Positions 1 through 64,000 of a stretch of 64,000 bases of DNA are shown here, piece after piece. The number at the start of each line of letters is the position of its first letter. Position 1 is the stretch's first letter. A program made the translations under genes and the position numbers. The notes beneath the pieces were generated by a model. That model made no database searches and was not told where the DNA came from. It saw only the letters and a program-made list of their open reading frames with translations. The stretch is from an uncultured bacterium (GTDB lineage: Bacteria > Oederibacteriota > Muellerivitia > Muellerivitales > Muellerivitaceae), in assembly GCA_964529445.1 (NCBI GenBank), contig CAZGWJ010000001.1, positions 14,863 through 78,862 of the forward strand. The letters run 5' to 3'.

Positions 1-1601
<1,601 letters not shown>

Positions 1602-1805
1602 CCTAATCTCCTCTTGAGAAATTGTGCCGCCCGGGTGGGAGGGGTGGAGCGTGGGGGCGGTCTGACGTCGAAATCGGGGTTCACGGCGGGGGAAGGGGAT
1701 CCCTCGACGCCGCAAACACGTCCGCTTTTATACAGCATTTTCAGGGGTTTCTCAAAAGTAATGACCGTGACATTCCTTCGAAAAAGCCAAAAAAACCAAT
1801 ACAAA

Positions 1806-1880
1806 GCCAACGCGAAGCCGTCCGCCTTTGGCGAGACCTCGCCATCAAGGGCTCTGGATGGCGGGCAGAGCCGCAGAGAA
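1806..1880. repeat. About 75-nt intergenic element, copy 1 of 2. The second copy is at 6321..6395, about 90% identical over the first roughly 60 nt.
   Basis: Shared run gccaacgcgaagccgtccgcctttggcgagacctcgccatcaaggg(c/t)tctggatggcgggc. It contains the dyad GGCGAG-AC-CTCGCC and a second hairpin GCCATC..GATGGC. Confidence 0.8.
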
Positions 1881-2061
1881 CTTCAGAATTATGAAGGGTT
1901 ATTGGGATGTGGCCAAATAGATTCGATCGGTATCAATTCAAAAAACGGTAAGCAATTCACTGGTGTCCAAGACGTCCGCCCTTCACGGGTCACGAGCCGT
2001 CAAACCCTTGTTTTGGACAGGCTCGAACACACAACCACGAAAAAGCCCCCTCTCCCCTTCC

Positions 2062-2085
2062 CCCTCTCCCGCAAGCGGGAGAGGG
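2062..2085. repeat. GC-rich hairpin CCCTCTCCCG-CAAG-CGGGAGAGGG, REP-like. Related copies are at 42433..42456, 31016..31039 and 57305..57327.
   Basis: Perfect 10-bp inverted repeat with the same stem sequence recurring at other intergenic sites. There is no clean U-tract directly after it on either strand. Confidence 0.6.
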
Positions 2086-2201
2086 CAATCATTCGAGCGT
2101 GAATTTCGCGACGAATGATGGGTGAGGGGACGTCTTGAGATGCCCTTCGGTTGAATGGTCTTGGACAGGTGTGTAAGCAATTTGAAAATGACTTTCTCAG
2201 C

Positions 2202-2231
2202 GGCTCTGTGTCTCTGCGGTCCCCGTTTCTG
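2202..2231. repeat. Copy of the dispersed CTCTGCGG decamer-type intergenic element, abutting the cydB stop
   Basis: ggctctgtgtCTCTGCGGTCCCCGTTTCTGTcag. It shares the CTCTGCGGTYCCCGTTT core with copies at 33147, 35036, 35117 and others. Confidence 0.6.
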
Positions 2232-3245
2232 TCAGTAGCCGTCGGGATCGGGGACGATCTTTCCCCTGAACGTCCGATACACCCAGGCCGTATAGAGGAT
2301 CACCAGCGGCAGGCCGAGTCCCGCGATGACCAGCATGATCCCGAGCGTCTTCGGCGAGGACGCGGAGTTCAGGACCGTCAGGCTGTTCGCGGGCGAACCC
2401 AGGGAGTAGACCATCGAGGGGTACAGGGAGGAGAAGAAGAAGGCCAGGGTCAGCACGATGGCAAGGGCGGAGGCCAGGAAGGCCCCGAAGGGTCGTTCTC
2501 GAACGAGGAAGGGGATTCCCAAGCCGGCGGCACAGGCCCCTAGGGGAAGGATCAGCAGGAAAGGGCGACTCTCGAAGGCCGTCCGGACCGGATCGGAACC
2601 GGCGATCGAGAGGGCGGTCAGGCCGAGGATGAAAAGGGGGAGGAGCACGCCGCCCAACCGGGCCACGGCCCGGAAGCGTTCCCGCAGAGGGTCCTCGGTC
2701 TTGAGGACGAGGTAGAGGGACCCGTGCACGGCCAGGACGCAGACCGAGGCCAGGCCGAACGTCAGGGCGAAGGGGTTCAACAGGGAAAGGAAGGTGCCCG
2801 CGAACTCGTGGTCCGGAGCCAGGGGGATGCCCCGTACGAGATTGCCGAAAGCGACCCCCAAGAGGAGCGCGGCCAACGTGCTGCCTCCCGCAAAGGCCAT
2901 GTCCCAGATCGCCCTCCAGGGGGCGGCGTCCACCTTGCTCCGGAACTCGAGGGATACGGCGCGCAGGATGAGGGCGAAAAGGAAGAGCATGAAGGCGAGG
3001 TAGAAACCCGAGAAGACCGTGGCGTAGACGTGAGGGAAGGCCGCGAAAAGGGCGCCGCCACCCGTCACCAGCCAGACCTCGTTGCCGTCCCAGACGGGGG
3101 CGATGGACTGAAGGAGCGTGCGCCGCCCTGTTTCCGTCCGGACGCCGAGGTGCAGGATACCGACCCCGAGGTCGAAGCCGTCCAGCACGATATAACCGAT
3201 GAACAGGAGGGCCACCAGGGCGAACCAGATGCTTTCGAGATCCAT
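2232..3245 (-). CDS. cydB: Cytochrome bd ubiquinol oxidase subunit II
   Basis: Translation from the internal ATG at 3243-3245 gives MDLESIWFALVALLFIGYIVLDGFDLGVGIL..., a typical CydB. The listed ORF 2232..3458 carries a spurious N-terminal extension that overlaps cydA. The start overlaps the cydA stop (ATGA). Confidence 0.9.
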   Translation of the reverse strand: MDLESIWFALVALLFIGYIVLDGFDLGVGILHLGVRTETGRRTLLQSIAPVWDGNEVWLVTGGGALFAAFPHVYATVFSGFYLAFMLFLFALILRAVSLEFRSKVDAAPWRAIWDMAFAGGSTLAALLLGVAFGNLVRGIPLAPDHEFAGTFLSLLNPFALTFGLASVCVLAVHGSLYLVLKTEDPLRERFRAVARLGGVLLPLFILGLTALSIAGSDPVRTAFESRPFLLILPLGACAAGLGIPFLVRERPFGAFLASALAIVLTLAFFFSSLYPSMVYSLGSPANSLTVLNSASSPKTLGIMLVIAGLGLPLVILYTAWVYRTFRGKIVPDPDGY

Positions 3246-4579
3246 CAGGATGCGACCTTTCCCGGGGGTTCGGGTCCCTTCATCACCTTGTGCACGGCGA
3301 GATACACGAAAAGCAGGAAGAGGAGGGAGTAGATGGCTCCGAAAAGGACGAGCGAGAAAAGGACCTCGCCGGCCGTCACGGTCTTTGAAAGGGCGTCGGA
3401 GGTGCGGAGGAGGTTGTACACGATCCAGGGTTGGCGGCCCACCTCGGTGGCGATCCATCCCACCTGGTTGGCGATCTGGGGGAGCAGTAGGGAGGGGACG
3501 AGCGCGAGAAGATAGGGGCGGAATTCAAAGAGCCGGCCCCGCCACCAGAGCAGGAGGCCCAGGAGGGAGAGCCCGATCAGGGCCATCCCGATCCCCACCA
3601 TGAGATGGTAGGCCTGGAAGACGATCTGAACAGGGGGGCGGTCGCCGGGAGGGAATTTTCTCAGGCCCGGCAGATGGCTTTTCGCGTCGAAGGTCACCAG
3701 CCAGCTGAGCATTCCCGGAAGCTTGACACCCCAGACCGTCTCGTTCCTCTCGTCCACCCATCCGAACAGGTACAGGTCGGCAGGGCCGGATTCCGGGTAA
3801 TGGGCCTCGTAGGCCGCGAGTTTGACGGGTTGCGTCGCGGCCACCTGGACGGCATGTCCGTGACCCACGAACAGTTGGAGCAGGGAGGCGAAGGCGGCCA
3901 CCAGGAGGCCGACCTTCAGGCAGGAGCGCGCGAACTCGAGGTGCCGTCTCTGCAGGAGGTAGAGGGCCGCGATCCCTGTCACCACGAAGGCGCCCGTGAG
4001 CCAGCATCCCACGATGACGTGGCTGAATCGGTAAAGGGAAGAGGGGTTGAAAACCATGGCCCAGAAATCGGTGATCTCGGCGCGGGTGGTGCCGTTCCTC
4101 GTCACGAGGGTGTAGCCCGCGGGAGTCTGCATCCAGGAATTCGCCGTGACGATCCAGAACGCCGAAAGGTGCGCTCCCAGGGAAACGAGGAAGGAGGACG
4201 TGAAATACATCCGGGGACCGACCTTTTTCCGGCCGAAAAGAAGGACTCCCAGGAAGGTGGATTCGAGGAAGAAGGCGAAGATGCCCTCGGCAGCCAGGGG
4301 ACTGCCGAAGACGTCGCCCACGAAGCGGGAATATGCGGCCCAGTTGGTGCCGAACTCGAACTCCATCACGATGCCGGAGGCCACGCCCAGGGCGAAGGTG
4401 AGCGCGAAGAGGCGGGTCCAGAACCGGGCCGCCTCCAGGTGGTGGGCCTCGCGGGTCTTCAGGTACAGGGCCTCGAACCACACGATGAAGAGAGAAAGGC
4501 CGATCGAGAGGGGTGGGAATATGTAATGGAAGCCGATTGTCAAGGCGAATTGAATTCGCGAGAGGAGAAGGGCGTCCAT
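3245..4579 (-). CDS. cydA: Cytochrome bd ubiquinol oxidase subunit I
   Basis: 444-aa polytopic membrane protein MDALLLSRIQFALTIGFHYIFPPLSIGL..., a typical CydA N-terminus and Q-loop region. Confidence 0.9.
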   Translation of the reverse strand: MDALLLSRIQFALTIGFHYIFPPLSIGLSLFIVWFEALYLKTREAHHLEAARFWTRLFALTFALGVASGIVMEFEFGTNWAAYSRFVGDVFGSPLAAEGIFAFFLESTFLGVLLFGRKKVGPRMYFTSSFLVSLGAHLSAFWIVTANSWMQTPAGYTLVTRNGTTRAEITDFWAMVFNPSSLYRFSHVIVGCWLTGAFVVTGIAALYLLQRRHLEFARSCLKVGLLVAAFASLLQLFVGHGHAVQVAATQPVKLAAYEAHYPESGPADLYLFGWVDERNETVWGVKLPGMLSWLVTFDAKSHLPGLRKFPPGDRPPVQIVFQAYHLMVGIGMALIGLSLLGLLLWWRGRLFEFRPYLLALVPSLLLPQIANQVGWIATEVGRQPWIVYNLLRTSDALSKTVTAGEVLFSLVLFGAIYSLLFLLFVYLAVHKVMKGPEPPGKVAS

Positions 4580-4657
4580 GGACGATATTCAATCGGTTCC
4601 GGAGGGGAATGTCAACTGGTGCTTGCTGTGCGCTTGGGATCCGGAATCGCCGTCGGA

Positions 4658-5044
4658 TCAGGTGTTGTTGTAGGTGAACCGAATCTCCGGCGGATGCTGG
4701 AGCGTGTGATGGATGGTGCAGGATTCGGCGGCTCGCTGGGCCACTTCCCTGAGATCGGGCGGGAGGCCGGCCGGGAGGTGGACCTGGATGTCGAAGGCGC
4801 CGATGCGGTGGGGTCCTTCGGCCATCGTGCCCGTCACGTCGACGGAAAGGCCGCGGGGTTCGAACCCCTTGCGGCGGAGGAATCTCGCCACGAAGAACCC
4901 GACGCAACCGGCCAGGGAGGCCGCCAGGTAATCGACCGGGGAGGGGTCCGCGGGCTCTCCCGGTTTCTGATCGGTGAAATAGGCATTGCCGCGGGTCCTC
5001 ATCTCCAACTTGTCCTCGCTGATCCAACGGGCGGTTGCTTGCAT
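4658..5044 (-). CDS. OsmC/Ohr-family peroxiredoxin-like protein
   Basis: 128 aa of OsmC-like size with the paired Cys context (LAGCVGFF ... AAESCTIHHTL). It sits 78 nt upstream of cydA on the same strand. Confidence 0.75.
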   Translation of the reverse strand: MQATARWISEDKLEMRTRGNAYFTDQKPGEPADPSPVDYLAASLAGCVGFFVARFLRRKGFEPRGLSVDVTGTMAEGPHRIGAFDIQVHLPAGLPPDLREVAQRAAESCTIHHTLQHPPEIRFTYNNT

Positions 5045-5122
5045 GAAAAACTCCTGTCGTATTCGTAAAGGATCGGTTCGATCGGTCTTATCAGACTGAT
5101 CAGACGGATCAAAAGCCGCTGC

Positions 5123-5335
5123 TTACTTGTTGCTCTGCTTCGTCGGGCAGGTGGAGATTCCCAATAGCGCGTAGGGCGTGCAGAACTGCAACTGGGCCGT
5201 CAGCAAGGCGGCGGCTCCCGCGATCCACGCGATCCACGCCGCAGTCCCCTGGAGAAAGAACCCAGCGACCACCAGGACGACTCCCACGACGTAACGGACG
5301 ATGCGGTCGGTCCCACCTACGTTTTTCTTGAACAT
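5123..5335 (-). CDS. DUF2892 (YgaP-like) small membrane protein
   Basis: MFKKNVGGTDRIVRYVVGVVLVVAGFF...TAQLQFCTPYALLGISTCP from the internal ATG at 5333-5335, preceded by an AGGAGG RBS. The listed ORF carries a 12-aa extension. Confidence 0.6.
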   Translation of the reverse strand: MFKKNVGGTDRIVRYVVGVVLVVAGFFLQGTAAWIAWIAGAAALLTAQLQFCTPYALLGISTCPTKQSNK

Positions 5336-5357
5336 GACACGCCTCCTGGAACTTGAT

Positions 5358-5687
5358 TCAAAGCGCCGCACCCTGCAACAGCGCGGTCTTCAACGCGTTG
5401 GCGTTGGTGACGCCGATGAACTGCTTCACCGGCCTTCCGTTCTTGAAGACCATGAGCGTGGGGATGCTCATGATGCCATAATGACCCGCCACCTCGGGGT
5501 TCTCGTCGGTGTTGAGTTTTCCCACGACCGCCGTCTCGCCGATCTCGGAGGCCAACTGCTCCACGATGGGGCCCTGCATCCGGCAGGGGCCGCACCAGGG
5601 GGCCCAGAAATCGACCAGGACGGGCTTGTCCGAGTCGATAACATCCTTCTGCCAGCCTTGGGTCGTGAATTCCTTCGCCTTGTTCAT
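5358..5687 (-). CDS. trxA: Thioredoxin
   Basis: [37 protein letters not shown]... with the WCGPC active site, about 109 aa from the ATG at 5685-5687. An AAGGAGGAT RBS lies 6 nt upstream. Confidence 0.9.
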
Positions 5688-5741
5688 GACATCCTCCTTG
5701 GTTTTCCGGGCCGCCACGGCGGGCCGCCCCATGCACGGCTC

Positions 5742-5897
5742 TTACGAATGACTGACCATCGCACCCATCAGCGCCCCGTAGAAGGTGCTGATCCAGGGGT
5801 TCGAGGTGATGGGGCAAGCCCCCGAGGAACAGCCCACCAGCTTGTACCAGGTGAAGCCGAAGAGGGCCCCGATCACGATGCCGGCTGCCAGACGCAT
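5742..5897 (-). CDS. 51-aa membrane peptide with a GCSSGACP motif, hypothetical and below the ORF-track size cutoff
   Basis: Reverse-complement translation gives MRLAAGIVIGALFGFTWYKLVGCSSGACPITSNPWISTFYGALMGAMVSHS*. It has GC-rich codon usage like its neighbours and lies between arsR and trxA on the same strand. Confidence 0.5.
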   Translation of the reverse strand: MRLAAGIVIGALFGFTWYKLVGCSSGACPITSNPWISTFYGALMGAMVSHS

Positions 5898-5914
5898 GGT
5901 TACCTCCATCAGAC

Positions 5915-5925
5915 TATTAGTATTA
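5915..5925. promoter_or_regulatory. 11-bp box TATTAGTATTA, candidate ArsR-family operator, about 20 bp upstream of the small ORF start
   Basis: The identical 11-mer occurs in the opposite orientation at 6258..6268, about 20 bp upstream of the arsR start. Both sit in AT-rich promoter-like context. Confidence 0.35.
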
Positions 5926-5954
5926 ACTTATGAAACTGGGCCGAAAAAAAGGCC

Positions 5955-6239
5955 TCAGGCGTCGCAGAAGATCTCCTTCATCAAGTCCACCAGTTTTCCC
6001 ACCTTCGGGTTGGCCACGTCGTAGAAAGTGCGGTTTCCGCGGCGGGAGGTCTTCAGGACGCCCCGGGCCCTCATCTGCGCCAGGTGCTGGGAAACGTTGG
6101 ATTGGGTGGTCCCCAGGGCCTTCGTGAGGTCCTGGACGTTCCTCTCGCCGTTCACCAGGATGGCCAGAATGGACAGTCGGATGGGATGCGCGATGGATTT
6201 CACGCAATGGGCCGCCATGTCCACCTGGGCTTTCCTCAT
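5955..6239 (-). CDS. ArsR/SmtB-family metalloregulatory transcriptional repressor
   Basis: 94 aa with the HTH signature SIAHPIRLSILAILVNGERNVQDLTKALGTTQSNVSQHL. Confidence 0.85.
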   Translation of the reverse strand: MRKAQVDMAAHCVKSIAHPIRLSILAILVNGERNVQDLTKALGTTQSNVSQHLAQMRARGVLKTSRRGNRTFYDVANPKVGKLVDLMKEIFCDA

Positions 6240-6257
6240 GTCGACCTCCTTATATTA

Positions 6258-6268
6258 GATAATACTAA
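6258..6268. promoter_or_regulatory. Second copy (inverted) of the 11-bp TATTAGTATTA box, upstream of arsR
   Basis: taatactaata is the reverse complement of the box at 5915..5925. It is embedded in ttatattagataatactaatattctattatt. Confidence 0.35.
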
Positions 6269-6320
6269 TATTCTATTATTTGTCAAGGGGCAAATGGCGA
6301 GGATAACGGCTTAATTCAAC

Positions 6321-6395
6321 GCCAACGCGAAGCCGTCCGCCTTTGGCGAGACCTCGCCATCAAGGGTTCTGGATGGCGGGCGAAGTCGCGAAGAA
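6321..6395. repeat. About 75-nt intergenic element, copy 2 (see 1806..1880)
   Basis: gccaacgcgaagccgtccgcctttggcgagacctcgccatcaagggttctggatggcgggc is near-identical to copy 1. The distal part is degenerate. Confidence 0.8.
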
Positions 6396-6512
6396 CTGCA
6401 TGGATCGGAGACGGAAACGGCCTGAGATTGCCACACCTCAGACCACGCCTACCCGCCCTGAGCGAGGCCGAAGGGTCGGCGCTGAGGTTCACAATGACGG
6501 ATATAGCACAAA

Positions 6513-6886
6513 TCAACCGGTCAGTTTAAGTATGCGACCCACCGAGAGATAGGTAAGCCAAAGGCCAATAACGAACAAGAGGATTCCCAGCAGTAGAGTA
6601 ATTGAGGGTCCGGGTGTCATGTCCCATATAAGAACACATAACCATAACCCCCGTTCCATGAGTGAGAGGCCAATTACACCGAACAATACACCCAGAATAA
6701 AATCTTTTATCTTTTTTTGTGCCACAGCTCGCATTCGTTACCGGCCCAGACCTCGTCCGGCCGGTCCTCGATGTGGACCCGCAAATACTGCAGGCCGTCG
6801 ATTTCCTTGATGTTGATGACCTTGCCCACGCCGCGCGTGATCTTGTTGAAAACCTCGTCGTCCGTCTCAAAAGGGAAGTCGCCCAT
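6513..6886 (-). pseudogene. Small membrane protein gene split by a frameshift at an A7 homopolymer (6711..6717). The N-terminal 59 aa and the C-terminal two-TM part are in different frames.
   Basis: Frame A from the ATG at 6884-6886: MGDFPFETDDEVFNKITRGVGKVINIKEIDGLQYLRVHIEDRPDEVWAGNECELWHKKR*. An A8 version would read ...WHKKKIKDFILGVLFGVIGLSLMERGLWLCVLIWDMTPGPSITLLLGILLFVIGLWLTYLSVGRILKLTG. The segment 6500..6720 is AT-rich relative to the genome. Confidence 0.4.
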
Positions 6887-7031
6887 GAAGGCACCTCGGG
6901 ATAGAAGGGTTGTTGCGGCTATTGTACCTCAAATGAAAGAAGAATTCGGAATGAGGAACGGGAAATAGCCGTCTTGGCGTGGGCCGAAGGCCCTTGGCGA
7001 ACTTGGCGGTGAAAAAAGGTTTTGGAAAGGA

Positions 7032-7859
7032 TCAGTCGGGCAGGCTTTGGATCCTCTCCACGCATTCGCGGATGAGGTAGTCGGGGGTGGAAGCGCCCGC
7101 TGTGATGCCCACCCGGGTCTTGCCTTTGAACCAGGCGGGATCGAGCTCCTGGGCCGTTTCGACGTGGTAGGTGGCGCTGGGGAGATGCGCCTCGCAGGTC
7201 TCGGCCAGTTTGTGGGTGTTGGAGGAGTTGCGTCCCCCGATCACCACCATGACCTCGACCCTGCGGGAAAGCTCCTCGGCGGATTGTTGGCGGCGCTGGG
7301 TGGGTTTGCAGATGGTGTTGACGGCCTCCACCCGGGCGCAACGCGCCTTCAGGAGGTCCACCATCTTCCCGAACTTGTCCATCAGGAGGGTGCTCTGGCA
7401 GATGACGCCGATCGCGGCGTCCGCGGGGACCTTCTCCACGTCCTCCGGCTTGTTGACGATGAGGGGGTCCTTCATGCGGCTGGCGATGCCCTTGACCTCG
7501 ACGTGGTTCGGGTCGCCCACGATGACGATGCGTAACCCCTTCGACTCCAGGTCCTGGCCCGCCTTGTAGATGCTCGTCACGAGGGGACAGGTCAAGTCCA
7601 CGACCTGGTGGTCCTTTTTCAATTCCTCCAGGATATTCACGTCCAGCCCGTGGGCCGTGATGACGACCGGGTCGTCACCGATGTCCGAGGACGCTTTCAC
7701 CATGCGCTTGTGTTCGCGTTCGAGACGGGCCACTTCCTGGGGGTTGTGGATGAGGGAACCGTAGATGGCCGCGCGCGGGAGCTCCTCGGCCTTCTGGATG
7801 GCCCGTTTCACGCCGGTGCAGAACCCGGCGGCATTGGCGATGAGGATCTCCCGTGGCAT
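7032..7859 (-). CDS. ispH: 4-hydroxy-3-methylbut-2-enyl diphosphate reductase
   Basis: MPREILIANAAGFCTGVKRAIQKAEE..., a typical IspH/LytB N-terminus with the conserved Cys, from the internal ATG at 7857-7859. Confidence 0.9.
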   Translation of the reverse strand: MPREILIANAAGFCTGVKRAIQKAEELPRAAIYGSLIHNPQEVARLEREHKRMVKASSDIGDDPVVITAHGLDVNILEELKKDHQVVDLTCPLVTSIYKAGQDLESKGLRIVIVGDPNHVEVKGIASRMKDPLIVNKPEDVEKVPADAAIGVICQSTLLMDKFGKMVDLLKARCARVEAVNTICKPTQRRQQSAEELSRRVEVMVVIGGRNSSNTHKLAETCEAHLPSATYHVETAQELDPAWFKGKTRVGITAGASTPDYLIRECVERIQSLPD

Positions 7860-8024
7860 GACGACCCCTGAACGGCTCTCACCACGAAGACACGAAGGCA
7901 CCAAGGTGGAACCTGTATGATGGAAGACACGGAAACGATCCCGGTGCAAGCTTTGGATGCGATGTCCGTGCCCTGATATATATAATGAAGCGCGGACGAA
8001 TTACACCCCTTTCCGACCAACTCC

Positions 8025-11000
8025 TTGTCAAAAGGATCGCATCCTGTGACCCTTTCCCTATATAGAGGCCCTTTTCAGCCCTTCCTCGAGGAGAAACTGG
8101 TTGAACGCGTCGGTGCCTTCCGCGCGACCCATCCACGCGACGGGCTCACGGTCCTCGTTCCGAACCACCTCCTGACCCGGCACTTGCGGCGGATCCTGAC
8201 CGGGCGCGAAGGTTCGCTCTTCAATGTCGGCATATCCACGCTGCAGCATCATCTGAAGGAATCGACGGAGGAACTCTTCCTTTCCCGGGGATCCAGGCCC
8301 GTCCCGACGGGTGCCGCGTCACTTGTTCTCGAGGCTCTTTGTCCCCCGGCTTCACTGGCCGGTGGTCCTTTCGAGTCCATGGCGGGCAAACCCGGATTCC
8401 ATCCCGCCATCCACAAGACGATCCTCGAATTGCAGGAGGCGATGTTCGAGCCGGTGGCATTGCGCAAAGCGGCGGATGTCCTTTCTTCGGAGGAGGGGGG
8501 GCGGACGCTGTCCTCGCGCCTGCGGACCATCGCCGACGTATGGGATTCCTACGTATCGTGGAAATCGAAGAACGGGTTCCATGATGGGACCGATGCGGCT
8601 CGCGCGGTTCTGAAAAGCGCCTCCGGGCAGGGACCCCTCTTCCTCTACGGTTTCTACGACGCCACCCGGCTCCAGGAGGCCGTCTTCGCCCATTGGGCCG
8701 GGTTCCGGCCCGTGGAGTGTTTCGTTCCCGCCATGGATCGGGAGGCGTTCGAATACGCCCGACCTTTTGTCGAGCGCCTCAAGGTTCTGGGGGCGGAGAT
8801 CCGGGAAAGCGCGGAATATCCATCCGGAGATTCGCCTCTTTCCCGCCTCCAGGCACGCTTGTTCGGTTTCGGCGGACACGAACCGGATGTCTCGCTCGAG
8901 AAGGAGGAGGCGTTCGCGGGTTCCGACTTGAAAGTGTTCCTTTGCCCCGGCGAGGAAAGGGAAATGAGGGAAGCGGCGAGGGAAATGGCCTCTGCGGCCC
9001 TGGAGGGGAACATCCCCTTGCGGGAGTGCGCCGTCCTCTTCCGGACGCCCGAAGCCTACGAGGACCTTTCGGCCCCGGTCTTCGCGACGCAGGAGATTCC
9101 CTTCGAGTGGCGGCTTTCCCATCCCCTGGGAAGAACGCCGGAAGGCCGCGTCGCGGCGGCCTTGTGGAAATGCCTGTCGGAGGATTTCCCGCGCGGCACC
9201 GTGATGGATCTCCTGTACTCCGGTTGTGTGGATCCCCGCACTTTCTCCGTGGAAGGCACCGGTTGGAATCCGGGAGCTTGGGACATCCTCTCTCGTGAAG
9301 CCCAGGTGGTGGGCGGGCTCGATCAATGGAGGACCCGCATCGGGGCCTTGATGGACGATCTCGTGGCGCGGGAAAAGCGGGAGGGAAAACGGGAGGGAGA
9401 CTCCCGCCTTTCGGACGTGGATGCCCTGCGGGGCGTCGTGGATGCCCTCGCGCGGATGGCCCGGGATCTCCCGGCGGGCGGCTCGATCGAGGAGCGTGCC
9501 GCCAGTTTCGCCCGCCTGTTGGAGAGGATCATTCTTCCGGGAGATGTCAGGGAAGCCCTGGTCAGGGCCTTCAAGGGTTTGAGGGCCCTGGAAGGATTGC
9601 CGCAGGATCAGCCGCCCTTCGCCGACCTGTTGCGAACCCTTCTGGAGGGGATCCAGGTCGAACCGCCTGGTTCGTCGGAAGGCGGGATCGGTCTTCTGCC
9701 GCTCATGGACGCGCGCGGCGTTCCCTTCGACGTCGTGGCGTTGCCCGGACTCGCGGAGAAGGGCGTACCCCGGCTGGTGCGTCCCGACCCGTTCCTGCCC
9801 GACGGCGCCCGCTTTCGGCTCAACGAATGGGCTTCGAGCGCGAAGATCGGCGCCTATATCCCGCCGAAATCCGAAAGCGCGAAGGAGGAGCGACTGCTCT
9901 TTGCCTTGGGCGTGATGGCGGCTCGCAAGCGTCTCATCCTCACCGTGCCTGTCCTGGACGTCGCGGGGGGCCAGGTTCGCTACCCGTCGGTCTACGTCCT
10001 GGAAGCCGTCGAGGCCGCCGCGGGCCGGGATCCGGCCCGATCCGGGTTCCCGAAGGGTCTGGTTCGCAACATCCGCTATGATGAGCTCGATCGGGGGGAC
10101 ATCGCCTCCTGCTCCGACGATCGGGAACGGCTCGTGACGGCCATGGCGATCGCGCGCCGGGGGAACCTGGTCCCCGCATTGGCCTATATCCGACGTCATC
10201 CTTTCTATCTTCCGGGCGAAACCCTCCTGAGAGAACGGCAGGATTCGTCCGTTTTCACGGTTTTCGACGGGATGATCCGGGACAAGACCCTCCTCGGGAA
10301 GCTCAACGACCGTTTCTCGCTCGAGAAAGGCGCCTGGTCCCCCACGCGCTTGGAGACCTACGCCACCTGCCCGTTGAAGTATTACTTCCGGTACGCGCTT
10401 TCGATCCCCGTCACGCCCGAGCCCGAACAGGAACTCGAGATCGACGCCCCTTCCAGGGGTTCGCTCATCCACGAGGTCCTTGAGAAGACGTTCGCCCGGG
10501 GCCTCGAGGAGGGCTGGTTGAAGGCAAGGGACGCAGCCCAGGCCCGGGAAGCCGCCGGGCAGGAGATCGAGCGGACCCTGGATCGTTTCGAAAAGGACGG
10601 GGTCACGGGTTCCGCCGTTCTTTGGATGCGGGAGAGGGCGGTCGTGCGGGAAACCGTGATGAACACCCTGGAGGTCGCTCTTCGCGAAACGGACTGGGAG
10701 GTCGCCGCGATCGAGGCATCGTTCGGCGGGGAAGGCAAACCCGGGTTCGCGCTCACCCTTCCCGACGGGTCCGCCGTGGAGCTCAAGGGACGCGTCGATC
10801 GCGTGGATCTCTCGCGGGACCGTCATAAGACACGAGTCGTGGACTATAAATCCGGGAGCGCGACCGCCTATCACAACAATCGCCTGGAAAAGGGGATGCA
10901 CATCCAGTTGGCTCTCTACGCCCGGGCGGTCGGTCGTCTGTTCCCGGGGACCCAGCCGGGGCCGGCCGTCTACGAGTTCGTGACCCAAGGGACCCGGGAC

Positions 11001-11237
11001 AAGGCCGTCCGAAAGGGGATCGACGAGAAGGAATGGCTCCGCATCGACGCGGAACTGCTGGAGGTGGCCCGCATTGTCGTGGAGGGAGTGCGCGCCGGCT
11101 TGTTCCCCGGAATGGCCGGTAATTGCCCGTATTGCGATTATCGTCTCCTCTGCGGCACGGGCATGAAGGAAAGGGCCGAGCGCAAACAGGACGATCCGGC
11201 TATCGCGGACCTTTGCCGGTTGGAGGGCATCCAGTGA
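8025..11237 (+). CDS. AddB-like PD-(D/E)XK nuclease subunit of an AddAB-type helicase-nuclease (inactive helicase-like N-terminus, C-terminal nuclease with Cys cluster)
   Basis: 1070 aa with no Walker A. The C-terminus ...GNCPYCDYRLLCG carries the Fe-S-type Cys cluster typical of AddB. It precedes the AddA-like helicase. The start is TTG at 8025 or GTG at 8046. Confidence 0.75.
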   Translation: MSKGSHPVTLSLYRGPFQPFLEEKLVERVGAFRATHPRDGLTVLVPNHLLTRHLRRILTGREGSLFNVGISTLQHHLKESTEELFLSRGSRPVPTGAASLVLEALCPPASLAGGPFESMAGKPGFHPAIHKTILELQEAMFEPVALRKAADVLSSEEGGRTLSSRLRTIADVWDSYVSWKSKNGFHDGTDAARAVLKSASGQGPLFLYGFYDATRLQEAVFAHWAGFRPVECFVPAMDREAFEYARPFVERLKVLGAEIRESAEYPSGDSPLSRLQARLFGFGGHEPDVSLEKEEAFAGSDLKVFLCPGEEREMREAAREMASAALEGNIPLRECAVLFRTPEAYEDLSAPVFATQEIPFEWRLSHPLGRTPEGRVAAALWKCLSEDFPRGTVMDLLYSGCVDPRTFSVEGTGWNPGAWDILSREAQVVGGLDQWRTRIGALMDDLVAREKREGKREGDSRLSDVDALRGVVDALARMARDLPAGGSIEERAASFARLLERIILPGDVREALVRAFKGLRALEGLPQDQPPFADLLRTLLEGIQVEPPGSSEGGIGLLPLMDARGVPFDVVALPGLAEKGVPRLVRPDPFLPDGARFRLNEWASSAKIGAYIPPKSESAKEERLLFALGVMAARKRLILTVPVLDVAGGQVRYPSVYVLEAVEAAAGRDPARSGFPKGLVRNIRYDELDRGDIASCSDDRERLVTAMAIARRGNLVPALAYIRRHPFYLPGETLLRERQDSSVFTVFDGMIRDKTLLGKLNDRFSLEKGAWSPTRLETYATCPLKYYFRYALSIPVTPEPEQELEIDAPSRGSLIHEVLEKTFARGLEEGWLKARDAAQAREAAGQEIERTLDRFEKDGVTGSAVLWMRERAVVRETVMNTLEVALRETDWEVAAIEASFGGEGKPGFALTLPDGSAVELKGRVDRVDLSRDRHKTRVVDYKSGSATAYHNNRLEKGMHIQLALYARAVGRLFPGTQPGPAVYEFVTQGTRDKAVRKGIDEKEWLRIDAELLEVARIVVEGVRAGLFPGMAGNCPYCDYRLLCGTGMKERAERKQDDPAIADLCRLEGIQ

Positions 11238-14200
11238 CGGCGCCCCGAAAACCCGCGGATACGAAGATTCGGGAGCGCCTCGTCAGGGCGCGGGGTGTGA
11301 ACGTGACCGTGGACGCCTCGGCCGGCACCGGCAAGACCCACCTCATGATGGACCGGCTTCTTTTCCTGCTGGAGGAGGAGCACGTACCTTTGCCCCGCAT
11401 CGCCGCCATCACATTCACCAAGAAGGCCGCGGGGGAACTCGTCACCCGTCTGCGCGAACGCATCGAAAAGGCGGAGCGGGCGGACGGCGCCGACCGGGCC
11501 CTGCTGCGACGCGCCCTGCAGGACCTGGAACAAGCTTCGGTGGCCACCATCCATTCGTTCTGCGCAGGCCTGTTGTCCGAATACCCCGTGGAGGCGGGCG
11601 TCGACCCCCGCTTGTCGGTCCTCGAGGAGGACCAGGCCCGGGCTTTCGAGTCCGAATGTTGGGACGGTTTCCTGCGCGCCTTGAAGGCGGAGGCGGCCCG
11701 GCCACTCCTTGATGCTTTGCACGCCGGCTTGACGCTCACCCATGTCCAGGAGCTCAAAAGATCGCTGCTTTCGTTCCGCTCCCTGCTTTCACGGCCTGAA
11801 GCGGGGCCCCTTCCGGCACCGGAAGGGGTCCGGTCGGCCCTTGACGCGGCTGCGAAGGTTTTCGGGAGGGAGCGATCCCATTGCACCGACGAGGAGGACG
11901 CGCTCTTCGTCATCGTGGAGGGTGTTGGGGCCTGGAGGGAACGCCTGGCCGGGCTGAAGGGTACCGAACAGGCATTGGCCGCCGCTCGGCAGGGGGAACC
12001 CAAGTTCAACCGCAAGGGGAGCGAGAAGAACTGGGGCGGCAAGGCCCGCATCACAGCCGTCCGGGAAGCGGTCGCGGACGTGGCCGATGCCTGGAGGGAA
12101 TACCAGACCCTCTTCGGCGAGGTCCTCCTGCGGAACCTCACGGGATTCCTCTGGGATTACCTCGACCAATACGCCGCCCGAAAAAGCGAGGCCGGTTTTC
12201 TCGACTTCAACGACCAGTTGCTCAAGACGCGCGACCTGCTCCTGCATCATCCGGAGGTGCGGGAGGCCCTGAAGCGGCGTTACGACCACCTCCTGGTGGA
12301 TGAATTCCAGGATACCGACCCGCTCCAGGTCCAGATCGTCTTCCTGCTTTGCGAGGAGAGGGGCCGATCAGCCGGCCGATTCGAGGATGTCGTCCTCGAG
12401 AAGGGCAAGCTCTTCCTGGTGGGCGACCCCAAGCAGAGCATCTACCGTTTCCGGGGGGCCGACGTCGAGATGTACGAGGACGCCCGCCGCCGCGTGGCCG
12501 CCCAAGGGGGTTTGAACGAGACGCTGGGCGTTTGTTTCCGCATGAGACCCGCCTTGGTGGCCTTTTCCAATCGTTTCCTCGCCCCGCTCTTCGAGGGGAG
12601 CGGCGACTACGTCCCGCAGACGGCCCATCGCGGTGAGCCGGAGGATCCGCGTGCCATTCCGCCGCTCTGGGTCCTTTCCGTTTCGATGCCGGAGGGGAAG
12701 GTGTCAGCCGATGAACGCCGTCTCCTCGAGGCGAAGGCCGTGGCGTCCTTCCTGAAGCGGGGTCTTCTCGCGGGGGCCCACACGGTCCCGGACCGTGACG
12801 GAAAGGGCAACCATCTCCTGGGACCCGGGGACGTGGCGGTCCTCTTCAAGGAACTCTCCACCTACGAGGATGTTTACGAGAAGGCGTTCCGCGAGGCGGG
12901 CCTGCCCTATGCGGTCGTGGGAGGACGGCGCTTCTATAACCGCATGGAGGTCGCGAACCTGACGGCGATCCTCCTGGCCCTGCGATCCCCGGCCGACGAG
13001 GCCGCTGTCGCGGCTTGCCTGCGGGGTCCCGCTTACGGTTTTTCCGACGAGGACCTTTTATCGTTCCGTCTGGCGGGTGGGCGATTCCTCTACCTGGAGG
13101 ATCCGCCCGAGCTCGCAGACCCCGACGGGCGTTTCAAGGCCGCCTTCCGCCAGCTGGGCGCGCTCCACGAGGCCGCGCGGACGCTCTCGACGCCGGATAT
13201 CCTGTTGCGCATCCTTCTGGACACGGCGCTCATGGCCGTGACCGCGGCCCAGCATTACGGCGAGCAACGCGTCGCCAATCTGCTGAAGGTGGTGGACCAG
13301 TCGCGGGACCTGGAGCGAAGCGGCGGCAACTCCTTCCGCAATTTCGTCGAGTGGCTTCAGGCCCGGAGGGAGGAGGCGGCGCGTGAAGGCGAGGCGCCGG
13401 GTCCGGACCAGGCGGGCGACCGCGTGACGCTTATGACGGTGCACCAGGCCAAGGGGCTCGAGTTCCCGGTCGTCGTGGTGGCGGGTGGCGGCGATTGGGA
13501 CAAGGACGAATCGTTTCTCCCGGATCGCTCCAGCGGACGGCTCGAGACCAAGCTGGGGGGTTACCGGACTTCGGGGATGGAAGAGGCGATGGGGCGCGAG
13601 GCCGCCCGACAACAGGCGGAAACGCAACGGCTCCTTTATGTGGCTTGCACGAGGCCGAGGGAATCCCTCGTGATCCCGCTCCTGCCAGACACGGGGGAGA
13701 AGAAATTTCTGGCCCCATTTCTCGGTGCGCTCACGAAGGACGAAGGAACCCACGATCTCGCACCGGGCTTGCAAGGCCATTTCATCGCCTTTTCGGACGA
13801 GCCGGGGAAACGTGCGGACCTCGCGGCCTTCCAGGTTCTCCTGGCGAATGCGAAGGCGGACCCGAAGGCCGTTCGGAGCCTGGCGGATGCACTGGATAAG
13901 TCCGCGGAAGAGAGAAGAAACCGGATCCGGGAGCTCCACGACGCGGGTCGACGCGTCACGGCCCACCGCGTCGCGGAGGAGGAGGGCGAGAACGCTTCGG
14001 CGTCCTCGGAAGCCATGGCGTTCGGGAGCACGGTGCATCGTCTGATGGCCGGGGGGGTGGGTGCCAGGAAGGAACCGTCTGCGGCAACGATCCGTTCCGT
14101 GGGCTTGGCTTCGGGTCTGTCGAAGACGGCGGTTTCGGAGGCGCAGGGCCTGATCGCAAGGGCTTTCGCCTCGCCCCTCATCCTGCGAGCCATGGCCTCG

Positions 14201-14461
14201 AAGGAGGTCCACGTGGAATTGCCGGTCTCTCTGGTGGATGCGGCTGGTGAGATGCTCGAGGGCGTGATGGACCTGGCGTTCGTCGAGGACGGGAAGTGGG
14301 TCGTGGTGGATTACAAGACCGACCGGGATCCGGCGCGTTTCAAGGAGAAATATGAAGCGCAGTTGAAGGCGTATGCGAGGTTGCTGGAGGCGTCAACAAA
14401 GATGCCGGTGAAGGAGAAGGTGCTGTTGTTCCTGAGGTCCGGGGAAGAGGCCCGGGTCTAG
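11234..14461 (+). CDS. AddA/UvrD-like ATP-dependent helicase with C-terminal PD-(D/E)XK nuclease domain
   Basis: Walker A VDASAGTGKTHLM, UvrD-type motifs (QDTDPLQ, VGDPKQSIYRFRGAD), and the C-terminal nuclease motif MDLAFVEDGKWVVVDYKTD. The GTG start at 11234 overlaps the upstream stop (GTGA). Confidence 0.85.
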   Translation: MTAPRKPADTKIRERLVRARGVNVTVDASAGTGKTHLMMDRLLFLLEEEHVPLPRIAAITFTKKAAGELVTRLRERIEKAERADGADRALLRRALQDLEQASVATIHSFCAGLLSEYPVEAGVDPRLSVLEEDQARAFESECWDGFLRALKAEAARPLLDALHAGLTLTHVQELKRSLLSFRSLLSRPEAGPLPAPEGVRSALDAAAKVFGRERSHCTDEEDALFVIVEGVGAWRERLAGLKGTEQALAAARQGEPKFNRKGSEKNWGGKARITAVREAVADVADAWREYQTLFGEVLLRNLTGFLWDYLDQYAARKSEAGFLDFNDQLLKTRDLLLHHPEVREALKRRYDHLLVDEFQDTDPLQVQIVFLLCEERGRSAGRFEDVVLEKGKLFLVGDPKQSIYRFRGADVEMYEDARRRVAAQGGLNETLGVCFRMRPALVAFSNRFLAPLFEGSGDYVPQTAHRGEPEDPRAIPPLWVLSVSMPEGKVSADERRLLEAKAVASFLKRGLLAGAHTVPDRDGKGNHLLGPGDVAVLFKELSTYEDVYEKAFREAGLPYAVVGGRRFYNRMEVANLTAILLALRSPADEAAVAACLRGPAYGFSDEDLLSFRLAGGRFLYLEDPPELADPDGRFKAAFRQLGALHEAARTLSTPDILLRILLDTALMAVTAAQHYGEQRVANLLKVVDQSRDLERSGGNSFRNFVEWLQARREEAAREGEAPGPDQAGDRVTLMTVHQAKGLEFPVVVVAGGGDWDKDESFLPDRSSGRLETKLGGYRTSGMEEAMGREAARQQAETQRLLYVACTRPRESLVIPLLPDTGEKKFLAPFLGALTKDEGTHDLAPGLQGHFIAFSDEPGKRADLAAFQVLLANAKADPKAVRSLADALDKSAEERRNRIRELHDAGRRVTAHRVAEEEGENASASSEAMAFGSTVHRLMAGGVGARKEPSAATIRSVGLASGLSKTAVSEAQGLIARAFASPLILRAMASKEVHVELPVSLVDAAGEMLEGVMDLAFVEDGKWVVVDYKTDRDPARFKEKYEAQLKAYARLLEASTKMPVKEKVLLFLRSGEEARV

Positions 14462-14618
14462 CAGGATGCTGAATAAGTCCCCATGGAGACCTTTTCACGT
14501 CATGCGCGGATCTCGCAGTCGGAAAAGGCGGTATTGTCCGTTCAATCCTTGGCTAAGGGCAGGAGCCATAAACACTTTTCAGCAACCTGCCAGAAGCGAC
14601 TCGCAGCGGTTTCGCGGG

Positions 14619-16682
14619 TCACGGACGGCTAGGCCAAGCCCGCCCGATATTCGCCGGATGCCACCTCGTTTTCTTCTGCGTGTCATACCGGTCGCGGATG
14701 AACATCAGATGTGTCGCCGGGTACCCCCGCTTCAGCGCGTCCGCGAGGATCTTGTAGGATATCCTGTAAAGATGGTCGTTCGGGTCCGATCCCAGGCGTC
14801 TTCTTTCAGCCCCCGCCAGGATCAGGGCCTTCTCTGCAAGCACACTCACCAGCAGGGGATCACCCGATCGTGCCAGGAGCGCGATCATCTCGTCGAGATC
14901 CTCCCGGTTCGAGGATTGGTCAGCACGCAACAGTTGACGGTATACAAGCGTATTGAGCACCCGGTTCCCGTAGCACAGTTCGAGCAGATCATGGACGACG
15001 ATTTTTGAAGAGGGTAAAACGATCAGGGCGAGCGGGGGCGAGCCGTCCAGAGGCTCCCGGAGCCGGTAAAAACGGGCGTCCTTCCAGCGGATTTCAAGGA
15101 ACTGTCGATAGTCCGCGTCTACGACCAGGGCGATCCAATGGGTGTCGTCATCGGTTTTGCACGGATGTTCGGAACGGATGACCGGAAGTAAAAGTGCGGG
15201 ATCGGCGGGTTTCGCGCGCAGATTTCCCAGCAACCGTCCCGGCCCGTCGGAGGCGGACAATTCCTTCAGGATCTTCCAGACATCATGATCGGCAATGTTC
15301 CGTGCCCGGGCCACCCGGGGATCCCATCGGATCGTGGCATTCCGGTAGGGTCCGAAAAGCTGGACCAGGTCCACAACCGACGAGATGGCCAGGATGAGCG
15401 TCAATACGACCGGTGAGATCCGGAACGGGGGAACCCGGGACAGGAACCGATCCAGTCCCCATGCCGCCAGTCCCAGGGCGAGCAGGAAGGCCGGAAGGAT
15501 CCGGAAGGGTTCGATCCCCCGGGCGAGAATGCCCGGGATGAGGTAAAGAACGAAAAGACCCAATCCCAGGAGACGATGACGGCGGTGGAGAATGAACAAG
15601 AGGGCACCTTCCAAGAACAGGACGGCCAGCATGGGATTCAGCAGGCCGCCCCAAAGGGGACCGTAATCCGTGGAATGCCCCGGGATCCCCGTGAGCAGGG
15701 TGCGGAGATAGCCGGAAATGTTGTGAAGGGATTCCGTCAGGGCTCGGGGATCCGAGAGGAGGATCTTGTCCCGGATGTGTCCACCGAAGCCCTCTTTCCA
15801 GGCGGCGTATCCGAAGAGGATCCAACCGGGAAGGGAACCCAGGAACATCCGGATCCGGTTTCCCCGACGATCCGGATGGCCTTTGGTGAGCGTTCCAGCG
15901 AGGAGGCCGAAACTTACGACGATCCCGGGCCAGATGGCATAAGTTAAAAACCCCAAACTCCATGCGATCCCGATAGTCCAGGCGAGTCGCTTTCTTCGAG
16001 ACGCGGAATTTTCCCGAGCATGAAGACCGATTAGCGTCCAAGTGACCGTGAACAGGATGATAAAGGGAACGACCGGGAGGCAGAAACGTGAGATCAAAAG
16101 GGGCCAGATCCCAAAAGTCATGAATGTGGTGGCGATCAAGGCGGCTCGGACTCCCGCAAAGGGGCGGACCGCCAGGAATGCCAGGGGGAGGCATACGAAG
16201 GAAAGGACGACTTGAAAGGATCGCATGGACTCGAGGCCCACTCCGAAAAGGGAAAACCATCCGGCCAGCATTGCGTGGAAAGCGGGCGGATGCTGGGCGA
16301 AACCATGAAAGAAGCGACCGTTCCAGCCGTCGATCGACCAGAGCTGCGAGATCAGGAGAGCCTCCGACTCGTCGCCGGTCGGCCATGGAAAAAAGGAGTG
16401 GAGTTGGAAGGATCGGGCGAACAGACCGCCCAGAAGGAGGATCGACAGGACCCGGGCAACGGTCCTCGGATCGGTCGAAGTTGTTTTCGGCGAGGGAGGA
16501 GGCGGGCCCAACCTCAAACGCAGGATATAGATCAGGATGATCAGGGCCCAGAACGCGGCGACGAGGATCTTCGGCAGGTCCTGGGTCGCCAGGATCGTGA
16601 AAAGGATCAAGGTGATCGCGGGACGTGAGAATTCCTGGAACGGATGGACCGGAAGGGTGTCGAGGTGGCGGGTCGAGGACAT
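14619..16682 (-). CDS. GT39/PMT_2-family (ArnT-like) polytopic membrane glycosyltransferase with C-terminal helical-repeat region
   Basis: About 11 TM segments, the DE motif in the first loop (TGDESEALL), GGLLNP motif, and C-terminal soluble domain. Paralogue of the next two genes. Confidence 0.75.
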   Translation of the reverse strand: MSSTRHLDTLPVHPFQEFSRPAITLILFTILATQDLPKILVAAFWALIILIYILRLRLGPPPPSPKTTSTDPRTVARVLSILLLGGLFARSFQLHSFFPWPTGDESEALLISQLWSIDGWNGRFFHGFAQHPPAFHAMLAGWFSLFGVGLESMRSFQVVLSFVCLPLAFLAVRPFAGVRAALIATTFMTFGIWPLLISRFCLPVVPFIILFTVTWTLIGLHARENSASRRKRLAWTIGIAWSLGFLTYAIWPGIVVSFGLLAGTLTKGHPDRRGNRIRMFLGSLPGWILFGYAAWKEGFGGHIRDKILLSDPRALTESLHNISGYLRTLLTGIPGHSTDYGPLWGGLLNPMLAVLFLEGALLFILHRRHRLLGLGLFVLYLIPGILARGIEPFRILPAFLLALGLAAWGLDRFLSRVPPFRISPVVLTLILAISSVVDLVQLFGPYRNATIRWDPRVARARNIADHDVWKILKELSASDGPGRLLGNLRAKPADPALLLPVIRSEHPCKTDDDTHWIALVVDADYRQFLEIRWKDARFYRLREPLDGSPPLALIVLPSSKIVVHDLLELCYGNRVLNTLVYRQLLRADQSSNREDLDEMIALLARSGDPLLVSVLAEKALILAGAERRRLGSDPNDHLYRISYKILADALKRGYPATHLMFIRDRYDTQKKTRWHPANIGRAWPSRP

Positions 16683-16763
16683 GATGCCAGTCTATCAAAA
16701 GGCGCGCCGGGGACCCAACGCATCGGATTTATCGTGATCAGGATCCCGATTCGGGAAAAGGGA

Positions 16764-18881
16764 TCAACCCGGATCCCGGTAGTACTTCTCCAGTAATTGC
16801 AGGTTCTTGCGGGCCGGCGTCCGATCGATCGGCGCCGCCAGGGCACCCCGGAAGTAGGCCTGAGCGGCTTCCCGGTCGCCTCGACGGATGGCCAGGACGC
16901 CCAGTTCGTTCAAAAGGTGTGCGGCCGGATATCCCTCCTTCGCGGCTTGTTCATACGAGCGAACCATGGACTCGGGATCCCGATTGGCTCCGTGATTCAA
17001 GGCAAGCGATTCATGGACCAGGGAGGTCAGGAAGCGGTCGCGCGAAGCATCCTTTCGCAGCGACTCCAGGGAGCGAAGAATGCCCGTCCGGGGGCGTTCC
17101 ACACCGCAGTTCAGGACCTGATGGGTGATTTTCTGGACCTGTCGATGGAAACGGCCCCACTGTTCCAGGGTCTCCCGGTTCCCGGGCTCCACGGGGAGGA
17201 TTCCCAGGACCCACTCGCCGTCCGGACGAGGTCGGTTCCAAGGGAGGATCTGCCAGCGGACCCCGGGGAAGCGATTGTCCAGGAACGGAAGATGATGGAT
17301 GTTTACGATGAATGCCGCCCAGCGCACTTCCACAGACCGATGGCGGGGGTTTTCCAGCGCGTCGAAGGGATGAACCGCCACGGAGAGGGTTTGGTCGTAG
17401 GGATCCGAATGCATTTGAGGCATGATCCATCCCGGACCTTCCTTCGACGCCTTCGCGTGAAGGGTCCTGAACGCGGCCGCATACTCGCGGGAATAGTAGA
17501 AGTCCTCCTGGGAGGGATCTCGTTTGAAATAGGCGGGTTGAGCCACGAAAAGATGGTAGGCACTCATCGCGGCGCAAGCCGCGAGAAGCAACAGGATGAC
17601 CGGGGTCCTTCGATTGGATGAAAGGGCGCGGATCGTGGCATCAAAAGAACAGGCGGCGACAGCCAGGACGAAGGGGATCGCCGCCGTGAGTCGGAAGGCT
17701 TCAAAATCCCGCGTCAGGAGTGCCGGCATCAGACTGATCACCAGCCCGGGCAACAGGAAACGCCGTGAGGGATGTTCTCGGTGGCGGATCAGAAGGACAA
17801 GACCCGCCAGAAAGAGGGCGCCGAGAAGGGGATCGAGCAGCCCCCCCCACATGGGTTTGAACGCGAAGAGGGGTGTTTCGACGCCCCAGAGAAGGCTTCC
17901 GAGATAGACGGCAATGCTGTGAAACCACTCTCCCGCGTTACCCCGGCCGGATGCGAAACCGATCCGAGCCAGGTAACCGCCGTAACCGTCTAGAAAGGCC
18001 TGCCGGAGGATGGGGAGTGGCAGAAGGAAGGCGGGTAGGGCGAAGAGAAGGAGCGTCCGGCGTCTCGAGGGTGCATTTTGCGTCTCCACGAACAGCATCA
18101 TCCCGGTCAGAAGCATCACGACGGGCCATCCCAGGTAGGAATAGAAACCGACCGCATTGCAAAGACCGAGGAGCAGGATCCAGCGCCCCCGGCGCGGTTC
18201 GGGCGAATTCCGCCAGGCACCCAAGAGGGCCAGGATGGCGAATTCCAGGAATAGGAAGAGAACCAGGTTGACTGCGGCGCGTCCCACGTGAAGGGGCCAG
18301 AAGGAGAAAGCGAGAAGAAGGGTGGCGATCCGGGCGGCCCTCGCATCCAGGAGGGTCCTGAAAGCCGGATAGGCGATGAAAAGGACTAGAATTGAGATCA
18401 CGGAGGGAAAACCCCAGAGCGAAACCAGTGAGGGCTCGATGAAACGAAACCAGGCCATGAGAGCCCAGTGGGTCAGGGGCGGCAATTGGGTCACGCTGTA
18501 CAGGAAACGGCCGTCCCATCCGTGAACCGCCATGTGGGAAGCGATGAATCCGAAGAGTCCCTCGTCGAGATTGGGCCATGGATAGAGACGGGTCAGGTTC
18601 GCGATTCGCAGAAAGACGCCCAGTCCGATGGCTGCGATCCAGAAGGCATTGGAAGCGAGGAGAGGAGGGATCGGGATTCTCCGAATCCCGGTATCCAGGC
18701 GGACCCTCCAGAATCGGAGAAGGATGAACAGAACGACGAGGGGAGCGACCATGGGGCGTATCCCGAGCGGGAGAGGAACATGCGCGAGAAGAGCCAGGAG
18801 CGACGCGGAGATCACCAAGGTGCCGAGGGGAGAAACGGGTGACAGGATTCCCCGAAGGTGAACGATAGGTCTGAAAATCAT
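16764..18881 (-). CDS. GT39/PMT_2-family membrane glycosyltransferase (paralogue 2)
   Basis: NLDEGLFGF...HGWDGRF, GGLLDP, and a TPR-like C-terminus (YEQAAKEGYPAAHLLNELGVLAIRRGDREAAQAYF). Confidence 0.75.
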   Translation of the reverse strand: MIFRPIVHLRGILSPVSPLGTLVISASLLALLAHVPLPLGIRPMVAPLVVLFILLRFWRVRLDTGIRRIPIPPLLASNAFWIAAIGLGVFLRIANLTRLYPWPNLDEGLFGFIASHMAVHGWDGRFLYSVTQLPPLTHWALMAWFRFIEPSLVSLWGFPSVISILVLFIAYPAFRTLLDARAARIATLLLAFSFWPLHVGRAAVNLVLFLFLEFAILALLGAWRNSPEPRRGRWILLLGLCNAVGFYSYLGWPVVMLLTGMMLFVETQNAPSRRRTLLLFALPAFLLPLPILRQAFLDGYGGYLARIGFASGRGNAGEWFHSIAVYLGSLLWGVETPLFAFKPMWGGLLDPLLGALFLAGLVLLIRHREHPSRRFLLPGLVISLMPALLTRDFEAFRLTAAIPFVLAVAACSFDATIRALSSNRRTPVILLLLAACAAMSAYHLFVAQPAYFKRDPSQEDFYYSREYAAAFRTLHAKASKEGPGWIMPQMHSDPYDQTLSVAVHPFDALENPRHRSVEVRWAAFIVNIHHLPFLDNRFPGVRWQILPWNRPRPDGEWVLGILPVEPGNRETLEQWGRFHRQVQKITHQVLNCGVERPRTGILRSLESLRKDASRDRFLTSLVHESLALNHGANRDPESMVRSYEQAAKEGYPAAHLLNELGVLAIRRGDREAAQAYFRGALAAPIDRTPARKNLQLLEKYYRDPG

Positions 18882-19036
18882 GAGGTCAGTTTATCAAAGC
18901 CGTCTGTGAGCCGCCAGCCGGTATTCCTTGACCCTCCGGGATGACGAGCCGAGCTTTTTTACCCCTCCAGGCCGACATCCATGCGTCGGGATGGGATTTC
19001 AAGGGGGACGAGTCCACCTCAGTCCGGGGCATCCAT

Positions 19037-20947
19037 TCAGTTCCGTGGATCGGAGGTCACTCGCCGGTATACCTCCCGAAGGAAAGCGTCCCCTTCGAAA
19101 AGCCGACGATTGGCCACCAGATCCTCAAGGTGTCGCTTCCGGACGCTCGCGGGGCTTGCCCCGAGGTCCATGTCCTCGAGTCTTGTCCGATAAAGGTGCT
19201 GAAGGAAGCTCTCGGCGGCAAGAAGCCGGTTCAAACGCCCCCGGTCGATCTGATCCATCGAGAAGATGGCGATTCCCTTGGGGCGATCGCTCCCATCGGT
19301 GGACGAAGGCAGGGGGATCCGACGGCAATCCGGAGAAAGCCCCTTGAGCAGCGGGTACAAGTCGTCGTCCGTGAGGAAAGCGGCCCAAACGGCATGATCC
19401 AGTTGCGTGCCGGGTTTGGACAGGATATTCCAGGGCCGCGAGAGGACCTGAAGGGAGGGATTCATGGAGGAAAAGGAAACCGGGTCCGAAGTGTCCAATC
19501 GCAGGAACAACATACCCATTCCGTGGTCCCGAGCGTGATCCTGGAGCAAGCGGAAGGTGTACAAGTCCTCGATCCGACGCTGCCCCTCCCACCGCTGGGG
19601 GTCCGTGGCCCAGGCCCGGGCGGGTCCCCAGAGATGGAAGAGATTCAGCCCGGAGGATAGAACCAGCAGGAATACCAGCGCATAGGTCGGGCGCTGGGTC
19701 GTTGCACCCAGCACGCGAAGGCCGCGATAAAGGAAGAAACAGGTCAGGGGTTGAAGGTGCGCCAACCGGGTGAAATTGACGCCGCTCGTGAGGAACACAG
19801 GGAGGAGCAGGAGCGGGAACAGAAGGAGCATGAACAAATGGCCGGGATCCTTCCGGCGGCGGAAGGAATCGGCAAGGCCCGAAAGAAAGAACGCCAACTC
19901 GATCGGATTGAGAAGACCGCCCCAGGCGGGGCCATACCGGAAAGAATCGACGGGATTCGTCGCGAAAGCCGCAAGGTACGAGAAGCGCGCCAAAAAATCA
20001 TAGGGATCCGCCGGGAGGGTCAGCATGTTCATCAGGTGTCCGCGATAGGCACCTCGGAAGGCAAGGATCAGCAGGGGAACCAGGAACAGAAGGGGGATCC
20101 CGACGAGCCAGGGAATGCTCCTGCGGATGGACGCGTCCTTCAGGCGGTGACGGTAGGCCAGGAGTGCCGCGACAAGGACGGCGGGCACGATCCAGGACCA
20201 GCTGAAGAAGGTGAGGAAACCCGCACCAAGACAGATTCCCAAGAGCAGCATCCACCCTGTCCGTCCCCACCTTCCGCTTGTCGAGATGAATACCGTCAGG
20301 AAGCCGCAGAGACATTCCCAGAAGAGGAGCAGGACGTAGGGATGCGAATGACGTCCGGGGAGAAGGGACCAATACCCGAGGGCCGTCCAAGCCAGGACGC
20401 CCAGGAAGGCGTTCATCCCTCCCAGGCGGCTTGCGGTGGCGGCTGTCAACCCCCAAGCACCCGCGACGAGAAGCGCCGGAAACAGCCAAAGCGAGAAGGG
20501 GGAAGGTCCGAGGAACCGGAAGAAGAGGGCTTGGATCCAGATGAAGAGGGGCGGTAGCGAGGAATAGAAGTAGTGGAAACGTCCATCCCAACCCTCGATG
20601 TTATCGAGCGCATAGAGCCCGTGGATCCCTTCGTCATAAAGCGGCCAAGCCGAATAACCGGTTACGTTCCAGAACCGTGCAAGCAGACCCGCGATCAGAA
20701 GAATGGCGAACAGGATTCCGGGGCGCCCGACGGGAAAGAGGGGCTTATTGGGCGATTCCCGAAGTGGAAGGGGATGGATTGCCAGCAGCAGGACGAAGAA
20801 CAGGAGGATCGACGAAAGGAATACCTTGGGAAGGTATCCCAAGCTTGGATAGGCGATGAACGTGCTGATCGCGATCAGGACGGCCAGTGCGGTCCGGGAG
20901 AAGCGCCGGTCTTCGAGGGAGACCGCGGTGACAGGACGAGGGGTCAT
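19037..20947 (-). CDS. GT39/PMT_2-family membrane glycosyltransferase (paralogue 3)
   Basis: LYDEGIHGLYALDNIEGWDGRF, GGLLNP, same architecture. Confidence 0.75.
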   Translation of the reverse strand: MTPRPVTAVSLEDRRFSRTALAVLIAISTFIAYPSLGYLPKVFLSSILLFFVLLLAIHPLPLRESPNKPLFPVGRPGILFAILLIAGLLARFWNVTGYSAWPLYDEGIHGLYALDNIEGWDGRFHYFYSSLPPLFIWIQALFFRFLGPSPFSLWLFPALLVAGAWGLTAATASRLGGMNAFLGVLAWTALGYWSLLPGRHSHPYVLLLFWECLCGFLTVFISTSGRWGRTGWMLLLGICLGAGFLTFFSWSWIVPAVLVAALLAYRHRLKDASIRRSIPWLVGIPLLFLVPLLILAFRGAYRGHLMNMLTLPADPYDFLARFSYLAAFATNPVDSFRYGPAWGGLLNPIELAFFLSGLADSFRRRKDPGHLFMLLLFPLLLLPVFLTSGVNFTRLAHLQPLTCFFLYRGLRVLGATTQRPTYALVFLLVLSSGLNLFHLWGPARAWATDPQRWEGQRRIEDLYTFRLLQDHARDHGMGMLFLRLDTSDPVSFSSMNPSLQVLSRPWNILSKPGTQLDHAVWAAFLTDDDLYPLLKGLSPDCRRIPLPSSTDGSDRPKGIAIFSMDQIDRGRLNRLLAAESFLQHLYRTRLEDMDLGASPASVRKRHLEDLVANRRLFEGDAFLREVYRRVTSDPRN

Positions 20948-21001
20948 GCCGGCAGTCTAGCAAACGAGACCCGCGTCTTCAAACGGGGACGTCCAAGCCC
21001 A

Positions 21002-22531
21002 TCAGGGCTGAAGCGATCGAGGCGGGCATTCCAGGAAACGGTAGGGTGTTCGCACGTCCGAGATGTAATGTCGGTTGGGAAGGGGCGGCAGTTCCGCGCC
21101 GAAGTCCCGCGTCAGGATCGCCCGGAAGAGGTTGACGGGAGTCAGGTCCTGGGGCAGTTGGATTCGGGACCCGGCGGGAGGGCGCACGGCGAGGAGAATC
21201 CCGAAACGTTCGAAGCGGTCCGTTCTCGCCGGGTCGTAGTGGAAGGTGAGCGAATCCGGACCGTGATCCGCCTGGAGCACGATGTAGCAAGGGGGAAGGG
21301 CGCTCGTCAGGGTCCGGTCGAGGAACCGGTCGAGGAGGCGATTCAAGTAGGCAAGCTGTTCCCGGTATCGTTTCCGGTGCTCCTCCGGGCTTAACAAACC
21401 CGGGCGGATCAGGTCACTGCCGCTGTTCATGAAGTCTCCGGGCGTGTTGCCGGGGAACCTCCCCTCCGCGTCGAAAACGAATGGTGGATGAGGACACACG
21501 ATATGGGCCAGGATGAACTGGGGACCCGGGTTGTGGGAAAGGGTCTCCAAGGCGCGGAAAGCCCCCAGGACGCGGGCATGATGAGTGCGGAACGGAGAAA
21601 GCGATTCCGATCCCAGCATTCGCGCCACGGCGGGCAGGGGTGTCCATTGGACCCAACCCGATTCGAACTCGTTCAGGACGGATCCGGTCCGCACATAGAG
21701 GTCCGCGTCCTTTAATTCGGTCAATTCGTATCCCGATTCCAGCGCGACGAACCGGTATCCGCGTTCCTGGAGCATTCGTCGGACCCGGCTGTTGGACAGG
21801 AGGGGTTTGATGAAAATGAGATCCGATGCGTTGCCGAACGTTTTCTTCAGGGTGTCCAAGTATCCCATGTTCAGGGAGGAGGTAAGGGAGAGGACCGTGT
21901 GGGAATAGTTGGTTCGTGCATGGCGCGCGACCTGGAAACCGCGCTTCTCAAGGTCCTGGAGGAACGGCTCGTTCTCGAATTGGTAGATCTGTCTCAGGAC
22001 ATCCTGGCGTCCATACCCGTCCAGAACGATGTAAAGGATGTTCGGGGCATGTCCCCTGTCCACGGGAAGCGTTCCGGCGGAAGCGTCCGTCTTCTTCGGG
22101 GGCGTGGACGGGTTTGGGAACGCGTGGGGGATGAAAATCAGGAGTTGGATCAGCCCCAGGATGGCTCCGGTGACGGTCAAGGCGCGCCCGAGAGGGGGCA
22201 CGCGCTTGGGACTCCAAGTGCGCAAAAGGACGATGATCAGGAGGCAACCCCAGATGACCAGGGACCAGATTCCGGGCGGATGGGACGGGGAGTGGGGCAC
22301 CAACAAGGTGGAGGGAGGACCGAGATAGAAAAGGAGCCACCAAGCGGAGAGGATCGCACCGCAACGGTCGTCAGGGAGTCGTCGTCTCAGCAGGGCGTAA
22401 AGAAGTCCATGTAGGAAAACGAGCAGGAGCAGGGGTCGTCCCAACACGGAGGGGGGGAAATAGCCGGCGTTCCTCGAGTATAGATGAAGGAGCGGGGCGA
22501 TCGCCCATCCGAAGGATTGGAGCCCGGCCAT
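21002..22531 (-). CDS. Membrane-anchored sulfatase/alkaline-phosphatase-superfamily protein (LtaS / phosphoglycerol- or phosphoethanolamine-transferase-like)
   Basis: N-terminal TM helices, then ILYIVLDGYGRQDV... of sulfatase-type fold. The start overlaps the upstream methyltransferase stop (TGATG). Confidence 0.65.
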   Translation of the reverse strand: MAGLQSFGWAIAPLLHLYSRNAGYFPPSVLGRPLLLLVFLHGLLYALLRRRLPDDRCGAILSAWWLLFYLGPPSTLLVPHSPSHPPGIWSLVIWGCLLIIVLLRTWSPKRVPPLGRALTVTGAILGLIQLLIFIPHAFPNPSTPPKKTDASAGTLPVDRGHAPNILYIVLDGYGRQDVLRQIYQFENEPFLQDLEKRGFQVARHARTNYSHTVLSLTSSLNMGYLDTLKKTFGNASDLIFIKPLLSNSRVRRMLQERGYRFVALESGYELTELKDADLYVRTGSVLNEFESGWVQWTPLPAVARMLGSESLSPFRTHHARVLGAFRALETLSHNPGPQFILAHIVCPHPPFVFDAEGRFPGNTPGDFMNSGSDLIRPGLLSPEEHRKRYREQLAYLNRLLDRFLDRTLTSALPPCYIVLQADHGPDSLTFHYDPARTDRFERFGILLAVRPPAGSRIQLPQDLTPVNLFRAILTRDFGAELPPLPNRHYISDVRTPYRFLECPPRSLQP

Positions 22532-23961
22532 CAGGAAAGGACCCCTTTGTGCACCATCCGGTAAAGGATCCGTTCACTGGAGCAGAGGCGGACCTTCTCC
22601 AAGATCCGGAACGAGCGGCTAAAGACCTGCTCAAGGTGATCGGAACGATAGGGGGCCAGCAGCGATCCGCGGCCGGCGGCCATGGCTCTTACCTGGGGAT
22701 CGTCAGGACCTGGGAATTCCAGGATAAGACGACGGCCGCACAGGGCGAAGAAATCGGCTTGCCGATCCAGGGGAACAAGCGAGGAGAAGGTTAGATGATG
22801 GACCAGTGCGAGGGCGAGCGCCATGTCCGCGGGTCCGCGATCGAAGAGAGAAGACCTTTCTCGGCCGATCCAACCCTGCGCGGGACTCGGGTTCGACAGG
22901 TCCATCCACAGGGGAAGAACATTGCGCACACCCTGTCGACGCACACGTTCCCAGAGGCGCTCGACGGAACCGTGGTCCGAATCGAGGGCGAGGACGAAAG
23001 ATGCGTCGCTCGCGGCCGTCAAGCTGAAATCCCCGGTGTTGGAGCCGAGGTCCCAGAGGACACCGGGAGAGGAATCCCGGATCCAGGATTCCACGACCCG
23101 GCGCTTTTTCTCAACCGCCTCCGGGGGATAGGGTAGGTTCTGAGAGTAGTCCGACCAGTGAGTATCCGCAGAAGGAGGCCTCATGCGGCGAATTCCGCGG
23201 TTCAGATCGTCCAAGAGCCCACGAAGCATGGTCTCGCTCATCCGGGGAGGAGGAGCGGTTCGGCCGGGTTTCAGGGGCCGGTTCTCGACACGGGCTTGCA
23301 GGTGAAGGTGTCCTGCCAGGAAGGGGTCGAATCGGCTCAGGAAAGGCAGGGCGCGCGACACTTCCCGCAGGTCGAATCCATCCATGCGCGAACGGAAGTA
23401 GAGGCCCCAACCGGAATGGATCCGGCTCATGGCGGCGAGCGTGGCTAAGAAATGACGGCAGAACTGGCGGTAGGCCACCCAGGGTTCGGATCGGGGGCAG
23501 AATTCGAAGGAGAGCGTGTCGATCCAGAGGGGGACACCTTCGTGGAATTGAACGTTGTATGCACTCGCATCTTTGAGGATCATTTCGTACTTTCGCGCCC
23601 GTACGGCCAAGTCCAATGTCAGAAGGGCGGCCTCCTTCCACTGGCTGAAGCACCATTCGTAAGGGTGGGAGACGAAGCGGAGGGGTTCAGGCTCCAGGAC
23701 TGCGGCGGCTTCCGTTTCGAAGGGAAAAGGCTTGTCGAGGACACGATGAGGTATGAGGGATCGGCTTTCAAAAAGCGACGTCTGGAGGCCGCTGGTTTCC
23801 ATGTGTTTCAGGTGCGAGAGGTGGGATGCGTCCACAACCCGGTAGGGGCGCGAGAGATGGATCACGATCCCGCCCGCAGGATCGCGGAAGGAGGCGGGAT
23901 GAGCCGGAGGGTTGTTCAAGGCTTTTTCCTCGGGGTCCTCCGGAAGATATCCTTGATCCAT
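22531..23961 (-). CDS. Two-domain protein with C-terminal class I SAM-dependent methyltransferase fold
   Basis: VLWDLGSNTGDFSLTAA...LALDSDHGSV...LPLWMDLSNP resembles the SAM-binding motifs I to III. The N-terminal 250 aa are of unknown function. Confidence 0.55.
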   Translation of the reverse strand: MDQGYLPEDPEEKALNNPPAHPASFRDPAGGIVIHLSRPYRVVDASHLSHLKHMETSGLQTSLFESRSLIPHRVLDKPFPFETEAAAVLEPEPLRFVSHPYEWCFSQWKEAALLTLDLAVRARKYEMILKDASAYNVQFHEGVPLWIDTLSFEFCPRSEPWVAYRQFCRHFLATLAAMSRIHSGWGLYFRSRMDGFDLREVSRALPFLSRFDPFLAGHLHLQARVENRPLKPGRTAPPPRMSETMLRGLLDDLNRGIRRMRPPSADTHWSDYSQNLPYPPEAVEKKRRVVESWIRDSSPGVLWDLGSNTGDFSLTAASDASFVLALDSDHGSVERLWERVRRQGVRNVLPLWMDLSNPSPAQGWIGRERSSLFDRGPADMALALALVHHLTFSSLVPLDRQADFFALCGRRLILEFPGPDDPQVRAMAAGRGSLLAPYRSDHLEQVFSRSFRILEKVRLCSSERILYRMVHKGVLS

Positions 23962-24134
23962 TCGATGCCCCGAGCCAGCGTGGAACGCAGCGCGAACATC
24001 AGGCCCGCCAGCAGTCCGATCAGGACCTGGATCATGTAGCTTCCCGATCCCGGATCCAGGTAGGCAGCGGCTTCACCAGGGAAGATCCACAGGAGTGCGG
24101 CGAATGCCAGGAACCGTCTCGGGCCTTGGGACAT
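23916..24134 (-). CDS. 72-aa membrane peptide with YLDPGSGS motif, hypothetical
   Basis: MSQGPRRFLAFAALLWIFPGEAAAYLDPGSGSYMIQVLIGLLAGLMFAL... It has a signal/TM segment and overlaps the upstream gene end by about 45 nt. Confidence 0.4.
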   Translation of the reverse strand: MSQGPRRFLAFAALLWIFPGEAAAYLDPGSGSYMIQVLIGLLAGLMFALRSTLARGIEWIKDIFRRTPRKKP

Positions 24135-24293
24135 GGGGTGTGCCTCCCCGCGTTTTTGTTGAAAACCCTTCACGTGCGAACGATCGATGTTGGCATGATA
24201 TCACCTCTCTGGATCGATGTCGGCGGACCGAGGGGCATGAGAGAGTCTGCGGTGGAGTCTCGAAACGTCCAGGGAGGCCGGAAATCGGCCGTT

Positions 24294-24650
24294 CTACCGT
24301 GGAAAAGTGTGCTTCCTTGACGGGCGCATGTTGCGCTGTTCCTCAAGGCGCTTCTGGATTTTCGCAAGCCGATGATTCCAGCGCTTCTGGAGGTCGGGAG
24401 AGAGTAGCAAACTCTTCACATTGAGGTCCATGAGGGGGACGCATTCATGCAAGGTTTGCAAGGCCTCTTCGAGATGTTCGGGGTGGAGCGCCCTATCCGT
24501 CAGTTCGGCCAGGCGGTTCACCTTGCGCCGCAGGCGGTCGACGGCCGCGTTCTTGCCGGCCAGGTTCATGCGCTGGTAGAGCTTGTTGACTTCGCCAGCG
24601 AGGTCCAGGCAGTCGCGCGCGAGATCGTCCGTGGGTGTCACGGAATCCAT
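24294..24650 (-). CDS. 118-aa hypothetical helical protein immediately downstream of hpnE
   Basis: MDSVTPTDDLARDCLDLAGEVNKLYQRMNLAGKNAAVDRLRRKVNRLAELTDRALHPEHLEEALQTL... begins 8 nt after the hpnE stop. The listed ORF carries a spurious low-complexity N-terminal extension. Confidence 0.35.
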   Translation of the reverse strand: MDSVTPTDDLARDCLDLAGEVNKLYQRMNLAGKNAAVDRLRRKVNRLAELTDRALHPEHLEEALQTLHECVPLMDLNVKSLLLSPDLQKRWNHRLAKIQKRLEEQRNMRPSRKHTFPR

Positions 24651-24657
24651 GATGCCA

Positions 24658-26013
24658 TCACCTGGAGCGGTCGGGAAGCATGAAATCCAGGGCGGCCTGG
24701 GCGGCGCGATGTCCGGAAAGGACGGCACCCTCGACCGTGGCGGGAAGCCCCGTGTCCGTCCAGTCCCCGGCCAGGAGCATGCCGGGAATCTCCGTCGCAC
24801 AGGGGGAGCGGTGACGGAGGGCATCCGGGTCGAGGCGCGGGGTGGCGGCCATCTCGCGAACGACCTTCGCGTGACGGACGACGAAGGAGGCCGCCCGGAA
24901 GGCGAGTCGTTCCCGCAGTTCACCGACCGCCCGCGAGACGATCTCGCCGTCACCGCGATGGGCCAGGTCCTGCGCGGCGCTGGCTACGAGCGAGAGGTAC
25001 TGGCCCCGCCCGGAAGGGCAACGCCAGCCCCAGTTCTCGTTGCGGTTGAAGGCCCAGTCGAAGCGTGCGCCGGAAAGCCCCGTGAAAGGTTCTGAAAGGA
25101 CCTGCCGATCGAGAAGCGCGTTGACCGACAGGATGGATGATTTCACGAGCGCCGACGGATCCCCTCCGATCGGGGGTGCGTCCCCGCCGAGGTGTGCCTT
25201 GAGGAACCAGGGAGGGACCGCCCAAAGGAGGAGTTCCCCCGCGTGCTCCGCCCCCGTGGTGTCCCCGATGAGGAATCGTCCATCCCGGAACGCGAATCCG
25301 CGAACCGGGCGTCGCAGGAGGAGTTCGCTGCCGCGCGTTGCGAGCCAAGGCGCCAGCCGCGGGAAGAGGACGTCCCCCAGGGGAAGGCGTGGGATCCCGA
25401 TGGCGCTGTCGAAACGGCGATGGGAGAAGATGCGCCGCATCGCGACCGCCAACAGGGCCAACGGCGCCTGATCCGGTTCGAGGTTCACGATGGATCGGGC
25501 GAGGGGCACCCAGAACCTTTCGCGGGAGACGGGACCCTGTCCCATCTGGTCCAGGAAACCGGCCACGGAAAGGTTCCGCAGATCCGGCCGCAGGTCGGGC
25601 AGTCGCAGGGACCGAAGTGCCGACGCGAGGGCTTTCTTTTCGGGTCCGGGGAAGGCGTCCGAGAAGAACAACCCGGCGGCCAGATGGAAGGGCGCGGGGA
25701 GGGGCCAGGCGGAAAGGGAACTCCTCCAACCGCCGGGAGCGATCCAGGAGAGGGAAAGGGGGTCATGCCAGCGGATCTCGCTTTCGGCGTTGAGCCGACG
25801 GAAGAGCGCCAGGGTTTCCTTGTAACAACCCATGAGCAGGTGGGGGCTGTTGTCGAAGGGCGCGGGAAACATGTCCGAAGGCGCCGAGGATGACCAACGC
25901 CCGCCCGGATGACCGTGCGCCTCGAGGAGGGTGACCTTCACGCCGGCTTCCGCGAGGGCGGTTGCTGCGGCCGTCCCGGCGAGGCCCGCGCCGACGACGA
26001 GAGCGGACCTCAT
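24658..26013 (-). CDS. hpnE: Hydroxysqualene dehydroxylase (FAD-dependent, amine-oxidase fold)
   Basis: From the internal ATG at 26011-26013: MRSALVVGAGLAGTAAATALAEAGVKVTLLEA (Rossmann GxGxxG). It overlaps the hpnD stop (ATGA). The listed ORF has a 181-aa junk extension. Confidence 0.8.
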   Translation of the reverse strand: MRSALVVGAGLAGTAAATALAEAGVKVTLLEAHGHPGGRWSSSAPSDMFPAPFDNSPHLLMGCYKETLALFRRLNAESEIRWHDPLSLSWIAPGGWRSSLSAWPLPAPFHLAAGLFFSDAFPGPEKKALASALRSLRLPDLRPDLRNLSVAGFLDQMGQGPVSRERFWVPLARSIVNLEPDQAPLALLAVAMRRIFSHRRFDSAIGIPRLPLGDVLFPRLAPWLATRGSELLLRRPVRGFAFRDGRFLIGDTTGAEHAGELLLWAVPPWFLKAHLGGDAPPIGGDPSALVKSSILSVNALLDRQVLSEPFTGLSGARFDWAFNRNENWGWRCPSGRGQYLSLVASAAQDLAHRGDGEIVSRAVGELRERLAFRAASFVVRHAKVVREMAATPRLDPDALRHRSPCATEIPGMLLAGDWTDTGLPATVEGAVLSGHRAAQAALDFMLPDRSR

Positions 26014-26855
26014 GAGGGTTGGCCGATCCGTCCGGTGAGGCAGCGCAACCAGGCGCCCGCCACGGCGGCGGCCTTTCGAAAGGTTGAAAGGCGGATCCGC
26101 CCGGCGAGGGCGCGGGACGGTTTTTCGTAAAGGAGCCGGTGGATCGGGAGGTAGACCGCCGCAATGGCCTCGGCCGTCGACAGGGCCCCCCGCTCCCGGG
26201 CGGAAAGGGCTCGGCACGCGGCTTTCCATGAATCCAGGGCACGGTCGAGTTGGAAGCGCGCGAAGGCGTCCCAGGCGGGACCCGCCTGCGGAAGGCGCCC
26301 GGGTTCGAGGTCGAACCGGCGCCACTCCGAAGCCGGGAGATAGAGGCGGCCCATCGCAAGGTCCTCCCTCACGTCGCGCACCACGTTGGTCAACTGGAGG
26401 AAAAGACCCAGGTTCATCGCATAGGTTCGGTGGGCCGCGTCCTTGTATCCGAAGATCTCCATGCTGGAAAGACCGGGCCCGCCGGCGACCTTCGATGCGT
26501 AATCCCTCAGCTGGGCGAAGCGGGTGAGGCGGACACGGCCCAGATCCCGGGCGCATCCATCCAGGACCGCGAGAAGCGGCGGGAGGGTCACGCCGAGAGG
26601 GAGCGCGGCGGACAGGAAGGGGCCGAGGATCGGATGGTCCGATCGCCCCCTTGAAAACCCGGTTTTCAGGTCCCGCCGCAGGGCGTCCAGGCGCCTTCTT
26701 TTTTCGGAGATCGATCCGGGCTCGTCCACGATGTCATCGGCTTCGCGGCAGAAACGGTAAAGACCCATCAACGCCCTGCGCCGGGCGGCGGGCAACAGGA
26801 GCATGGGCAGGTAGAAATTCGTCAGCTTGTTCAAGGATGCTTGCTTGGCGGTCAT
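26010..26855 (-). CDS. hpnD: Presqualene diphosphate synthase (squalene/phytoene synthase family)
   Basis: MTAKQASLNKLTNFYLPMLLLPAARRRALMGLYRFCREADDIVDE... The start overlaps the hpnC stop (ATGA). Confidence 0.8.
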   Translation of the reverse strand: MTAKQASLNKLTNFYLPMLLLPAARRRALMGLYRFCREADDIVDEPGSISEKRRRLDALRRDLKTGFSRGRSDHPILGPFLSAALPLGVTLPPLLAVLDGCARDLGRVRLTRFAQLRDYASKVAGGPGLSSMEIFGYKDAAHRTYAMNLGLFLQLTNVVRDVREDLAMGRLYLPASEWRRFDLEPGRLPQAGPAWDAFARFQLDRALDSWKAACRALSARERGALSTAEAIAAVYLPIHRLLYEKPSRALAGRIRLSTFRKAAAVAGAWLRCLTGRIGQPS

Positions 26856-27724
26856 GGCAGGAGCGCTTTCACGAGGAGTGCGGCTTTTCCAGCCGCGCTC
26901 CAGGCGGGGCGGCGTTCCAGGACGCCGGGACCCAGGTCGCGTATCCGGTCGAGGAGGCCCTGGCCCCCGAGAACCGTGGCCTTGATCTCGAGTCGCAGGC
27001 GCCCGGTCAGGGCGTCGATCAGGGGACGACCCCGGGAATAGTAGTCCTGTGTGAAGGCGACCATGGAGGCGACCAGGCGTCCCGCCTCCTCCGTGGGGCG
27101 GCGCTCCAGGAGATCCTTCTCCGTGACACCGGCCCGACGCCATTCGCTCCTCGGGTAATAGATGCGTCCCCGGGCGAGGTCCACGGAGGAATCCTGCCAA
27201 AAATTGATGAGCTGGAGCCCCGAGCAGATGTGGTCCGAGAGGGAGTGCAGTTTTTCGTCGCGCACGCCGTGGATGAGGAGGACCATGCGGCCGACGGGGT
27301 TTGCGCTGTGGCGGCAGTAATCGAGGAGTCGCTCCCAGGTGGACCAGCGATGGATGGCGACGTCCATGCGGAAGGCCTTGAGAAGATCGAGCGGCAGTTT
27401 CGGGGGGATCTGGAAGGTGCGCAGGGTATGGGCGAAAGCCGTGAGGATTGGTGGAGCCGGACGATCCTTCAGGGCCGAACGCAGTCCGTTTTCCCATGCC
27501 GCGAGGTCGCGCAGTCGGGACCTCGGGGTCCGGCCGGGACCGTCCTCGTCGGCGTAATCGTCGGCGACGCGGGCGAAGGCGTAGAGGGCCGCCACATGGG
27601 GTCGAAGTCGTTTCTCCACCAGGAGGGAGGCGACGGGGAAGTTCTCGTAATGGGCGCGCGCCATCCGCTGCGCCTCGTCATAGGCGCCGGAGAGGGTGTC
27701 GGGGACCCGATGGGGCGAGATCAT
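26852..27724 (-). CDS. hpnC: Hydroxysqualene synthase (squalene/phytoene synthase family)
   Basis: MISPHRVPDTLSGAYDEAQRMARAHYENFPVASLLVEKRLRPHVAALYAFARVADDYADE..., 290 aa. Confidence 0.8.
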   Translation of the reverse strand: MISPHRVPDTLSGAYDEAQRMARAHYENFPVASLLVEKRLRPHVAALYAFARVADDYADEDGPGRTPRSRLRDLAAWENGLRSALKDRPAPPILTAFAHTLRTFQIPPKLPLDLLKAFRMDVAIHRWSTWERLLDYCRHSANPVGRMVLLIHGVRDEKLHSLSDHICSGLQLINFWQDSSVDLARGRIYYPRSEWRRAGVTEKDLLERRPTEEAGRLVASMVAFTQDYYSRGRPLIDALTGRLRLEIKATVLGGQGLLDRIRDLGPGVLERRPAWSAAGKAALLVKALLP

Positions 27725-27920
27725 GGAACCTTAACTATAACGGTTCACTAAAAGACCCGCGAAGGGAAAAAGGACGTTCGACCTCCGGGCAATCGGGGAT
27801 CCGGACAGAGGTTATTCGTTGTCCAAATGGGGGGCGATTTCCAGGCCCGTTAAAGGAGGGGCATTTGATAGAATAAACATCCGTTTTACAGGGCCATTTT
27901 CTATGTTGGAGGATGATTCG

Positions 27921-30252
27921 ATGAGAAAGAGAACCCCGATCCTGGTCGCCTTCCTTGCGCTGGTGTTGTCGGTCGGACTCCATGCCTGCAAGAGCAAGGA
28001 CAACCCCGTTGCGCCGCCTGCCACGACGAATCCTCCCACGAGCACCTTCACGCTGTGCGTGAACGCCTCCAATACCCCCTGCACCTGGAGCCCGACGCCC
28101 ACTCGCACGCCTTCCCCGACTCGCACCCCCTCCGCTACTTTCACGGCCACCACACCGGGTGCCGCCACCTTCACACCGACCCTCACGCCCACGGCGACCA
28201 ACACCTGGTCGCCCACCCTTTCCTTCACGAACACCTTCACCTCGCCGCCCACGGCTACCTTCACCAACACGAACACGCCCTATACGGGAAGCGGCATCCA
28301 GGGCAATGTCACCTTCACGGGTGGGGGATTGAGCACCACCAACCCCGCCTACCTTTACGTGTCCTCCCATCCCTCTTTCATGGCGGAGGGGAGATCCGCA
28401 ACCCTCACGACGAACGGAGGAGCCTACTTCATCTCTCCCATGGGGTTGGGGACCTACTACATGGTGGTCTGGAGGGATGGGAACGCCGATGGGGATTACG
28501 TCGATCACCCCCGGCAGGGCGACTATTACCAGATCTACCAGGGTGATTCCACCCTCCCGGCCGTGGACGGTATCGCCGTCACGGCGGGCGGGATGACTAC
28601 CGTGGACGTGACCCTCACGACGGATTACCGATTCAGCGGCATCTCCGGGAACGTCTATTACCTGGGGAGCGGGACCGTGGACAACGAGCACCGTCTCTAT
28701 GTCCAATCCTACACCGACGCCACCTACATGACACAGGACCCCAACCAGATCGGGCCGGGGGACGTGACGTCGAACGGCGGCCGTTACGATTGCCTCAGCA
28801 CCAGCGCGGGCCCTCTGTACCAGTTGGTCTTCTATGACGCCGACGGCAGCGACGCGCTCTCGCCGGGCGACCCCTTCGTCGTGACCGGGGCCTACACCCC
28901 GTCCGTATCTCTCAGCCGCAACGTGACCTTCGGGGACGGCGTGGCGGGCGGCGACCTGGAGAACGAGTGGGAAGACATCACGGGCACTCTTCGGGCGGCC
29001 GGAACCCTGCAGTATTCCGGGAGCGTGACCCAGGTGTCCGCCTCCAATCCCATCATTCTCGCGGCCTGGCTCGACCCGAATCTGGACAGCGATCCAGTCG
29101 CCCAGTACGTGTACTACAACGGCGCAAGCGGGGGCTATTTGTTCAACCCCCCGGTGGGCGGGCCCTTCTACGCCATCGCGATCATGTTGGCGGGAGGTCT
29201 TGCCAATAACGGGCCCTCCGTCGGCGACCCGTACTACGTCATCGACACGGGTTGTTCCGTGCCGCCCACGGCGTGGACCGTTTCGGGACCCTCGTCGCTG
29301 GATATCACGATCAACGACTCTTGCCGCCTGGAGGGCGTCTACGGCACCGCGAACTACACCGGCGGCGTGACGGAGGTGAACGGGGACAACCGCCTCTGCA
29401 CCGCGGCCTATGCCGATCCCCTCTACCAGACCCGCGTGGGTTTTGTCGAGGATGTGAGCACCAATGGCGGGCGATACGACCTGCTTTGCCCCGGTTCGGC
29501 GGGAACGACCCTCTACCAGCTGGCATGGCTCGATGCCGACGGCGACCGGCGCCTGGATGTGGGCGAGATCTACGAGGCGCAGGGTCCCTTCGTGTCGGGG
29601 ATCGCCATGACGCGGGACATCAGCATCGGGGATGACAAGGTGTGGACGGGACGGTTCCTCCAGGGGAAGGTGAGCTATTCCGGGGCGGGGAGCGTGAACG
29701 CCACCTATCCGCTCCTGGCCCACCTGGAATGCAATGCCACCTTCGACGGGAGCTGTCCAGGATGGGAGAACCGGGACGAGGAGGTCTGGGTGAATGGCGG
29801 GTACTACCATATCCCGGTGCCGCTGACCTACTCGACCGTCTACGCGGCCTTCGTCTACAACGCGGCGGGGCTTCCGATGATCGACGGGCCCCACGACGCT
29901 TCCCGACGTGGTGGTGGGGACCACCTGCATGATCCCGGGAGTGAGGGGCTTGGTGACCTATATCCCTGGCGGGGTGAGCGAGAGCTGTCCCCTCTACGTG
30001 AGGGCCTATGCCGACCTCGCCCGTACCATCGAACTGGGGACGGCCCGGACGTTCGCGAGCGGCGGTCGTTATGATGTCGTGCTCACGAACACGGCGCCTG
30101 GGACGACCGTCCACTTGCGGGCCTATTACGACACCAACTGCAACCACGACATCGATGCCGGCGACAAATGGGACGATGTGGGTTCGGCCGTGGTGGATCT
30201 CGGGGTGGCCAGCAACAACATCAGCTTCTCGGGCAGCAACACGCTCCCTTAA
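27921..30252 (+). pseudogene. Secreted lipoprotein with Thr/Pro-rich linker and at least four roughly 100-aa repeats. The reading frame switches near 29875..29885 (frame 0 to frame +1).
   Basis: MRKRTPILVAFLALVLSVGLHAC (lipobox), a GGAGGA RBS, and a TPTPTRTPSPTRTPS linker. Repeats share NGGRYD...LYQL.W/FxDADGD. The ORF 27819..30074 dies in junk after ...NAAGLPMIDGPHDAS, while ORF 29908..30252 continues the repeat pattern (SGGRYDVVL...). Confidence 0.6.
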
Positions 30253-30265
30253 GGGATGGCAGGGA

Positions 30266-30299
30266 GGCCCGGCTTCCGGAAGGAGGCCGGGCCTTTTTT
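30266..30299 (+). terminator. Rho-independent terminator after the lipoprotein gene
   Basis: GGCCCGGC-ttccggaaggag-GCCGGGCC followed by TTTTTTATT. Confidence 0.7.
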
Positions 30300-30727
30300 A
30301 TTGATTTGCAGTAGGTGGGGCAAGGTTGAAAAGGCGGGTGTTTCTTTATATAGTAACGGGCCTTCAATGCCTTTCGGGTTCTCTTGCCCCGAATGGTGAG
30401 GGGCCCGAAGGGCCGCTCGAATCCATTGCGGGGCCTTTCGACTTGGCTCAAGGTTCAGGGTCCGGTGAGGGGTGAAGGAAGCTAGGGACGTTTATACCGA
30501 CCGCGAAGATGAAGATGGTTTTGTGCGGCAAGTATAATGTCCTCTTTGGGTGTTGTGATCGCAAAGACCGAAAAACGGGTCTTTCCGATGGTTCGATGAC
30601 AGAGGACGTTTACATCGAGTGGACGGATTGGGAGTAGGTATAAGACACTCGATGTAACGCCGATTTCTTTTGTCAGGATTACGAAAAACAAAGTGCGGTT
30701 TTTCGTAAAGCGAGTCGGTTGATAATC

Positions 30728-30804
30728 GGACGTTTAGCTCAGCTGGTTAGAGCGTCGCGTTCACATCGCGAAGGTCGCTGGTTCAAGTCCAGCAACGTCC
30801 ACCA
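30728..30804 (+). tRNA. tRNA-Val (anticodon CAC)
   Basis: GGACGUU acceptor stem, GCUC D-stem, anticodon loop UUCACAU, TΨC arm GCUGG-UUCAAGU-CCAGC, discriminator A, encoded CCA. Confidence 0.85.
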
Positions 30805-30814
30805 CCCAGAACAA

Positions 30815-30851
30815 AGGGTCTTGCCGAGCGGCAAGGCCCTTTTGTGTTTTA
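30815..30851 (+). terminator. Intrinsic terminator downstream of tRNA-Val
   Basis: 11-bp stem AGGGUCUUGCC-gagc-GGCAAGGCCCU followed by TTTTGTGTTTT. Confidence 0.75.
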
Positions 30852-30904
30852 AGGGGACGTTGTCTCACCACCTTGTTGTGTCCGGTGGACGCTGTCTTAC
30901 CAGT

Positions 30905-30947
30905 ACCCAAAAGGCCCCCCGCTATGCGGCGGGGGGCCTTTTGGTTT
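30905..30947. terminator. Bidirectional intrinsic terminator-like hairpin
   Basis: cccaaaAGGCCCCCCGC-tatgcg-GCGGGGGGCCTTttggttt. It is flanked by an A-run and a T-run. Confidence 0.6.
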
Positions 30948-31128
30948 AAACAACGGATCTCACGAACCCCTCTCCCTTGATCCCTCCCCCGCGAGCAGAG
31001 GAGGGAGATGGTTTTTCCCTCGCCCGTTTACGGGAGAGGGCCGAGCCGCCCGAGGCCACCCGCCGAGGGCGAAGTTGGCTCGCACAGATTCAGGGAATCT
31101 GCGAAGGGAGAGGGGGCCAAGGCAGTGG

Positions 31129-32910
31129 TCAGCCCAGGCGTTTCCTCAGCGCCTCCATCTGGTCCTTCATCTTGGAAGGGAGACGATCGCCAAAGGTCGC
31201 GAAATACTTCTCCGCGTCGGCGAGGTCGCTCTTGAAGGATTCCTTGTTCACGCGCATCAGTTCCGCGTAGTCCTCCTTCGAGAGGTCCAGGCCCTTGAGG
31301 TCCAGGTCGCCTTCCCGGGGCATCCATCCGATGGGGGTCTTTTCCGCGTCCACCTTGCCCTCCACGCGCTCGCACATCCACTTCAGCACGCGGGCGTTCT
31401 CCCCGAAGCCGGGCCACAACCAGCGGCCCTGCCGGTCCTTTCGGAACCAGTTCACGTAGAAGCAGGTCGGGGCGTTCTCGCCGAGTTTCTCGCCCATGCG
31501 GAACCAGTGGGCGAGGTAATCGCCGGCGTGGTAACCGATGAAGGGGGTCATGGCGAAGGGGTCCCGGCGCAGTTTCTGGCCCACGTCCAGGGCCGCGGCC
31601 GTGGTCTCGGAGGCCGCCGTGGCACCCAGGAACACTCCGTGGTCGAAGTCGAACGCCTGGTGCACCAAGGGGATCGTCGTCGATCGGCGCCCGCCGAACA
31701 CGAAGATGTCGATGGGAACGCCGTTCGGGTCCTCCCAGTCGGGGCAGATGACCGGGCATTGCGAGGCGGGCGCCGTGAATCGCGCGTTGGCGTGCGCCGC
31801 CGGCTCCTTGCAGGCCGGCGTCCACTCGTTGCCCTTCCAGTCGATGGCGTGCTCGCAGGCGGCATCGTGCCCCTCCCACCAGACGTCCCCATCGTCCGTG
31901 AGGGCGCAGTTGGTGAAGATGGTGTTCCTCTCGGCCGAACGCATGGCCATGGGGTTCGACTTCATCGAGGTGCCGGGCGCCACACCGAAGAAGCCGGCCT
32001 CGGGATTGATGGCGTAGAGGCGGCCGTCAGGGCCGATCTTCATCCAGGCGATGTCGTCCCCGATGCATTCGGCCTTCCATCCGGGGATCGTGGGGGTCAG
32101 CATGGCGAGGTTGGTCTTGCCGCAGGCCGAGGGGAAAGCCGCGGCAATATGGAACCGGCGTCCCTCGGGGTTCGTGAGGCGCAGGATGAGCATGTGCTCG
32201 GCGAGCCAGCCCTCCTGACGACCCATGAAGGACGCGATGCGAAGGGCCAGGCACTTCTTGCCGAGAAGCGCGTTGCCCCCGTAGCCGGAACCGTAGGACC
32301 AGATGAGTGTTTCCTCGGGAAAGTGCGCGATGTACTTCTGCTCGATGGGGGCGCAGGGCCAGGGCTTGTCCTTCTGCCCGGCGGCCAGGGGAGCCCCGAT
32401 GGAGTGGAGACAGGGGACGAACTCGCCGTCCGAACCCAGGGTTTCCAGGACTTTCTTCCCGACGCGGGTCATGATGTGCATGTTGACGACGACGTAGGCC
32501 GAGTCGGTGATCTCCACGCCGATCTTGGCGATAGGACTGCCGATGGGTCCCATGGAGAAGGGAATGACGTACATCGTGCGGCCCCTCATGCATCCGTCGT
32601 AGAGCTGGCGCATGGTTTTTTTGAGCTCTCCGGGGTCGATCCAGTTGTTCGTGGGGCCCGCGTCCTCCTGCTTCCGGGAGGCGATATAGGTGCGGTTCTC
32701 CACACGGGCCACATCGGAAGGGTCCGAACGGAACAGGAAACTGTTCGGCCTCTTGCGCACGTTCAGGCGGGTCGCGGCGCCGGTAGCGACCATTTCCTCC
32801 AGCAACCGGTCGTATTCGTCCCTGGACCCGTCGGCCCAGACGACACGGTCGGGTTTGCAGAGGGTCTTGATCTCCTCCACCCAGGCGAGAAGTTTCTTGT
32901 GTTCCGTCAT
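31129..32910 (-). CDS. pckG: Phosphoenolpyruvate carboxykinase (GTP)
   Basis: 593 aa, [36 protein letters not shown]..., typical GTP-PEPCK. Confidence 0.95.
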
Positions 32911-33146
32911 GACGCTCCTCCTTCAAGAAGGCCCGAAGCCCTCTATATTCCCCGTGGCAACCCGCCCGGGGTTGGGCGAGAGTTTAACAACGCAGGCAAG
33001 CAATAACAACAAATATCCCCCGTTTTTCGAGTCCTGCGCTTTCGGGGGGGCCGATGGGGGAAGGATTCTTCGGGCTGGGCGTTATGGGTGTGAAAGGTTT
33101 GAAAAGTGTGAAGGTGTGAAAGGGCAGGAAAAAGATGAACTTTTGG

Positions 33147-33192
33147 GTTGTTCTCCGCGTCTCTGCGTTTCCGCGGTTCCCGTTCCTGTGTT
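33147..33192. repeat. Dispersed CTCTGCG-decamer element, abutting the stop of the 564-aa gene
   Basis: gttgttctccgcgtctctgcgtttccgcggttcccgttcctgtgtt. Confidence 0.65.
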
Positions 33193-34887
33193 TTACGCCT
33201 TCATCTTGCGGAGGAACTCGAAGTTGCTCAGCCGGATCTCCGGGAAGCCCTGGGCGTCTGTGACGAGCCGCCCCCGGGAGTCGCGCGACACCATGACATG
33301 GTTGCCCCGAAGGTTCAGGTCCTCCACCCCCACGGCGGCCAATTTCCGGCGGGTCCGGTCCAGCAGGGCGAAGTACATGTCCTTGTCGATGAGGTTCTCC
33401 TTGTAGGCGCGCAGGGCGTCGATGCCCTCGTAGTAGTCGCCGTCCTGGTCGGCCAGCTTCTCGTCGGGTCCGTTCCAGTAGCCCCAGATGATGATGTAGT
33501 CGCGATTGGGCTTGAGGACGGGCTCCCCGTCGGGCGTGACGAGCACCTCGTGGGAATGGTACCGGGAACCGTCGAAGACGCTTCGGGAGATCTCGGTGGC
33601 GCTGTCGGACATGTAGATGGCGCGGGGATAGATGCAGGCCACGCCCCGCTGGGCCAGTTCCACGGCCAGGGAGACCTCCTCGAAGGGGCTGTTGTACCCG
33701 TGGGACAGGATCTTCTGCTCGTCCTCGCGGAAGGGGTCCATGTCGGGCTGTTGGCCCACGCGGGAGGCCTGCAGGACCAGGTGGATGCCGTCCTTGGTGA
33801 TGGTGTGGTACATCTCGCTGTAGACAGAGATCTTCGTCTTGGGGAAGTGCCGCCAGCGCTCGGGGAGGAAGTAGTCGTAGAGGACGGGGTCCTTCCCGAC
33901 GACCCAGAGGCGGCCCTTCACGCTCTCCACGCGTCCGTACACGTAATCCACCCCCAGCAGGTTGACGGCGTGCAGGCTGGATTCGGGGTTCTCCTCCGTC
34001 CGGACCTTGAAACGGTCCCGCTGGCGCTTCAGGTATTCCTGGCGCTTCTGCTGGCGCACGCGCTCCTCGTTGGAGAGGGTGCGCTCCAGGAGCTCGAAGT
34101 CCACGAGGGCGTAGAGGGTGCGCCCGTCGCGGGTGCGGGCCAGGGTGCGCTCCGATTCGGGCCGGACGATGATATGGTCCGGCTTGTTGTCCCGGACCTT
34201 GAAACCGGCGTCTTCCATGACCTGTTGGGCGTCCAGGGCCAGGCCTTTCATGTTCTCGCGGCTGATGATGCCGGCCGTGAAGGCCTGGTGGGCGTCGATG
34301 CCCTTGATCCACTCGTACACCACGGCGTAGAGGCGGTGCATGTCGAGGGTCACCTCGTCGTGCGAGCGCAGTTTCGAGAGCATCTTGTGTTCCTTGCGGC
34401 CGCTCTGCCAAAGGTCAACGGTCGCGGAGGCCACGAAGATGGCCAGCGGCTTCTGGACCACGATGCGCCGTCCCGAGTGGTAGAGCTTGTTGCGAAGCTC
34501 CTTGAGCAGGGAGAACTCCTCGAAGGGACTGTTGAAGGCCGCGCCCTCCAGCACGTCCAGTTCCTCAGCGCCGGGGATGTCCTGGCCCATGCGGTTCCAC
34601 TTCATCACGATGTCCTTGGAATGCCCGTTCACGGATTTGGTCCGGATCTTGTAGATGGAACTGGTGCCGGAAAGTCGCGTCGAATGCGATTCGAACCAGT
34701 CACGATCCAGCCAGTAGTTGGAAGGATCCAGCAGGTCCAGGAAGGGAAGGCCTTCCGCCGTGACATAAAGCTCGCCCGTGTCGAGGGTCAGGTGGGCATA
34801 CTCGACGCCCAGGACCTTGGTGATGCGGTTCTTTTTCCGGTCCTTGACGCCCTTGTGCCAGGTTTTCAGTTGGGAGGAAGGCGGCAT
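33193..34887 (-). CDS. Hypothetical 564-aa protein made of two homologous halves, each with atypical-kinase-like motifs (RIO/Kdo/APH-like fold suspected)
   Basis: Duplicated segments AAFNSPFEEFSLLKELRNK / GYNSPFEEVSLAVELAQRG. Half 1 has IVMKW, the hinge-like YEWIKG, DHIIVRP and LVDFELL. Half 2 has YIIIWGYW, GNHVMVSRD and IRLSNFEFL. Balanced composition, so the real strand is minus. Confidence 0.7.
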   Translation of the reverse strand: MPPSSQLKTWHKGVKDRKKNRITKVLGVEYAHLTLDTGELYVTAEGLPFLDLLDPSNYWLDRDWFESHSTRLSGTSSIYKIRTKSVNGHSKDIVMKWNRMGQDIPGAEELDVLEGAAFNSPFEEFSLLKELRNKLYHSGRRIVVQKPLAIFVASATVDLWQSGRKEHKMLSKLRSHDEVTLDMHRLYAVVYEWIKGIDAHQAFTAGIISRENMKGLALDAQQVMEDAGFKVRDNKPDHIIVRPESERTLARTRDGRTLYALVDFELLERTLSNEERVRQQKRQEYLKRQRDRFKVRTEENPESSLHAVNLLGVDYVYGRVESVKGRLWVVGKDPVLYDYFLPERWRHFPKTKISVYSEMYHTITKDGIHLVLQASRVGQQPDMDPFREDEQKILSHGYNSPFEEVSLAVELAQRGVACIYPRAIYMSDSATEISRSVFDGSRYHSHEVLVTPDGEPVLKPNRDYIIIWGYWNGPDEKLADQDGDYYEGIDALRAYKENLIDKDMYFALLDRTRRKLAAVGVEDLNLRGNHVMVSRDSRGRLVTDAQGFPEIRLSNFEFLRKMKA

Positions 34888-35035
34888 GGTCCCTCGTTGC
34901 GACGAACGGTTGGCTGATTATACACCGGGGTTAAAAAAGGAGGGCGGCTGAACACCCACAATTACCGCAGAGTCACAGAGGCCTGTCGATCGAGGAAGGA
35001 TCATCATGCCGTCAGAAGAAGTAAGATCTCTGTGT

Positions 35036-35085
35036 CTGAGCGCTTCTGCGGTTCTCGTTGCCGTTCCGCGGTCGTATCGGAATCC
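35036..35085. repeat. Dispersed CTCTGCG-decamer element
   Basis: atctctgtgtctgagcgcttctgcggttctcgttgccgttccgcggtcgt. Confidence 0.6.
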
Positions 35086-35116
35086 ATCCCCTCCATCGGT
35101 GGTTAAAATGGCTTGA

Positions 35117-35165
35117 GTTGTTCTCTGCGGCTCTGCGCCTCTGCGGTTCCCGTTTTCGTGTTGTC
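35117..35165. repeat. Dispersed CTCTGCG-decamer element (three tandem units), abutting the queD stop
   Basis: gttgttctctgcggctctgcgcctctgcggttcccgttttcgtgttgtc. Confidence 0.65.
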
Positions 35166-35169
35166 GGGA

Positions 35170-35640
35170 TTAGTTTCCGCCGCGGTAGGTGACCGAACTC
35201 GAATCCGACTCCCACAGCGTCATCTCGACCGGCGTCACGCCCTCCTTCTTCAGCCGGGGGGCGAGGCGTTTCCAGAGGTCGCGAATGATGTTCTCGGCGG
35301 TGGGCTGGAGGGTGGGCGTCGAGCGGAACGGCTCCACCTCCTGGTTGATGAAGCGGTGGTCGTAGCGGGAACGGACCTCCGAATCCAGGATCTCCTTCAG
35401 GCGCCGGAAATCCACGACAAAACCGGTGTCGCTCTTCACGGGTCCCTTCGCGGTCACGCGGAGGCGGTAGGAGTGGCCATGGGGAAATTCCGCGGCCCTC
35501 GGGTCGTCGGCACGATAGCCCGAGCAACGTCCGAAGACCGACAGGTTCCTCTCGCGGCTCCAGGCGGGGTTGTGGAGGTAGTGGGCCGCCTCGAACGCGA
35601 CCTCTTTGGATATCTCGACTAATTCTTTAGACACGGACAA
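35170..35640 (-). CDS. queD: 6-carboxy-5,6,7,8-tetrahydropterin synthase / 6-pyruvoyl-tetrahydropterin synthase family
   Basis: FEAAHYLHNP...CSGYRADDP...HGHSY, with the Zn-ligand His/Cys pattern of PTPS/QueD. Confidence 0.8.
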   Translation of the reverse strand: MSVSKELVEISKEVAFEAAHYLHNPAWSRERNLSVFGRCSGYRADDPRAAEFPHGHSYRLRVTAKGPVKSDTGFVVDFRRLKEILDSEVRSRYDHRFINQEVEPFRSTPTLQPTAENIIRDLWKRLAPRLKKEGVTPVEMTLWESDSSSVTYRGGN

Positions 35641-35646
35641 TCTCCT

Positions 35647-35685
35647 TACCGCAGAGAACGCAGGGATCGCAGGGAACAGCTAAGA
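35647..35685. repeat. Dispersed CTCTGCG-decamer element (inverted orientation)
   Basis: accgcagagaacgcagggatcgcagggaacagctaagaccc. Confidence 0.6.
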
Positions 35686-35748
35686 CCCTAAGTCGGGAAA
35701 TGCATTCCCGCAAGTGCCTTTTAACTGCGATCAATGATGGAACCCTAT

Positions 35749-35783
35749 AGGGTCGTTCTCTGCGAACTCTGCGTACCCTGCGG
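35749..35783. repeat. Dispersed CTCTGCG-decamer element, abutting the nadE stop
   Basis: gggtcgttctctgcgaactctgcgtaccctgcggt. Confidence 0.6.
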
Positions 35784-37466
35784 TTAATCCTCGGTGAAGC
35801 GCTGCGCGAGGGGCATCCGACGGCCGATGCCGAAGGCCTTCGGGGTCACCTTCAGCCCGGGCGCCATCTGGCGTCTCTTGTATTCGTTGCCCGACACCAT
35901 GCGAACGACCTTCTCCACCACCGATCGCTTGAATCCGGCTTTCACGATGCGGGAGGCTTCCCAATGGTCCTCCACGTAGTGCTTGAGGATGGCGTCCAGC
36001 GTGTCATAGGGAGGCAGGGTGTCCTGGTCGGTCTGGTGGGGCCTGAGTTCCGCCGAGGGGGCTTTCCTGAAGACGGCTTCGGGGATGAGCCGCCGGTGGC
36101 GGTTGGCGTAGCGGGCGAGGGCGTACACCTGGTGCTTGGGAAGGTCCGAGATGACGGCGAGACCGCCGCACATGTCGCCGTAAAGGGTGCTGTAACCGAC
36201 GGCCAGTTCGCTCTTGTTGCCCGTGGAGAGGACGAGACGGCCGAACTTGTTGGAGAGGGACATGAGGAAGAGGCCGCGCAGGCGGGCTTGCGCGTTCTCC
36301 TCGGCCAGTCCGGGTTTCGTGCCCCGGAAGGCGGGAGCGAGGGAGGAAAGGGCCGCGCGGAAGGACCTCGTGATGGGAAGGACCCGGAAGTCGATCCCGA
36401 GGGCTTGGGCGAGGGTTTCGGAATCCTTCACGCTGCCCCGCGAGGAGTAGGGTGAGGGCATCGTGACGCCCATGACGTTCTCCCTGCCCAGGGCCTCGAC
36501 GGCGAGACAGGCCACGAGGGCCGAGTCGATCCCTCCCGAGAGGCCGATGAGCACCCGCGAGAAGCCGCATTTGTTCACGTAATCGCGGGTGCCTAAAACC
36601 AGGGCGCGGAACTGGGCTTCGACGATGGTGGAGGAGGACGGCCGGACGTCGAGCCGCGGGCGGGACGGATCGAAGACCAGAAGGTCCTCCGCGAAGTCGA
36701 GGGCGCGGGCCAGAAGGCGGCCCCTCGCGTCCACGGCCATCGAGGCGCCGTCGAACACGAGGTCGTCGTTACCGCCCACCAGGTTGCAGTACAGGACGGG
36801 GCATCTCAGGCGACGGGCCGCGGTCGCGAGGACGGCCTGTCGCTGGGCGAGCTTGTCGCGGTGGAAGGGGGAAGCCGAGAGGTTCAGCACCAGGTCGGGA
36901 CGGTGGGCCGCCAGTTCCCGGACGGGGTCGCGGTCGTAGAGGGGGCGGCGGTTTCGCCGGGGATTCGCGTTCCAAAGGTCCTCGCAGATGGTGACCCCGA
37001 TCCGAAGGCCATCCAGACGATACGGCGGTGCCAACCGGGGCGCCGGCTCGAAGTAACGGTCCTCGTCGAAGACGTCGTAGTTGGGGAGCAGGACCTTCCG
37101 ATCGACATGGAGGATACGGCCGTCCTTCACCGTGAGAGCCGCGTTGTGGAGGTGCTTGCCGGTATTCCGGTTGGGAAGCACGGTCCCCACGACGGCCGCG
37201 ATGCCGCGGGCCGAGCGTGCCACCCGCTTCAGGGACTTATCGGCGGCCTTCAGGAAAGCGGGGCGCTCCAGCAGGTCGCGGGGGGGATAGCCGGTGAGCG
37301 TGAGCTCGGGAAAGATCGCGAGGCCGCAATCGGCCGCCCGGGCGCGTTCAAGGGAGCGTTCGATCTTGAGGGCGTTTCCCTCAAAGTCCCCGATGGTGGT
37401 GTTGATTTGACATAAAGCTATCTTCAAGTCAGGATGTCCGTCCGGGTTTCGTCGATGTTTCGTCAC
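35784..37466 (-). CDS. nadE: Glutamine-dependent NAD+ synthetase
   Basis: 560 aa. N-terminal CN-hydrolase domain (LKIALCQINTTIGDFEGN) plus C-terminal NAD synthetase domain (GLSGGIDSALVA P-loop). Confidence 0.95.
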   Translation of the reverse strand: MTKHRRNPDGHPDLKIALCQINTTIGDFEGNALKIERSLERARAADCGLAIFPELTLTGYPPRDLLERPAFLKAADKSLKRVARSARGIAAVVGTVLPNRNTGKHLHNAALTVKDGRILHVDRKVLLPNYDVFDEDRYFEPAPRLAPPYRLDGLRIGVTICEDLWNANPRRNRRPLYDRDPVRELAAHRPDLVLNLSASPFHRDKLAQRQAVLATAARRLRCPVLYCNLVGGNDDLVFDGASMAVDARGRLLARALDFAEDLLVFDPSRPRLDVRPSSSTIVEAQFRALVLGTRDYVNKCGFSRVLIGLSGGIDSALVACLAVEALGRENVMGVTMPSPYSSRGSVKDSETLAQALGIDFRVLPITRSFRAALSSLAPAFRGTKPGLAEENAQARLRGLFLMSLSNKFGRLVLSTGNKSELAVGYSTLYGDMCGGLAVISDLPKHQVYALARYANRHRRLIPEAVFRKAPSAELRPHQTDQDTLPPYDTLDAILKHYVEDHWEASRIVKAGFKRSVVEKVVRMVSGNEYKRRQMAPGLKVTPKAFGIGRRMPLAQRFTED

Positions 37467-37500
37467 CCTTGAGATTCGTTCTTGGTGTCTTCGTGCCTTC

Positions 37501-38118
37501 GTGGTGAACGATGCGGTAATGGGAGAGTCTAAAGTGAAGTGCCCGGATTGTCAAAAACTCGATGATTCGCCACGTTGGCGGCGCCTTGGAGCCAAGCTCC
37601 GTGGCGGTTCTCGCCTGGTCGTCGGCGTCCTGGCCGACACGCAGGGAACACTCTCGATGGCCCAGTTGGATTCCGTCAAACGCGCCTTCAAGGGAGCCGA
37701 CGCGATCCTTCATGCAGGGGGCATCGGGGACGTCCGGGTTCTCGAGCAGTTGGAGCCCATGGCGCCCGTCTTCGCCGTGAACGGCAACCAGGACGACCAG
37801 GTCGTGAAATACGAGGTGTTGCAGAAGGTGGTGCTGAACTTCGGACCCGTCCGGTTGGGCCTCACCCATGGTTACGGCAAGCCGCACGGTTTGAAGGCCC
37901 GGCTCCTGAAGGAGTTCGAGGGAGCGGGCGTTTCGCTCATCGTTTACGGGCGCAATTTCGAGCCTACCGCCATGCAGGCGGGGGACGTGTTCTTCTTCAA
38001 TCCGGGTTCCATCTCGGGAACGAGACCGGAGGGGAAGAAGGGCACCGACCGTCCACGTGTTGGGTTACTCTACTTGCAAGGTCAGTGTATTGAGGGTCAG
38101 CCGGGAATACCCCTGTAA
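37501..38118 (+). CDS. YfcE/MJ0936-type metallophosphoesterase. Start uncertain.
   Basis: VGVLADTQGT ... VNGNQDD ... GLTHGYG ... GRNFEP resemble the calcineurin-like motifs. The N-terminal 40 aa are uncertain. Confidence 0.65.
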   Translation: MVNDAVMGESKVKCPDCQKLDDSPRWRRLGAKLRGGSRLVVGVLADTQGTLSMAQLDSVKRAFKGADAILHAGGIGDVRVLEQLEPMAPVFAVNGNQDDQVVKYEVLQKVVLNFGPVRLGLTHGYGKPHGLKARLLKEFEGAGVSLIVYGRNFEPTAMQAGDVFFFNPGSISGTRPEGKKGTDRPRVGLLYLQGQCIEGQPGIPL

Positions 38119-38174
38119 AGAAAGTTAGGAGTTAGGAGTTAGGAGTCGTTGACAAAACAAAGAAGTGCTTATTG

Positions 38175-38230
38175 GTGGCGCCCGTAGGGCGCTGGTGGTG
38201 CCTCGAAGAGGCACTGGTGGTGAAAGAGGT
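38175..38230 (+). promoter_or_regulatory. Tandem GC hairpins GGYGCC-loop-GGCRC-TGGTG in the 5' leader of the lipoate-ligase-like gene. A related copy is at 61869..61905 upstream of mfd.
   Basis: ggtggcgcccgtagggcgctggtg + gtgcctcgaagaggcactggtggtgaaagagg. Copy 2 reads cgtggcgcctcgaagaggcgctcgtggtgaacaagg. Confidence 0.45.
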
Positions 38231-38284
38231 GACTCCGTGATCTGGAAGTTGTTGCCATCGTCATCTAAACCTACAAAATCACAG

Positions 38285-38914
38285 ATGGAGTGGGACGCCG
38301 CCCTCTTCCACTCCTTCAAGAAGGGCGATGCACCCATCCTGCGCTTCTTCTCGTTCTCCCATCCCACCCTCACCTTGGGCCGCCTTGAGGCCAATCGCAT
38401 CGAACTCAACGCCCTTCCTTATCCCTATGAAGTGCGCCCTACGGGGGGGCGGGCCGTCTTCCACTCCGAGGCCGATCTCTGCTACGCCGTCATCGCGTCG
38501 ACCGACGACCCCCTCGTGGGGGGCCGACTGCCCGAGAGCTACCGGAAGATCAGCACCCTGATCGCTAAGGGTCTTGCCGCCCTGGGGCGCCCGGTGGCTC
38601 TCTCCGACTCGCCCCACAAGGGCCGCGGACCGGGCCATTGCTTCTCGGCGCCCACCCAGGCGGAACTGCTCATGGACGGCCGCAAGGTGGCGGGCGGGGC
38701 CCAGGCCCGGGAGGGGGATGTCCTCTTGCAACAGGGGGTCATTCTCCTTAACGTGGGAGAGGGTTGGCGAGGGCTGCTTGGTGAGACCGACCCGGAGAAG
38801 TTGATGATCGGCCTCAACGACGAGGGGCGGGAACCGGTTCTCGCGGCCGCCGACGTCGAACGCGCCGTGATCCAGGCTTTCGTTTCCAACGGTGTGAGTT
38901 TTGATATAACGTAG
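38285..38914 (+). CDS. Lipoate/octanoate-protein ligase family protein (BPL_LplA_LipB catalytic domain, LipM/LipB-like)
   Basis: MEWDAALFHSFKKGDAPILRFFSFSHPTLTLGR..., with the conserved catalytic lysine context LMDGRKVAGGAQ. Confidence 0.7.
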   Translation: MEWDAALFHSFKKGDAPILRFFSFSHPTLTLGRLEANRIELNALPYPYEVRPTGGRAVFHSEADLCYAVIASTDDPLVGGRLPESYRKISTLIAKGLAALGRPVALSDSPHKGRGPGHCFSAPTQAELLMDGRKVAGGAQAREGDVLLQQGVILLNVGEGWRGLLGETDPEKLMIGLNDEGREPVLAAADVERAVIQAFVSNGVSFDIT

Positions 38915-38929
38915 AAGCCGGAACAACAA

Positions 38930-38975
38930 CGCTCACCGCAGAGGACGCGGGGAACACAGAGAACGACTTTTTGGG
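38930..38975. repeat. Dispersed CTCTGCG-decamer element (inverted)
   Basis: cgctcaccgcagaggacgcggggaacacagagaacgactttttgg. Confidence 0.6.
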
Positions 38976-39007
38976 TTTTGGAAGTTGAGTCACCCTCGAT
39001 CGTCTTT

Positions 39008-39036
39008 CCCTGTGACCTCTGCGTTCTCTGCGGTCC
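39008..39036. repeat. Dispersed CTCTGCG-decamer element upstream of the Lpd-like gene
   Basis: cccctgtgacctctgcgttctctgcggtc. Confidence 0.6.
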
Positions 39037-39051
39037 ATGTGAGGTGTATTC

Positions 39052-40335
39052 GTGAAGTCCTTTGATGTTCTCATCGTCGGCGGCGGTCCCGGCGGATACA
39101 CGCTGGCTCATCTGCTGGCCCGCCAGGGCAAGTCGGTCGCGCTTTTCGAGCGCAGGAAGCTCGGCGGGGCCTGCCTGCACGTGGGTTGCATTCCTACCAA
39201 ACTCCTCCAGCAGGCCTCCGTCCGCTACTCCGCGCTCTCCAAGGAAGGCAAGTCCTGGGGCCTCGAGGCTCCGGAAGTGAAGCTGAATTTCGATACCATC
39301 GTGGCCCGCCTCAAGAAGACCGTCACGGTCCTGGAGATGGGCATCTCCTCCATGTTGAAAGCCGACAAGGTCGAGGTCGTTCAGGGCGAGGCGACTGTCA
39401 AGGCGCCGGACCTCGTTGTATGCAGCGGCGAGGAATATAAAGGGAAGGAGCTCATTCTCGCGGTGGGTTCCCGTCCCCGCGTCCTGCCCTCCTTCCCCCT
39501 GGGCGACGGCGTCGTGACGAGCGACGAACTGCTGTCCCAGCCGAGGCTTCCCAAGTCCCTGCTGGTGGTCGGGGCGGGCGTCATTGGCCTCGAGTTCGCC
39601 GGCCTCTACGCCCAGATGGGCGTGAAGGTGCGCGTGGGGGACATCCTTTCCACCCTGATCCCCACCATGGACGCGGAACTCTCCCAACTGCTCCTGAACG
39701 CTTATCGAAAGATGGGCGTGGAGCTCGAACTGGGCGTCGAGGAGGTCGTCCGCAGGGACGAGGATATGGTTCTCGTCGCGGCGGGGCGAGTGAACAACCT
39801 GGACCACGCGGGGATCCCCGCGTTGAATCTCGCGATCGAGAAGGGCCGCGTGAAGGTGGACGGACAATTGAGGACTTCCGTTCCCGGCGTCTGGGCCATC
39901 GGCGACCTGTCCTCGACGTTCCCCTACGCCCATTCGGCCTACGAACACGCCCGCATCGTTGCGGAGGCCATGAAAGGATCGAAGGAGACGATGGACGACC
40001 GCAAGGTGCCCCACGTCATCTTCTCCTCCCCTGAGATGGCGGGCGTGGGGATGACCGAGGCGGAGGCCAAGGCCGCCTGCCCGAGCCTGAAGGTCTTGCG
40101 CAACAACATGGCGGCCGTCTCCAAGGCCCGCATCCTGGGCGAGATCCAGGGTTTCGTGAAGGTGCTTTACGACGGAGATTCGGGGAGGATCCTGGGGGTT
40201 CAGATGGCCGGTCCCGAGGCCACGGACCTGATCGGCGAGGCGTGCCTGCTGGTGTCGAAGGGCCTGACGGTGGAGGACCTGAAGAGGACGTTGCATCCGC
40301 ACCCCACGCTCGCGGAAGCCTTCTACTTCCACTGA
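39052..40335 (+). CDS. Dihydrolipoyl dehydrogenase-like pyridine nucleotide-disulfide oxidoreductase
   Basis: MKSFDVLIVGGGPGGY ... GGACLHVGCIPTK (redox-active disulfide), second Rossmann GAGVIGLEF, and the C-terminal dimerisation HPHPTLAEAF. Confidence 0.85.
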   Translation: MKSFDVLIVGGGPGGYTLAHLLARQGKSVALFERRKLGGACLHVGCIPTKLLQQASVRYSALSKEGKSWGLEAPEVKLNFDTIVARLKKTVTVLEMGISSMLKADKVEVVQGEATVKAPDLVVCSGEEYKGKELILAVGSRPRVLPSFPLGDGVVTSDELLSQPRLPKSLLVVGAGVIGLEFAGLYAQMGVKVRVGDILSTLIPTMDAELSQLLLNAYRKMGVELELGVEEVVRRDEDMVLVAAGRVNNLDHAGIPALNLAIEKGRVKVDGQLRTSVPGVWAIGDLSSTFPYAHSAYEHARIVAEAMKGSKETMDDRKVPHVIFSSPEMAGVGMTEAEAKAACPSLKVLRNNMAAVSKARILGEIQGFVKVLYDGDSGRILGVQMAGPEATDLIGEACLLVSKGLTVEDLKRTLHPHPTLAEAFYFH

Positions 40336-40352
40336 CCCAACATGACCATTAG

Positions 40353-40418
40353 CCACCGATGGATGGGGATGGATCCGCCTTCGGCGAGATCTCGGCACCA
40401 ATGTTAATTGGTGACGGA
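40353..40418. repeat. Structured intergenic element GATGGATGGGGATGGATCC + CCGCCTTCGGCGAGATCTCGGC core + hairpin CACCAAT-gttaa-ATTGGTG. An inverted homologue is at 53591..53652.
   Basis: The core matches the CCGCCTTTGGCGAGACCTCGCC core of the 75-nt elements at 1822..1843 and 6337..6358. Confidence 0.7.
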
Positions 40419-40610
40419 CACCGATTAGGCTTCATCGGTCATCCCGAGACGGATTTCGTGAGGGATCCCCGGTTCTGCCCATTCGTGTGTAGGGCCTCGC
40501 CCATGGCATGGTTTGGTAGCGCTTCCACCCTATTTGCCGTTCACTTCATTCTGCACGCCTGTTGTATCATTCCACTCACGACATTCAACCCTTTCGAAGG
40601 CGGTGCCTGA

Positions 40611-42410
40611 ATGACGAGAAACCTGATGAACCTCCTCCTCACCCTCCTGATCGGCCTGATGCCGATGGCTTTGGCGGCTCAAGGGGCGCCTCCGGGCGGC
40701 AAACCCCTCCTCCCCAAACCGGGCATCGAGATGTTCCCGACGGGCGACCTCCAGGAAGGTTTGGGCGTCGCCGAGATCGTCCCCGTGGAGGGTCAGCCCT
40801 TCAGGAAGGCCATCCGCCTCACGACCCTGAAGGCGGGTGCCATGAAATGGAATCCGCAGAACGACATCATGATCACGGTCCCGACCCAGGCCGGGGACGT
40901 CATGCTCCTCGAGTTCTGGATGAGGGCCGTCAAGGGCCAGGGCGAGAGCGGGGACGCCAAGAGCGAGGTGGTCTTCGAGCGGTACGGCGACCCCTGGACC
41001 AAGGCCATCGAGCAGAGCATCTCGGCCGGGCCGAAATGGAAGAAGTTCATGATGCCCTTCGTGGCCCGGGAGGACCTGGAAGCCGAAAAATCCCATCTTT
41101 CCTTCCGCATGGGGTATGGGCCGCAGAGCTACGAACTGGCCGACGTCAAGATCACCAACTACGGCACCAAGAAGAAGCTATCGGACATGCCCCAGACCAA
41201 GGTGACCTACGGGGGCATGGAGGAGGACGCTCCCTGGCGCAAGACGGCCGAGGAGAACATCGAGAAGGTCCGCAAGGGCGACCTCACCGTGACGGTGAAG
41301 GACAAGAACGGAAAGCCCCTGTCCGGCGCGAAGGTCTCGGTTCGCATGAAACGCCACGCCTTCGGGTTCGGTTCGGCCGTGGTGGCAGGCCGGATGGCCG
41401 GCACCGGCGAGGATTCCGACCGTTACCGCGCCGAGATCGAGCGGCTCTTCAGCCGCGTGGTCTTCGAGAACGACCTGAAGTGGGGTTTCTGGGAGCAGGG
41501 AGCCACGAACAGCGGCGGATGGAGCCGCAAGGAAACGCTGGATGCCGCGAAGTGGTTGAATGACCGGAACATCGAGATCCGGGGTCACAACATGGTCTGG
41601 GGCGGATGGAAGTACATGCCGGGTGATGTCCAGCAACTCAAGGACAAACCGAAGGCCCTGGAAGCCGCCATCGAGAAGCGCATCATGGACGTCGGCGGAG
41701 CGATGAAGGGGAAGCTGGTCGAATGGGACGTGGTCAACGAGCCGGTCCCGGAGAAGGCCCTGACGGATATTCTGGGCCAGGATGCGCTGGTCACCTGGTT
41801 CAAGAAGGCCCGCGAGGCCGACCCCAAGGCCGTTCTCTTCGTGAACGATTATCCCAACCCCGATTCGATGGGGCACCTGGACGGATGCGAGGCGGTCATC
41901 AAGTTCCTGCAGGAAAAGAAGGCGCCCGTGGGCGGCTTCGGGTTGCAGGCCCACATCGGCGAGTCCCCCTGGTCCATTCCGGACCTCCTCCAGGTCATCG
42001 ATCGTTTCGGCGCCCTCGGGGTCCCCGTGGCGATCACCGAATACGACACCCAGATCAAGGACGAGGAGTTGGAGGGGCAGTTCACGAAGGATTTCATGAC
42101 GGCGGTCTTCAGCAACCCCCACGCCAACAGCTTCATCACGTGGGGCTTCTGGGACGGGGCCCATTACGGCCAGAAGGCGCCCTTCTTCAAGCGGGATTGG
42201 TCCTTGAAACCCGCTGGCAAGGCCTTCGAGGAACTGGTGCTCAAGGATTGGTGGACCAACGCGGACGGGAAGACCGACGCGGCAGGTTCGTACCAGACAC
42301 GCGGCTTCGCGGGGGACTACGAAGTCGTCGTGAAGTCGGGCTCCAAGTCGGTGACGGTCAAGGCCCAGTTGTCCAAGGACGGCCTGGCCCTCCCGGTTGT
42401 TTTGAAGTAA
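40611..42410 (+). CDS. Secreted GH10 endo-1,4-beta-xylanase with N-terminal carbohydrate-binding-like domain
   Basis: Signal peptide MTRNLMNLLLTLLIGLMPMALAAQG, then the GH10 catalytic signatures WDVVNEP and ITEYDTQ. Confidence 0.8.
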   Translation: MTRNLMNLLLTLLIGLMPMALAAQGAPPGGKPLLPKPGIEMFPTGDLQEGLGVAEIVPVEGQPFRKAIRLTTLKAGAMKWNPQNDIMITVPTQAGDVMLLEFWMRAVKGQGESGDAKSEVVFERYGDPWTKAIEQSISAGPKWKKFMMPFVAREDLEAEKSHLSFRMGYGPQSYELADVKITNYGTKKKLSDMPQTKVTYGGMEEDAPWRKTAEENIEKVRKGDLTVTVKDKNGKPLSGAKVSVRMKRHAFGFGSAVVAGRMAGTGEDSDRYRAEIERLFSRVVFENDLKWGFWEQGATNSGGWSRKETLDAAKWLNDRNIEIRGHNMVWGGWKYMPGDVQQLKDKPKALEAAIEKRIMDVGGAMKGKLVEWDVVNEPVPEKALTDILGQDALVTWFKKAREADPKAVLFVNDYPNPDSMGHLDGCEAVIKFLQEKKAPVGGFGLQAHIGESPWSIPDLLQVIDRFGALGVPVAITEYDTQIKDEELEGQFTKDFMTAVFSNPHANSFITWGFWDGAHYGQKAPFFKRDWSLKPAGKAFEELVLKDWWTNADGKTDAAGSYQTRGFAGDYEVVVKSGSKSVTVKAQLSKDGLALPVVLK

Positions 42411-42432
42411 TTCCTCGCCCCGCTCCCTTTGT

Positions 42433-42456
42433 CCCTCCCCCGCTTGCGGGGGAGGG
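42433..42456. repeat. GC hairpin CCCTCCCCCG-CTTG-CGGGGGAGGG followed by GCAATTCC. Same family as 2062..2085.
   Basis: Both copies are followed by gggcaat(c/t). Confidence 0.55.
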
Positions 42457-42607
42457 CAATTCCTCAGAACCGATCTTTGGTGATAGAGGAATGGGTGAGG
42501 GGATCAGTTCGATGTTACCCATTGAGTCGGATGATGTTTTTCGCGCCTTCGCGCCTTCGCGATGGCTGTGAATTGTCCGTGTCCTATTTGTAATCTCGGA
42601 GGTTTCC

Positions 42608-43342
42608 ATGAGCATCGAATCCGTCAAGGGCAAGTGGGCTTTGATCACTGGCGCGAGCCGGGGCGTCGGCAAGCAGGTCTCCCTCGCCATGGCCAAGCTG
42701 GGGACGAACCTCGTTCTCCACAGCCGGGATGCCGCCCACACCGACCCCGTCGCGAAGGAATGCCGGGCCCTCGGCGTGAAGGTGGCCCAGGTCGCGGGGG
42801 AACTCTCCGATCAGACCCAGGTGGATTCCATGCTGGATGCGGCCCTGAAGGCCGCGGGCCAGATCGACATCGTCTTCAACAACGCTGCCTTGATGACGAA
42901 GTATCGGCAGGACCCCTGGACCGTGACGGCGGAGGAATTTCGCACGAGTTTCGAGATCAACGTCATCGCACTGGCCCGCATCTGCAACCGCTTGGTGCCT
43001 CCCATGATCCAGCGCAAGTGGGGGCGTGTCGTCAACACGACCTCGGGCATCAAGGAACAGCCCGAATTGATCGCCTATTCCATCTCGAAGGGCGCGGTGG
43101 ACAAGTACGTGAGGGACTTTGCGCCTTCGTTGAAGGACACGGGGGTCATGATGAATCTGCTGGATCCGGGTTGGCTGAGGACGGACTTGGGTGGGCCCAA
43201 CGCCCCCAACGCGGTGGAGAGCGTCGTCCCCGGCGCCATCGTGTCGGCCCTGCTGGACGACGGCATCAGCGGTCGACTTTTCCGTGCGCAAGATTACGCG
43301 GGGATGGGTTTGGCGGATGCCCTGAAGAAAGCGACAAGCTGA
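42608..43342 (+). CDS. Short-chain dehydrogenase/reductase (SDR) family oxidoreductase
   Basis: WALITGASRGVGKQ (TGxxxGxG), NNAA, and catalytic YSISKGAVDK. Confidence 0.85.
   Translation: MSIESVKGKWALITGASRGVGKQVSLAMAKLGTNLVLHSRDAAHTDPVAKECRALGVKVAQVAGELSDQTQVDSMLDAALKAAGQIDIVFNNAALMTKYRQDPWTVTAEEFRTSFEINVIALARICNRLVPPMIQRKWGRVVNTTSGIKEQPELIAYSISKGAVDKYVRDFAPSLKDTGVMMNLLDPGWLRTDLGGPNAPNAVESVVPGAIVSALLDDGISGRLFRAQDYAGMGLADALKKATS
43225..43342. repeat. About 118-bp imperfect direct repeat, copy A (the functional 3' end of the SDR gene). Copy B is at 44066..44175, about 85% identical.
   Basis: cgccatcgtgtcggccctgctggacgacggcatcagcggtcgacttttccgtgcgcaagattacgcggggatgggtttggcggatgccctgaagaaagcgacaagctga versus cgccatcgttccggccttgctggacgacggcatcagcgggcgcctctttcgcgcgcaggatgacgcggggatgagcttggcggatgccctcaagaaggccgcgcaataa. 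Confidence 0.85.
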
Positions 43343-43370
43343 AATTTGACCTATTGAGAGGATATAACCA

Positions 43371-43745
43371 ATGTGTTATACTCCTGGTATGAAGGTGGAG
43401 TTCTACAAGACTCCAAGCGGTCGTAAACCGGTCGAGGATTTCATACTTGGCCTCTCGGCGGGCGACCAAGGCGAGTTTGCGGGCGTGAAACGAGGGATCG
43501 AGAAGTACGGACTCAAGTGCCCGCTGGTGATATTTAAGAACCTGTCGGGCAAACTTTGGGAGGTCAAGTTTTCAGGGGAAGGCGGGAAGTACAGGATCGC
43601 ATATGTCGTGATTACGGGGCCTGAAATGGTTTGGCTCCACGCCTTCAAGAAGAAGACCCAAAAGACCCCCAAGGATGACTTGGAACTGTCGTTGAAACGG
43701 ATGAAGGAGGTATTGGACCATGAAAAAGCACAAAAGAACCGATAA
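43371..43745 (+). CDS. HigB/RelE-superfamily toxin of Gp49-like (PF05973-type) family
   Basis: MKVEFYKTPSGRKPVEDFILGL...KLWEVKF...YRIAYVV. Alternative start at 43389. Lower GC than its surroundings. Confidence 0.7.
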   Translation: MCYTPGMKVEFYKTPSGRKPVEDFILGLSAGDQGEFAGVKRGIEKYGLKCPLVIFKNLSGKLWEVKFSGEGGKYRIAYVVITGPEMVWLHAFKKKTQKTPKDDLELSLKRMKEVLDHEKAQKNR

Positions 43746-44061
43746 GCCCTATTACGATCCGACTTCTTTCTTCGCGAAACTGGAAAGGAACCCCGAGGTC
43801 AAACGCCGTGCTGAACAGAAGGAAAGAATGTTCGACCTGGCCATGGAGGTTCGGAAGCTCAGGGAGGATGCCGGACTTACCCAAAAGACACTCGCTGCCA
43901 GGATCGGGACCAAGCAAAGCGCGATCTCCCGTGTTGAAAGCGGTCAGTACAAGTCCAGCCCCTCCATTAGCCTGCTGGAAAGCGTGGCGATGGCTTGCGG
44001 TAAACGGCTTGAGATCAGTTTCGTGAAACCCAAGGTGCATGCGCACGCGGGGCGGTCCTAA
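43720..44061 (+). CDS. HTH XRE-family antitoxin (HigA-like)
   Basis: LREDAGLTQKTLAARIGTKQSAISRVESGQ is an XRE HTH. It overlaps the toxin gene by 26 nt, as is typical for toxin-antitoxin pairs. Confidence 0.7.
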   Translation: MKKHKRTDKPYYDPTSFFAKLERNPEVKRRAEQKERMFDLAMEVRKLREDAGLTQKTLAARIGTKQSAISRVESGQYKSSPSISLLESVAMACGKRLEISFVKPKVHAHAGRS

Positions 44062-44065
44062 TACG

Positions 44066-44175
44066 TCGCCATCGTTCCGGCCTTGCTGGACGACGGCATC
44101 AGCGGGCGCCTCTTTCGCGCGCAGGATGACGCGGGGATGAGCTTGGCGGATGCCCTCAAGAAGGCCGCGCAATAA
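44066..44175. repeat. Copy B of the duplicated SDR 3' end (displaced remnant encoding ...ALLDDGISGRLFRAQDDAGMSLADALKKAAQ*)
   Basis: See 43225..43342. It begins one nucleotide after the higA stop. Confidence 0.85.
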
Positions 44176-44259
44176 ACGGGGTCACGCTTCACAGACTGAA
44201 AACAAAATGCCTGCCACCTTCACGCCTTCAAACACACCGTATAATATCAATGTAGGATC

Positions 44260-47200
44260 TTAGCGTACTCCATATAGAAGGTTCCTCAGAACCTTTCCTT
44301 GTTTAGTTGTGAACCTGAACTGGAACCCGTACTCCCGACCACTCCACGGGCGGGTGCATTGCGCGCCCACCTTGATCAGCACCTTGTTCCAGCCCTTCTT
44401 CAATGAGACCGGCTTCTTGAAGAGCGTCCTCAACAGCAATCCCTTCTCGTTCACGACGAGCTTTCCGTTCACCCAGGCCTTCATCGAATCATCACCTGCG
44501 GCCTCGACATAGGCGGTCCTCGCCTTGTCCGACCACACCGAACACTTGGCGTAGGCCACGCCCTGCTCGGGGAAGGTCACTCCGCATTCCCTGAAGTCCA
44601 CGTAACCGAAGCAGGTGAATTCCCGGCCCGGGGCCCTCAGCCACGACAGGCCCTTCCCATAGGACGCGAGATCCGCGTTCTTCTCGGGGCCGTACACACG
44701 GTCCAGACCCTTCCCGTCCTTGTTGTCGAAGGAACCCACCACCGAGAACCAGGCGGGGAATCCGGAACCCCACTCCACGTTGGAGACCTGCTTCTTCACG
44801 GTCTTCTTGCCGTCGAGAACCTCGACGGTGATCTTGGCCTGGCTCAAGACCGGGAGGGCATCGGCCTGGGGGCTCAGCTCCCAAACGAGATGGCACAGTT
44901 CTCCCACCTTTACGATCAAGTCCGGGTCCGGCTTGCTGTCCACGCCCCAGCCCGCGGGGGCAACGATTGCGACCTTGGCACCCAATTCACGCCCGGTGTT
45001 GTTCTCGATGAGGGCATGGATCTTGAGGATCCCTCCGGTCTTCAGGTCATGGTCAACATGGATCTGGATGGGGTTCAGGTTCTCTACCCCACGCTTGCCG
45101 TCATGCACGACGCTCTTGTAGCGGCGGCCCTTGGGCAGGATCCCGGTGTTTCCGTCGACCTTCCCGACCTTCAAGCGGCCCTTGGCGTTCGTCGCGAGGG
45201 GTGTCTCCGCGTATTGGCCCCTCTCATATCCATAGGTGAGACCGTCGTCGTCGTAGAGGACGAAAGCACCGGGTTTCCCGGCGTAGGTATGCACCGTGAC
45301 GTCGGTCAACGGCTTCTCAAGGGCATAGGCCATCTCGGGGCCCATGGGGATGATGCTTCCGGCCCGGGCGAAGAGGGGGATGCGACCCAAAGGCGCACCT
45401 ACCGTGATCGTGCGGCCGCCCTTGATCTTCTCGCCCGTCCTGAAGTCGTACCAATCCCCCTTCGGCAGATAGACCTCACGCGTGCGGGCGTCCTCTTGCA
45501 GGATGGGGGCCACCAACAGGGCTGGGCCGAACATGAACTGGTCGGTGGCGGCGACTGCTTTCGGGTCCTCGGGGAAAGCCATCAGCATGGGACGCATGAT
45601 GGGCGCGCCGGTCAGGTGCACCTGGCGGGCCAGGGAATAGATGTAGGGCATCAGGCGGTAACGAAGGGCGATATGGTCGGCCACGATCCTTTCGATCGCA
45701 GGGCCGTAGGTCCAGGCCTCGTTCTCGGGCTTGGTGCCATGCGTGCGGAACAGGGCGTTGAACACGCCCCACTCGAACCAGCGGGCGTAGAGTTCGGGCG
45801 TGAAGGGACGGTAGGTCATGAAGCCGCCTGCGTCGGTGCACCACCAGGGTTGTCCCGAGAGGGAAACGCCTTGGCCGATCACCACCTGGTCGCGGAAAAC
45901 CTCCCAAGAAGCCTCGATGTCGCCGGACCAAAGCGTGGTGCCGTAACGCTGGACGCCGGCCCAGGTCGAACGGGCGAGGTTGAAGACGCGATCCGTGAAG
46001 TCCTTGCGCTGACCCTCGTAGAGACCCTTGGTCCAGAGCAGGGTATAGATGTTGTGCACGCGTTCGCGCGCCCCCAGGAAATGCTTCGTGGCAGGCGGGT
46101 GGTGCTCCAACTCGCCCATGTCGGTCCAATAACCGCGCACACCCAGCTCGAAGAGGGGCTTGATGTCGCCCCACCAGGTCTTGCGGGCCGCAGGATTCGA
46201 ATGGTCCACCGAGGGGTTGCCCGGTCCGGGCATGTCGTTGATGAAGCCGCGGGATTTGTAGGACTCGTAGAGCCTTGAGGTGCGGGTCATGTAGGGATGC
46301 TGGGCCTGCAACACCTTCACGTTAAGTTTTTCCATCTCGCGGAAAAGGGCGGGGGGATCGGGCCAGTTCTCCTTGTCCCAGGAGAGGTCGCCGAAATCCT
46401 TGAACCACATCCAGTCGATGACGAGCACGTCGAGAGGAAGGCCACGGCGGCGGTATTCGCGGGCCACGCGCAGGAATTCCTCCTGCGTGCGGTAGCGGTT
46501 CTTGCATTGGATGAAGCCCAGCGCCCACTTGGGCGGTATGGGGGAGGCGCCCGTGAGGGCCGCGTAACCGGCCAAGAGGCCGTCGGCGCGGTCGCGCAGA
46601 ATGAGGAAGAGGTCCATCACCCCGTCGTCGAGAAGGATGGCCATCCGGTCCGGGTGGTTCTCGCCGGAATGCTGGTCCCAGGCCCAGGGCGCGGAGCACC
46701 AGTTCCAGCCGAAGTCGGTGGGGCCTTCGCCCACCTTTGCCCCGCCCACGGCGAAGCGCATGGCCCAGGACGAGTTGACGAGGCAACCCCATCCGGCGCT
46801 CGTGATGAAGAAGGGCATGCCGTCGTTGCCACTGCGGCGCTTGCCGGCCCATTCGTGCCACATGCGGCGCTCGTGCCCGCGCTGGTCGAGGTTCGCCATG
46901 GGGTCCTGGCCGAGACCGTAGACCCTCTCGTCCTTCTTCAACTCGAACCGGACCACGGTGACCTGCTTGAGCCCGGTCGGGGGCGGGGCGATCTTGTTCA
47001 TGCGGTGGGCGGCCAGCGTCCGGGGCTCGTGACGGACCTCGGCGGTTTTGCCAGTAGGCGTGGAGAGGATCAGGCGGCCCTTGGGGTCGGTCACGCGGAA
47101 CGAGAAGGGCGAGAGGGTGACTTCGAGGATGCGGGAGGCGGTCGCGAGGCGCATCTTACCGGCGGATTTGGACAAACGGGCCGGGATGAAGCAGGGGGGA

Positions 47201-47346
47201 TGCTCGACGACGAAGGTCTCCTCGACCTTGGGGGTGCCGGGCGTGAAGCGGTAGCGCAGGATGTCGGGGGAGGTGAACCCCAGGCGGGCCTCGCCGCGCG
47301 GGGTCTTGACGGTCAATTCACTCTCATTGAAAAAATAGGCAGGCAT
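44260..47346 (-). CDS. GH31 alpha-glucosidase/alpha-xylosidase with C-terminal beta-sandwich (CBM/galactose-binding-like) domain
   Basis: WALGFIQCKNRY, LDVLVIDWMWF (catalytic nucleophile region), YWTDMGE. The start is probably MPAYFFNESE at 47346. Confidence 0.85.
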   Translation of the reverse strand: MPAYFFNESELTVKTPRGEARLGFTSPDILRYRFTPGTPKVEETFVVEHPPCFIPARLSKSAGKMRLATASRILEVTLSPFSFRVTDPKGRLILSTPTGKTAEVRHEPRTLAAHRMNKIAPPPTGLKQVTVVRFELKKDERVYGLGQDPMANLDQRGHERRMWHEWAGKRRSGNDGMPFFITSAGWGCLVNSSWAMRFAVGGAKVGEGPTDFGWNWCSAPWAWDQHSGENHPDRMAILLDDGVMDLFLILRDRADGLLAGYAALTGASPIPPKWALGFIQCKNRYRTQEEFLRVAREYRRRGLPLDVLVIDWMWFKDFGDLSWDKENWPDPPALFREMEKLNVKVLQAQHPYMTRTSRLYESYKSRGFINDMPGPGNPSVDHSNPAARKTWWGDIKPLFELGVRGYWTDMGELEHHPPATKHFLGARERVHNIYTLLWTKGLYEGQRKDFTDRVFNLARSTWAGVQRYGTTLWSGDIEASWEVFRDQVVIGQGVSLSGQPWWCTDAGGFMTYRPFTPELYARWFEWGVFNALFRTHGTKPENEAWTYGPAIERIVADHIALRYRLMPYIYSLARQVHLTGAPIMRPMLMAFPEDPKAVAATDQFMFGPALLVAPILQEDARTREVYLPKGDWYDFRTGEKIKGGRTITVGAPLGRIPLFARAGSIIPMGPEMAYALEKPLTDVTVHTYAGKPGAFVLYDDDGLTYGYERGQYAETPLATNAKGRLKVGKVDGNTGILPKGRRYKSVVHDGKRGVENLNPIQIHVDHDLKTGGILKIHALIENNTGRELGAKVAIVAPAGWGVDSKPDPDLIVKVGELCHLVWELSPQADALPVLSQAKITVEVLDGKKTVKKQVSNVEWGSGFPAWFSVVGSFDNKDGKGLDRVYGPEKNADLASYGKGLSWLRAPGREFTCFGYVDFRECGVTFPEQGVAYAKCSVWSDKARTAYVEAAGDDSMKAWVNGKLVVNEKGLLLRTLFKKPVSLKKGWNKVLIKVGAQCTRPWSGREYGFQFRFTTKQGKVLRNLLYGVR

Positions 47347-47570
47347 GGTTATCTCCGATAGAAAGTAAACCCGCAGGGGAGGCGGGTGCCGGCATTCTAT
47401 ATCTAGCAAACGGAAATGAGGAAAATTGAAATCGGTACAACGAAAGAACCATGACCGTCAATTCAACGACGTTTGTGGTGGGCGCGCCCGTGTTTTGCGA
47501 TGCTTCCATTCGCAATGACGAATTATATGACGGGGTCGTTCTTTGCGGGCTTGGCGTACTTGGCGGTTAA

Positions 47571-50153
47571 TTAATCGGTCGTGCCGAAAGCCTCGGCCGG
47601 TATAGGTTCCCACTTCTCGGCTCCGGGCGGCATCCACAGGAGGTGCAGGGCCATATCGGACCCTTCCTCCTTCCTGTATTCCAGCGTCAGGGGGTAGGAT
47701 CCCGGTCCCAACATCAGGCCGGGCGAGCGGCCCCCGTCGTTCACGGGCAGTTCCTTGCCAGCGACCGTCAGGATCGCCTGGTCCAGCGTCAGCACGTCGA
47801 AGCGGTATCGGCCGCCCTGGGTCACCTTCAACCACCCTTGCCAGCGGATCGAGAAGGGCGGGAAGTCCTCGAACGGGAAATCCTTCTTGTTCGTGAAGTT
47901 GATCTGAGGGTCCCATTGGATGGAAACGAGTTCCCCCTTGTTCGCGTAGTAGCCCTTGAGTCCGGTGGCCAGGGGCAAGGTCGAGAGGAACATCGGGGAG
48001 TCGAAGCGGGCGGATTTTCCGCTCGGCAGAATCATCTGGACCTCGGCGCGCGCGGGTCCGGGCCGGTGGATGAGCGCCAACCTCACCCGGTGGAAGCCGC
48101 GCACCAGCGTGACGGGCCTGTTCCAGGCGACCGGGTCGCGCCCGATCCTCAGGTAGGCCTCGCCATTGGTCTTGGCCCGGAAAACGTAGGCACCGCTCTG
48201 CTCGAACCAACCGACCGCATCCAGCGTGGCCTTGTACGGTCCATCCGGCAGGGCATCGCCCAGTTCCCGGAAAGTGCCGGTTCCATCCTGTCCCGTGATG
48301 ACGGCTTTCATGCCCTGGGCCGCCCGGGCGGCAGCCTCCGGGATGGTGAGGAAGGTCAGAAGCGCCCGGCCCTTCGGGTCGAGGAAACGATCTTCCTTCG
48401 CCTCCGGATAGAGGCGTTTCAAGTGAGCCACCACGCCGGATTTGTATTCCTCAAGGACATAAACCAGGTCGCGGCCCTCCGGGAGGACGGGCGCCGCCAA
48501 GTGCCGGGGGTATTCGAAGGTGTGGACGTTATCGCGGTTCCCGTAGGAGAGGAAAGACACCGTATTGTGCCGGCTGTAGAGGGGGGTCACGCAGAAGACG
48601 GCTTTCTTCCCGAGACGCTCGATCATGCGGCCGATCCGCGTGGCCTCCACGTGGGGTCCGTGCCAGCAATCGGCATTCTTCGCCTGCGAGATGAAGTAAA
48701 CGTGGAAGTTCAGGTAGGTGATGAGGGCCAACAGGACGGCCAAGCCCTTGTTGCGCCTCCTGCGCCATTTCGGCTTGAGGACCTGGAGCCGGTCGTAAAG
48801 ACGGACGAGTGCGGTGCCCGCGAGGATGGCAATGAAAGGCGTGAGCGAGAAGAGCCGACTGGATTGCGCGGAGGAGTCGGCGGCCAGCAGGGCCGGCATT
48901 GTCATCACGATGAGTCCTGCGAGGGCAAAGGCCTCCCATTTGCGGCGGCGGATGTGGCGCACGGCCTGCAGGATCCCCAGGACGAAGAGAATGCCCGTGA
49001 AGGGGTCCAGCATCGGAGCGCCGGGCAGGTTGTGACGCGGGTTCAGGTCGCCCTGGTAGTTGAACATCAACTTGGTGCCGGTGATGTTGCGGACCAGGGG
49101 CATCACGCTCTTTTCGGCCTTCATCTGCGAGAAGATCCAGAGATCGCCTTCCCGGTTTCCGATGTTCTTCGAGAGGACCATGTGAAGCAGCAGAGGGAGT
49201 GCCAATGCGACGAAGGCGATCAGCATTGCCCGGTGGGGCTTGAAGAGAAGGGCGGCCTGTCTGATCCCCCTGGGACGGAGCAGGAGCACGAAGACCAGGA
49301 GGAGCAGGGGGGCGATCTTGAAGGCCTGATAGGTATAGAGGCCCAGACCGAGCACGACACCCGACAGGATGAAGGCCCAGAGACGCTTCTTCACGACCTT
49401 CCGGGCCACCAGGTAGAGCGCGAGGGCGCCGAAGAGATAGAGAGGCACTTGCACGGTCGGGTAGCCGTTGCGGCTGTAGATGACGTGCCAACGCATGACG
49501 GCCAGCAGGAAGAGGGATGCCAGGGCCACGCGGGGGCCCGAGAAGTGGCGAACGACGTAATAGACCAGGGGCATCGCCAGGAGCGCCAGGAAGACGAAAA
49601 AGAGGTGGAAAGCAAGATAGGAGGATCCGAAAACCCCGAACCAACCGGCCAATTGCGTGAAGAGAAGGGGTTCGGGGACCGCCTGGGTGTAGGCGTCGAA
49701 GAAGGGGTTCCATCCTTCCTTCAATATGCGGAGGGCGTTGAGGCCGGTGAGACCCTGGTCGCTGTGCATTCCGGAGGGCATCTCGGAGAGGCGGAAGACG
49801 CGCAGGAGGAGGGCGAGGAGCATCGTGGAGCCGAACAAAGTGGCTTCGACGCGAAAGGGAACGGGTTTTTCCCTGGGCGGCGTCTTGCGGTCGGGGGGGA
49901 CGAAAAACAGGAGGAGGACGGCGGCGAGGACGAACAGGGAAAGCCCGATCCAGAGGGTGGGTTTCACCCCCGGGATGACAAGGCAGGCCTGCCCCAGGAT
50001 CAAAAGCCCGAGGGCCAGCCAGTAGGCATGGGCCTTGAGGACCTTTTTCACTATGAGGGGATTATATAAGGAAACCACCGATTGGCGGTTTCGATTTTGT
50101 AGGGGCGACCCCATGCGGTCGCCCACTCGAAATTCACGGATCGGGTGGCCCAC
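47571..50153 (-). CDS. GT39/PMT_2-family membrane glycosyltransferase (paralogue 4) with C-terminal PA14-like domain
   Basis: MHSDQGLTGLNALRILKEGWNPFF and GDLNP motifs. The C-terminus WQGWLKVTQGGRYRFDVLTLDQAILTVAGKEL...LTLEYRKEEG is PA14-like. Confidence 0.75.
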   Translation of the reverse strand: MGHPIREFRVGDRMGSPLQNRNRQSVVSLYNPLIVKKVLKAHAYWLALGLLILGQACLVIPGVKPTLWIGLSLFVLAAVLLLFFVPPDRKTPPREKPVPFRVEATLFGSTMLLALLLRVFRLSEMPSGMHSDQGLTGLNALRILKEGWNPFFDAYTQAVPEPLLFTQLAGWFGVFGSSYLAFHLFFVFLALLAMPLVYYVVRHFSGPRVALASLFLLAVMRWHVIYSRNGYPTVQVPLYLFGALALYLVARKVVKKRLWAFILSGVVLGLGLYTYQAFKIAPLLLLVFVLLLRPRGIRQAALLFKPHRAMLIAFVALALPLLLHMVLSKNIGNREGDLWIFSQMKAEKSVMPLVRNITGTKLMFNYQGDLNPRHNLPGAPMLDPFTGILFVLGILQAVRHIRRRKWEAFALAGLIVMTMPALLAADSSAQSSRLFSLTPFIAILAGTALVRLYDRLQVLKPKWRRRRNKGLAVLLALITYLNFHVYFISQAKNADCWHGPHVEATRIGRMIERLGKKAVFCVTPLYSRHNTVSFLSYGNRDNVHTFEYPRHLAAPVLPEGRDLVYVLEEYKSGVVAHLKRLYPEAKEDRFLDPKGRALLTFLTIPEAAARAAQGMKAVITGQDGTGTFRELGDALPDGPYKATLDAVGWFEQSGAYVFRAKTNGEAYLRIGRDPVAWNRPVTLVRGFHRVRLALIHRPGPARAEVQMILPSGKSARFDSPMFLSTLPLATGLKGYYANKGELVSIQWDPQINFTNKKDFPFEDFPPFSIRWQGWLKVTQGGRYRFDVLTLDQAILTVAGKELPVNDGGRSPGLMLGPGSYPLTLEYRKEEGSDMALHLLWMPPGAEKWEPIPAEAFGTTD

Positions 50154-50283
50154 CCCTCACCCCATCCCTCTCCCACAAGGGGCGAGGGGGAAATGAACAA
50201 GGGGGCAGGTTGCCTCTCGGCCCGCTTTCCCCTAATATCTTGGGGCTTTTGACGGTCCTCACATCCTGAAAAAGAGGTCTCCC

Positions 50284-51708
50284 TTGGGCAAGATCACGTT
50301 CGGCACATCCGGTTGGCGCGCCATCATTGCGGACGAGTTCACCTTCGCCAACGTCCGGATCGGCGTGGCGGCCATCGCGAAGCACCTTCTGGCCCAGAGG
50401 CAGGAGGGCGCCGGGGTTGTGGTAGCCGGGGACTACCGCTTCTTCTCCGAGAAATTCATGGAACTGACCTGCCAGGTTCTGGCGGGCTATGGCATCACCT
50501 CGTTCCTCTGTCCCGTCGGTACGCCCACGCCGACGGTGTCCTACGAACTGATCCGTCGCAAGGCCGCGGGCGCCATCAACTTCACGGCCAGCCACAATCC
50601 CTACGACTACCAGGGACTCAAATTCAACGGCGCCGACGGAGGACCCGCTCCCGTCACCGTCACGAGGCAACTGGAAGCCACGGCGGCCTCCCTGCAGGAT
50701 ACCCGGGAGGTCGTCGAGGAGATGCCGATCGCGCAGGCCCGGTCCCGCGGCCTCGTCGTGGACATCGACCCGAAAGAAGCCTACTTCGAGCGGTTGAGGG
50801 AGCTGGTGGATTTCGACGTCCTGCGCCGCGCGAAGCTTCGCGTGGTGGTGGATGCCATGAACGGGAACGGCCGGGGTTACCTCGATGTCCTCCTGGAGGA
50901 AGCGGGGGTGAAGACGAAGGTCCTGCGGGATTCCCGCGACCCTTTCTTCGGTTTCCACCACCCCGAGCCCGGCGCGAAGGAACTGGCCGATGCCGTGCGC
51001 GAAGTCAAGGCCTGGCCGGCCAACATGGGCCTGGCGAACGACGGCGACGCCGACCGGTTCGGCGTCCTCGACAATGACGGGACCTACATCACACCCAACC
51101 AGGTGGTGGCGATCCTCTTCGAGCATCTCCTGAAGACGCGTGACTGGAAGGGTTGCGTGGTGCGTACCCTGCCCACCACCCACCTCATCGACGCCATCGC
51201 GAAGGCCCATGGGGTGGAGGTGCGCGAGACCCCGGTCGGTTTCAAATACATCGCCGAGGTCATGGGAAGGGAATCCATCATCATCGGCGGCGAGGAATCG
51301 GGGGGACTCACGGTGCACGGCCATGTCCCGGAGAAGGACGGCATCCTGGCGTGCCTCCTCATGGCCGAGGTGGTGGCCAAGACCGGTCGCAACCTGGGAG
51401 CCATCCTCAAAAACATGGAACGGGAGTATGGCACGGTCCTGGGCGACCGGATCAACATCCCCTTGAAGCCCGGGCTCAAGGAGACCATGATCGCGAAGCT
51501 GAAGGGAACACCTCCCTCGGAGATGGCGGGGAAGCGCGTGGTGAACGTGAGGACCGAGGACGGCTTCAAGTTCATCCTCGAGGGCGACGAATGGATCATG
51601 ATCCGCTTCTCGGGCACCGAACCCCTGATGCGCTGTTACGTCGAGGCGCGTTCGCCGCAGGGCCTGGAGAACCTCCGCGAAGCCGGCAGGAAGCTGACGG
51701 AGATCTGA
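50284..51708 (+). CDS. Phosphoglucomutase/phosphomannomutase (alpha-D-phosphohexomutase family)
   Basis: FGTSGWRA, phosphoserine loop TASHNP, metal loop DGDADR. TTG start with an AAGAGG RBS. Confidence 0.9.
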   Translation: MGKITFGTSGWRAIIADEFTFANVRIGVAAIAKHLLAQRQEGAGVVVAGDYRFFSEKFMELTCQVLAGYGITSFLCPVGTPTPTVSYELIRRKAAGAINFTASHNPYDYQGLKFNGADGGPAPVTVTRQLEATAASLQDTREVVEEMPIAQARSRGLVVDIDPKEAYFERLRELVDFDVLRRAKLRVVVDAMNGNGRGYLDVLLEEAGVKTKVLRDSRDPFFGFHHPEPGAKELADAVREVKAWPANMGLANDGDADRFGVLDNDGTYITPNQVVAILFEHLLKTRDWKGCVVRTLPTTHLIDAIAKAHGVEVRETPVGFKYIAEVMGRESIIIGGEESGGLTVHGHVPEKDGILACLLMAEVVAKTGRNLGAILKNMEREYGTVLGDRINIPLKPGLKETMIAKLKGTPPSEMAGKRVVNVRTEDGFKFILEGDEWIMIRFSGTEPLMRCYVEARSPQGLENLREAGRKLTEI

Positions 51709-51722
51709 CGGTTTTCACCGCC

Positions 51723-51737
51723 CCCCCCGTTCGGGGG
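51723..51737 (+). terminator. Weak hairpin CCCCC-GTTC-GGGGG after the phosphohexomutase gene
   Basis: Short stem, poor U-tract. Confidence 0.3.
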
Positions 51738-51895
51738 ATCTTCGACAAGTATGCAAAGCCAGTCGGATCGATCTCTCCTAAATAACGCCTAATTCCTCAT
51801 TCCTAATTACTAATTGGGGTGCGACGATTGGGGCATGACGCGCCCTTCGCGTATAATGACCTCCGAGTGATATATCCTCCTCGCCGGAGAGCGTC

Positions 51896-52930
51896 TTGGA
51901 CACCCCCCTTCGACCCTATTCCCCCCTCTCCTTCCTCAAGGGACCCGTCTTCCTCTGGGTCCTTTGGACCGCTGTCATCGGCGGCGTGGCCTGGTGGTAC
52001 ACCCGCGACCTTTTCATCGCCCAGGCCGTGGGGGGTACCGGCGCCATCGCCCTTCTCCTACATTCCATCTGGCTCAAGGTGCGCCTCGACAGCCGCTGGC
52101 TCGTCGATCTCCAGGTGTTCCTCGTCCGCACCGGCGCCTTGTCCGATCAGCACCGTGTGAAGCGCATCTTCATGCCCTGGGAGGCGGGTGCCGCCCGGAG
52201 GAAATTCCTGGCCTCGACCCTGGAAAATGTGCGCGACATGGAAAAGAGGATGCACGAGGCGCGTCATGCCCTCGACAAGTTCGTGGGGACCAAGGCCTCC
52301 CAGTTCGCCGCGAAATACGCTTCGGGCAACCAATGGGGCGGGGAGATGGTGCCCGTCTATGTCCTTTTCGCCGATGTGCGGGGGTTCACGCGCATGACGG
52401 AAAAATTGAAGCCCACCGAGACCGTCACCTTCCTGAACCGCTTGTTTTCGGCCCTCGAGGAGGTGGTCCGGGAATCCGGCGGCGAGGTCAACAAGTACAT
52501 CGGGGATTCCATCCTGGCTTTCTTCCCCCGCTCACTCGAGGATGAGGCCCCGGCCGTCAAGCGGATCCTACTCGGAGCCCTCCGGATGATGGACCGGTTC
52601 CTCGAGATCGACGCGAAATACAAGAGCGATTACAGCGTGACGCCGGAGGTGGGATTCGGCATGGGCTTGGCCGCGGGCGTGGCCGTCCTCGGCAACGTGG
52701 GGTCCATGAACCGCATGGAGTTTACGCTGGTGGGCGATACCGTGAATACGGCCTCCCGCCTCTGCTCCATCGCTGAGCACGGCCAGATCCTCGTGAACGA
52801 GGAGATGGCCCGGGTCGCGGAGGGGATGTTCCGCATGGAGGCCCTGGGGGCCGTCAAGCTGAAGGGGAAGGCCGAGCCGGTCGTTCCCACCGTGATCATG
52901 GGGGAGAAACTGCAGCCCGGGCTGGCATGA
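51896..52930 (+). CDS. Membrane-anchored class III adenylate cyclase (paralogue 1)
   Basis: Two N-terminal TM helices, then the cyclase homology domain (CHD): FADVRGFT (metal Asp), NKYIGDS (metal Asp plus Lys), a Thr in the LVGDTVNTASRL region (Lys/Thr pair, so adenylyl-specific). Confidence 0.8.
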   Translation: MDTPLRPYSPLSFLKGPVFLWVLWTAVIGGVAWWYTRDLFIAQAVGGTGAIALLLHSIWLKVRLDSRWLVDLQVFLVRTGALSDQHRVKRIFMPWEAGAARRKFLASTLENVRDMEKRMHEARHALDKFVGTKASQFAAKYASGNQWGGEMVPVYVLFADVRGFTRMTEKLKPTETVTFLNRLFSALEEVVRESGGEVNKYIGDSILAFFPRSLEDEAPAVKRILLGALRMMDRFLEIDAKYKSDYSVTPEVGFGMGLAAGVAVLGNVGSMNRMEFTLVGDTVNTASRLCSIAEHGQILVNEEMARVAEGMFRMEALGAVKLKGKAEPVVPTVIMGEKLQPGLA

Positions 52931-53066
52931 TATGGTAGAATCCGTTTTTCAGCCGTTGTTCCATCCTCGGGAAGTGCCGGGGCGAACCGGGTGGCTCGCC
53001 CGAACGTGAACATCCTGGGCGGCTGGCCTGTGGGCCGCCCAGGGGAAACAGGAATCCGGGTCGTTC

Positions 53067-53411
53067 ATGTCAGAACCCACCGCTTCGAAAAACGACAGGG
53101 AGATCATCGCCGCGGCTGTCCGCGTCATGATGCGGGTGGCAGCGGCCGTCCTCGTGTCGGCGCTCGTCCAGATCATCTTCGTGACCGTCTTCCTGATGTC
53201 GCAGGTCTCCCTGGGAGAGAAGTACGCATTCATGCGCGATTTCATGCCCGCCTTTTCCGCCCTCGCGGGCGTCTCCCTTCTCACCGTGATCAAGGGGAAA
53301 CCCTTCCTCGTGGCGGCCATCGCCTTTGCCCTCGTGGTGACCGCGATCATGTGGTATTTCCAGACGGCGTTGTTCGTCCTGTGGGGAGCGATGAGCGCCA
53401 CGGGGGGATGA
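53067..53411 (+). CDS. 114-aa three-TM membrane protein, hypothetical, between cyclase genes 1 and 2
   Basis: GC3-rich codon usage and three hydrophobic helices. Confidence 0.45.
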   Translation: MSEPTASKNDREIIAAAVRVMMRVAAAVLVSALVQIIFVTVFLMSQVSLGEKYAFMRDFMPAFSALAGVSLLTVIKGKPFLVAAIAFALVVTAIMWYFQTALFVLWGAMSATGG

Positions 53412-53590
53412 GCCGAACGACAGTGAGGAGTTAGCCCGTTCGACTCCTTTCAGTCGCTCAGGGCGCGGCGACTGGGACGCCGCGAAGTGAGGAGTTGAAG
53501 GAAGAACGGCAGTTGATAAACCCACGTCGATAGTCGATCCGGTTTTCCCTCCCGAAGGTCTTTCCTCCAAGTCCGTGTCGTATCGGAACC

Positions 53591-53652
53591 CGTCACCGAA
53601 TGCTTTCGGTGACGAGGTCTCGCCAAAGGCGGATCCATCCCATCCATCAGTG
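53591..53652. repeat. Inverted homologue of the 40353..40418 element: hairpin CGTCACCG-aatgcttt-CGGTGACG + GAGGTCTCGCCAAAGGCGG core + GGATCCATCCCATCCATC
   Basis: Its reverse complement reads gatggatgggatggatccgcctttggcgagacctcgtc, and copy 3 reads gatggatggggatggatccgccttcggcgagatctcggc. Confidence 0.7.
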
Positions 53653-53753
53653 GCAAAATAAGCCGTCTTTTCGTCGTTCCTGTATCCCTCCCATCTCCCG
53701 CGTCTGGTGGCCCTCGCCTTTTTGCGTTAAACTGTCCTCAAGAACGCCAACCG

Positions 53754-54818
53754 GTGAGCGCCCCCATGCCCGAGTCCCCCAAACCGCGGTTTCCCGGTTT
53801 TCTCCGATCGCTCCTGCCCTGGCTTGCCTGGCTGGGCGTCAGCGCCGCGGTCGGGGTTTTCCTCTCGGCGGCCTTCAACAACAGGGATGTCTTCCTGTGG
53901 GCGGCCGGAACCGCAGCGGTCGCCCTGCTGGTTTTTCGTTGGGCCTATGACGCTTACCGCCTGCTGTCCGTGATGGATCTCTTCTATCGGCATCATATGC
54001 TTCCGGCCGTCCTCCGGCGTCCCTGGATCTTCTGGCCCTGGGGACCTGCACTGGGCTTGAGAATCGTCCTCCGCGCGACCGTGCACGAGTACCAGAAGGT
54101 CTCCAAGAAGATGCACGAGGCCACGGGGGCGCTCGAGAAGTTCGTGGGCGCAGGCGCGGCCGAGCGCAGTATCCGGGCCGCCGCGAAACCGGCCATGGGC
54201 GGGGAATCCCGGAGGGTCTTCTGCCTGTTCGCGGATGTCCGCGGCTTCACGCGCATGACCGAGCGCCTCAAGCCGGAGGAGACGGTGGATATCCTGAACC
54301 GCATCTTCACCGAACTGGACGCCGTCATCGTCCAGTACGGGGGAGAGATCAACAAGTACATCGGGGACGCCGTTTTCGCGTATTTCAGGTGTCCCTACGA
54401 CAACGAGGAGGTCGCGGCCCGCAACGTCCTGCGCGCGGCCTTGAGGATGCAGGAGTCCTTCGACGCCTTGAACGTGAGGATCCGGAACGCCTCCTACAGC
54501 GCCCCGGTGGAGATCGGGCTGGGCATCGGGTTGACGGCGGGAACGGCCATCCTGGGCAGCATGGGCAGTGCCAACCGGATGGAATACACCCTCATCGGCG
54601 ATGTCGTGAACCTGGCCTCCCGGCTGTGCGCCATCGCAAAACCCCTTGAAGTGCTCGTGAACGAGGAGATGGCCGAGATGGTGCAGGAGTATTTCGACAT
54701 GACCTCCCTGCCCCCCGTGGAGTTGAAGGGGAAGACGGGCCTGCAGGTCCCCTATGTCATCGTCGGCGAGAGGATGATGCTGACCAAGGGGCTCGCCGAG
54801 AAGGGAAAACGTCTTTGA
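53754..54818 (+). CDS. Membrane-anchored class III adenylate cyclase (paralogue 2)
   Basis: FADVRGFTRMTERLKPEET...NKYIGDAVFAYF...LIGDVVNLASRL. Confidence 0.8.
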   Translation: MSAPMPESPKPRFPGFLRSLLPWLAWLGVSAAVGVFLSAAFNNRDVFLWAAGTAAVALLVFRWAYDAYRLLSVMDLFYRHHMLPAVLRRPWIFWPWGPALGLRIVLRATVHEYQKVSKKMHEATGALEKFVGAGAAERSIRAAAKPAMGGESRRVFCLFADVRGFTRMTERLKPEETVDILNRIFTELDAVIVQYGGEINKYIGDAVFAYFRCPYDNEEVAARNVLRAALRMQESFDALNVRIRNASYSAPVEIGLGIGLTAGTAILGSMGSANRMEYTLIGDVVNLASRLCAIAKPLEVLVNEEMAEMVQEYFDMTSLPPVELKGKTGLQVPYVIVGERMMLTKGLAEKGKRL

Positions 54819-55870
54819 ACCGCATTCCTTCCGAAAAGGTTCCTCCGCCGCGGGAACACCGGCCTGGGCGGGATGGTGCCGTCGAGGCGGCGTTCATCCT
54901 CTTCGCCCTTCTGGGGGTCGCCGGGATCCTCTTGTCCGCGAACCGGGATTCCTTGCCAGCCGCCTGGAGGATCGCCGCTCCCTGGATGACGGGTCTGGGG
55001 GTCTTGGGCCTGCTTTGGTGGTGTGGCGCATCGCTGGTGATGCTGCTCCAGCACCAGCTGGATGCGGTCAAGGCCCTTCCGGCCGGCTTCCAGCGCATGA
55101 GGTTGTGGCAGGTCGGAACCCCGCTGGATGGATTCCACCGCCTGGCAACGGCACTCGCGAAGGCGCAGGTCGAAAGGGATGAACGGATCGCTTCCCTTCA
55201 GGCCAGCCATGACCGCTACGTCGGGACCACGATGTCGGATCGGGCGCGCCGCATGGCCTCCCAGGAGGAACTGGGCGGCGTCAAGAGGCGCGTCTTCGTC
55301 ATGTTCTCCGACATCCGCGGTTTCACCCGCATGACCGAGCAGTTGAAGCCCGAGGAGGTCGTCGAGGTTCTCAACATCTGTTTCACGGAGTTCGAGAAGG
55401 TGATCCGCGAGAACGGGGGGGAGATCAACAAGTACATCGGCGACGCGGCGTTCGCGTATTTCCGGATGCCGCACGGCGATCTCGAAGCGGGGGTCCGGGC
55501 CGTTCTTCGCAGTGCGGTGAAGATGCAGGAGCGGTTCGATTTCCACAACTCCCGATTCAAGGTCTCCTACAGCAAGCCGGTCGAGATCGGGCTGGGGCTC
55601 GGCGTGACGGCGGGGGAGGCCATCCTCGGGAACATCGGTTCGCCCCAGCGCATGGAGTTTACCCTGATCGGGGACGTGGTGAACCTGGCCTCGCGGCTTT
55701 GCGGCATCGCCCGGCACGGGCAGATCCTCGTCAGCGAGGAGATGGCCGAGATCGCGAAGGCCTGGTTCGAGCTTTCGCCCCAACCGGAGGTGCAGTTGAA
55801 GGGAAAGCTGGTGCCCCACCGGCCTTACGCGGTCGTGGGGGAACGGATGGGTTTCGGGAGGGATATGTAG
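54815..55870 (+). CDS. Membrane-anchored class III adenylate cyclase (paralogue 3). The TTG start overlaps the upstream stop.
   Basis: FSDIRGFTRMTEQLKPEEV...NKYIGDAAFAYF...LIGDVVNLASRL. Confidence 0.75.
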   Translation: MNRIPSEKVPPPREHRPGRDGAVEAAFILFALLGVAGILLSANRDSLPAAWRIAAPWMTGLGVLGLLWWCGASLVMLLQHQLDAVKALPAGFQRMRLWQVGTPLDGFHRLATALAKAQVERDERIASLQASHDRYVGTTMSDRARRMASQEELGGVKRRVFVMFSDIRGFTRMTEQLKPEEVVEVLNICFTEFEKVIRENGGEINKYIGDAAFAYFRMPHGDLEAGVRAVLRSAVKMQERFDFHNSRFKVSYSKPVEIGLGLGVTAGEAILGNIGSPQRMEFTLIGDVVNLASRLCGIARHGQILVSEEMAEIAKAWFELSPQPEVQLKGKLVPHRPYAVVGERMGFGRDM

Positions 55871-55935
55871 GAAACGGCTTCCATGTTAATGGGGTGATAG
55901 GTGCGATTGGGAACGTCGGTTCTGAGGGAGAGCGG

Positions 55936-57165
55936 ATGAAGAGGAAGCGAACCGCGGAGAAGGGAAAGCCGGCCTACGCCCATTTCGGCTTGAAGCGGGA
56001 CCCCTTCAGCACGCTGGCCCTCCAGCCCTTCGAGATGGAATTCTTCGCGGGTCGCCGGGCTCTCATCGAGCGTCTTGTCGCGGATCTCCATTCCCTGTCG
56101 AACACGGGATTGGCGGGCGAGCCGGGCATGGGCAAGTCCAGTCTCCTGAACCTCCTGCGCGAGAAGGCGGGCCGAGGCGTCGCCGTCGTGTCCATCGGCG
56201 TTCCGCTGGACGACGCGAACTATCTCCTGGTCGAGCTATTGGGTGCGCTGATGGAAGCCCTTCCTCGCTCGGGAGGGCTCGACCGCCGGGCGGTGAACCG
56301 CCGGATGAGGGAAGGCGTCCTGGACAAGGCGACCCTGCTTCGGCTGGTCCGAACCCTCCTGGCGCGTTCAAGAAAACCGGTCGCGGTCCTCGTGGACGAC
56401 ATCGAGAAGATCCGGGGGGACCGGATTCGCCATCTCACCCGGTCCGATCGCACGCTCCAGTTCCTGGAGGAATTGAAGGTTCTCTTCGAGAGTCGCAATG
56501 CCTGTTTCTTCGTGACGCTCCAGGAGGAGTTCTTCTCGAAGGTCACCCAGGTCGTCAAGGAGGGGGCCGAGCCCACCGTGCTCGGGCTTTTCAGGAACAT
56601 CGTGAAGGTGGACCGGTTCCCGATCCCGGAACTCCGCGAGGTGCTGGCCACGCGGCTGAAGGCCGCAGGGCACCCGGGGGGCATCGAGGCGGTCGTGGAG
56701 GACGAGGGGATGCGCCTGGCCCTTGGCCTTTCCGACGGGAACCCCCGCCGTTTCCTGTACCTGATGTCCGAGGGCATGGCGAGGGCCGCCCTGCGCCGGG
56801 CTTCCCGCATCGGTTTCGAGGATGTTTTCGGCGCCTTGAACGAACACTTGAAACTCGACCGCGTGTGCATGAAACTGATGTTCTTCCTCTCGAAGTCCGG
56901 GCGCGCCACTGCGGCCAACGTGGACCTGCAGGCGTTCATGGAGCTCGATGCCGTCTCGCTCTCGCGGAGGTTCGAGGTTCTCGCGAAGAACCGCCTGGTG
57001 TCCGCCGTGGACGTGGTGGAGGGATCCCGGGTCTACGCCCTGCCGGGATTGGAGGGTTCCATCGAGCATCCTTCCGCCTCGGGGAAGGATGCCGGGAAAA
57101 CGCAGTCCGCGGTCGGACTTTCCCAAAAGGGCGAGAAGATGTACCTGCTGGACGAGGAGAACTGA
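55936..57165 (+). CDS. ExeA/GspA/MshM-like AAA ATPase (AAA_22-type)
   Basis: N-terminal HFGLKRDPFS motif, then the Walker A GEPGMGKSSLLN. The listed ORF 55699.. carries a 79-aa junk extension. Confidence 0.6.
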   Translation: MKRKRTAEKGKPAYAHFGLKRDPFSTLALQPFEMEFFAGRRALIERLVADLHSLSNTGLAGEPGMGKSSLLNLLREKAGRGVAVVSIGVPLDDANYLLVELLGALMEALPRSGGLDRRAVNRRMREGVLDKATLLRLVRTLLARSRKPVAVLVDDIEKIRGDRIRHLTRSDRTLQFLEELKVLFESRNACFFVTLQEEFFSKVTQVVKEGAEPTVLGLFRNIVKVDRFPIPELREVLATRLKAAGHPGGIEAVVEDEGMRLALGLSDGNPRRFLYLMSEGMARAALRRASRIGFEDVFGALNEHLKLDRVCMKLMFFLSKSGRATAANVDLQAFMELDAVSLSRRFEVLAKNRLVSAVDVVEGSRVYALPGLEGSIEHPSASGKDAGKTQSAVGLSQKGEKMYLLDEEN

Positions 57166-57168
57166 TCC

Positions 57169-57206
57169 GCTCACGCTTCACAGACCTTGATGGGTCTCTG
57201 CGGACA
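57169..57206. repeat. Dispersed element gctcacgcttcacagaccttgatgggtctctgcggac (decamer family plus the 14-mer shared with 44182..44195)
   Basis: CACGCTTCACAGAC also occurs at 44182..44195. GGTCTCTGCGGAC matches the decamer core. Confidence 0.55.
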
Positions 57207-57369
57207 AGCATCATTCTTGGCTTCTGGTCTCGAAGGGTTCGGCCCTCTCCCGTGGTACATCCCCCGGACGGGGGGCAAGGGGCGGGGGGGATGCCGTTGA
57301 ATTTCCCTCTCCCTCGACGGGAGGGGGAAGGGTGAGGATCCGATCCCGGGTTGCGCGAAGGGAAACACC

Positions 57370-57693
57370 ATGGCGGCACTGATCGTATTCGTCACCACGC
57401 CGAACCGCCGCGTGAGCGAACGGCTCATGCGCATCGCCGTGGAAGGCCGTTTCGCCGCCTGCGCCAACCGGTTGCCGGGTTTGGCGAGCCGATATTGGTG
57501 GAAGGGGCGCGTCGAGACCGCGCGGGAGGAACTGCTGATCCTCAAGACCACGGTGCGCAAGTATCCCTCCCTGGAGCGCGTTCTTCGCAAGGCCCATCCC
57601 TACGAAGTGTGCGAGATCCTGGCCGTGAAGGTCGCGGCTGGCAACCCGTCCTATCTGGGATGGATCCAAGAAAGCCTGGGTGTTTCCCGATGA
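57370..57693 (+). CDS. cutA: Divalent-cation tolerance protein CutA
   Basis: MAALIVFVTTPN...ACANRLPGLASRYWWKG...PYEVCEILAV, a typical CutA1. Confidence 0.85.
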   Translation: MAALIVFVTTPNRRVSERLMRIAVEGRFAACANRLPGLASRYWWKGRVETAREELLILKTTVRKYPSLERVLRKAHPYEVCEILAVKVAAGNPSYLGWIQESLGVSR

Positions 57694-59072
57694 TGGCCGA
57701 GCAGGAGTCCTATGTCGAATCCCTCCGTTGGATGGTGCGAGCCCGTTGGGTCGTGCTGTTGCTGGCGACCATTCTGGTGTCCGCCGTCGAATGGGTGACA
57801 CCGGGGCCGGCCCGCAACACCTTCGCGTGGATCGTCATCCTGATCGAGACCTGTTTCAATCTCGTCTACGGTTTCATGGCCGGTTACCGGAGCGTCGCGA
57901 GGCCCCTTCTGGCGGCCGGGTTCCTGGTCGACGGGGCCGTCCTCTGCATTTGGGTGGTGTTTTCAGGCGGCGCGGTGAGCGTCAATGCCACCTACCTTCT
58001 CATCATCCTCATCGCTTCCAGCATGGTCCATTCCCCCCGAATGGTGGCCGGGATCGGGGTGGCCATCGCGGCCATGTTCGTCGTCGCCATGCGAATCAGT
58101 TACGACCTGCACATCTCGGCTTGGGTTCCTGCGCAGGGCATGAACCCGTTCTGGGCCCTGCTGGAATCCTCCCCGGAGGAAACCCGACGTCTCGTGTACC
58201 TCCAGCAGACCCTCCGATGGGTGGTCTGGATGGCCGCCGTGACGGTCATCAGCACCTTCCTGGTTCGGCGCATTTGGCAGAGGGAGGAACGCCTCCGCGA
58301 ATCGGAAAGGGGCATCGACCAGCAACGACGCCTGCTCCAGCTGGGTGAACTGGCCGGGCGACTGGCGCACAGTCTCAACACCCCCTTGGGACTCATTTCG
58401 GGCAACATGGAAATGCTGATCCGGAAAGTGCGCAAGGGAAGCGCGGTCCACAAGGACCTCACGAGGATCATGGAGTTCGTGCACCGCGCCGTGAAGACCC
58501 TGGAGGATGTCCTGGCCTACAACCGCCAGAGTCTCTCGCATATCCGGGACATCGACATTTCCGGGTTGGTGCGCGTGGTGGTGGAGGCCGTGAATCCCCG
58601 CCTGGAGAAATGCAGGGGGCGTGTCATCCTCGACCTGCAGGAGGACATTCCCGCCTTGCGGGGTTATCCCGAGGCCGTTCAACAGGCCCTCTTGAACCTG
58701 GTGGAGAACGCGGTGGATGCGCTCGAAGAGGGCGGGACGGTGGTGGTCGAGGCGCGCTTCGATCCGGGTCCCGTCCGCTTGTCGGCCCAGGACAACCGCG
58801 GGGACATCCGGATCGTCGTGAGGGACAACGGGAAGGGCGTGCCGACCCAGGACTTGAAGCGGATCTTCGAACCCTTCTTCACCACCAAGGAATACGGCCA
58901 CGGCACCGGCTTGGGTCTTCCCATCGTGAAGCGCATCATGGAGGAACATGGTGGTCAGATCCGGGCGGAGCGGAACGTCGAGCGGGGCATGAAGTTCACG
59001 CTCCTGTTCCCCATGAAGGCGGTGCCGGTCATGGACCGGGAAGGGTTGCCGGTCGATTTCTTCGAGCGATAA
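57690..59072 (+). CDS. Sensor histidine kinase (polytopic membrane N-terminus, HisKA + HATPase_c)
   Basis: MMAEQESYV... The start overlaps the cutA stop (ATGATG). H-box HSLNTPLGLISGNMEML, G2 box GTGLGLPIVKRIMEEHGG. Confidence 0.85.
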   Translation: MMAEQESYVESLRWMVRARWVVLLLATILVSAVEWVTPGPARNTFAWIVILIETCFNLVYGFMAGYRSVARPLLAAGFLVDGAVLCIWVVFSGGAVSVNATYLLIILIASSMVHSPRMVAGIGVAIAAMFVVAMRISYDLHISAWVPAQGMNPFWALLESSPEETRRLVYLQQTLRWVVWMAAVTVISTFLVRRIWQREERLRESERGIDQQRRLLQLGELAGRLAHSLNTPLGLISGNMEMLIRKVRKGSAVHKDLTRIMEFVHRAVKTLEDVLAYNRQSLSHIRDIDISGLVRVVVEAVNPRLEKCRGRVILDLQEDIPALRGYPEAVQQALLNLVENAVDALEEGGTVVVEARFDPGPVRLSAQDNRGDIRIVVRDNGKGVPTQDLKRIFEPFFTTKEYGHGTGLGLPIVKRIMEEHGGQIRAERNVERGMKFTLLFPMKAVPVMDREGLPVDFFER

Positions 59073-59090
59073 GAGGCCAGGAGGTCAACC

Positions 59091-59570
59091 ATGAGCAAGA
59101 AGAGGAAACCCGTGAAGACGGCGAAAGCCGTCCAGGCGGCGCGTCCCACAAAAGCCGCGATCCAGGCCCGGTTGCTGGTGGTGGACGATGAGGCCGAATT
59201 CGCCTCGATGATCCGGAAAACCCTGGAATCGGAGGGATACAGCGTCGATACGGCCCTGAACGGGACCCAGGCCATCGAGATGCACCGCAAGCACGCCTAC
59301 GATTTGGCCCTCGTGGACCTCAAGATGCCGGACATGACGGGACTGGAACTGCTCCAGTATCTCAAGGTGCGGGACAAGCGGATCTCGGTCGTCCTGATGA
59401 CCGCCTTCGGATCGCTGGCCGTAGGCATCGAGGCGCTGAAGAAGGGCGCCAGCGACTACCTTCCCAAGCCGTTCAAGTTGGCGGTCCTCAGCTCGAAGGT
59501 CCAGGATGCCCTGACCCGGCGTGCGAAGTACCTCGAGGAACAGGCGCATTCGCCCATCGACGAGATGTGA
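59091..59570 (+). CDS. Single-domain response regulator (CheY-like receiver)
   Basis: LLVVDDE ... DLALVDLKMPDMTG ... VVLMTAF ... YLPKPF. Confidence 0.85.
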   Translation: MSKKRKPVKTAKAVQAARPTKAAIQARLLVVDDEAEFASMIRKTLESEGYSVDTALNGTQAIEMHRKHAYDLALVDLKMPDMTGLELLQYLKVRDKRISVVLMTAFGSLAVGIEALKKGASDYLPKPFKLAVLSSKVQDALTRRAKYLEEQAHSPIDEM

Positions 59571-59574
59571 AGCC

Positions 59575-60231
59575 TTGAAGCCCGCGAGATCCGGAAAAGA
59601 CCGGGGCGTTCCCGGCCCGACGGTGGGCCGCCTATCCCGGTACCTGCGCGCCTTCTCGCAGTTCGAACGCGACGGCCGGAAAGTGGCTTCCTCCCGGGAA
59701 CTCGCCCGGGCCACCGCCTTGAGCCCGGAGGCCGTGCGGAAGGACCTGGCCCATTTCGGCCAGTTCGGGCGGCGCGGCATCGGTTACGACGTGAAGAGCC
59801 TGGCCGCCCAGGTGAGGGAGATCCTGGGCCTGTCGAAGCCCCGGGCGGTCGCCATCGTGGGTGTGGGTAACCTCGGGACCTCCCTCCTGCAGTACGGCGG
59901 GTTCGCGAAGGCGGGGTTCAAGGTCGAGGCGGCCTTCGACACGGATCCCTCCAAGGTGGGATGGGAATTGGAGGGCGTGAGGATCTGGCCCATGGGAGCC
60001 CTGCGGCAGACCCTGCGCGAGAAGCGCATCGAGATCGCCATCCTGGCCGTCCCGGCCGGCCAGGCCCAGCGCGTCACGGACGAACTGGTGGATTCCGGAG
60101 TGCGCGCCGTCCTCAATTTCGCGCCGATCGTCCTTTCCACCCCGCCATCGGTGATGGTGAGGGCGGTGGATCTGGCCTCCGAGATGGAGCGCCTGACTTA
60201 CTTCCTGGACCGGGAGATTCCCGGCCGGTGA
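59575..60231 (+). CDS. rex: Redox-sensing transcriptional repressor Rex. The start is uncertain: TTG at 59575, or the ATG at 59521 overlapping the response regulator.
   Basis: VGRLSRYLRAF (wHTH), Rossmann AIVGVGNLG, and the C-terminal ILAVPAGQAQ...AVLNFAP. Confidence 0.8.
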   Translation: MKPARSGKDRGVPGPTVGRLSRYLRAFSQFERDGRKVASSRELARATALSPEAVRKDLAHFGQFGRRGIGYDVKSLAAQVREILGLSKPRAVAIVGVGNLGTSLLQYGGFAKAGFKVEAAFDTDPSKVGWELEGVRIWPMGALRQTLREKRIEIAILAVPAGQAQRVTDELVDSGVRAVLNFAPIVLSTPPSVMVRAVDLASEMERLTYFLDREIPGR

Positions 60232-60468
60232 CCGTTGCAGGGCCCTCGGAGCGGTCGAAACGGCGTGAAGGTCCCGACGGGGAATGTCCTGTATACGGGC
60301 CGTTCCAACCGAAGCCCCCCTCGTTGAAACCGATCGGATCCCCCGGTACCTTGTCTCAGTCCGGGGTCGGCCAAGCCGTCTTCCCGCCGTCGTTGTGGGG
60401 CTTCACCTTCGACCTTCGACCTGCTACCTTCTACCTGGACAAGGCAACCCACGGAGGTTCGGAAGCTG

Positions 60469-61116
60469 ATGAAAAAGAGAAACGGGGATGACGTACGACG
60501 GGGGCCTAAACCCTTCCTCTGGTTCCGCAAGCTCTACCACGTCCTCAATTCCTCCATGGTGCCGGTCTATTACTGGTGGAACCCCTTCGACCTGCCCCTC
60601 GCGACCGTGCGCCTGCACGTCCTGATCGCCCTCGCCGCGGCCTTCCTCTTCTTCATCACTTTCGACCTCCTCCGGCTGAACGTCAGGTCCTTCAACGATT
60701 GGATCCTGGCCCGTTTCTCCTTCATCATCCGCCAGGCCGAGGCGAAGCGCCTCACGGGCGCCACCTACATGTGCCCCGCCTTTTTCGCCGTGACGTGGTT
60801 CTTCGACTGGCGCATCGCGGTGGCGTCCATGCTGTTCATCTCGATCGGGGACACCGCGGCCGAGGTGGCGGGGCGTTTCTTCGGCCGCCACAAGATCGAG
60901 CGGTTCCACAAGTCGTGGGAGGGCACCTTCGGTTTCTTCCTCGCGACCTTCCCGATCGCCTGGATCCTTCTGGGCGACTGGCGCGTGGCCGCGGTCGGGG
61001 CTGCGGTCGGGGCCCTCACGGAACTGGTCACCACGGTGCTCGACGACAACTTCACGGTCCCTATCGGATCGGCCCTCGCCCTCTGGGGGGCTCTCGTCAT
61101 CTTCCGCCCGATGTAG
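60469..61116 (+). CDS. Polytopic membrane protein of the CTP-dependent polyprenol/diacylglycerol kinase (CdsA/dolichol-kinase/phytol-kinase) superfamily
   Basis: Six to seven TM helices, a GDTAAEVAGRFFGRHK motif, and HKSWEGTFGFF. Confidence 0.5.
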   Translation: MKKRNGDDVRRGPKPFLWFRKLYHVLNSSMVPVYYWWNPFDLPLATVRLHVLIALAAAFLFFITFDLLRLNVRSFNDWILARFSFIIRQAEAKRLTGATYMCPAFFAVTWFFDWRIAVASMLFISIGDTAAEVAGRFFGRHKIERFHKSWEGTFGFFLATFPIAWILLGDWRVAAVGAAVGALTELVTTVLDDNFTVPIGSALALWGALVIFRPM

Positions 61117-61483
61117 CCATCAAGGATCGCTTCCGGTCTATCCATCCTTGTCTTGTTATATTGCCCGAGAGTCAATGATGGATGAGGAGTGACGGCGGTC
61201 ATCCTGCACTGCCGTGATTGCGATCCCGCGTGATCCGACGCACGGGTTTATTCCATAAAAACGCATGAAAGCCCTTTTCACACGGGGATAAGCTCTTGCC
61301 CGGTCGTGTCGTCACCCGGAAATATTTCCCTCGCCGGCGTGCAATTTTCCCGCGGCCGGTCGTCTGAAGGGTGGAAGAGGAAAAGGGGGCCGCTGAGTTC
61401 CCTTGAGAAGGCGCCGGGTCAGGAACCCGGCGAGGAAAGCTCCCGACCCACACCCATACCCTGGGAGCTTCCGGGTGGAAGCG

Positions 61484-61639
61484 ATGGAACTGAACTGCGA
61501 ATCGATGAGATACCTGCTGGAGGCGTTCAGGAGGGGCGAGTTAACCGAGGACCAGAAGGCCGCCGTCCTGCACCATATGCTTCACTGCCCGGAATGCATG
61601 TTCCTCCTGACCCTGTCGCCCGTGCTGGTGGAGAACTGA
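61484..61639 (+). CDS. 51-aa zf-HC2-like (anti-sigma N-terminal zinc-finger type) peptide, speculative
   Basis: MELNCESMRYLLEAFRRGELTEDQKAAVLHHMLHCPECMFLL with the H-x3-C-x2-C pattern. No adjacent sigma factor. Followed by a terminator hairpin. Confidence 0.3.
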   Translation: MELNCESMRYLLEAFRRGELTEDQKAAVLHHMLHCPECMFLLTLSPVLVEN

Positions 61640-61655
61640 AAAGAGACTCGGCGCC

Positions 61656-61680
61656 AAACCCGGGCACCCCGGGTTTGAAA
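61656..61680 (+). terminator. Hairpin AAACCCGGG-cacc-CCGGGTTT, bidirectional-type terminator
   Basis: Perfect 9-bp stem flanked by an A-run and a T-rich flank. Confidence 0.5.
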
Positions 61681-61868
61681 AGTGTGAATGGGACGGCTGG
61701 ACAACTACAGAGGCGTATGAAATCGAACAACAAGGTATGAAGGTCGTAGCGAGCGCCCCGGGGAGGGAAGTCCCCGGGGCGTTCTGCATTTCGGGAGGGG
61801 TGGATACCCAAGGCGACTATTTCCATGACGGACTTCGGCCAAAGTCATGCGACATCCAATGGCAGTTT

Positions 61869-61905
61869 CGTGGCGCCTCGAAGAGGCGCTCGTGGTGAAC
61901 AAGGG
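61869..61905 (+). promoter_or_regulatory. Second copy of the GGCGCCTC-GAAG-AGGCGC-TCGTGGTGAA leader hairpin (see 38175..38230), about 85 nt upstream of mfd
   Basis: cgtggcgcctcgaagaggcgctcgtggtgaacaagg. Confidence 0.45.
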
Positions 61906-61987
61906 TCATATTGTTTTTCTCGTTCTTGTCGGATAAAGGGTTGTCTTTCGTCTCCGAATCTTCTATGTATATGCCGTCGGTCAATCG

Positions 61988-64000
61988 ATGGATCAACCGG
62001 GTGCCAGACCCCCCCGGGGGGAGGACTGGGCGCCCTTTTCGTGCTTGGAGACGACCTTGTCGTACGATTTGAACAAGAGTTTGTGCCCCGCCCTCTCCCT
62101 TCTCGACGCCGACTGGCCGGCGGCCGACGCGGCGCTCGCGCTTCTACGCGAGGCGAGTCCGCGCACCCTGATCCACGGACTGCCCGGATCCTCGCGCGCC
62201 TTCTTCCTTGCCTGGGCCTACCGGCGAACGGCCGGAAAGACCCCCTGGGTCGTGGTGACTGCCACGCGGGAGGAGGCGGTCGCTCTTCAGGGCGACCTGG
62301 TCACCTGGTTGCCCGGTATCCCGGTCCGGCTTTGTCCTTCCTGGGAGGTCCTGCCTCTCGACGTCGAGGAACCGGACTCCGAACTCATTGGCGAGCGTCT
62401 GCGCGCCTTCCTGATGCTGCAGAAAGGCGAACCCGGAATCGTCGTGGCGCCCCTGGTCGGGGCGTTGCAGGGAACGCTCCCGCCCGGCGAATGGATCGAT
62501 CGCCTGCTTCTCCTCCGCAAAGGCGCCGAGCTTCCCGGGAACCTCGAGGAACGGCTGGCCGCCCTCGGTTTCGAGCGCGTGGGACAGGTCATGGAAGCGG
62601 GACAGTTCGCGGTGCGCGGCGGGCTGGTGGACCTGGCGCCTCCCGGATCGCCCTCCGGACCCGTGCGCATCGAACGCTTCGGTGACATCGCGGAGTCCAT
62701 CCGAAGCCTGGACCTCACCTCCCAGCGCAGTTCCGGGGACGTCGCGGAGGTCGCCGTCTTTCCGGCCCACGAGGTGTTGATGACGTCCGAGGTGAGGGAG
62801 GCGATCTCGACGCGCTTGAGGGAGAAGACCGAGAAGGATTCGCTCTGGTCCCGGATGGCGCAGGAGCTGTTGGCCTCTACCGGCCGGTTCCCGGGATGGG
62901 CCTGGCATGCCCTGGGGGTCCTGGCCCGCAAAGGGCCGGCGTCCTGCCTCTGGGACCATGTGCCCGAGAAGGCGCGCCTCCTTGTGCTCGAACCCGCGGC
63001 CGTGATGGAACAAGCGCGCACGCTTTCCGAACGGATCGGGGATTGGGAGAGGGAGGCCGCCGAGGAAGGGGCGGACCTCTTTCCGGTTCGGGGGATGTTC
63101 GGGGACCTGGGATTCGTGGAGCGGGCCCTTGCGCGGGGCGCGGCCTTCGGCCTGGGACTGCTTCCCCAGGAGATGCCCGGCGGTCCGGCGGATCGAGACG
63201 CCAAGGTGCCCGCGCGGGTCCAGCCCCCTTATTACGGCAAGTTCGCCTCCTTCGTTTCGGACCTGAGGAAGGACGTGTCCGGGGGCGTCGTCACTCACTT
63301 GCTGTGCCACAACCGGGGCGAACGGGACCGGATGCGGGAGTTGATGGCCGAGGAGCACGTTTCGCCCGTCCTGTCGGTCGGCGAGATCGACCAGGGGTTC
63401 GTCGTGGACGATCTCGCCCTGTGCATCCTGCCCGACCACGACCTTTTCCGCCGTTACCGCGTGTCGCGCCATCCTCGTCGCCGGCGTTCCATCGCGGAGG
63501 GGAGACCCCTGGCGTCCCTTTCGGAACTGGCAGTCGGATCCCTGGCCGTCCATGTGGATTACGGCCGATGCCTCTATCGCGGCTTGACGCCCCTGGCGGT
63601 GGACGGCGTCACGAAGGACTATATCCAGCTCGAATTCGCCGACAAGGAGAAGGTGTACCTTCCCACCGATCAGATCACGCTCGTGCAGAGGTACGTGGGC
63701 GCGGAAGGCTCCGCGCCGCTGGCCAAGCTCGGCGGCGACGCGTGGAAGAGGACCAAGGAGCGCGTGGGGAAGCAGGTGGCCCTGGTGGCAAGGGAACTCG
63801 TGGCCTTGTACCAGGCCCGCGCGACGGCATCCAAGACGCCCCTGCCTCCCGACACGCCCTGGCAGGGCGAGTTCGAGGATTCCTTCCCCTACGACCTCAC
63901 GCCGGGCCAGGCGCGTTCCATCCGGGACGTGAAGAAGGACCAGCAGTCCCCCCGTCCCATGGACCGTCTCTTGTGCGGGGACGTGGGTTACGGCAAGACC
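61988..64000 (+). CDS. mfd: Transcription-repair coupling factor, 5' part (runs off the window end)
   Basis: No stop from the ATG at 61988 to 64000. The C-terminal visible segment FPYDLTPGQARSIRDVKKDQQSPRPMDRLLCGDVGYGKT is the Mfd helicase motif I region. It is absent from the ORF track because it is edge-truncated. The listed antisense ORF 62144..63553 is a shadow frame. Confidence 0.85.
   Translation, partial: MDQPGARPPRGEDWAPFSCLETTLSYDLNKSLCPALSLLDADWPAADAALALLREASPRTLIHGLPGSSRAFFLAWAYRRTAGKTPWVVVTATREEAVALQGDLVTWLPGIPVRLCPSWEVLPLDVEEPDSELIGERLRAFLMLQKGEPGIVVAPLVGALQGTLPPGEWIDRLLLLRKGAELPGNLEERLAALGFERVGQVMEAGQFAVRGGLVDLAPPGSPSGPVRIERFGDIAESIRSLDLTSQRSSGDVAEVAVFPAHEVLMTSEVREAISTRLREKTEKDSLWSRMAQELLASTGRFPGWAWHALGVLARKGPASCLWDHVPEKARLLVLEPAAVMEQARTLSERIGDWEREAAEEGADLFPVRGMFGDLGFVERALARGAAFGLGLLPQEMPGGPADRDAKVPARVQPPYYGKFASFVSDLRKDVSGGVVTHLLCHNRGERDRMRELMAEEHVSPVLSVGEIDQGFVVDDLALCILPDHDLFRRYRVSRHPRRRRSIAEGRPLASLSELAVGSLAVHVDYGRCLYRGLTPLAVDGVTKDYIQLEFADKEKVYLPTDQITLVQRYVGAEGSAPLAKLGGDAWKRTKERVGKQVALVARELVALYQARATASKTPLPPDTPWQGEFEDSFPYDLTPGQARSIRDVKKDQQSPRPMDRLLCGDVGYGKT

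Follow-up and report, generated by a model that had tools for sequence, protein, structure and literature searches.

The dithiol sensors SqrR, BigR and YgaV are defined by a pair of cysteines, one in helix alpha-2 and the other in alpha-5 (PMC8960804). YgaV represses ygaVP, and cydAB read counts increase in a ygaV mutant (PMC9774250). A further described system is RexT, which is of the ArsR type, responds to H2O2, regulates trxA2 and is confined to Nostocales (PMC8960804).

The locus described here lies on the minus strand of a 64-kb stretch of DNA, hereafter the window, and resembles these systems in several respects. It is read as a thiol-stress operon under an ArsR-family repressor that would sense through its cysteines and not through a metal, a reading to which sequence comparison lends a probability of roughly 0.6.

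Organization of the locus

The gene order reported in the preliminary description, in which arsR is followed on the minus strand by a 51-aa ORF, trxA and a DUF2892 gene, is borne out by a re-reading of the coordinates (Table 1). The thioredoxin carries no signal peptide, and the DUF2892 protein contains a cysteine after helix 2 (Cys52) that is invariant in its alignment (A5). Beyond the DUF2892 gene, the string of same-strand genes continues into an OsmC-family gene and then into cydA and cydB. The promoter/terminator and palindrome scans place neither an operator copy nor a terminator between the DUF2892 and OsmC genes, and the palindrome scan of the 64-kb window assigns no operator of their own to OsmC or cydAB. 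Judged by strand and spacing, the OsmC gene is probably co-transcribed with the genes upstream of it, and cydAB are assumed, on the same grounds, to belong to this transcript. An Rfam scan of the window returns one tRNA and nothing else.

Table 1. Coordinates of the genes and predicted regulatory elements at the locus
Feature	Position	Strand	Description
arsR	5955..6239	-	94-aa ArsR/SmtB-family winged-helix repressor; HTH_5 (PF01022) 1.8e-11; NF033788 79 bits, cut-off 55
51-aa DUF6132 mini-protein gene	5742..5897	-	PF19628 36.8 bits, cut-off 23.2
trxA	5358..5687	-	109 aa, cytoplasmic-type thioredoxin, WCGPC; TIGR01068 121.7 bits, cut-off 96.8; PF00085 1.1e-28
DUF2892 / YgaP-like transmembrane protein gene	5123..5335	-	70 aa, FC(T)P...STC; PF11127 3.6e-19, 69.1 bits, cut-off 25.3
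OsmC-family gene	4658..5044	-	128 aa, two Cys; PF02566 1.6e-17; 78 nt downstream of DUF2892 gene
cydA	3245..4579	-	cytochrome bd oxidase
cydB	2232..3245	-	cytochrome bd oxidase
promoter P1 of arsR	6259..6286	-	-35 TTGACA 6286..6281, 16-nt spacer, -10 TATTAT 6264..6259; 11/12 consensus matches
operator O1 (predicted)	6252..6271	.	perfect 7-6-7 palindrome ATATTAG-N6-CTAATAT, 0 mismatches; spacer = -10 hexamer of P1; includes 11-mer 6260..6270 (-)
operator-like site O2	5914..5933	.	degenerate palindrome copy, 4/14 arm positions differ; 17 nt upstream of DUF6132-gene start codon; includes 11-mer 5915..5925 (+)

The 51-residue DUF6132 protein and its genomic context

The second gene of the locus was unlisted in the ORF track because of its size cut-off alone, and the family to which its product belongs is already in Pfam. 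The search of DUF databases suggested in the preliminary description identifies the peptide, whose sequence had been quoted exactly, as DUF6132 (PF19628; Table 1), with residues 1-48 aligned to positions 6-53 of the 60-position profile. That the gene is real is shown by this membership, by conserved homologues and by the pattern of substitutions, which fall mainly at third codon positions (uncorrected pN/pS 0.26-0.59); a Shine-Dalgarno sequence, GGAGG, can be read 7 nt before the ATG. By sequence, the product is a typical, full-length member of a family without assigned function.

Two structural features of the earlier account require revision. The cysteine motif had been given as C-x3-G-x-C-P, which is wrong, the correct form being C-x2-G-x-C-P (C23-S-S-G-A-C28-P), and in place of a single transmembrane helix the AlphaFold2 model has two, spanning residues 2-25 and 34-50 and forming a membrane hairpin (pLDDT 77.6) whose turn carries G-C-S-S-G-A-C-P-I-T-S-N-P. 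The corresponding consensus, G-C-x2-G-x-C-P-I-T-x-N-P, is near-invariant in the family: G22, C23, G26, C28, T31, N33 and P34 are invariant in alignment A1, and CxxGxC is kept in 268 of the 271 homologues. Lysine and arginine together average 2.75 in the N-terminal tail, 1.51 in the C-terminal tail and 0.18 in the loop, a distribution that, by the positive-inside rule, would place both ends in the cytoplasm and the cysteine loop outward or within the membrane. Since the partner thioredoxins are of the cytoplasmic type, direct reduction of a loop so placed is not straightforward.

A word search recovers 142 homologues, and in the full HMM scan the family comprises no fewer than 1,445 clusters (50% identity), with at least 587 loci in GTDB species genomes. 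The closest genome relatives of the peptide, at 71% identity, are MAGs of candidate division FCPU426. Proteins among the best 150 of the at least 1,445 representatives are 51-120 aa long, and none of these 150 is a domain fusion that would reveal a partner. One orthologous locus (L005) encodes a 182-aa membrane-anchored thioredoxin whose N-terminal hairpin is weakly DUF6132-like (tblastn, 29% identity, 5e-05); this hairpin lacks the cysteine motif and is not called DUF6132 by Pfam, and it is taken as a hint and not as a fusion. Searches for more distant relatives give little: the profile, which could have revealed an overlooked subunit of, say, a respiratory complex, has no hit among solved structures at E up to 10, Foldseek against the PDB yields only matches with E above 3, and Pfam at E up to 0.1 returns, besides a sub-threshold glycine-zipper match, DUF6132 alone, with neither DsbD/CcdA nor Mer families. 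Homology between DUF6132 and DUF2892, two Cys-bearing two-helix proteins encoded in one operon, was considered and rejected (hhalign probability 10.7% over 16 columns, helix 1 only), as was a role in anti-phage defence, for which the peptide has no PADLOC hit and ArsR matches only as a generic winged-helix protein. A literature search found no paper on DUF6132 or PF19628.

Elsewhere the synteny is conserved, and homologues with the same cysteine spacing occur in syntenic loci, the absence of which had been named as refuting the original proposal. ArsR lies directly upstream of DUF6132 in about 20 of 80 genome loci, thioredoxin adjoins it in about 25 of 80, and DUF2892 is found downstream in several. 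Upstream same-strand neighbours (n=77) include Thioredoxin (17), Thioredoxin_3 (4 more) and HTH_5 (16), and Thioredoxin accounts for 4 of the downstream ones (n=72); other immediate neighbours, counted upstream and downstream respectively, are rhodanese (6 and 5), DUF302 (4 and 5) and Pyr_redox_2 (3 and 4). This thiol context is seen in at least seven phyla, and about half of the 80 loci have no thiol-related immediate neighbour.

In the best orthologue, L005, the order is arsR, DUF6132, trx, membrane-anchored trx, DUF2892 and rhodanese, the last two of which amount to a split YgaP. A rhodanese gene also follows DUF6132 in L008, and in L084 only 17 nt separate DUF6132 from a downstream DsbD_TM-Trx fusion. 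Locus L094 runs TrxB-like, ArsR, Trx (with a 4-nt overlap with DUF6132), DUF6132, Trx-like and OsmC, an OsmC gene being near DUF6132 in L085 as well, and L091-L093 share the order ECF sigma, zf-HC2 anti-sigma, Trx, DUF6132, DUF2892.

We infer, with low confidence, that DUF6132 serves thioredoxin or rhodanese as a dithiol partner embedded in the membrane. The two cysteines of CxxGxC, placed at the turn of the hairpin, would alternate between the dithiol form and a disulfide or persulfide, and reducing power from the cytoplasm would in this way reach a target located in the membrane. Through this comparison an orphan family gains a candidate function, tied by its neighbours in many phyla to thioredoxin, rhodanese and thiol-stress regulators, and its role as a membrane dithiol partner of thioredoxin becomes a testable hypothesis.

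The repressor, its predicted binding sites and the proposed control

The product of arsR belongs to the ArsR/SmtB family, as evidenced by its winged-helix HTH_5 domain and by a score above the cut-off of NF033788. Its nearest solved structures are SqrR (1.2e-14), BigR and YgaV, and HlyU, PagR, NolR and Rv0081 are also among its solved relatives; the NCBIfam BigR equivalog model gives 66.7 bits, which is below the cut-off of 155. The protein contains only two cysteines, Cys12 in alpha-1 and Cys92 at the C-terminal end of alpha-5. Neither varies among 26 homologues (59-100% identity), among the 12 syntenic orthologues (alignment A4) or in alignment A6, and Cys92 aligns with the C-terminal cysteine of SqrR, BigR and YgaV. 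At the position of the alpha-2 cysteine of SqrR and BigR there is an alanine (RLSILAILV versus RLMLVCTLV in BigR). The sequence and the homologue alignment contain neither a CxC in alpha-3 nor an Asp/His/Glu cluster in alpha-5, the alpha-3 region reading NVQDLTKALGT and alpha-5, which lacks histidine, reading VGKLVDLMKEIFCDA; a vicinal Cys-Cys pair of the RexT type is likewise absent. On these features, the regulator is probably switched by oxidation of its two cysteines and not by a metal.

Upstream of both arsR and the small ORF, the preliminary description had placed an identical 11-mer, TATTAGTATTA. Both copies are present, the one before arsR lying 2 nt away from the 6258..6268 originally given. 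The word is not a common one: it has only two matches in 64 kb with up to one mismatch allowed, shuffling predicts 0.01 hits, and two hits arose in 0 of 100 shuffles. The window is about 62% G+C, so that an all-A/T word of this length is conspicuous. The 11-mer is half of a 20-bp palindrome, ATATTAG-N6-CTAATAT, whose arsR-upstream copy, O1, extends over the -10 hexamer of promoter P1 (TTGACA-16-TATTAT), the only strong promoter-like site that the scan detects on the minus strand within 2000..7100. A 3-mismatch palindrome hit at 27736 was set aside as being at chance level, and the 64-kb window holds no further operator copies at up to 4 arm mismatches.

Comparison with orthologous loci supports the operator interpretation. 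The O1 palindrome recurs with 0-1 mismatch at the same position in 12 of 12 such loci, with TTGAC at an equal distance from it, and counterparts of O2 occupy the same place, after a run of 7-8 T and a TTG, with 1-3 mismatches. Both sites are thus conserved in position and sequence across 12 loci that share no more than 56-64% identity in ArsR and cannot otherwise be aligned in their flanks. In addition, the site persists 36 nt before the DUF6132 gene at L006, the second such locus of one MAG, where no arsR is adjacent. No qualifying hairpin for an intrinsic terminator was called between arsR and the DUF6132 gene, and the T-run that precedes this gene in the orthologues is better interpreted as belonging to a second promoter, in its upstream part, than as a terminator. 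The proposal that the 11-bp box behaves as an operator is therefore supported by its place within a 7-6-7 palindrome conserved before both arsR and the DUF6132 gene, and the comparison likewise favours the earlier suggestion that ArsR would regulate its own gene together with the genes that follow.

In the proposed mechanism, a dimer of the repressor would bind both palindromic sites and shut down its own gene and those downstream. Oxidation or persulfidation would link Cys12 with Cys92, and the linked repressor would leave the DNA, as SqrR, BigR and YgaV do through the alpha-2/alpha-5 pair. The signal could be peroxide/oxygen or reactive sulfur species, both of which are compatible with the data. 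The genes induced would include those for the cytoplasmic thioredoxin, for DUF6132 and DUF2892 as small cysteine-bearing membrane hairpin proteins, for the OsmC-type thiol peroxidase-like protein and, probably, for the cytochrome bd oxidase.

It is possible, if doubtful, that only O1 is functional here and that O2 is a decaying remnant, in which case the downstream genes would be read through from the arsR promoter and autoregulation alone would account for their co-regulation. With 4/14 arm mismatches and a left arm of TCATAAG, the O2 of the window is the most degenerate of the 13 loci compared; where the orthologues have a -35-like TTG behind the T-run, the window has CGG, and the scan detects neither a promoter-like site ahead of the DUF6132 gene nor a terminator-like hairpin behind arsR. 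O2 may be weak or non-functional in this window. However, an intact right half-site and spacer account for the identity of the 11-mer, and all 12 orthologues, as well as L006 with no adjacent arsR, retain the site at the corresponding place.

The other alternatives concern what the proteins do. A metal or metalloid system, with an ion that ArsR would sense and that the Cys-pair peptide would bind or transport in the manner of MerF/MerT, is unlikely: the repressor lacks both the alpha-3 CxC and the alpha-5 His/Asp/Glu site, its closest solved relatives (SqrR, BigR, YgaV and HlyU) are non-metal sensors, the neighbours of DUF6132 are dominated by thioredoxin, rhodanese, disulfide reductases and ZAS anti-sigma factors, the operon in the window includes no metal pump, chaperone or reductase, and none of the Mer families in Pfam is hit by the peptide. 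Such a system would nevertheless agree with the passing score of the repressor against the NCBIfam generic "metalloregulator ArsR/SmtB" subfamily model (79 bits versus 55), with the few DUF6132 neighbours elsewhere that are Methyltransf_31, TerB and outer-membrane efflux proteins, and with the existence of known metal carriers among small Cys-pair membrane proteins. There is similarly little reason to expect a regulator of the PagR/NolR kind, which would not sense or would sense differently, with structural cysteines and control by repressor abundance or an unknown ligand. Although PagR, NolR and Rv0081 are among the solved relatives and the canonical alpha-2 sensing cysteine is missing, the only two cysteines of the protein are invariant across 26 homologues in which 70% of the other positions vary, one of the two lines up with the cysteine proven to sense in SqrR and BigR, and the regulon is made of thiol-redox proteins. 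Finally, a CydX-like role for DUF6132, as a small accessory subunit of cytochrome bd oxidase, is very improbable. The same-strand cydAB downstream in the window would suit this idea, as would L043, where cydAB adjoin arsR-DUF6132, and L007, where tblastn places cydAB 3.5 kb from DUF6132; but cyd genes are nearby in only 3 of 84 loci, the DUF6132 profile hits no solved-structure chain, bd oxidases included, and in most loci DUF6132 is paired with thioredoxin or rhodanese.

Read as a thiol-stress operon under a cysteine-sensing repressor, the locus allows one to ask whether the SqrR/BigR-type sensing site can shift from alpha-2 to alpha-1, a question for which it is a convenient system, having two invariant cysteines and a 20-bp palindrome that occurs twice. 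An autoregulated ArsR-type repressor seated over a -10 hexamer is standard, textbook regulatory logic, and a literature search found nothing on a "BigR box". A broader proposal can be put forward only tentatively, with the odds against it: DUF6132 would be a new class of two-helix membrane dithiol mini-proteins, partnering cytoplasmic thioredoxin or rhodanese in many mostly uncultured, anaerobic phyla as a minimal relay that hands reducing equivalents, or sulfane sulfur, on to the membrane or through it, and the regulator would embody a previously undescribed alpha-1/alpha-5 cysteine sensing site in the SqrR/BigR branch.

Comparison with known systems

SqrR, BigR and YgaV, together with HlyU, are the best sequence matches of the repressor among solved structures, and the first three share with it the C-terminal alpha-5 cysteine. 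Where SqrR and BigR have their alpha-2 cysteine, however, the repressor has an alanine and possesses instead an invariant cysteine in alpha-1. The SqrR operator, ATTC-N8-GAAT (PMC9774250), also differs from the ATATTAG-N6-CTAATAT of this locus. YgaV is autoregulated from an operator on the RNA-polymerase recognition site (PMC9774250), and the predicted O1 likewise sits on the -10 element. In both cases a DUF2892 (YgaP-type) membrane domain is encoded nearby, to which the orthologue L005 adds a rhodanese, and cydAB is linked to the regulon. The regulons of SqrR, BigR and YgaV feature sulfide:quinone reductase or persulfide dioxygenase, whereas thioredoxin and DUF6132 are central here.

A different likeness is found in the RexT-TrxA2 pair of Nostoc sp. 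PCC 7120, where thiol oxidation of an ArsR-family repressor free of metal sites derepresses a thioredoxin gene (PMC8960804), and control of the same kind is proposed here. RexT, however, uses a vicinal Cys40-Cys41 disulfide, while the present repressor has no vicinal cysteines, and no DUF6132 partner is described for RexT.

For DUF6132 itself, the membrane-embedded cysteine pairs beside prolines in DsbD/CcdA and MerF/MerT, with their thioredoxin-fold partners, offer an analogy. There is no sequence or profile similarity to these proteins, and DUF6132 has two helices and one cysteine pair only. In other phyla, the Trx-DUF6132(-DUF2892) module lies behind a pair formed by an ECF sigma factor and a zf-HC2 anti-sigma factor, in an arrangement of the SigR-RsrA type. 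Control there is by a sigma/anti-sigma pair and in the window by an ArsR-type repressor, so that the same module appears to be wired to a different thiol-oxidation sensor.

Gene string and the DUF6132 mini-protein

The gene order proposed in the preliminary description (arsR, a 51-aa ORF, trxA and a DUF2892 gene, all on the minus strand) is confirmed from the sequence, and these genes are listed below with their neighbors. Judged by its sequence, the small ORF is a genuine gene, and its family is catalogued although uncharacterised. Its product scores 36.8 bits against Pfam DUF6132 (PF19628; cut-off 23.2), GGAGG lies 7 nt before its ATG, and in comparisons of the window with eight related loci third codon positions take most substitutions (e.g., 14/6/25), with an uncorrected pN/pS of 0.26-0.59. 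A word-indexed search returned 142 homologues, all but one marked PF19628, and an HMM scan across the full set of 1.84 billion representatives gave 1,445 DUF6132 clusters with E no higher than 0.001. The best 150 of these measure 51-120 aa, and each has one matched stretch, except one with two; no domain fusions occur among them. A literature search on DUF6132 and PF19628 found no paper.

Features of the window (O1 and O2, operator palindrome and operator-like site)
Feature	Position	Strand	Description
cydB	2232..3245	minus	downstream of cydA
cydA	3245..4579	minus	downstream of OsmC
GAATAT	4590..4585	minus	-10-like hexamer
TTGACA	4615..4610	minus	just ahead of cydA
OsmC	4658..5044	minus	PF02566
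DUF2892 gene	5123..5335	minus	70 aa; PF11127, YgaP-like TM domain
trx	5358..5687	minus	TIGR01068 thioredoxin; WCGPC active site
51-aa ORF (DUF6132)	5742..5897	minus	PF19628
O2	5914..5933		before DUF6132 gene
11-mer	5915..5925	plus	
arsR	5955..6239	minus	94 aa; HTH_5 and NF033788
O1	6252..6271		at arsR promoter
11-mer	6260..6270	minus	
73-aa ORF	6513..6734	minus	hydrophobic
59-aa ORF	6707..6886		
tRNA gene	30728..30801	plus	sole Rfam match in window

The cysteine motif, first given as C-x3-G-x-C-P, is C-x2-G-x-C-P, and the conserved cysteine spacing looked for among homologues is borne out, with CxxGxC present in 268 of 271. Invariant in the DUF6132 alignment are G10, G14, G22, C23, G26, C28, T31, N33, P34, S37, G41 and G45. 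In place of the single TM helix originally described, AlphaFold2 run with this alignment predicts a hairpin of two helices (2-25 and 34-50; mean pLDDT 77.6), in which the Cys pair spans the end of helix 1 and the turn. Lys and Arg together average 2.75 residues in the N-tail and 1.51 in the C-tail, against 0.18 in the loop; the positive-inside rule would place both termini in the cytoplasm, and thus the uncharged Cys loop is predicted to lie at the outer face or within the membrane. Conceivably, and with low confidence, DUF6132 partners thioredoxin or rhodanese in the membrane through dithiol/disulfide (or persulfide) chemistry. A loop so placed would not be easy for a cytoplasmic thioredoxin to reduce directly; the partner thioredoxins of DUF6132 loci carry no signal peptide.

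Elsewhere in the string, the Shine-Dalgarno sequence of trx is AAGGAGG, and equal 78-nt gaps precede OsmC and cydA. No Shine-Dalgarno sequence precedes cydA (4577..4615), whose start codon follows the -10-like hexamer by only 5 nt; a leaderless mRNA from a separate cydAB promoter is possible. Among the aligned DUF2892 proteins the first cysteine (FCP) alone is invariant, and the second (STC), present in the window protein, is absent from several orthologues ending in INTYKK. Upstream of arsR (6240..6886, minus), about 470 nt have a G+C of 0.53 versus about 0.62, a stretch left uncalled by gene callers in two of the compared loci (L001 and L002). Here the 73-aa ORF overlaps the end of the 59-aa ORF, and neither matches a Pfam family.

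DUF6132 neighborhoods across phyla

With each GTDB species represented by one genome, a scan gave at least 587 confirmed DUF6132 loci, the best 80 of which were compared. Among these, the nearest relatives belong to candidate division FCPU426 (71% identity), and others to Elusimicrobiota, Fibrobacterota, Myxococcota, Latescibacterota, Spirochaetota, Lentisphaerota, Verrucomicrobiota, Bacteroidota and Bacillota; thiol-related neighbors span many phyla. By tblastn with the window proteins, an ArsR homologue lies directly upstream of DUF6132 in about 20 of the 80 loci and a thioredoxin within 450 nt in about 25, in keeping with the synteny put forward earlier, while DUF2892 is nearby in nine and cydAB in two (L043 and L007). 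A Pfam scan of immediate same-strand neighbors (77 upstream, 72 downstream) found Thioredoxin in 17/77 and 4/72, Rhodanese in 6/77 and 5/72, DUF302 in 4/77 and 5/72, and Pyr_redox_2 in 3/77 and 4/72, respectively. HTH_5 (16/77) and Thioredoxin_3 (4/77) occur upstream and are outside the 25 families listed downstream; AhpC/Redoxin is found on both sides.

The best orthologous locus (L005) reads arsR, DUF6132, trx, membrane-anchored trx, DUF2892 and rhodanese, and its last two genes appear to amount to a split YgaP. Shorter strings are arsR, DUF6132, rhodanese (L008) and, in a Flavobacteriales MAG, DUF6132 followed by two rhodaneses (L088). One locus (L094) has a TrxB-like reductase, ArsR, Trx, DUF6132, Trx-like, OsmC and Trx-like, the first Trx overlapping the DUF6132 start by 4 nt. 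Three others (L091-L093) have ECF sigma, zf-HC2 anti-sigma, Trx, DUF6132 and DUF2892, and in L085 a divergent ECF/zf-HC2 gene and OsmC adjoin Trx-DUF6132. In a deltaproteobacterial MAG (L084), a 387-aa DsbD_TM-Trx fusion (4167..5327) starts 17 nt past the DUF6132 gene, and in four loci (L013, L024, L070 and L076) Trx and DUF6132 are followed by a class-I pyridine-nucleotide disulfide reductase of about 455 aa. The thioredoxins of these four, of Latescibacterota type and about 330 nt upstream of DUF6132, have WCMPC in place of WCGPC. In L005 (4521..5793), the membrane-anchored thioredoxin is 182 aa long, and its N-terminal hairpin bears a weak likeness to DUF6132 (tblastn 29% identity, 5e-05) without the Cys motif.

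Operator palindrome and promoter

The 11-mer TATTAGTATTA, proposed as an operator-like box shared by arsR and the small ORF, was found in both places, although the arsR copy lies 2 nt from the position first assigned. It is not a common word, as these are the only matches in 64 kb at up to one mismatch (0.01 expected). Upstream of arsR the order is TTGACA, 10 nt, ATATTAG-TATTAT-CTAATAT, AAGGAGG, ATG; the O1 palindrome, of which the 11-mer makes up one half, is perfect (0/14 arm mismatches), and the 6 nt between its arms form the -10 hexamer of a promoter with 11/12 consensus positions.

Twelve loci with an ArsR 56-64% identical to that of the window carry an O1-type palindrome with 0-1 mismatch at a constant distance from a conserved TTGAC, and a second copy between arsR and DUF6132 has 1-3 mismatches and in every case follows a stretch of 7-8 T and TTG; apart from these elements, the DNA around the sites is not conserved. 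By this comparison, the overlap of palindrome and promoter and their conservation make autoregulation by ArsR a well-supported reading. The right arm of the second site (CTAATA/TAATAA) occupies the expected -10 position, which hints that the orthologous loci have a further promoter open to repression. In the FCPU426 MAG holding L022, which has arsR plus both operators (218..589), a second DUF6132 locus (L006) without adjacent arsR keeps an operator-like site (3965..3984) 36 nt upstream of the gene; the pair hints at trans control of a small regulon.

Regulator, alternatives and signal

The best solved relatives of the window ArsR are SqrR (6o8k, E 1.2e-14), BigR (3pqj) and YgaV (3cuo), followed by Rv0081, PagR, HlyU and NolR, and the metal sensors NmtR, SmtB and CmtR match far more weakly. 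A metal sensing and transport system is disfavored, as ArsR has neither an alpha-3 CxC nor an alpha-5 His/Asp site and the neighboring genes also speak against it. The only cysteines are C12, in alpha-1 six residues ahead of a conserved His-Pro, and C92 (IFCDA), which lines up with the C-terminal cysteine used for sensing by SqrR, BigR and YgaV, whereas the alpha-2 cysteine completing their sensing pair (PMC8960804) is Ala here. Both are invariant in 26 homologues (59-100% identity) and 12 syntenic orthologues, and a repressor that senses nothing is therefore unlikely; in the more distant syntenic ArsR of L043 (44% identity), the cysteines are the canonical pair of alpha-2 and the C-terminus. 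Given the aligned Cys92, the alpha-2 Ala and a BigR equivalog score below cut-off (66.7 versus 155), we file the protein as one that would function like SqrR, BigR and YgaV, as a variant of their kind rather than a strict member; the regulatory design itself is ordinary.

A CydX-like role for DUF6132 is likewise unlikely, because linkage to cyd is seen in only 3/84 loci. As to the co-regulation proposed alongside autoregulation, separate control at O2 has good support across the clade but weaker support in the window genome. The window O2 is the most degenerate of all sites compared, with four arm mismatches and the -35-like TTG lost, the 11-mer there being the intact right arm plus spacer, and the 64-kb window holds no further operator copies. 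That O2 is a non-functional remnant in this genome is a minority prospect, yet one of some weight.

We propose that a reduced ArsR dimer would occupy O1, plus O2 where intact, blocking the -10 region, and that oxidation or persulfidation of Cys12/Cys92 would release it, so that thioredoxin, DUF6132, DUF2892, OsmC and possibly cytochrome bd could be made. Two readings of the signal are kept: rhodanese in orthologues favors reactive sulfur, and the OsmC, AhpC and ZAS anti-sigma contexts favor oxygen/peroxide. Overall, the initial observation is confirmed and its interpretation supported, and DUF6132, a known but functionally blank family, gains a consistent, testable context. Parallels to the proposed mechanism may be drawn with two known systems. 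In E. coli, YgaV acts as the repressor of ygaVP, the YgaP product being a rhodanese, and cydAB reads are up in a ygaV mutant (PMC9774250); the Pfam name of the DUF2892 family (PF11127) is taken from the YgaP transmembrane domain. In Nostoc, trxA2 is derepressed by RexT after H2O2 treatment (PMC8960804).

Follow-up and report, generated by a model that had tools for sequence, protein, structure and literature searches.

The short repeats dispersed through the intergenic DNA of this stretch (hereafter the window, meaning the whole 64 kb analysed) are best explained, with a probability that we put at roughly 0.55, as non-autonomous, REPIN- or MITE-like copies of a horizontally spreading cassette built around a putative nuclease gene; both the mobility and the nuclease role are what we infer from sequence comparison. 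In other genomes, inverted arrays of the same family enclose a ~125-aa GxxExxY / PDDEXK_3 gene—a link that was not found in the searchable literature. The GxxExxY gene is absent from the window and from the sequences of the close-relative loci L123, L124, L126 and L127, so the window copies are gene-less hairpins and half-sites.

Spaced three-unit arrays in the window

We confirmed that the repeats form a discrete dispersed family, which occupies intergenic DNA in both orientations next to gene ends and is not a product of compositional bias. The window holds 11 intergenic arrays, each of exactly three 7-nt units (consensus C-T-Y-N-G-Y-G) separated by 1–3 pyrimidines; GTT usually precedes an array, and GGT follows directly in 10 of the 11. 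The period thus varies from 8 to 10 nt, and the fixed decamer that the initial annotation had taken as the unit does not exist. The features are as follows, with gene contexts taken from crude ORF calling.

2196–2231 (units 2196–2218), plus strand: single array CTCAGCG-G-CTCTGTG-T-CTCTGCG with degenerate tail GTCCCCGTTTCTG; GGT end 13 nt from the cydB stop
2232–3458, minus strand: cydB (Pfam Cyt_bd_oxida_II)
7883–7905, minus strand: single array of CTTCGTG type, CTTGGTG-C-CTTCGTG-T-CTTCGTG, then GGTGAG
33153–33192 (units 33153–33175), plus strand: single array CTCCGCG-T-CTCTGCG-T-TTCCGCG with degenerate tail GTTCCCGTTCCTGTG, ending at the stop of a 564-aa ORF (33193–34887, minus strand)
34966–34980, minus strand: two-unit array CTCTGTG-A-CTCTGCG, then GGTAAT; one arm of a weak inverted pair, in the spacer from queD to the 564-aa ORF, upstream of a promoter-like TGtTATAAT box
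35028–35085 (units 35028–35050), plus strand: degenerate array CTCTGTG-T-CTGAGCG-CTTCTGCG-GTTCTCG and onward; partner arm of 34966–34980
35123–35165 (units 35123–35145), plus strand: single array CTCTGCG-G-CTCTGCG-C-CTCTGCG with tail GTTCCCGTTTTCGTG; 24 nt from the queD stop
35170–35634, minus strand: queD (Pfam PTPS)
35650–35674, minus strand: array CCCTGCG-AT-CCCTGCG-TT-CTCTGCG, then GGTAAGGAG; one arm of the nadE–queD hairpin, continuing directly into the queD ribosome-binding site
35758–35782, plus strand: array CTCTGCG-AA-CTCTGCG-TA-CCCTGCG, then GGTTAA, whose TTA is the stop codon of nadE (35784–37430, minus strand); other arm of the nadE–queD hairpin
37481–37503, plus strand: single array of CTTCGTG type, CTTGGTG-T-CTTCGTG-C-CTTCGTG, then GGTGAAC; 39 nt upstream of a metallophosphoesterase gene start at 37543 (Pfam Metallophos_2)
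38937–38961, minus strand: array CTCTGTG-TT-CCCCGCG-TC-CTCTGCG, then GGTGAG; one hairpin arm, 22 nt past the stop of a lipoate-protein ligase-like gene (38165–38914, plus strand; Pfam LplA-B_cat)
39008–39032, plus strand: array CCCTGTG-AC-CTCTGCG-TT-CTCTGCG, then GGTCCA; other arm of the hairpin with 38937, 19 nt upstream of a pyridine-nucleotide disulphide oxidoreductase gene (39052)
42539–42561, plus strand: atypical array TTTCGCG-C-CTTCGCG-C-CTTCGCG lacking the GGT end, directly before the ATG at 42562
47541–47565, plus strand: single array CTTTGCG-GG-CTTGGCG-TA-CTTGGCG, then GGTTAA; 5 nt from the stop of an 860-aa ORF (47571–50153, minus strand), with the prefix GGGTCGTT in common with array 35758
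57169–57206, plus strand: doubtful copy with a single CTCTGCG unit, listed in the initial annotation and not picked up by any array definition applied to the window; possibly a minimal one-plus-one hairpin (CACAGACC...GGTCTCTG)

Apart from this last entry, the copies listed in the initial annotation (eight of nine) are real arrays at or near the positions it gave. Its list had missed related copies at 34966, 7883 and 37481 (the latter two of CTTCGTG type), 42539 (CTTCGCG) and 47541 (CTTTGCG/CTTGGCG), and the GGTTCCCGTTT tail that it ascribed to the elements is present in three copies only (2196, 33153 and 35123), where it reads as two more degenerate units. Its observation of a high density at 33–39 kb stands, since that interval contains 8 of the 11 arrays.

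The exact sequence CTCTGCGG occurs 14 times in the window against 3.8 expected, a count reached in 0 of 100 shuffles, and three-unit YYCYGYG arrays with a period of 8–10 occur six times against 0.02 expected from shuffles. A broader unit definition yields 12 three-unit arrays, of which 11 are non-coding, compared with a non-coding share of ~16% for the window on our rough gene map (binomial p ~2e-8). The motif is far from equally frequent in coding regions; equal frequency is what the initial annotation had associated with simple sequence bias, and its description of dispersed intergenic elements in both orientations against gene ends is borne out. For every window array, the closest stop codon or ribosome-binding site/start codon is 0–40 nt away from the GGT end, and six arrays are antisense at gene 3' ends. 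The twelfth array (41526–41552), inside a coding sequence and without the flanking signature, looks like chance and was rejected as a family member. Further short tandem arrays are present in the window spacers.

Inverted pairs and turnover among relatives

The initial annotation had reasoned that the elements are not palindromic and so not hairpins. This is true of a lone array—that at 2196 is unstructured by itself (fold z −0.5)—but six window arrays form three inverted pairs (34966/35028, 35650/35758 and 38937/39008), two of which fold into long stems. The nadE–queD pair (35641–35790) reaches −65 kcal/mol (z −5.68 against shuffles) and the pair at 38925–39045 reaches −54.7 kcal/mol (z −4.75), while 34966/35028 folds weakly (z −1.55). 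The arms are mirror images, able to pair as a 25–30 bp stem broken at the spacers. As in the window pairs, the GGT ends face outward in 107 paired arrays versus 9 with the opposite polarity among 221 arrays from other genomes, and in 113 versus 0 in viral loci. Moreover, the two arms have spacers of mirror-matched length in 155 of 196 pairs, where random partners would give ~57, and the units of paired arms stay complementary whereas the spacer sequences do not. Pairs lie between convergent (19), co-directional (22) or, rarely, divergent (3) genes (p 4e-4), in agreement with the proposed association with gene 3' ends. The sense strand has the more stable folding energy in 12 of 22 co-directional pairs, i.e., there is no strand asymmetry. 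Among single arrays, 87 run with and 122 against local transcription, a weak bias at most (p 0.018).

The initial annotation had also raised the question of insertion polymorphism. In the corresponding spacers, close relatives have either no array or arrays that differ from those of the window in unit type or unit number. Among relatives at 87–90% protein identity, the nadE–queD spacer contains a CTCTGCG pair in the window, a CTTCGCG pair in L123, two CTCTGTG pairs in L124 and no array in L390. Between queD and the 564-aa ORF, the site of 35123 has three units in the window versus one in L123, and that of 34966 has two versus three; array 33153 has no counterpart in the matching spacer of L123, L124 or L390. 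No spaced arrays were found in the intergenic DNA of L126 and L127, at 80% identity, over ~21 kb of sequence each. Elsewhere in the sample, locus L066 carries a 265-bp hairpin element in three copies with 92% identity. We found no target-site duplication at the elements, whose outer flanks extend the palindrome and form no direct repeats; likewise, no transposition or homing event and no clean empty-versus-filled site was found in the loci compared. A search of the arrays against Rfam gave no match.

A GxxExxY gene between inverted arrays

In its full form, the cassette reads 5'-TTCAC-(CGCAGAG-N)x3 ... small gene ... (CTCTGCG-N)x3-GGTGAA-3'. Ten of the array-selected loci listed have a GxxExxY ORF, and arrays flank nine of them—with both arms around the gene in L079, L047, L015, L017, L102, L034, L062 and L064, and only the downstream arm in L072, where the gene starts at the contig end. 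The enclosed protein was assigned to Pfam PF13366 (E 1.7e-41) and TIGR04256 (E 6.7e-43). An independent test used 80 GxxExxY loci chosen by protein only, with both flanks readable in 73: arrays in the expected orientation were present on both sides in 46, on at least one side in 62 and on neither in 11. Counted per side, the expected array occurred in 54 of 76 and 58 of 77 cases and the wrong orientation in 5 and 9, against a baseline of 8.7% of random 215-nt windows in GxxExxY loci. The mean duplex energy is −48.4 kcal/mol between the two arms of one cassette and −33.3 when arms from different cassettes are combined; in 35 of 46 cassettes the true partner is among the top 10%, and 38 of the 46 have 3+3 units. 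The upstream array lies a median of 28 nt from the ORF, which leaves little room for a promoter of its own, so read-through transcripts would contain both arms. About one in eight pairs in the sample analysed encloses the gene; it was found in none of 120 viral loci examined, though all bear arrays.

The PD-(D/E)XK nuclease motif is intact in the protein, with D64 and E74-x-K76 invariant; two of the genes (L047 and L015) are frameshifted. Copies 75–82% identical to one from Thermomicrobiales occur in Anaerolineae, Dehalococcoidia, Acetothermia and Tritonobacter, and multiple transfers and mixed clades have been described for PDDEXK_3 (PMC3424549). Protein sequence is not correlated with unit type (identity 59.5% versus 58.4%), so there is no hint of the variable unit positions being recognised by the protein. 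PDDEXK_3 proteins are not known to act as transposases or homing endonucleases.

The exact three-unit pattern matched at least 120 loci in genomes and, among viral (phage-like) contigs, at least 120 as well. The genome loci listed include representatives of Cyanobacteria, Planctomycetota, Verrucomicrobiota, Acidobacteriota, Chloroflexota, several Proteobacteria classes, Bacteroidota, Chlamydiae, Elusimicrobia and Nitrospirota. Among these listed loci, arrays from other phyla have the GGT-K-A-A end in common with the window arrays, the last unit being followed by T in 90%, then G/T/A, then A-A. Unit positions 1, 2, 5 and 7 are conserved and position 4 is free. With reversed and permuted control heptamers, the viral collection yielded 31 and 29 loci; almost all of these are exact tandem repeats, the spacers being identical within 28 of 32 and 26 of 30 arrays. 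Spacers are unequal within 98 of 145 CTCTGCG arrays versus 4 of 32 and 4 of 30 control arrays.

Origin of the arrays and comparison with known systems

On our preferred reading, the window elements would derive from a palindromic element, as copies that lack its gene or as halves of such copies. The cassette would move between lineages together with its nuclease gene and, within a genome, multiply mostly as non-autonomous hairpins—as REPINs do with the RAYT transposase, or MITEs with a parent insertion sequence. Copies would persist at the least harmful sites, namely the spacers at gene ends, 3' ends above all, and would afterwards be eroded to single arrays like those in the window as units slip, point mutations accumulate and an arm is lost. 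Paired copies in read-through transcripts would form long double-stranded stems, where RNA could be processed or stabilised; such an effect would probably be incidental. A nuclease gene inserting into the loops of pre-existing host hairpins fits equally well.

Less probable, but to be taken seriously, is that the hairpins are RNA elements serving the host, i.e., stems cut by RNase III or blocking exonucleases that insulate or stabilise neighbouring messages, and that GxxExxY genes are separate selfish genes settling preferentially in the loops and transcribed by read-through. The rarity of pairs between divergent genes is the pattern expected of 3'-end elements, and this idea also suits the 0–40 nt distance of every window array from a stop codon or ribosome-binding site, the inverted nadE–queD pair in the window and two of three close relatives (L123 and L124) despite differing units, the complementarity kept in units but not in length-matched spacers, and the 28-nt gap that would place both arms in read-through transcripts. 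Against it stand the lack of strand asymmetry, the at most weak orientation bias of single arrays, the missing Rfam match and the absence of arrays from matching spacers in relatives at 80–88% protein identity, which marks them as dispensable. Additionally, a unit and end motif identical across many phyla would require a universal host reader, none of which is apparent, while carriage with a horizontally moving cassette explains them directly. We regard as improbable a role of the arrays as sites for a single-strand nucleic-acid-binding protein (a cold-shock protein, ribosomal protein S1 or similar) that engages one unit per OB-fold or RRM and sets translation or message fate. The 7-nt unit with flexible 1–3 nt spacers and a period of 8–10 suits independent single-strand binding domains better than helical-phase duplex binding; the conserved positions 1, 2, 5 and 7 around a free position 4 also speak for this model. 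In arrays 35650, 37481, 39008, 42539 and probably 7883, a start codon follows immediately downstream in sense orientation, and an analogy is offered by the TAACTGA heptamers upstream of start codons in Beggiatoaceae, for which a role of this kind has been proposed (PMC4679880). Such a model does not predict, however, that half of the arrays stand in mirror-image pairs matched in spacing and unit type, with the same exact three-unit count in both arms, and the orientation of arrays relative to genes is mixed, six window arrays being antisense at 3' ends.

Two further readings have very little in their favour. One takes the arrays for ordinary microsatellite-like products that replication slippage generates in GC-rich genomes, or for a compositional bias, and denies them any identity as elements; it would account for unit numbers that vary at one site among close relatives (3 versus 1, 2 versus 3), for the other short tandem arrays in window spacers and for the baseline of ~30 viral loci obtained with arbitrary heptamers. 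It is already contradicted by the variation of spacers in sequence and length, the recurrence of unit, three-unit count and GGT-K-A-A end in many phyla, the strict pair polarity and the specific association with one protein family, as well as by the non-coding position of 11 of 12 window arrays. Intrinsic (Rho-independent) terminators would likewise be strong hairpins at gene 3' ends, but these stems lack a following T-run, their flanks being T-rich before and A-rich after, the reverse of a terminator. A terminator scan found none at the arrays (a separate terminator-like hairpin at 34942–34957 adjoins one), and several hairpins lie within apparent operons, directly before a ribosome-binding site.

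The REP/REPIN–RAYT systems (REPtrons) resemble the arrays in many respects: they are short extragenic repeats with many copies per genome and a bias towards gene 3' ends, inverted dimers that fold into larger hairpins are frequent, singletons resemble dimer remnants, abundance differs greatly among relatives, and repeats flank a small nuclease-type gene. A short motif also crosses phyla in both cases—GTAG or CGTC tags in REPs (PMC3733652), the unit and GGT-K-A-A end here. However, a single REP is a 20–40 bp palindrome, whereas a single array is a direct triple repeat without self-structure and without either tag; the flanked gene encodes a PD-(D/E)XK protein (PF13366) instead of an IS200-like Y1 transposase, and it is located within the hairpin loop. 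MITEs and the insertion sequences from which they derive also have dispersed copies, and their inverted ends enclose a gene in the full form and a short non-coding loop in the miniature form. No target-site duplication was found at the array elements, however; each of their ends is composed of three heptamers with spacers in between instead of an uninterrupted terminal repeat, and the cassette protein belongs to no known transposase family.

The intervening sequences of 23S rRNA, as in Leptospira, also comprise a small ORF within inverted repeats that form a long transcript stem, an RNase III substrate, and in this they resemble the cassette. Their position within rRNA helices and their product, a four-helix-bundle protein, set them apart, and the cassette stem is a candidate RNase III substrate; no ORF of the intervening-sequence type was found between arrays in the sample analysed. 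Heptamer repeats are further known as the cyanobacterial STRR. Like the arrays, STRR and the TAACTGA direct repeats found in Beggiatoaceae, Cyanobacteria and Bacteroidetes (MacGregor 2015, PMC4679880) consist of intergenic heptamer units without a known mechanism, often shortly upstream of start codons and patchy across unrelated phyla, which suggests horizontal spread. They run exactly head-to-tail (period 7) in variable copy number, up to 43 copies, with one indirect repeat among 170 TAACTGA sets and essentially no inverted partner (PMC4679880), whereas our arrays are spaced (period 8–10), almost always with three units per arm, and form mirror-image pairs. Period-7 arrays are present in some of the fetched loci but make up a separate class.

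Spaced heptamer arrays in the window and their pairing

Inspection of positions 33000-39200 of the window, together with the other listed sites, resolved the repeats into 7-nt units typified by CTCTGCG and set 1-3 nt apart—a period of 8-10 nt. The exact sequence CTCTGCGG occurs 14 times in the window against 3.8 expected, a number reached by no shuffle, and three-unit arrays of the form YYCYGYG number 6, compared with 0.02 in shuffles. With a broader unit definition, 12 three-unit arrays were recovered; rather than being equally frequent in coding regions, 11 of them are non-coding on a rough gene map that leaves ~16% of the window non-coding (p ~2e-8). The remaining one, at 41526-41552, lies in coding sequence, lacks the flanking signature and looks like a chance match. 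Alignment of the 11 window copies gave the consensus GTCGTT-CTCTGCG-N-CTCTGCG-N-CTCTGCG-GGT, with exactly three units in every copy and a GGT end in 10 of them. The contigs L001 and L002, exact matches to the window, contribute no further information.

The initial annotation had listed nine copies of a tandem decamer, and eight of these proved to be real elements; the copy at 57169-57206 holds one unit only. The list was also incomplete by five related copies, and the GGTTCCCGTTT tail that it described, although found in three copies, reads as two more degenerate units.

Related copies missing from the initial annotation
7883-7905, CTTCGTG-type array
34966-34980, two-unit array
37481-37503, CTTCGTG-type array
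42539-42561, CTTCGCG-type array
47541-47565, CTTTGCG/CTTGGCG-type array

The GGT end of each of the 11 window arrays is directed toward the nearest gene, 0-40 nt away. Nearly all copies had been described as abutting stop codons or lying in short intergenic gaps. Six arrays adjoin the stops of genes that converge on them (cydB, the 564-aa ORF, queD, nadE, the lipoate-ligase-like gene and the 860-aa ORF). A start codon or ribosome-binding site lies closely 3' of four to five others, which share the orientation of the gene concerned. The array at 7883-7905 is probably the fifth such case.

Genes or ORFs with an array upstream of the ribosome-binding site or start codon
queD
metallophosphoesterase gene
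oxidoreductase gene at 39052
ORF at 42562

Six of the window arrays are arranged as three inverted pairs with their GGT ends outward. The pair in the nadE-queD spacer folds at -65 kcal/mol (z -5.68) and the pair at 38925-39045 at -54.7 kcal/mol (z -4.75), and the third is weak (z -1.55). Single arrays, which are direct triple repeats, have no structure of their own, their folding being no stronger than that of shuffled sequence (z -0.5 to -1.6), so that an earlier description of the elements as not palindromic is right for an array taken singly and wrong for the pairs. The same arrangement prevails outside the window: the order purine-rich arm, loop, pyrimidine-rich arm, again with GGT outward, was found for 107 of 221 arrays and the reverse order for 9, while the viral loci contained 113 GGT-outward partners and no reverse ones. 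Loops measure 2-130 nt and are not conserved, and nested pairs occur. Spacer lengths are mirror-matched between the arms in 155 of 196 pairs, as against 83 for the swapped register and ~57 for random partners, yet the spacer sequences are complementary in only 107 of 392 cases; the stem therefore consists of three helices of 7 bp each, with small internal loops of matching length between them.

By flanking genes, 19 pairs lie between convergent, 22 between co-directional and 3 between divergent genes. Sense and antisense folding energies of the pairs between co-directional genes displayed no strand asymmetry (12 of 22), and the orientation of single arrays relative to transcription was only weakly skewed (87 against 122)—a combination that provides no positive evidence of RNA-level selection. 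An Rfam scan of the window returned only a tRNA at gathering score and nothing relevant at E values up to 10, where a chance microRNA-hairpin match covered the 38935-39034 stem. Intrinsic terminators, sought as a GC-rich hairpin followed by a T-run, were not found at the arrays, the downstream flank of which is A-rich.

Spread across phyla and turnover between relatives

The pattern CTCTGCG-N(1-3)-CTCTGCG-N(1-3)-CTCTGCGG was scanned against species-representative genomes, in which at least 120 loci match, the estimated chance expectation being ~1; at least 120 loci with the three-unit pattern were likewise found in a viral-contig collection. The carriers include Cyanobacteria (Microcoleus, Nostoc, Scytonema and Fischerella), Planctomycetota, Verrucomicrobiota, Acidobacteriota, Chloroflexota, alpha-, beta-, gamma- and delta-Proteobacteria, Bacteroidota, Chlamydiae, Elusimicrobia, Nitrospirota and Gemmatimonadota, among others. 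Cultured carriers are represented by Fischerella muscicola PCC 7414, Algoriphagus sp. A40 and a Microcoleus isolate. Across 141 arrays, the spacers are nearly always pyrimidines; 90% have a T 3' of their last unit, with G, T or A next and A-A after that. Control heptamers of equal composition matched 31 and 29 viral loci, and these matches are plain tandem repeats with identical spacers (28 of 32 and 26 of 30), whereas spacers are unequal in 98 of 145 CTCTGCG arrays. In ~0.9 Mb of fetched DNA, the same genomes also contain spaced arrays of the sister units CTTTGCG, CTCTGTG, CTCCGCG, CTTCGCG, CTTGGCG, CTCGGCG and CTCAGCG, which leads to the unit consensus C-T-Y-N-G-Y-G, always ending G-GT-K. 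Exact period-7 arrays are present in the fetched DNA as well and form a separate class. One viral contig (L153, IMGVR_UViG_3300024287_000138) has nine single arrays in 13 kb (1124-13079) without inverted partners; unlike the mixed orientation seen elsewhere, all are on the strand of most ORFs. The end is GGTTAA in eight of them and GGTTAT in the last.

The window belongs to a metagenome contig of 62.6% GC, and the closest named relative of its 564-aa protein, at 80% identity, comes from a Verrucomicrobiota bin. Related contigs encoding an 87-90% identical protein keep the order nadE, queD, 564-aa ORF and PEPCK, but their spacers differ. Between nadE and queD, the CTCTGCG pair of the window is matched by a CTTCGCG-type pair in one relative (L123), by two CTCTGTG pairs in a second (L124) and by a different palindrome with no array in a third (L390). 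Between queD and the 564-aa ORF, where the window and L123 can be aligned, the units number 3 versus 1 at one site and 2 versus 3 at another, and the array after the 564-aa ORF is confined to the window. Two further relatives, at 80% identity (L126 and L127), contain no intergenic spaced arrays in ~21 kb each, the few matches resembling coding-sequence chance. The arrays are thus quickly gained, lost and resized, and dispensable in close relatives. In the comparison with related genomes that the initial annotation proposed, the spacers hold arrays of another unit type or number, or none, and no clean empty-versus-filled site was found. In a Lentisphaerae contig (L066), a 265-bp element consisting of an array hairpin and ~70 nt of flank is present in three copies of ~92% identity (4265-4527, 5861-6152 and 6129-6417), two of them in tandem.

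Cassettes enclosing GxxExxY genes

In two loci from different phyla, L047 (Verrucomicrobiae) and L079 (Thermomicrobiales), the long loop between inverted arrays is itself a small ORF. Its family was identified as Pfam PDDEXK_3 (PF13366, E 1.7e-41) and as the NCBIfam GxxExxY protein (TIGR04256, E 6.7e-43). Such an ORF is present in 10 of 120 array-selected genome loci, and arrays flank it in 9 of the 10, in the layout TTCAC-(CGCAGAG)x3, ~30 nt, ORF, ~15 nt, (CTCTGCG)x3-GGTGAA. Both arms are visible in eight loci; in L072 the gene starts at the contig end and only the downstream arm can be seen. In two of the eight, both arms are built of a different unit, CTTGGCG (L062) or CTCTGTG (L064). In L047 (7183-7579) and L015 (2414-2843) the GxxExxY gene between the arrays is frameshifted, which indicates that the cassettes there are decaying.

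In an array-independent test, protein similarity was the sole criterion for choosing 80 GxxExxY loci in metagenome contigs; both flanks were readable in 73. Of these 73, 46 had arrays of three or more units on both sides in the orientation expected, 62 had one on at least one side, and 11 had none. Counted per side, the expected array was found in 54 of 76 and 58 of 77 flanks and the wrong orientation in 5 and 9, against a background of 8.7% of random 215-nt windows from the same loci. Cassette-type ends bracket GxxExxY genes in many phyla, and 38 of the 46 cassettes have 3+3 units. The two arms co-vary: an arm pairs with its own partner at -48.4 kcal/mol and with the arms of other cassettes at -33.3 kcal/mol, the own partner ranking within the best 10% for 35 of the 46. 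A comparison of the GxxExxY sequence with unit type, made to detect co-evolution, gave a negligible effect. As for other cargo between arrays, only PF13366/TIGR04256 recurs; in three near-identical contigs two arrays flank a phage gp49-like gene, which was set aside as simply a gene between two occupied spacers. No GxxExxY ORF was found in the window or its close relatives, so that the window copies are gene-less or half copies. They carry the features of cassette ends—three C-T-Y-N-G-Y-G units, 1-3 nt spacers, an outward end of the GGT-K-A-A type and outward pairing—just as the cassette flanks do.

The family is very large, with 7,999 of 8,000 scored candidates at E <= 1e-10, and copies from Thermomicrobiales, Anaerolineae, Dehalococcoidia, Acetothermia and Tritonobacter share 75-82% identity across phyla. 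D64, E74 and K76 of the PD-(D/E)XK motif (D...E-x-K) are invariant in both alignments (A1 and A2), and by this catalytic motif the protein matches a predicted PD-(D/E)XK nuclease. PMC3424549 lists PDDEXK_3 as a family of unknown function and notes "multiple transfers, mixed clades" for it. Searches returned a weak Cas4-like match, no PHROG match and no PDB relative by sequence, and the AlphaFold2 model (mean pLDDT 46.6) was too poor for fold comparison. Many database GxxExxY proteins (P0125, P0131, P0134 and many more) have 139-142 aa versus 127 aa; the extra N-terminal residues probably stem from gene callers running through the purine-rich array, as in L064 (…HRDTEAQRD…).

Known repeat families, interpretation and neighbouring features

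In behaviour the arrays most resemble the REP/REPIN-RAYT system; three of its defining features are absent. Each REP unit is an imperfect palindrome of 20-40 bp, whereas a single unit here is not palindromic; REPs have a conserved unpaired GTAG (or CGTC) tag at one end (PMC3733652), whereas the ends here read TTCAC|CGCAGAG and CTCTGCG|GTGAA and have no such tag; and RAYT is an IS200-like Y1 transposase, whereas the gene between the arrays is PF13366/TIGR04256. REPIN-like, on the other hand, is the assembly of inverted dimers into a larger hairpin, as seen in the 107 of 221 arrays paired head-to-head. As in MITEs, gene-bearing and gene-less forms share the same terminal inverted repeats, but a MITE parent encodes a recognised transposase and the gene-bearing form with the same ends here encodes an uncharacterised PD-(D/E)XK protein (PMC3424549). 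No direct repeats of the kind left as a MITE target-site duplication were found, the outer flanks extending the palindrome—a weak negative, as the true boundary may be further out. Exact tandem heptamer repeats (TAACTGA and STRR) run head-to-tail, without spacers and in variable copy number, whereas the present units are spaced and mostly three per arm. With the TAACTGA repeats, the arrays have unit length and patchy cross-phylum spread in common; those repeats are exact tandem and essentially unpaired, with one indirect repeat in 170 sets (PMC4679880). Resemblances to the 3' strand of 16S rRNA helix 45 (CCUGCGGUU), the tRNA T-arm (GGTTCRA), the Haemophilus uptake signal (AAGTGCGGT), the RNA polymerase elemental pause consensus (G-10, TGYG), Rho loading sites, Chi sites and boxA were considered and dropped, in part as too weak. 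In the literature covered on CTCTGCG, heptamer repeats, GxxExxY/PF13366, 23S intervening-sequence proteins and PDDEXK, the arrays and their link to the gene are not described, and an earlier account is possible.

Taken together, we class the arrays and the gene as palindromic extragenic repeats accompanied by a small nuclease gene. Beyond this, they may represent a new class of bacterial mobile element, in which the ~125-aa PD-(D/E)XK nuclease mobilises or homes hairpin-ended cassettes and their gene-less derivatives, spread over most phyla and phages and among the most widespread bacterial repeat families; we put the probability of this reading at slightly more than one in three. In the main reading, the full cassette would move horizontally, which would explain the near-identical protein and arrays across phyla. 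Gene-less hairpins would be non-autonomous derivatives that multiply or persist in tolerated spacers, single arrays would be the decayed halves of hairpins, and the substrate of the GxxExxY nuclease may be the hairpin or cruciform into which its own flanks fold. The main competing explanation regards the hairpins as host elements of RNA processing or stability, the nuclease gene having merely lodged in their loops. It would account for the 3'-end bias and for the persistence of a pair at one spacer, but it is opposed by the lack of strand asymmetry, by the dispensability of the arrays in relatives and by the identity across phyla. The data agree poorly with arrays that are sites for single-strand-binding proteins, products of slippage or terminators.

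Should the mobile-element reading be true, GxxExxY/PDDEXK_3, a family of thousands of members, would gain a concrete substrate in the hairpin or cruciform of its own flanks, and a second system besides REP/RAYT would pair a small nuclease gene with a non-autonomous hairpin cloud, in this case across phyla. The reading would also explain an annotation nuisance, the short pyrimidine-rich intergenic repeats that tend to give rise to spurious small ORFs in many environmental genomes. Such a system would be useful for tracing horizontal transfer and might also yield structure-specific nucleases. For the window alone the meaning is modest: the repeats are dispensable, fast-evolving occupants of spacers and not regulators specific to the adjoining housekeeping genes.

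Several other features of the window were noted. The 564-aa ORF (33193-34887, minus strand) has no Pfam domain and more than 2,000 homologues at E <= 1e-20, with 53-90% identity among the 120 listed, from Verrucomicrobiota, Omnitrophota, Elusimicrobia, Spirochaetes and others; it adjoins PEPCK in all eight related contigs read that far (L124, L126, L127, L128, L129, L390, L391 and L393), and its product is a conserved, uncharacterised protein of wide distribution. A terminator-like hairpin with a T-run (34942-34957, minus strand) and then a promoter-like box, TGtTATAAT (34912-34920), lie between the array pair and the point where this ORF starts, an arrangement suggesting that this spacer has its real transcription signals apart from the arrays. 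A 53-nt block with a CCCGGG-centred hairpin (GTTGTTATTGCTTGCCTGCGTTGTTAAACTCTCGCCCAACCCCGGGCGGGTTG; 32958-33010, minus strand), located upstream of the PEPCK gene (31129-32910), is near-identical in the window, L123, L124 and L390, the remainder of the spacer being unalignable; it may serve PEPCK as a conserved leader, operator or small RNA. The spacer of the array at 33153 also contains four tandem copies of GGTGTGAAA (33087-33123), a different repeat type without counterpart in the spacers of relatives. Two further repeats lie between the genes for the metallophosphoesterase and the lipoate-ligase-like protein: an exact heptamer array, AGTTAGG x3.4 (38123-38146), and after it 2.4 copies of a 22-nt tandem repeat, TGGTGGTGCCCGAAGGGCAC (38173-38222), each unit of which is a small hairpin. 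Exact period-7 spacer arrays, belonging to the exact-tandem class and not to the spaced arrays, also occur as CCTAATT x4 (51788-51815) and CTTCGAC x5 (60401-60436).

Follow-up and report, generated by a model that had tools for sequence, protein, structure and literature searches.

Ser/Thr protein kinases are marked by a Lys-Pro after the catalytic Asp, a signature that, to our knowledge, does not occur in APH, choline-kinase or NIS-type enzymes. RIO and Bud32, which are universal archaeal and eukaryotic ribosome or KEOPS factors, have no Lys-Pro and retain the Asn of the catalytic loop. We know of no dedicated bacterial protein kinase for the node that connects PEP and pyruvate with oxaloacetate and malate. 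The isocitrate dehydrogenase kinase/phosphatase AceK (PDB 3EPS), built from one kinase domain and a regulatory domain, has an established target and chemistry. Tandem kinase-pseudokinase arrangements are represented by the JAK family (JH1/JH2) and by the plant tandem kinase proteins, for example WTK1/Yr15 (PMC6170490).

Here we describe a bacterial protein of 564 aa whose single chain contains a pair of paralogous domains of kinase fold, only one of which has the catalytic residues, and whose family is undescribed, with neither a name nor a database model. It is encoded in the window, the whole stretch of 64,000 nucleotides that was analysed. In the reading that we favour, with a probability of about 0.5, the N-terminal half (N-half) would be catalytic, the C-terminal half (C-half) would not, and the substrate would belong to the C3/C4 node, the protein preferably being a regulatory protein kinase. 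It differs from JAK and the plant tandem kinases in placing the putative active domain before the pseudo domain, in having the pseudo domain as the more conserved half, and in the domains themselves, which are minimal bacterial protein-kinase-like (PKL) units, unrelated in sequence and duplicated independently. It likewise has no sequence relationship to AceK, for which the target is established, whereas the target here is proposed from gene neighbourhoods only.

Results

The complete open reading frame (33193..34887, minus strand) begins with ATG, preceded at 3-8 nt by a GAGGGA Shine-Dalgarno sequence. No transmembrane segment is predicted (maximum 19-aa hydropathy 1.4), and by sequence the product is a soluble, cytoplasmic protein. 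The initial annotation placed the gene between pckG and queD-nadE, and all of these neighbours can be identified. pckG (31129..32910, minus strand), encoding the GTP-dependent PEP carboxykinase (PEPCK), lies downstream at a distance of 283 bp and in the same orientation; its product scores 971 bits against an NCBIfam equivalog cut-off of 504 and matches Pfam PEPCK_N and PEPCK_GTP. On the other side are a PTPS/QueD-family gene (35170..35640) and a glutamine-dependent NAD synthetase gene (35784..37466). Scanning the surroundings of the gene for Rfam families, promoters and terminators gave no specific signal; a single weak terminator-like site lies upstream, and the gap to pckG has none.

The duplication that had been read from the sequence is borne out by pairwise and profile comparison. 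Residues about 25-269 and about 310-560 are 23% identical in a BLASTP alignment of 270 columns (E=3e-13), and the profiles of the two halves are paired by hhalign with a probability of 99.5% (E=2e-22, 235 columns). The motifs quoted for the halves are present as NSPFEE at 119-124 and 399-404, DHIIV with its counterpart NHVMV, and VDFELL with SNFEFL. The halves are joined by a linker (residues 293-304; 33976..34011, minus strand, as are all features within the gene), where the confidence of the structure model dips (mean pLDDT 70 for the block of residues 291-300) and conservation, at 0.63, is the lowest in the protein.

We have little doubt about the PKL fold; the organisation is bilobal, with an N-lobe of β-sheet and αC and a C-lobe carrying αE and the catalytic and metal-binding loops. 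Throughout the family, the N-half has a complete catalytic set and the C-half a degenerate one. The N-half (residues 20-292; 34012..34830) is a minimal domain with an intact set of catalytic motifs. The equivalent of the Gly-rich loop, L72-S-G74-T-S-S77 (34657..34674), lies between modelled strands 68-70 and 77-81; G74 is invariant in an alignment of 42 sequences, and Gly occupies this position in 41 of the 46 N-type and 42 of the 55 single-domain representatives. K96 (34600..34602; V-M-K-W-N-R-M-G), the candidate β3 ATP-binding Lys, is located in modelled strand 91-96 and is Lys in 43 of the 46 N-type and 50 of the 55 single-domain representatives, with Arg in most others. The candidate αC Glu is E124 of N119-S-P-F-E123-E124 (34516..34533), at the start of modelled helix 120-137, which is kept in 46/46 and 53/55, respectively. 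Between strands 228-230 and 238-240 is the catalytic-loop equivalent D233-N-K235-P236-D-H238 (D-x-K-P-x-H; 34174..34191), whose D233, K235 and H238 each occur in 45/46 N-type representatives and, at aligned positions of single-domain representatives, in 52/52, 51/52 and 51/52. Finally, D263-F-E265 (34093..34101), containing the candidate DFG-equivalent metal-binding Asp, falls between strands 258-260 and 266-268, and D263 is present in all 44 aligned N-type and all 50 aligned single-domain representatives. K96, E124, D233 and D263 all occupy the expected secondary-structure elements of the model. This placement and the near-invariance of these four residues over 46 N-type and 55 single-domain representatives support the atypical-kinase-like character first suggested from the motifs.

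Past D263-F-E, the model shows only strand 266-268 and helix 270-292, so that the N-half ends with β9 and one long helix; in the C-half, 7 residues follow the equivalent N555-F-E557. Because both domains stop directly after the DFG-equivalent strand, the part that binds substrate in classical kinases (activation segment and helices αF-αI) is missing.

In the C-half (residues 305-562; 33202..33975), the paralogous PKL domain, both catalytic Asp are missing, and Q373, N525 and N555 stand in place of the β3 Lys, catalytic Asp and DFG Asp. Q373 (33769..33771) is the equivalent of K96, a position that is variable in the HMM alignment of 12 C-type domains (K6, R3, Q2, E1). The degenerate catalytic loop N525-L-R527-G-N-H530 (33298..33315) has Asn for Asp, Arg for Lys and Gly for Pro and keeps the His; these positions (N524, R526, G527 and H529 in the numbering of the alignment tool) are either invariant or conserved to 90% or more. 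The degenerate DFG equivalent, N555-F-E557 (33217..33225), again has Asn for Asp, with Asn in 8/12 and Asp in 1/12 C-type domains. The hhalign/HMM alignment confirms the two Asn from which this half had been called a pseudokinase partner. The C-half has motifs of its own (LWVVG, LYDYFLPE, YPRAIY, IWGYWNGPDE and EDLNLRG), a mean majority fraction of 0.73 versus 0.69 for the N-half and 74 near-invariant positions versus 62; pseudokinase-like in lacking both Asp, it is by these measures nevertheless under strong constraint.

More than 2257 homologues share the length of the protein. At 50% identity the family, which is strongly conserved, falls into 420 clusters, and it spans about 525 species-level genomes. 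It is confined to a few bacterial phyla, its hosts including Planctomycetota, Omnitrophota, Elusimicrobiota, Spirochaetota and FCPU426, among others, and all loci and named database entries inspected are from assemblies of uncultured organisms (MAG or SAG). Single-domain relatives resemble the N-half and have no C-type partner; a 290-aa gene upstream of one of them (P0190) was considered as a separately encoded C-half and rejected. The protein had not been recognised as a member of a named family, and searches agree: there was no Pfam match at E<=1 for it or any of 42 members, none in NCBIfam or PADLOC, and none in the PDB by sequence or by profile. Literature searches for bacterial PKL families in tandem, or for an atypical kinase linked to PEPCK, yielded nothing relevant.

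Compared with the eukaryotic-type Ser/Thr protein kinases (Pfam Pkinase PF00069; e.g., M. tuberculosis PknB, PDB 1MRU), to which there is no profile match, the family has His instead of the metal-binding Asn, lacks the APE motif along with the activation segment and αF-αI, carries an extra N-terminal β-sheet/helix extension of ~65 residues, and has its domain tandemly duplicated. From RIO and Bud32 (PDB 1ZP9, 1TQI, 4WW5) it is set apart by the lack of a Pfam RIO1 match and by its limited bacterial distribution, and no match was found to RIO/Bud32/APH profiles (PF01163, PF01636 and others).

Conservation of the gene neighbourhood, proposed earlier as a check, gives a mixed picture. Of 80 GTDB loci, 22 have PEPCK, PEP carboxylase, an OadA/PycB-type carboxylase or malic enzyme adjoining the family gene, as do a few loci in each of two additional samples, and pckG recurs beside family members in other lineages too. 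However, these enzymes are not next to the gene at most loci, and the neighbour censuses revealed no universal operon partner. A recurrent pair of Cache-sensor histidine kinase and sigma54 regulator was considered as DctB/DctD, but this label was rejected: among curated models it comes closest to AtoS/AtoC and ZraS/ZraR, and reaches the cut-off of neither.

Discussion

We suggest that the N-terminal domain could be the catalytic module, in which the Gly-rich loop L72-S77 would lie over the nucleotide phosphates and ATP would be positioned by the pair of K96 (strand β3) and E124 (helix αC). D233 would act as catalytic base, K235 would touch the γ-phosphate, and H238 and D263 would bind a divalent metal, with His, as in WaaP, at the place usually taken by Asn, so that the γ-phosphate is moved onto a substrate hydroxyl. 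The C-terminal domain would go back to an ancient duplication and have since lost the catalytic base, metal-binding Asp and Gly loop; it is still under equal or stronger constraint and may provide a substrate-binding or regulatory surface. The kinase-pseudokinase chain could represent the intramolecular counterpart of a dimer that the single-domain relatives would form. On the residue patterns, an active N-half with a non-catalytic C-half is reasonably probable. The gene neighbourhoods suggest a substrate in the PEP-pyruvate-oxaloacetate node, although we regard the link of the family to this node as tentative. Our preferred candidate would be a Ser/Thr kinase that regulates PEPCK, PEP carboxylase or some related enzyme, with a logic comparable to that of AceK on isocitrate dehydrogenase or of plant PEPC kinase; that it is specifically the protein kinase of PEPCK or PEPC is doubtful.

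A small-molecule enzyme is unlikely, but it is the alternative that survives best. The N-half would phosphorylate or adenylate a C3/C4 metabolite or carboxylate, for instance oxaloacetate, malate, pyruvate or a compound derived from them, and the C-half would form the substrate pocket. NIS synthetases and SidJ are precedents for adenylation. However, the Lys-Pro after the catalytic Asp is that of a Ser/Thr protein kinase, no conserved operon with a pathway was found in the neighbour censuses, and we know of no PKL enzyme that acts on C3/C4 metabolites.

There is a slim chance that the C-half, or an active site shared by the halves, carries out a non-canonical transfer of the kind seen in SelO and SidJ, such as AMPylation or glutamylation, and that 'pseudokinase' is therefore a misnomer. 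The strong constraint on the C-half is set against the variability of its β3-Lys equivalent, and since the single-domain relatives are N-half-like and lack a C-type partner, the ancestral activity would have resided in the canonical site.

Still less probable is an envelope sugar kinase like WaaP/Kdo kinase (PF06293; PDB 6DFL), acting on an LPS-core or glycan sugar. The His at Asp+5 is shared (HRDCYICH in E. coli WaaP; H238 here), whereas the Lys-Pro, the tandem architecture and a genomic context with no LPS-core cluster distinguish the family. None of the 42 members matches PF06293, and hhalign gave probabilities of <3% against E. coli WaaP and WaaY as single sequences and 0.07% against a 14-sequence WaaP profile, which is shallow (>=74% identity) because the homologue search gave only close enterobacterial WaaP sequences, and which may miss very distant homology. 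The neighbour censuses contained no LPS-core genes and few glycan genes (L098, with HldE and glycosyltransferases; L041 and L044, with GT4), and the family is missing from well-studied LPS producers. A non-enzymatic scaffold or sensor, whose halves would do no more than bind a nucleotide or metabolite and exert allosteric control over a partner, has precedent in tandem pseudokinase scaffolds of other systems but is very improbable, as the nearly invariant catalytic-base Asp and both metal ligands in 101 N-type and single-domain representatives are hard to explain without catalysis.

If the regulatory-kinase reading is true, the family would be a new, deeply conserved one within the kinase superfamily, lacking any Pfam, NCBIfam or PDB representative, and a bacterial kinase-pseudokinase tandem whose 'dead' domain is the more constrained, with natural single-domain relatives at hand for comparison. 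It would also offer a testable lead on the control of flux between PEP/pyruvate and oxaloacetate/malate in poorly known anaerobes. More doubtful is the wider proposal that anaerobic bacteria of the PVC group, spirochaetes and their relatives have in this family a regulator or enzyme dedicated to the PEP-oxaloacetate branch point, which would imply an unknown control point of central carbon metabolism together with a new catalytic family. One form that this could possibly take, by analogy with plant PEPC kinase and AceK, is a kinase switching PEPCK or PEP carboxylase; a stranger possibility is a hyper-conserved pseudokinase half with non-canonical activity on a C4 acid.

A minor observation concerns the intergenic repeats around the gene. 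The initial annotation described flanking decamers; repeats are indeed present on both sides, directly 3' of the open reading frame (33143..33192) and in two copies 5' of it (35018-35067 and 35113-35162), but the CTCTGCG units are 8-9 nt long. A mobile-element or regulatory bracket was rejected: copies also occur in other intergenic gaps of the window, and the repeats are thus not a specific bracket of this gene. The pattern has 7 matches versus 0.67 expected, and the other intergenic copies lie at about 1865, 2186, 6380, 35750, 39000 and 47533.

Gene, fold and putative active site

The tandem kinase-like gene lies at 33193..34887 on the minus strand and, as the initial annotation had proposed, forms a single ORF of 564 aa; it has an ATG start, preceded 3-8 nt 5' of the ATG by a GAGGGA Shine-Dalgarno sequence. 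Its location between pckG and queD-nadE is borne out by NCBIfam/Pfam-type identification of the neighbours: a GTP-dependent PEPCK downstream (NCBIfam equivalog, 971 bits) and a PTPS/QueD-family gene with a glutamine-dependent NAD synthetase upstream. No hydrophobic stretch in the protein reaches the length needed for a membrane helix (maximum 19-aa Kyte-Doolittle mean 1.4). Homology between its two halves, as had been claimed, is confirmed: residues 1-285 and 286-564 share 23% identity over 270 columns (BLASTP, E=3e-13; true ORF numbering, Met1 counted, here and throughout), and profile-profile comparison of the halves of a 42-sequence family alignment gives a probability of 99.5% (E=2e-22, 235 columns).

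Neither Pfam, NCBIfam, PADLOC nor the PDB (by sequence) returned a match for the protein, which the initial annotation had not recognised as a named family, and a Pfam scan of all 42 aligned members and a PDB search with the family profile were likewise negative. AlphaFold2 modelled both the whole protein (mean pLDDT 87.6, pTM 0.77) and the N-half alone (pLDDT 89.3, pTM 0.87) with confidence. When the PDB was searched by Foldseek, protein kinases (ULK2, YopO, CDK12, Rio2, haspin and PknB among them) took all top 50 places, at E-values near 1e-4 across about 210 columns. NIS synthetases, carboxylate-adenylating enzymes with a kinase-like domain, score equal to the kinases and give the longest alignments (174-178 residues). 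The confident models and the kinase matches together argue that the protein is a member of the protein-kinase-like superfamily. No known family within the superfamily stands out as the closest.

In the N-half model, the elements follow the canonical kinase order. Three strands and two helices form an N-terminal extension (residues about 19-67), after which come the G-loop region (strand 68-70, loop L72-S-G74-T-S-S77, strand 77-81), the β3 strand (91-96) with K96 at its end, and the αC helix (120-137), which begins N-S-P-F-E123-E124. Two short helices separate strands 146-155 and 184-191; helices 198-203 and 209-225 then lead to the catalytic loop equivalent (strand 228-230, D233-N-K235-P236-D-H238, strand 238-240), a hairpin, the DFG equivalent (strand 258-260, D263-F-E265, strand 266-268) and a long helix (270-292). 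Where classical kinases go on to an activation segment and a helical substrate-binding lobe, the N-half ends; the C-half follows the same plan and terminates seven residues past N555-F-E557. We infer the residue roles from this model topology and from motif spacing: the catalytic motif of Ser/Thr kinases is D-x-K-P-x-N, and the D-x-K-P-x-H of the N-half is spaced exactly like it. The His is shared with E. coli K-12 WaaP (HRD-CYIC-H), where it also lies five residues past the catalytic Asp, so it is compatible with a working kinase; WaaY keeps Asn at the corresponding position. At sequence level, however, WaaP does not appear to be a relative: against either half, hhalign gave probabilities below 3% for WaaP or WaaY and 0.07% for a shallow 14-sequence WaaP profile.

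Conservation of the two domains

All domains were aligned to the N-half model, comprising 46 N-type domains (like the first half), 55 single-domain stand-alone relatives and the 12 C-type domains (like the second half) detectable with that model. Among N-type domains, K96 is Lys in 43 and Arg in 3, E124 is present in all 46, D233, K235 and H238 in 45 each, and D263 in 44/44 aligned. The single-domain proteins are similarly strict (Lys in 50, E124 in 53, D233 in 52/52, K235 and H238 each in 51/52, D263 in 50/50), and they are far nearer the N-half (E=6e-45) than the C-half (E=1e-8). C-type domains retain the His and the Glu in 11/12 each, while the Lys position is K6/R3/Q2/E1, the D233 position N5/D3/R2 or other, and the D263 position N8/D1 or other; the equivalents in our protein are Q373, N525, R527, G528, H530 and N555. 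Strict retention, together with the likeness of single-domain proteins to the N-half, argues that the active-looking site goes back to the ancestor and has been kept strictly, and that the second domain is a derived, catalytically degenerate copy. Nevertheless, the C-half is not decaying: its mean majority fraction is 0.73 versus 0.69 for the N-half, it has 74 near-invariant positions versus 62, and it carries private motifs (LWVVG, LYDYFLPE, YPRAIY, IWGYWNGPDE and EDLNLRG).

The earlier kinase/pseudokinase interpretation is supported, with corrections. Of the candidate catalytic residues it named, K96 (IVMKW) and D263 (VDFEL) are nearly invariant in N-type and single-domain proteins, but the Asp of DHIIV (D237) varies and the conserved Asp is D233; Asn does replace both Asp residues in the putative pseudokinase partner, yet that half is the more conserved one.

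Family size and distribution

The family comprises >2257 clusters at 90% identity, all about 560 aa and all 'hypothetical', with no precomputed Pfam domain among them. Identity is 52-60% across Omnitrophota, Elusimicrobiota, Spirochaetes, Deltaproteobacteria, Kiritimatiellae, Latescibacterota and Verrucomicrobiota (database labels), and the columns of the 42-sequence alignment average 63% identity, the picture of a large and tightly conserved family. When 1.84 billion representatives were searched exhaustively with the N-half profile (HMMER), the matches formed a small and isolated superfamily of 420 clusters at E<=1e-3 (181 at E<=1e-30), and no known kinases were drawn in. Three architectures occur: tandem proteins of about 560 aa, longer ones of 640-680 aa whose second half carries an insertion, and many single-domain proteins of 275-325 aa, whose named members carry Phycisphaerae, Kiritimatiellae, Verrucomicrobia, Omnitrophica and Elusimicrobia labels and are all 'hypothetical'. 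In the longer proteins P0133, P0145, P0148, P0151 and P0163 and at loci L094/L095, which show 3-4 matched stretches, the C-half insert is about 100 aa and itself similar to part of the domain.

A pattern scan of one genome per species found a relative in 525/185,579 GTDB species genomes. The best 80 of these 525 are all metagenome-assembled or single-cell genomes, from candidate division FCPU426, Verrucomicrobiota, Omnitrophota, Elusimicrobiota, Thermodesulfovibrio/Nitrospirae, Spirochaetota, Planctomycetota, Lentisphaerota, Kiritimatiellae, Deltaproteobacteria, Auribacterota and one Actinomycetota; the closest relatives of our protein (80-82% identity) are labelled FCPU426 or Verrucomicrobia, which makes this group the probable source of the window. 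The literature searched, with two recent surveys of kinase-like and pseudokinase families in bacteria among it, contains no description of such a family. The tandem protein appears to represent a new family of unusual active/pseudo tandem architecture inside a known superfamily.

Genomic neighbourhood

A Pfam census, unbiased and covering 122 immediate neighbours at 66 dereplicated GTDB loci, with representatives verified by Pfam and NCBIfam, ranked PEPCK_GTP first (7) and PYC_OADA/biotinyl/HMGL-like carboxylase second (6), followed by malic enzyme (4) and CBS- or EIIA-regulated Na+/H+ exchangers (4-5). Enzymes of the C3/C4 node, which convert PEP or pyruvate into oxaloacetate or malate or back, are immediate neighbours at 22/80 GTDB loci. 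In the FCPU426/Verrucomicrobiota clade, PEPCK lies immediately downstream on the same strand, as in the window; it is also adjacent at L023 (divergent) and, upstream on the same strand, at L051 and the Planctomycetota loci L084 and L086. An OadA/PycB-type carboxylase is the divergent neighbour at six spirochaete loci, and malic enzyme at four Thermodesulfovibrio loci. In tblastn searches of the 80-locus flanks, which also recovered PEPCK genes masked by wrong-frame ORFs, each PEPCK, OadA/PycB and malic-enzyme match was the directly adjacent gene. Node enzymes thus recur, but at a minority of loci, and no universal operon partner was found among the neighbourhoods examined.

Two new samples served as prospective tests of this link. 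At six single-domain loci, PEPCK lies 4.6 kb off in L092/L093 and PEP carboxylase 4.6 kb off in L097, with neither at four of the six. Among 80 new metagenome loci (36 clusters at 85% identity, in which single-domain proteins are mixed with divergent tandem ones), PEPCK is adjacent on the same strand at L147, PEP carboxylase is adjacent and divergent at L124/L125, and an OadA-like gene lies 2.5 kb off in L121, while none of eight control single-copy enzymes (CysS, GltX, 6PGD, PurC, EF-Tu, RadA, PepA, PurM) occurs in the same flanks; the census of this set has no dominant neighbour family (ArgJ 3, PEPCK 1). The GTDB loci and both samples thus show an association that is recurrent, involves four non-homologous enzymes and replicates, although most loci lack it and part of it follows clade membership. 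Chance would be expected to yield <1% of loci if about 10/3000 genes belong to the node, a rough estimate rather than a computed statistic. We regard the metabolic link as a testable lead, not a result.

Two and three genes away, histidine kinase and sigma54 regulator pairs dominate the Pfam census. In Kiritimatiellae, Spirochaetota, Planctomycetota and an unclassified lineage, the tandem gene is flanked by orthologous genes for a Cache-sensor kinase and an NtrC-type regulator; the pair could be assigned to no known system, as the nearest models, AtoSC and ZraSR, both score below cut-off. At L005/L043, L031, L058, L062 and L057, across four phyla, these are an sCache_3/dCache_3 histidine kinase (48-50% identity across phyla) and a sigma54-dependent response regulator, and at L057 the next gene encodes a receiver domain fused to a formate/nitrite transporter. 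CPA2-type Na+/H+ (or K+/H+) exchangers with fused CBS or PTS-EIIA(Ntr)-like regulatory domains lie directly upstream on the same strand at L003/L017, L020 and L022 (Omnitrophota and Elusimicrobiota), L037 (Auribacterota) and L021 (Omnitrophota), and about 1.3 kb upstream on the opposite strand at L085 (Planctomycetota). TauE/SafE-type exporters are found downstream at the Thermodesulfovibrio loci L024/L025/L028/L030 and near the single-domain protein P0223 (L099), and MpsC-domain proteins recur near family members at L099 and one locus of A8.

Proposed function

We propose the N-half as an ATP-dependent phosphotransferase; the C-half would be a non-catalytic yet functionally essential partner that binds the substrate or regulates, and relatives with a single domain probably reach the same arrangement by dimerising. 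The Lys-Pro of the putative catalytic loop leans towards a protein Ser/Thr substrate, and the neighbourhoods, which point to the PEP-oxaloacetate node, suggest that the kinase regulates PEPCK or PEP carboxylase, in analogy with AceK or plant PEPC kinase. The strongest alternative is an enzyme of that node which acts on a small molecule, possibly by activating a carboxylate; conservation of an enzyme-like kind, the lack of a lobe for protein substrates and the resemblance to NIS synthetases all speak for it. A WaaP-like envelope sugar kinase, to which HldE and glycosyltransferases adjacent in L098 would point, is less likely, as are non-canonical chemistry in the C-half and a pure scaffold.

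Repeats and other features of the window

Repeats do flank the tandem gene, as the initial annotation noted, but they consist of 8-9-nt CTCTGCG units and are dispersed: the pattern has 7 hits versus 0.67 expected, and besides the copies near the gene (33143-33192, 35018-35067, 35113-35162) others lie at 1865-1885(-), 2186-2235, 6380-6400(-), 35650-35677(-), 35750-35788, 39000-39038 and 47533-47571, so they are a property of the genome and not of the tandem gene. This REP-like intergenic repeat has two to four CTCTGCG(G) units, often then GGTTCCCGTT, and occurs in both orientations, mostly abutting gene ends. A second dispersed element (2047-2085, 30967-31005, 42418-42456, 57242-57280), a C-rich tract and then a short GC hairpin (CCCCTCTCCC...CCCGCAAGCGGGAGAGGG), could be a terminator-like or REP-type hairpin. 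Two 88-nt direct repeats at 1798-1885 and 6313-6400 share 90% identity, lie 4.5 kb from each other and have no Rfam match at gathering threshold; each copy terminates in a CGCAGAG repeat unit. A 152-nt segment present three times (52622-52773, 54486-54637, 55559-55710; 67-77% identical, spacing 1.1-1.9 kb) looks like the conserved core of tandem paralogous genes. The 751-aa ORF at 27819-30074(+), which has no Pfam match, carries a Pro/Thr-rich low-complexity linker and recurring segments of the 'GDxxxxGG(R)YD' type; it probably encodes a repeat protein that is secreted or lies at the cell surface, although its 3' part may be a mis-joined frame. Between this repeat protein and pckG lies a single tRNA gene (30728-30801, plus strand; Rfam 71.7 bits).
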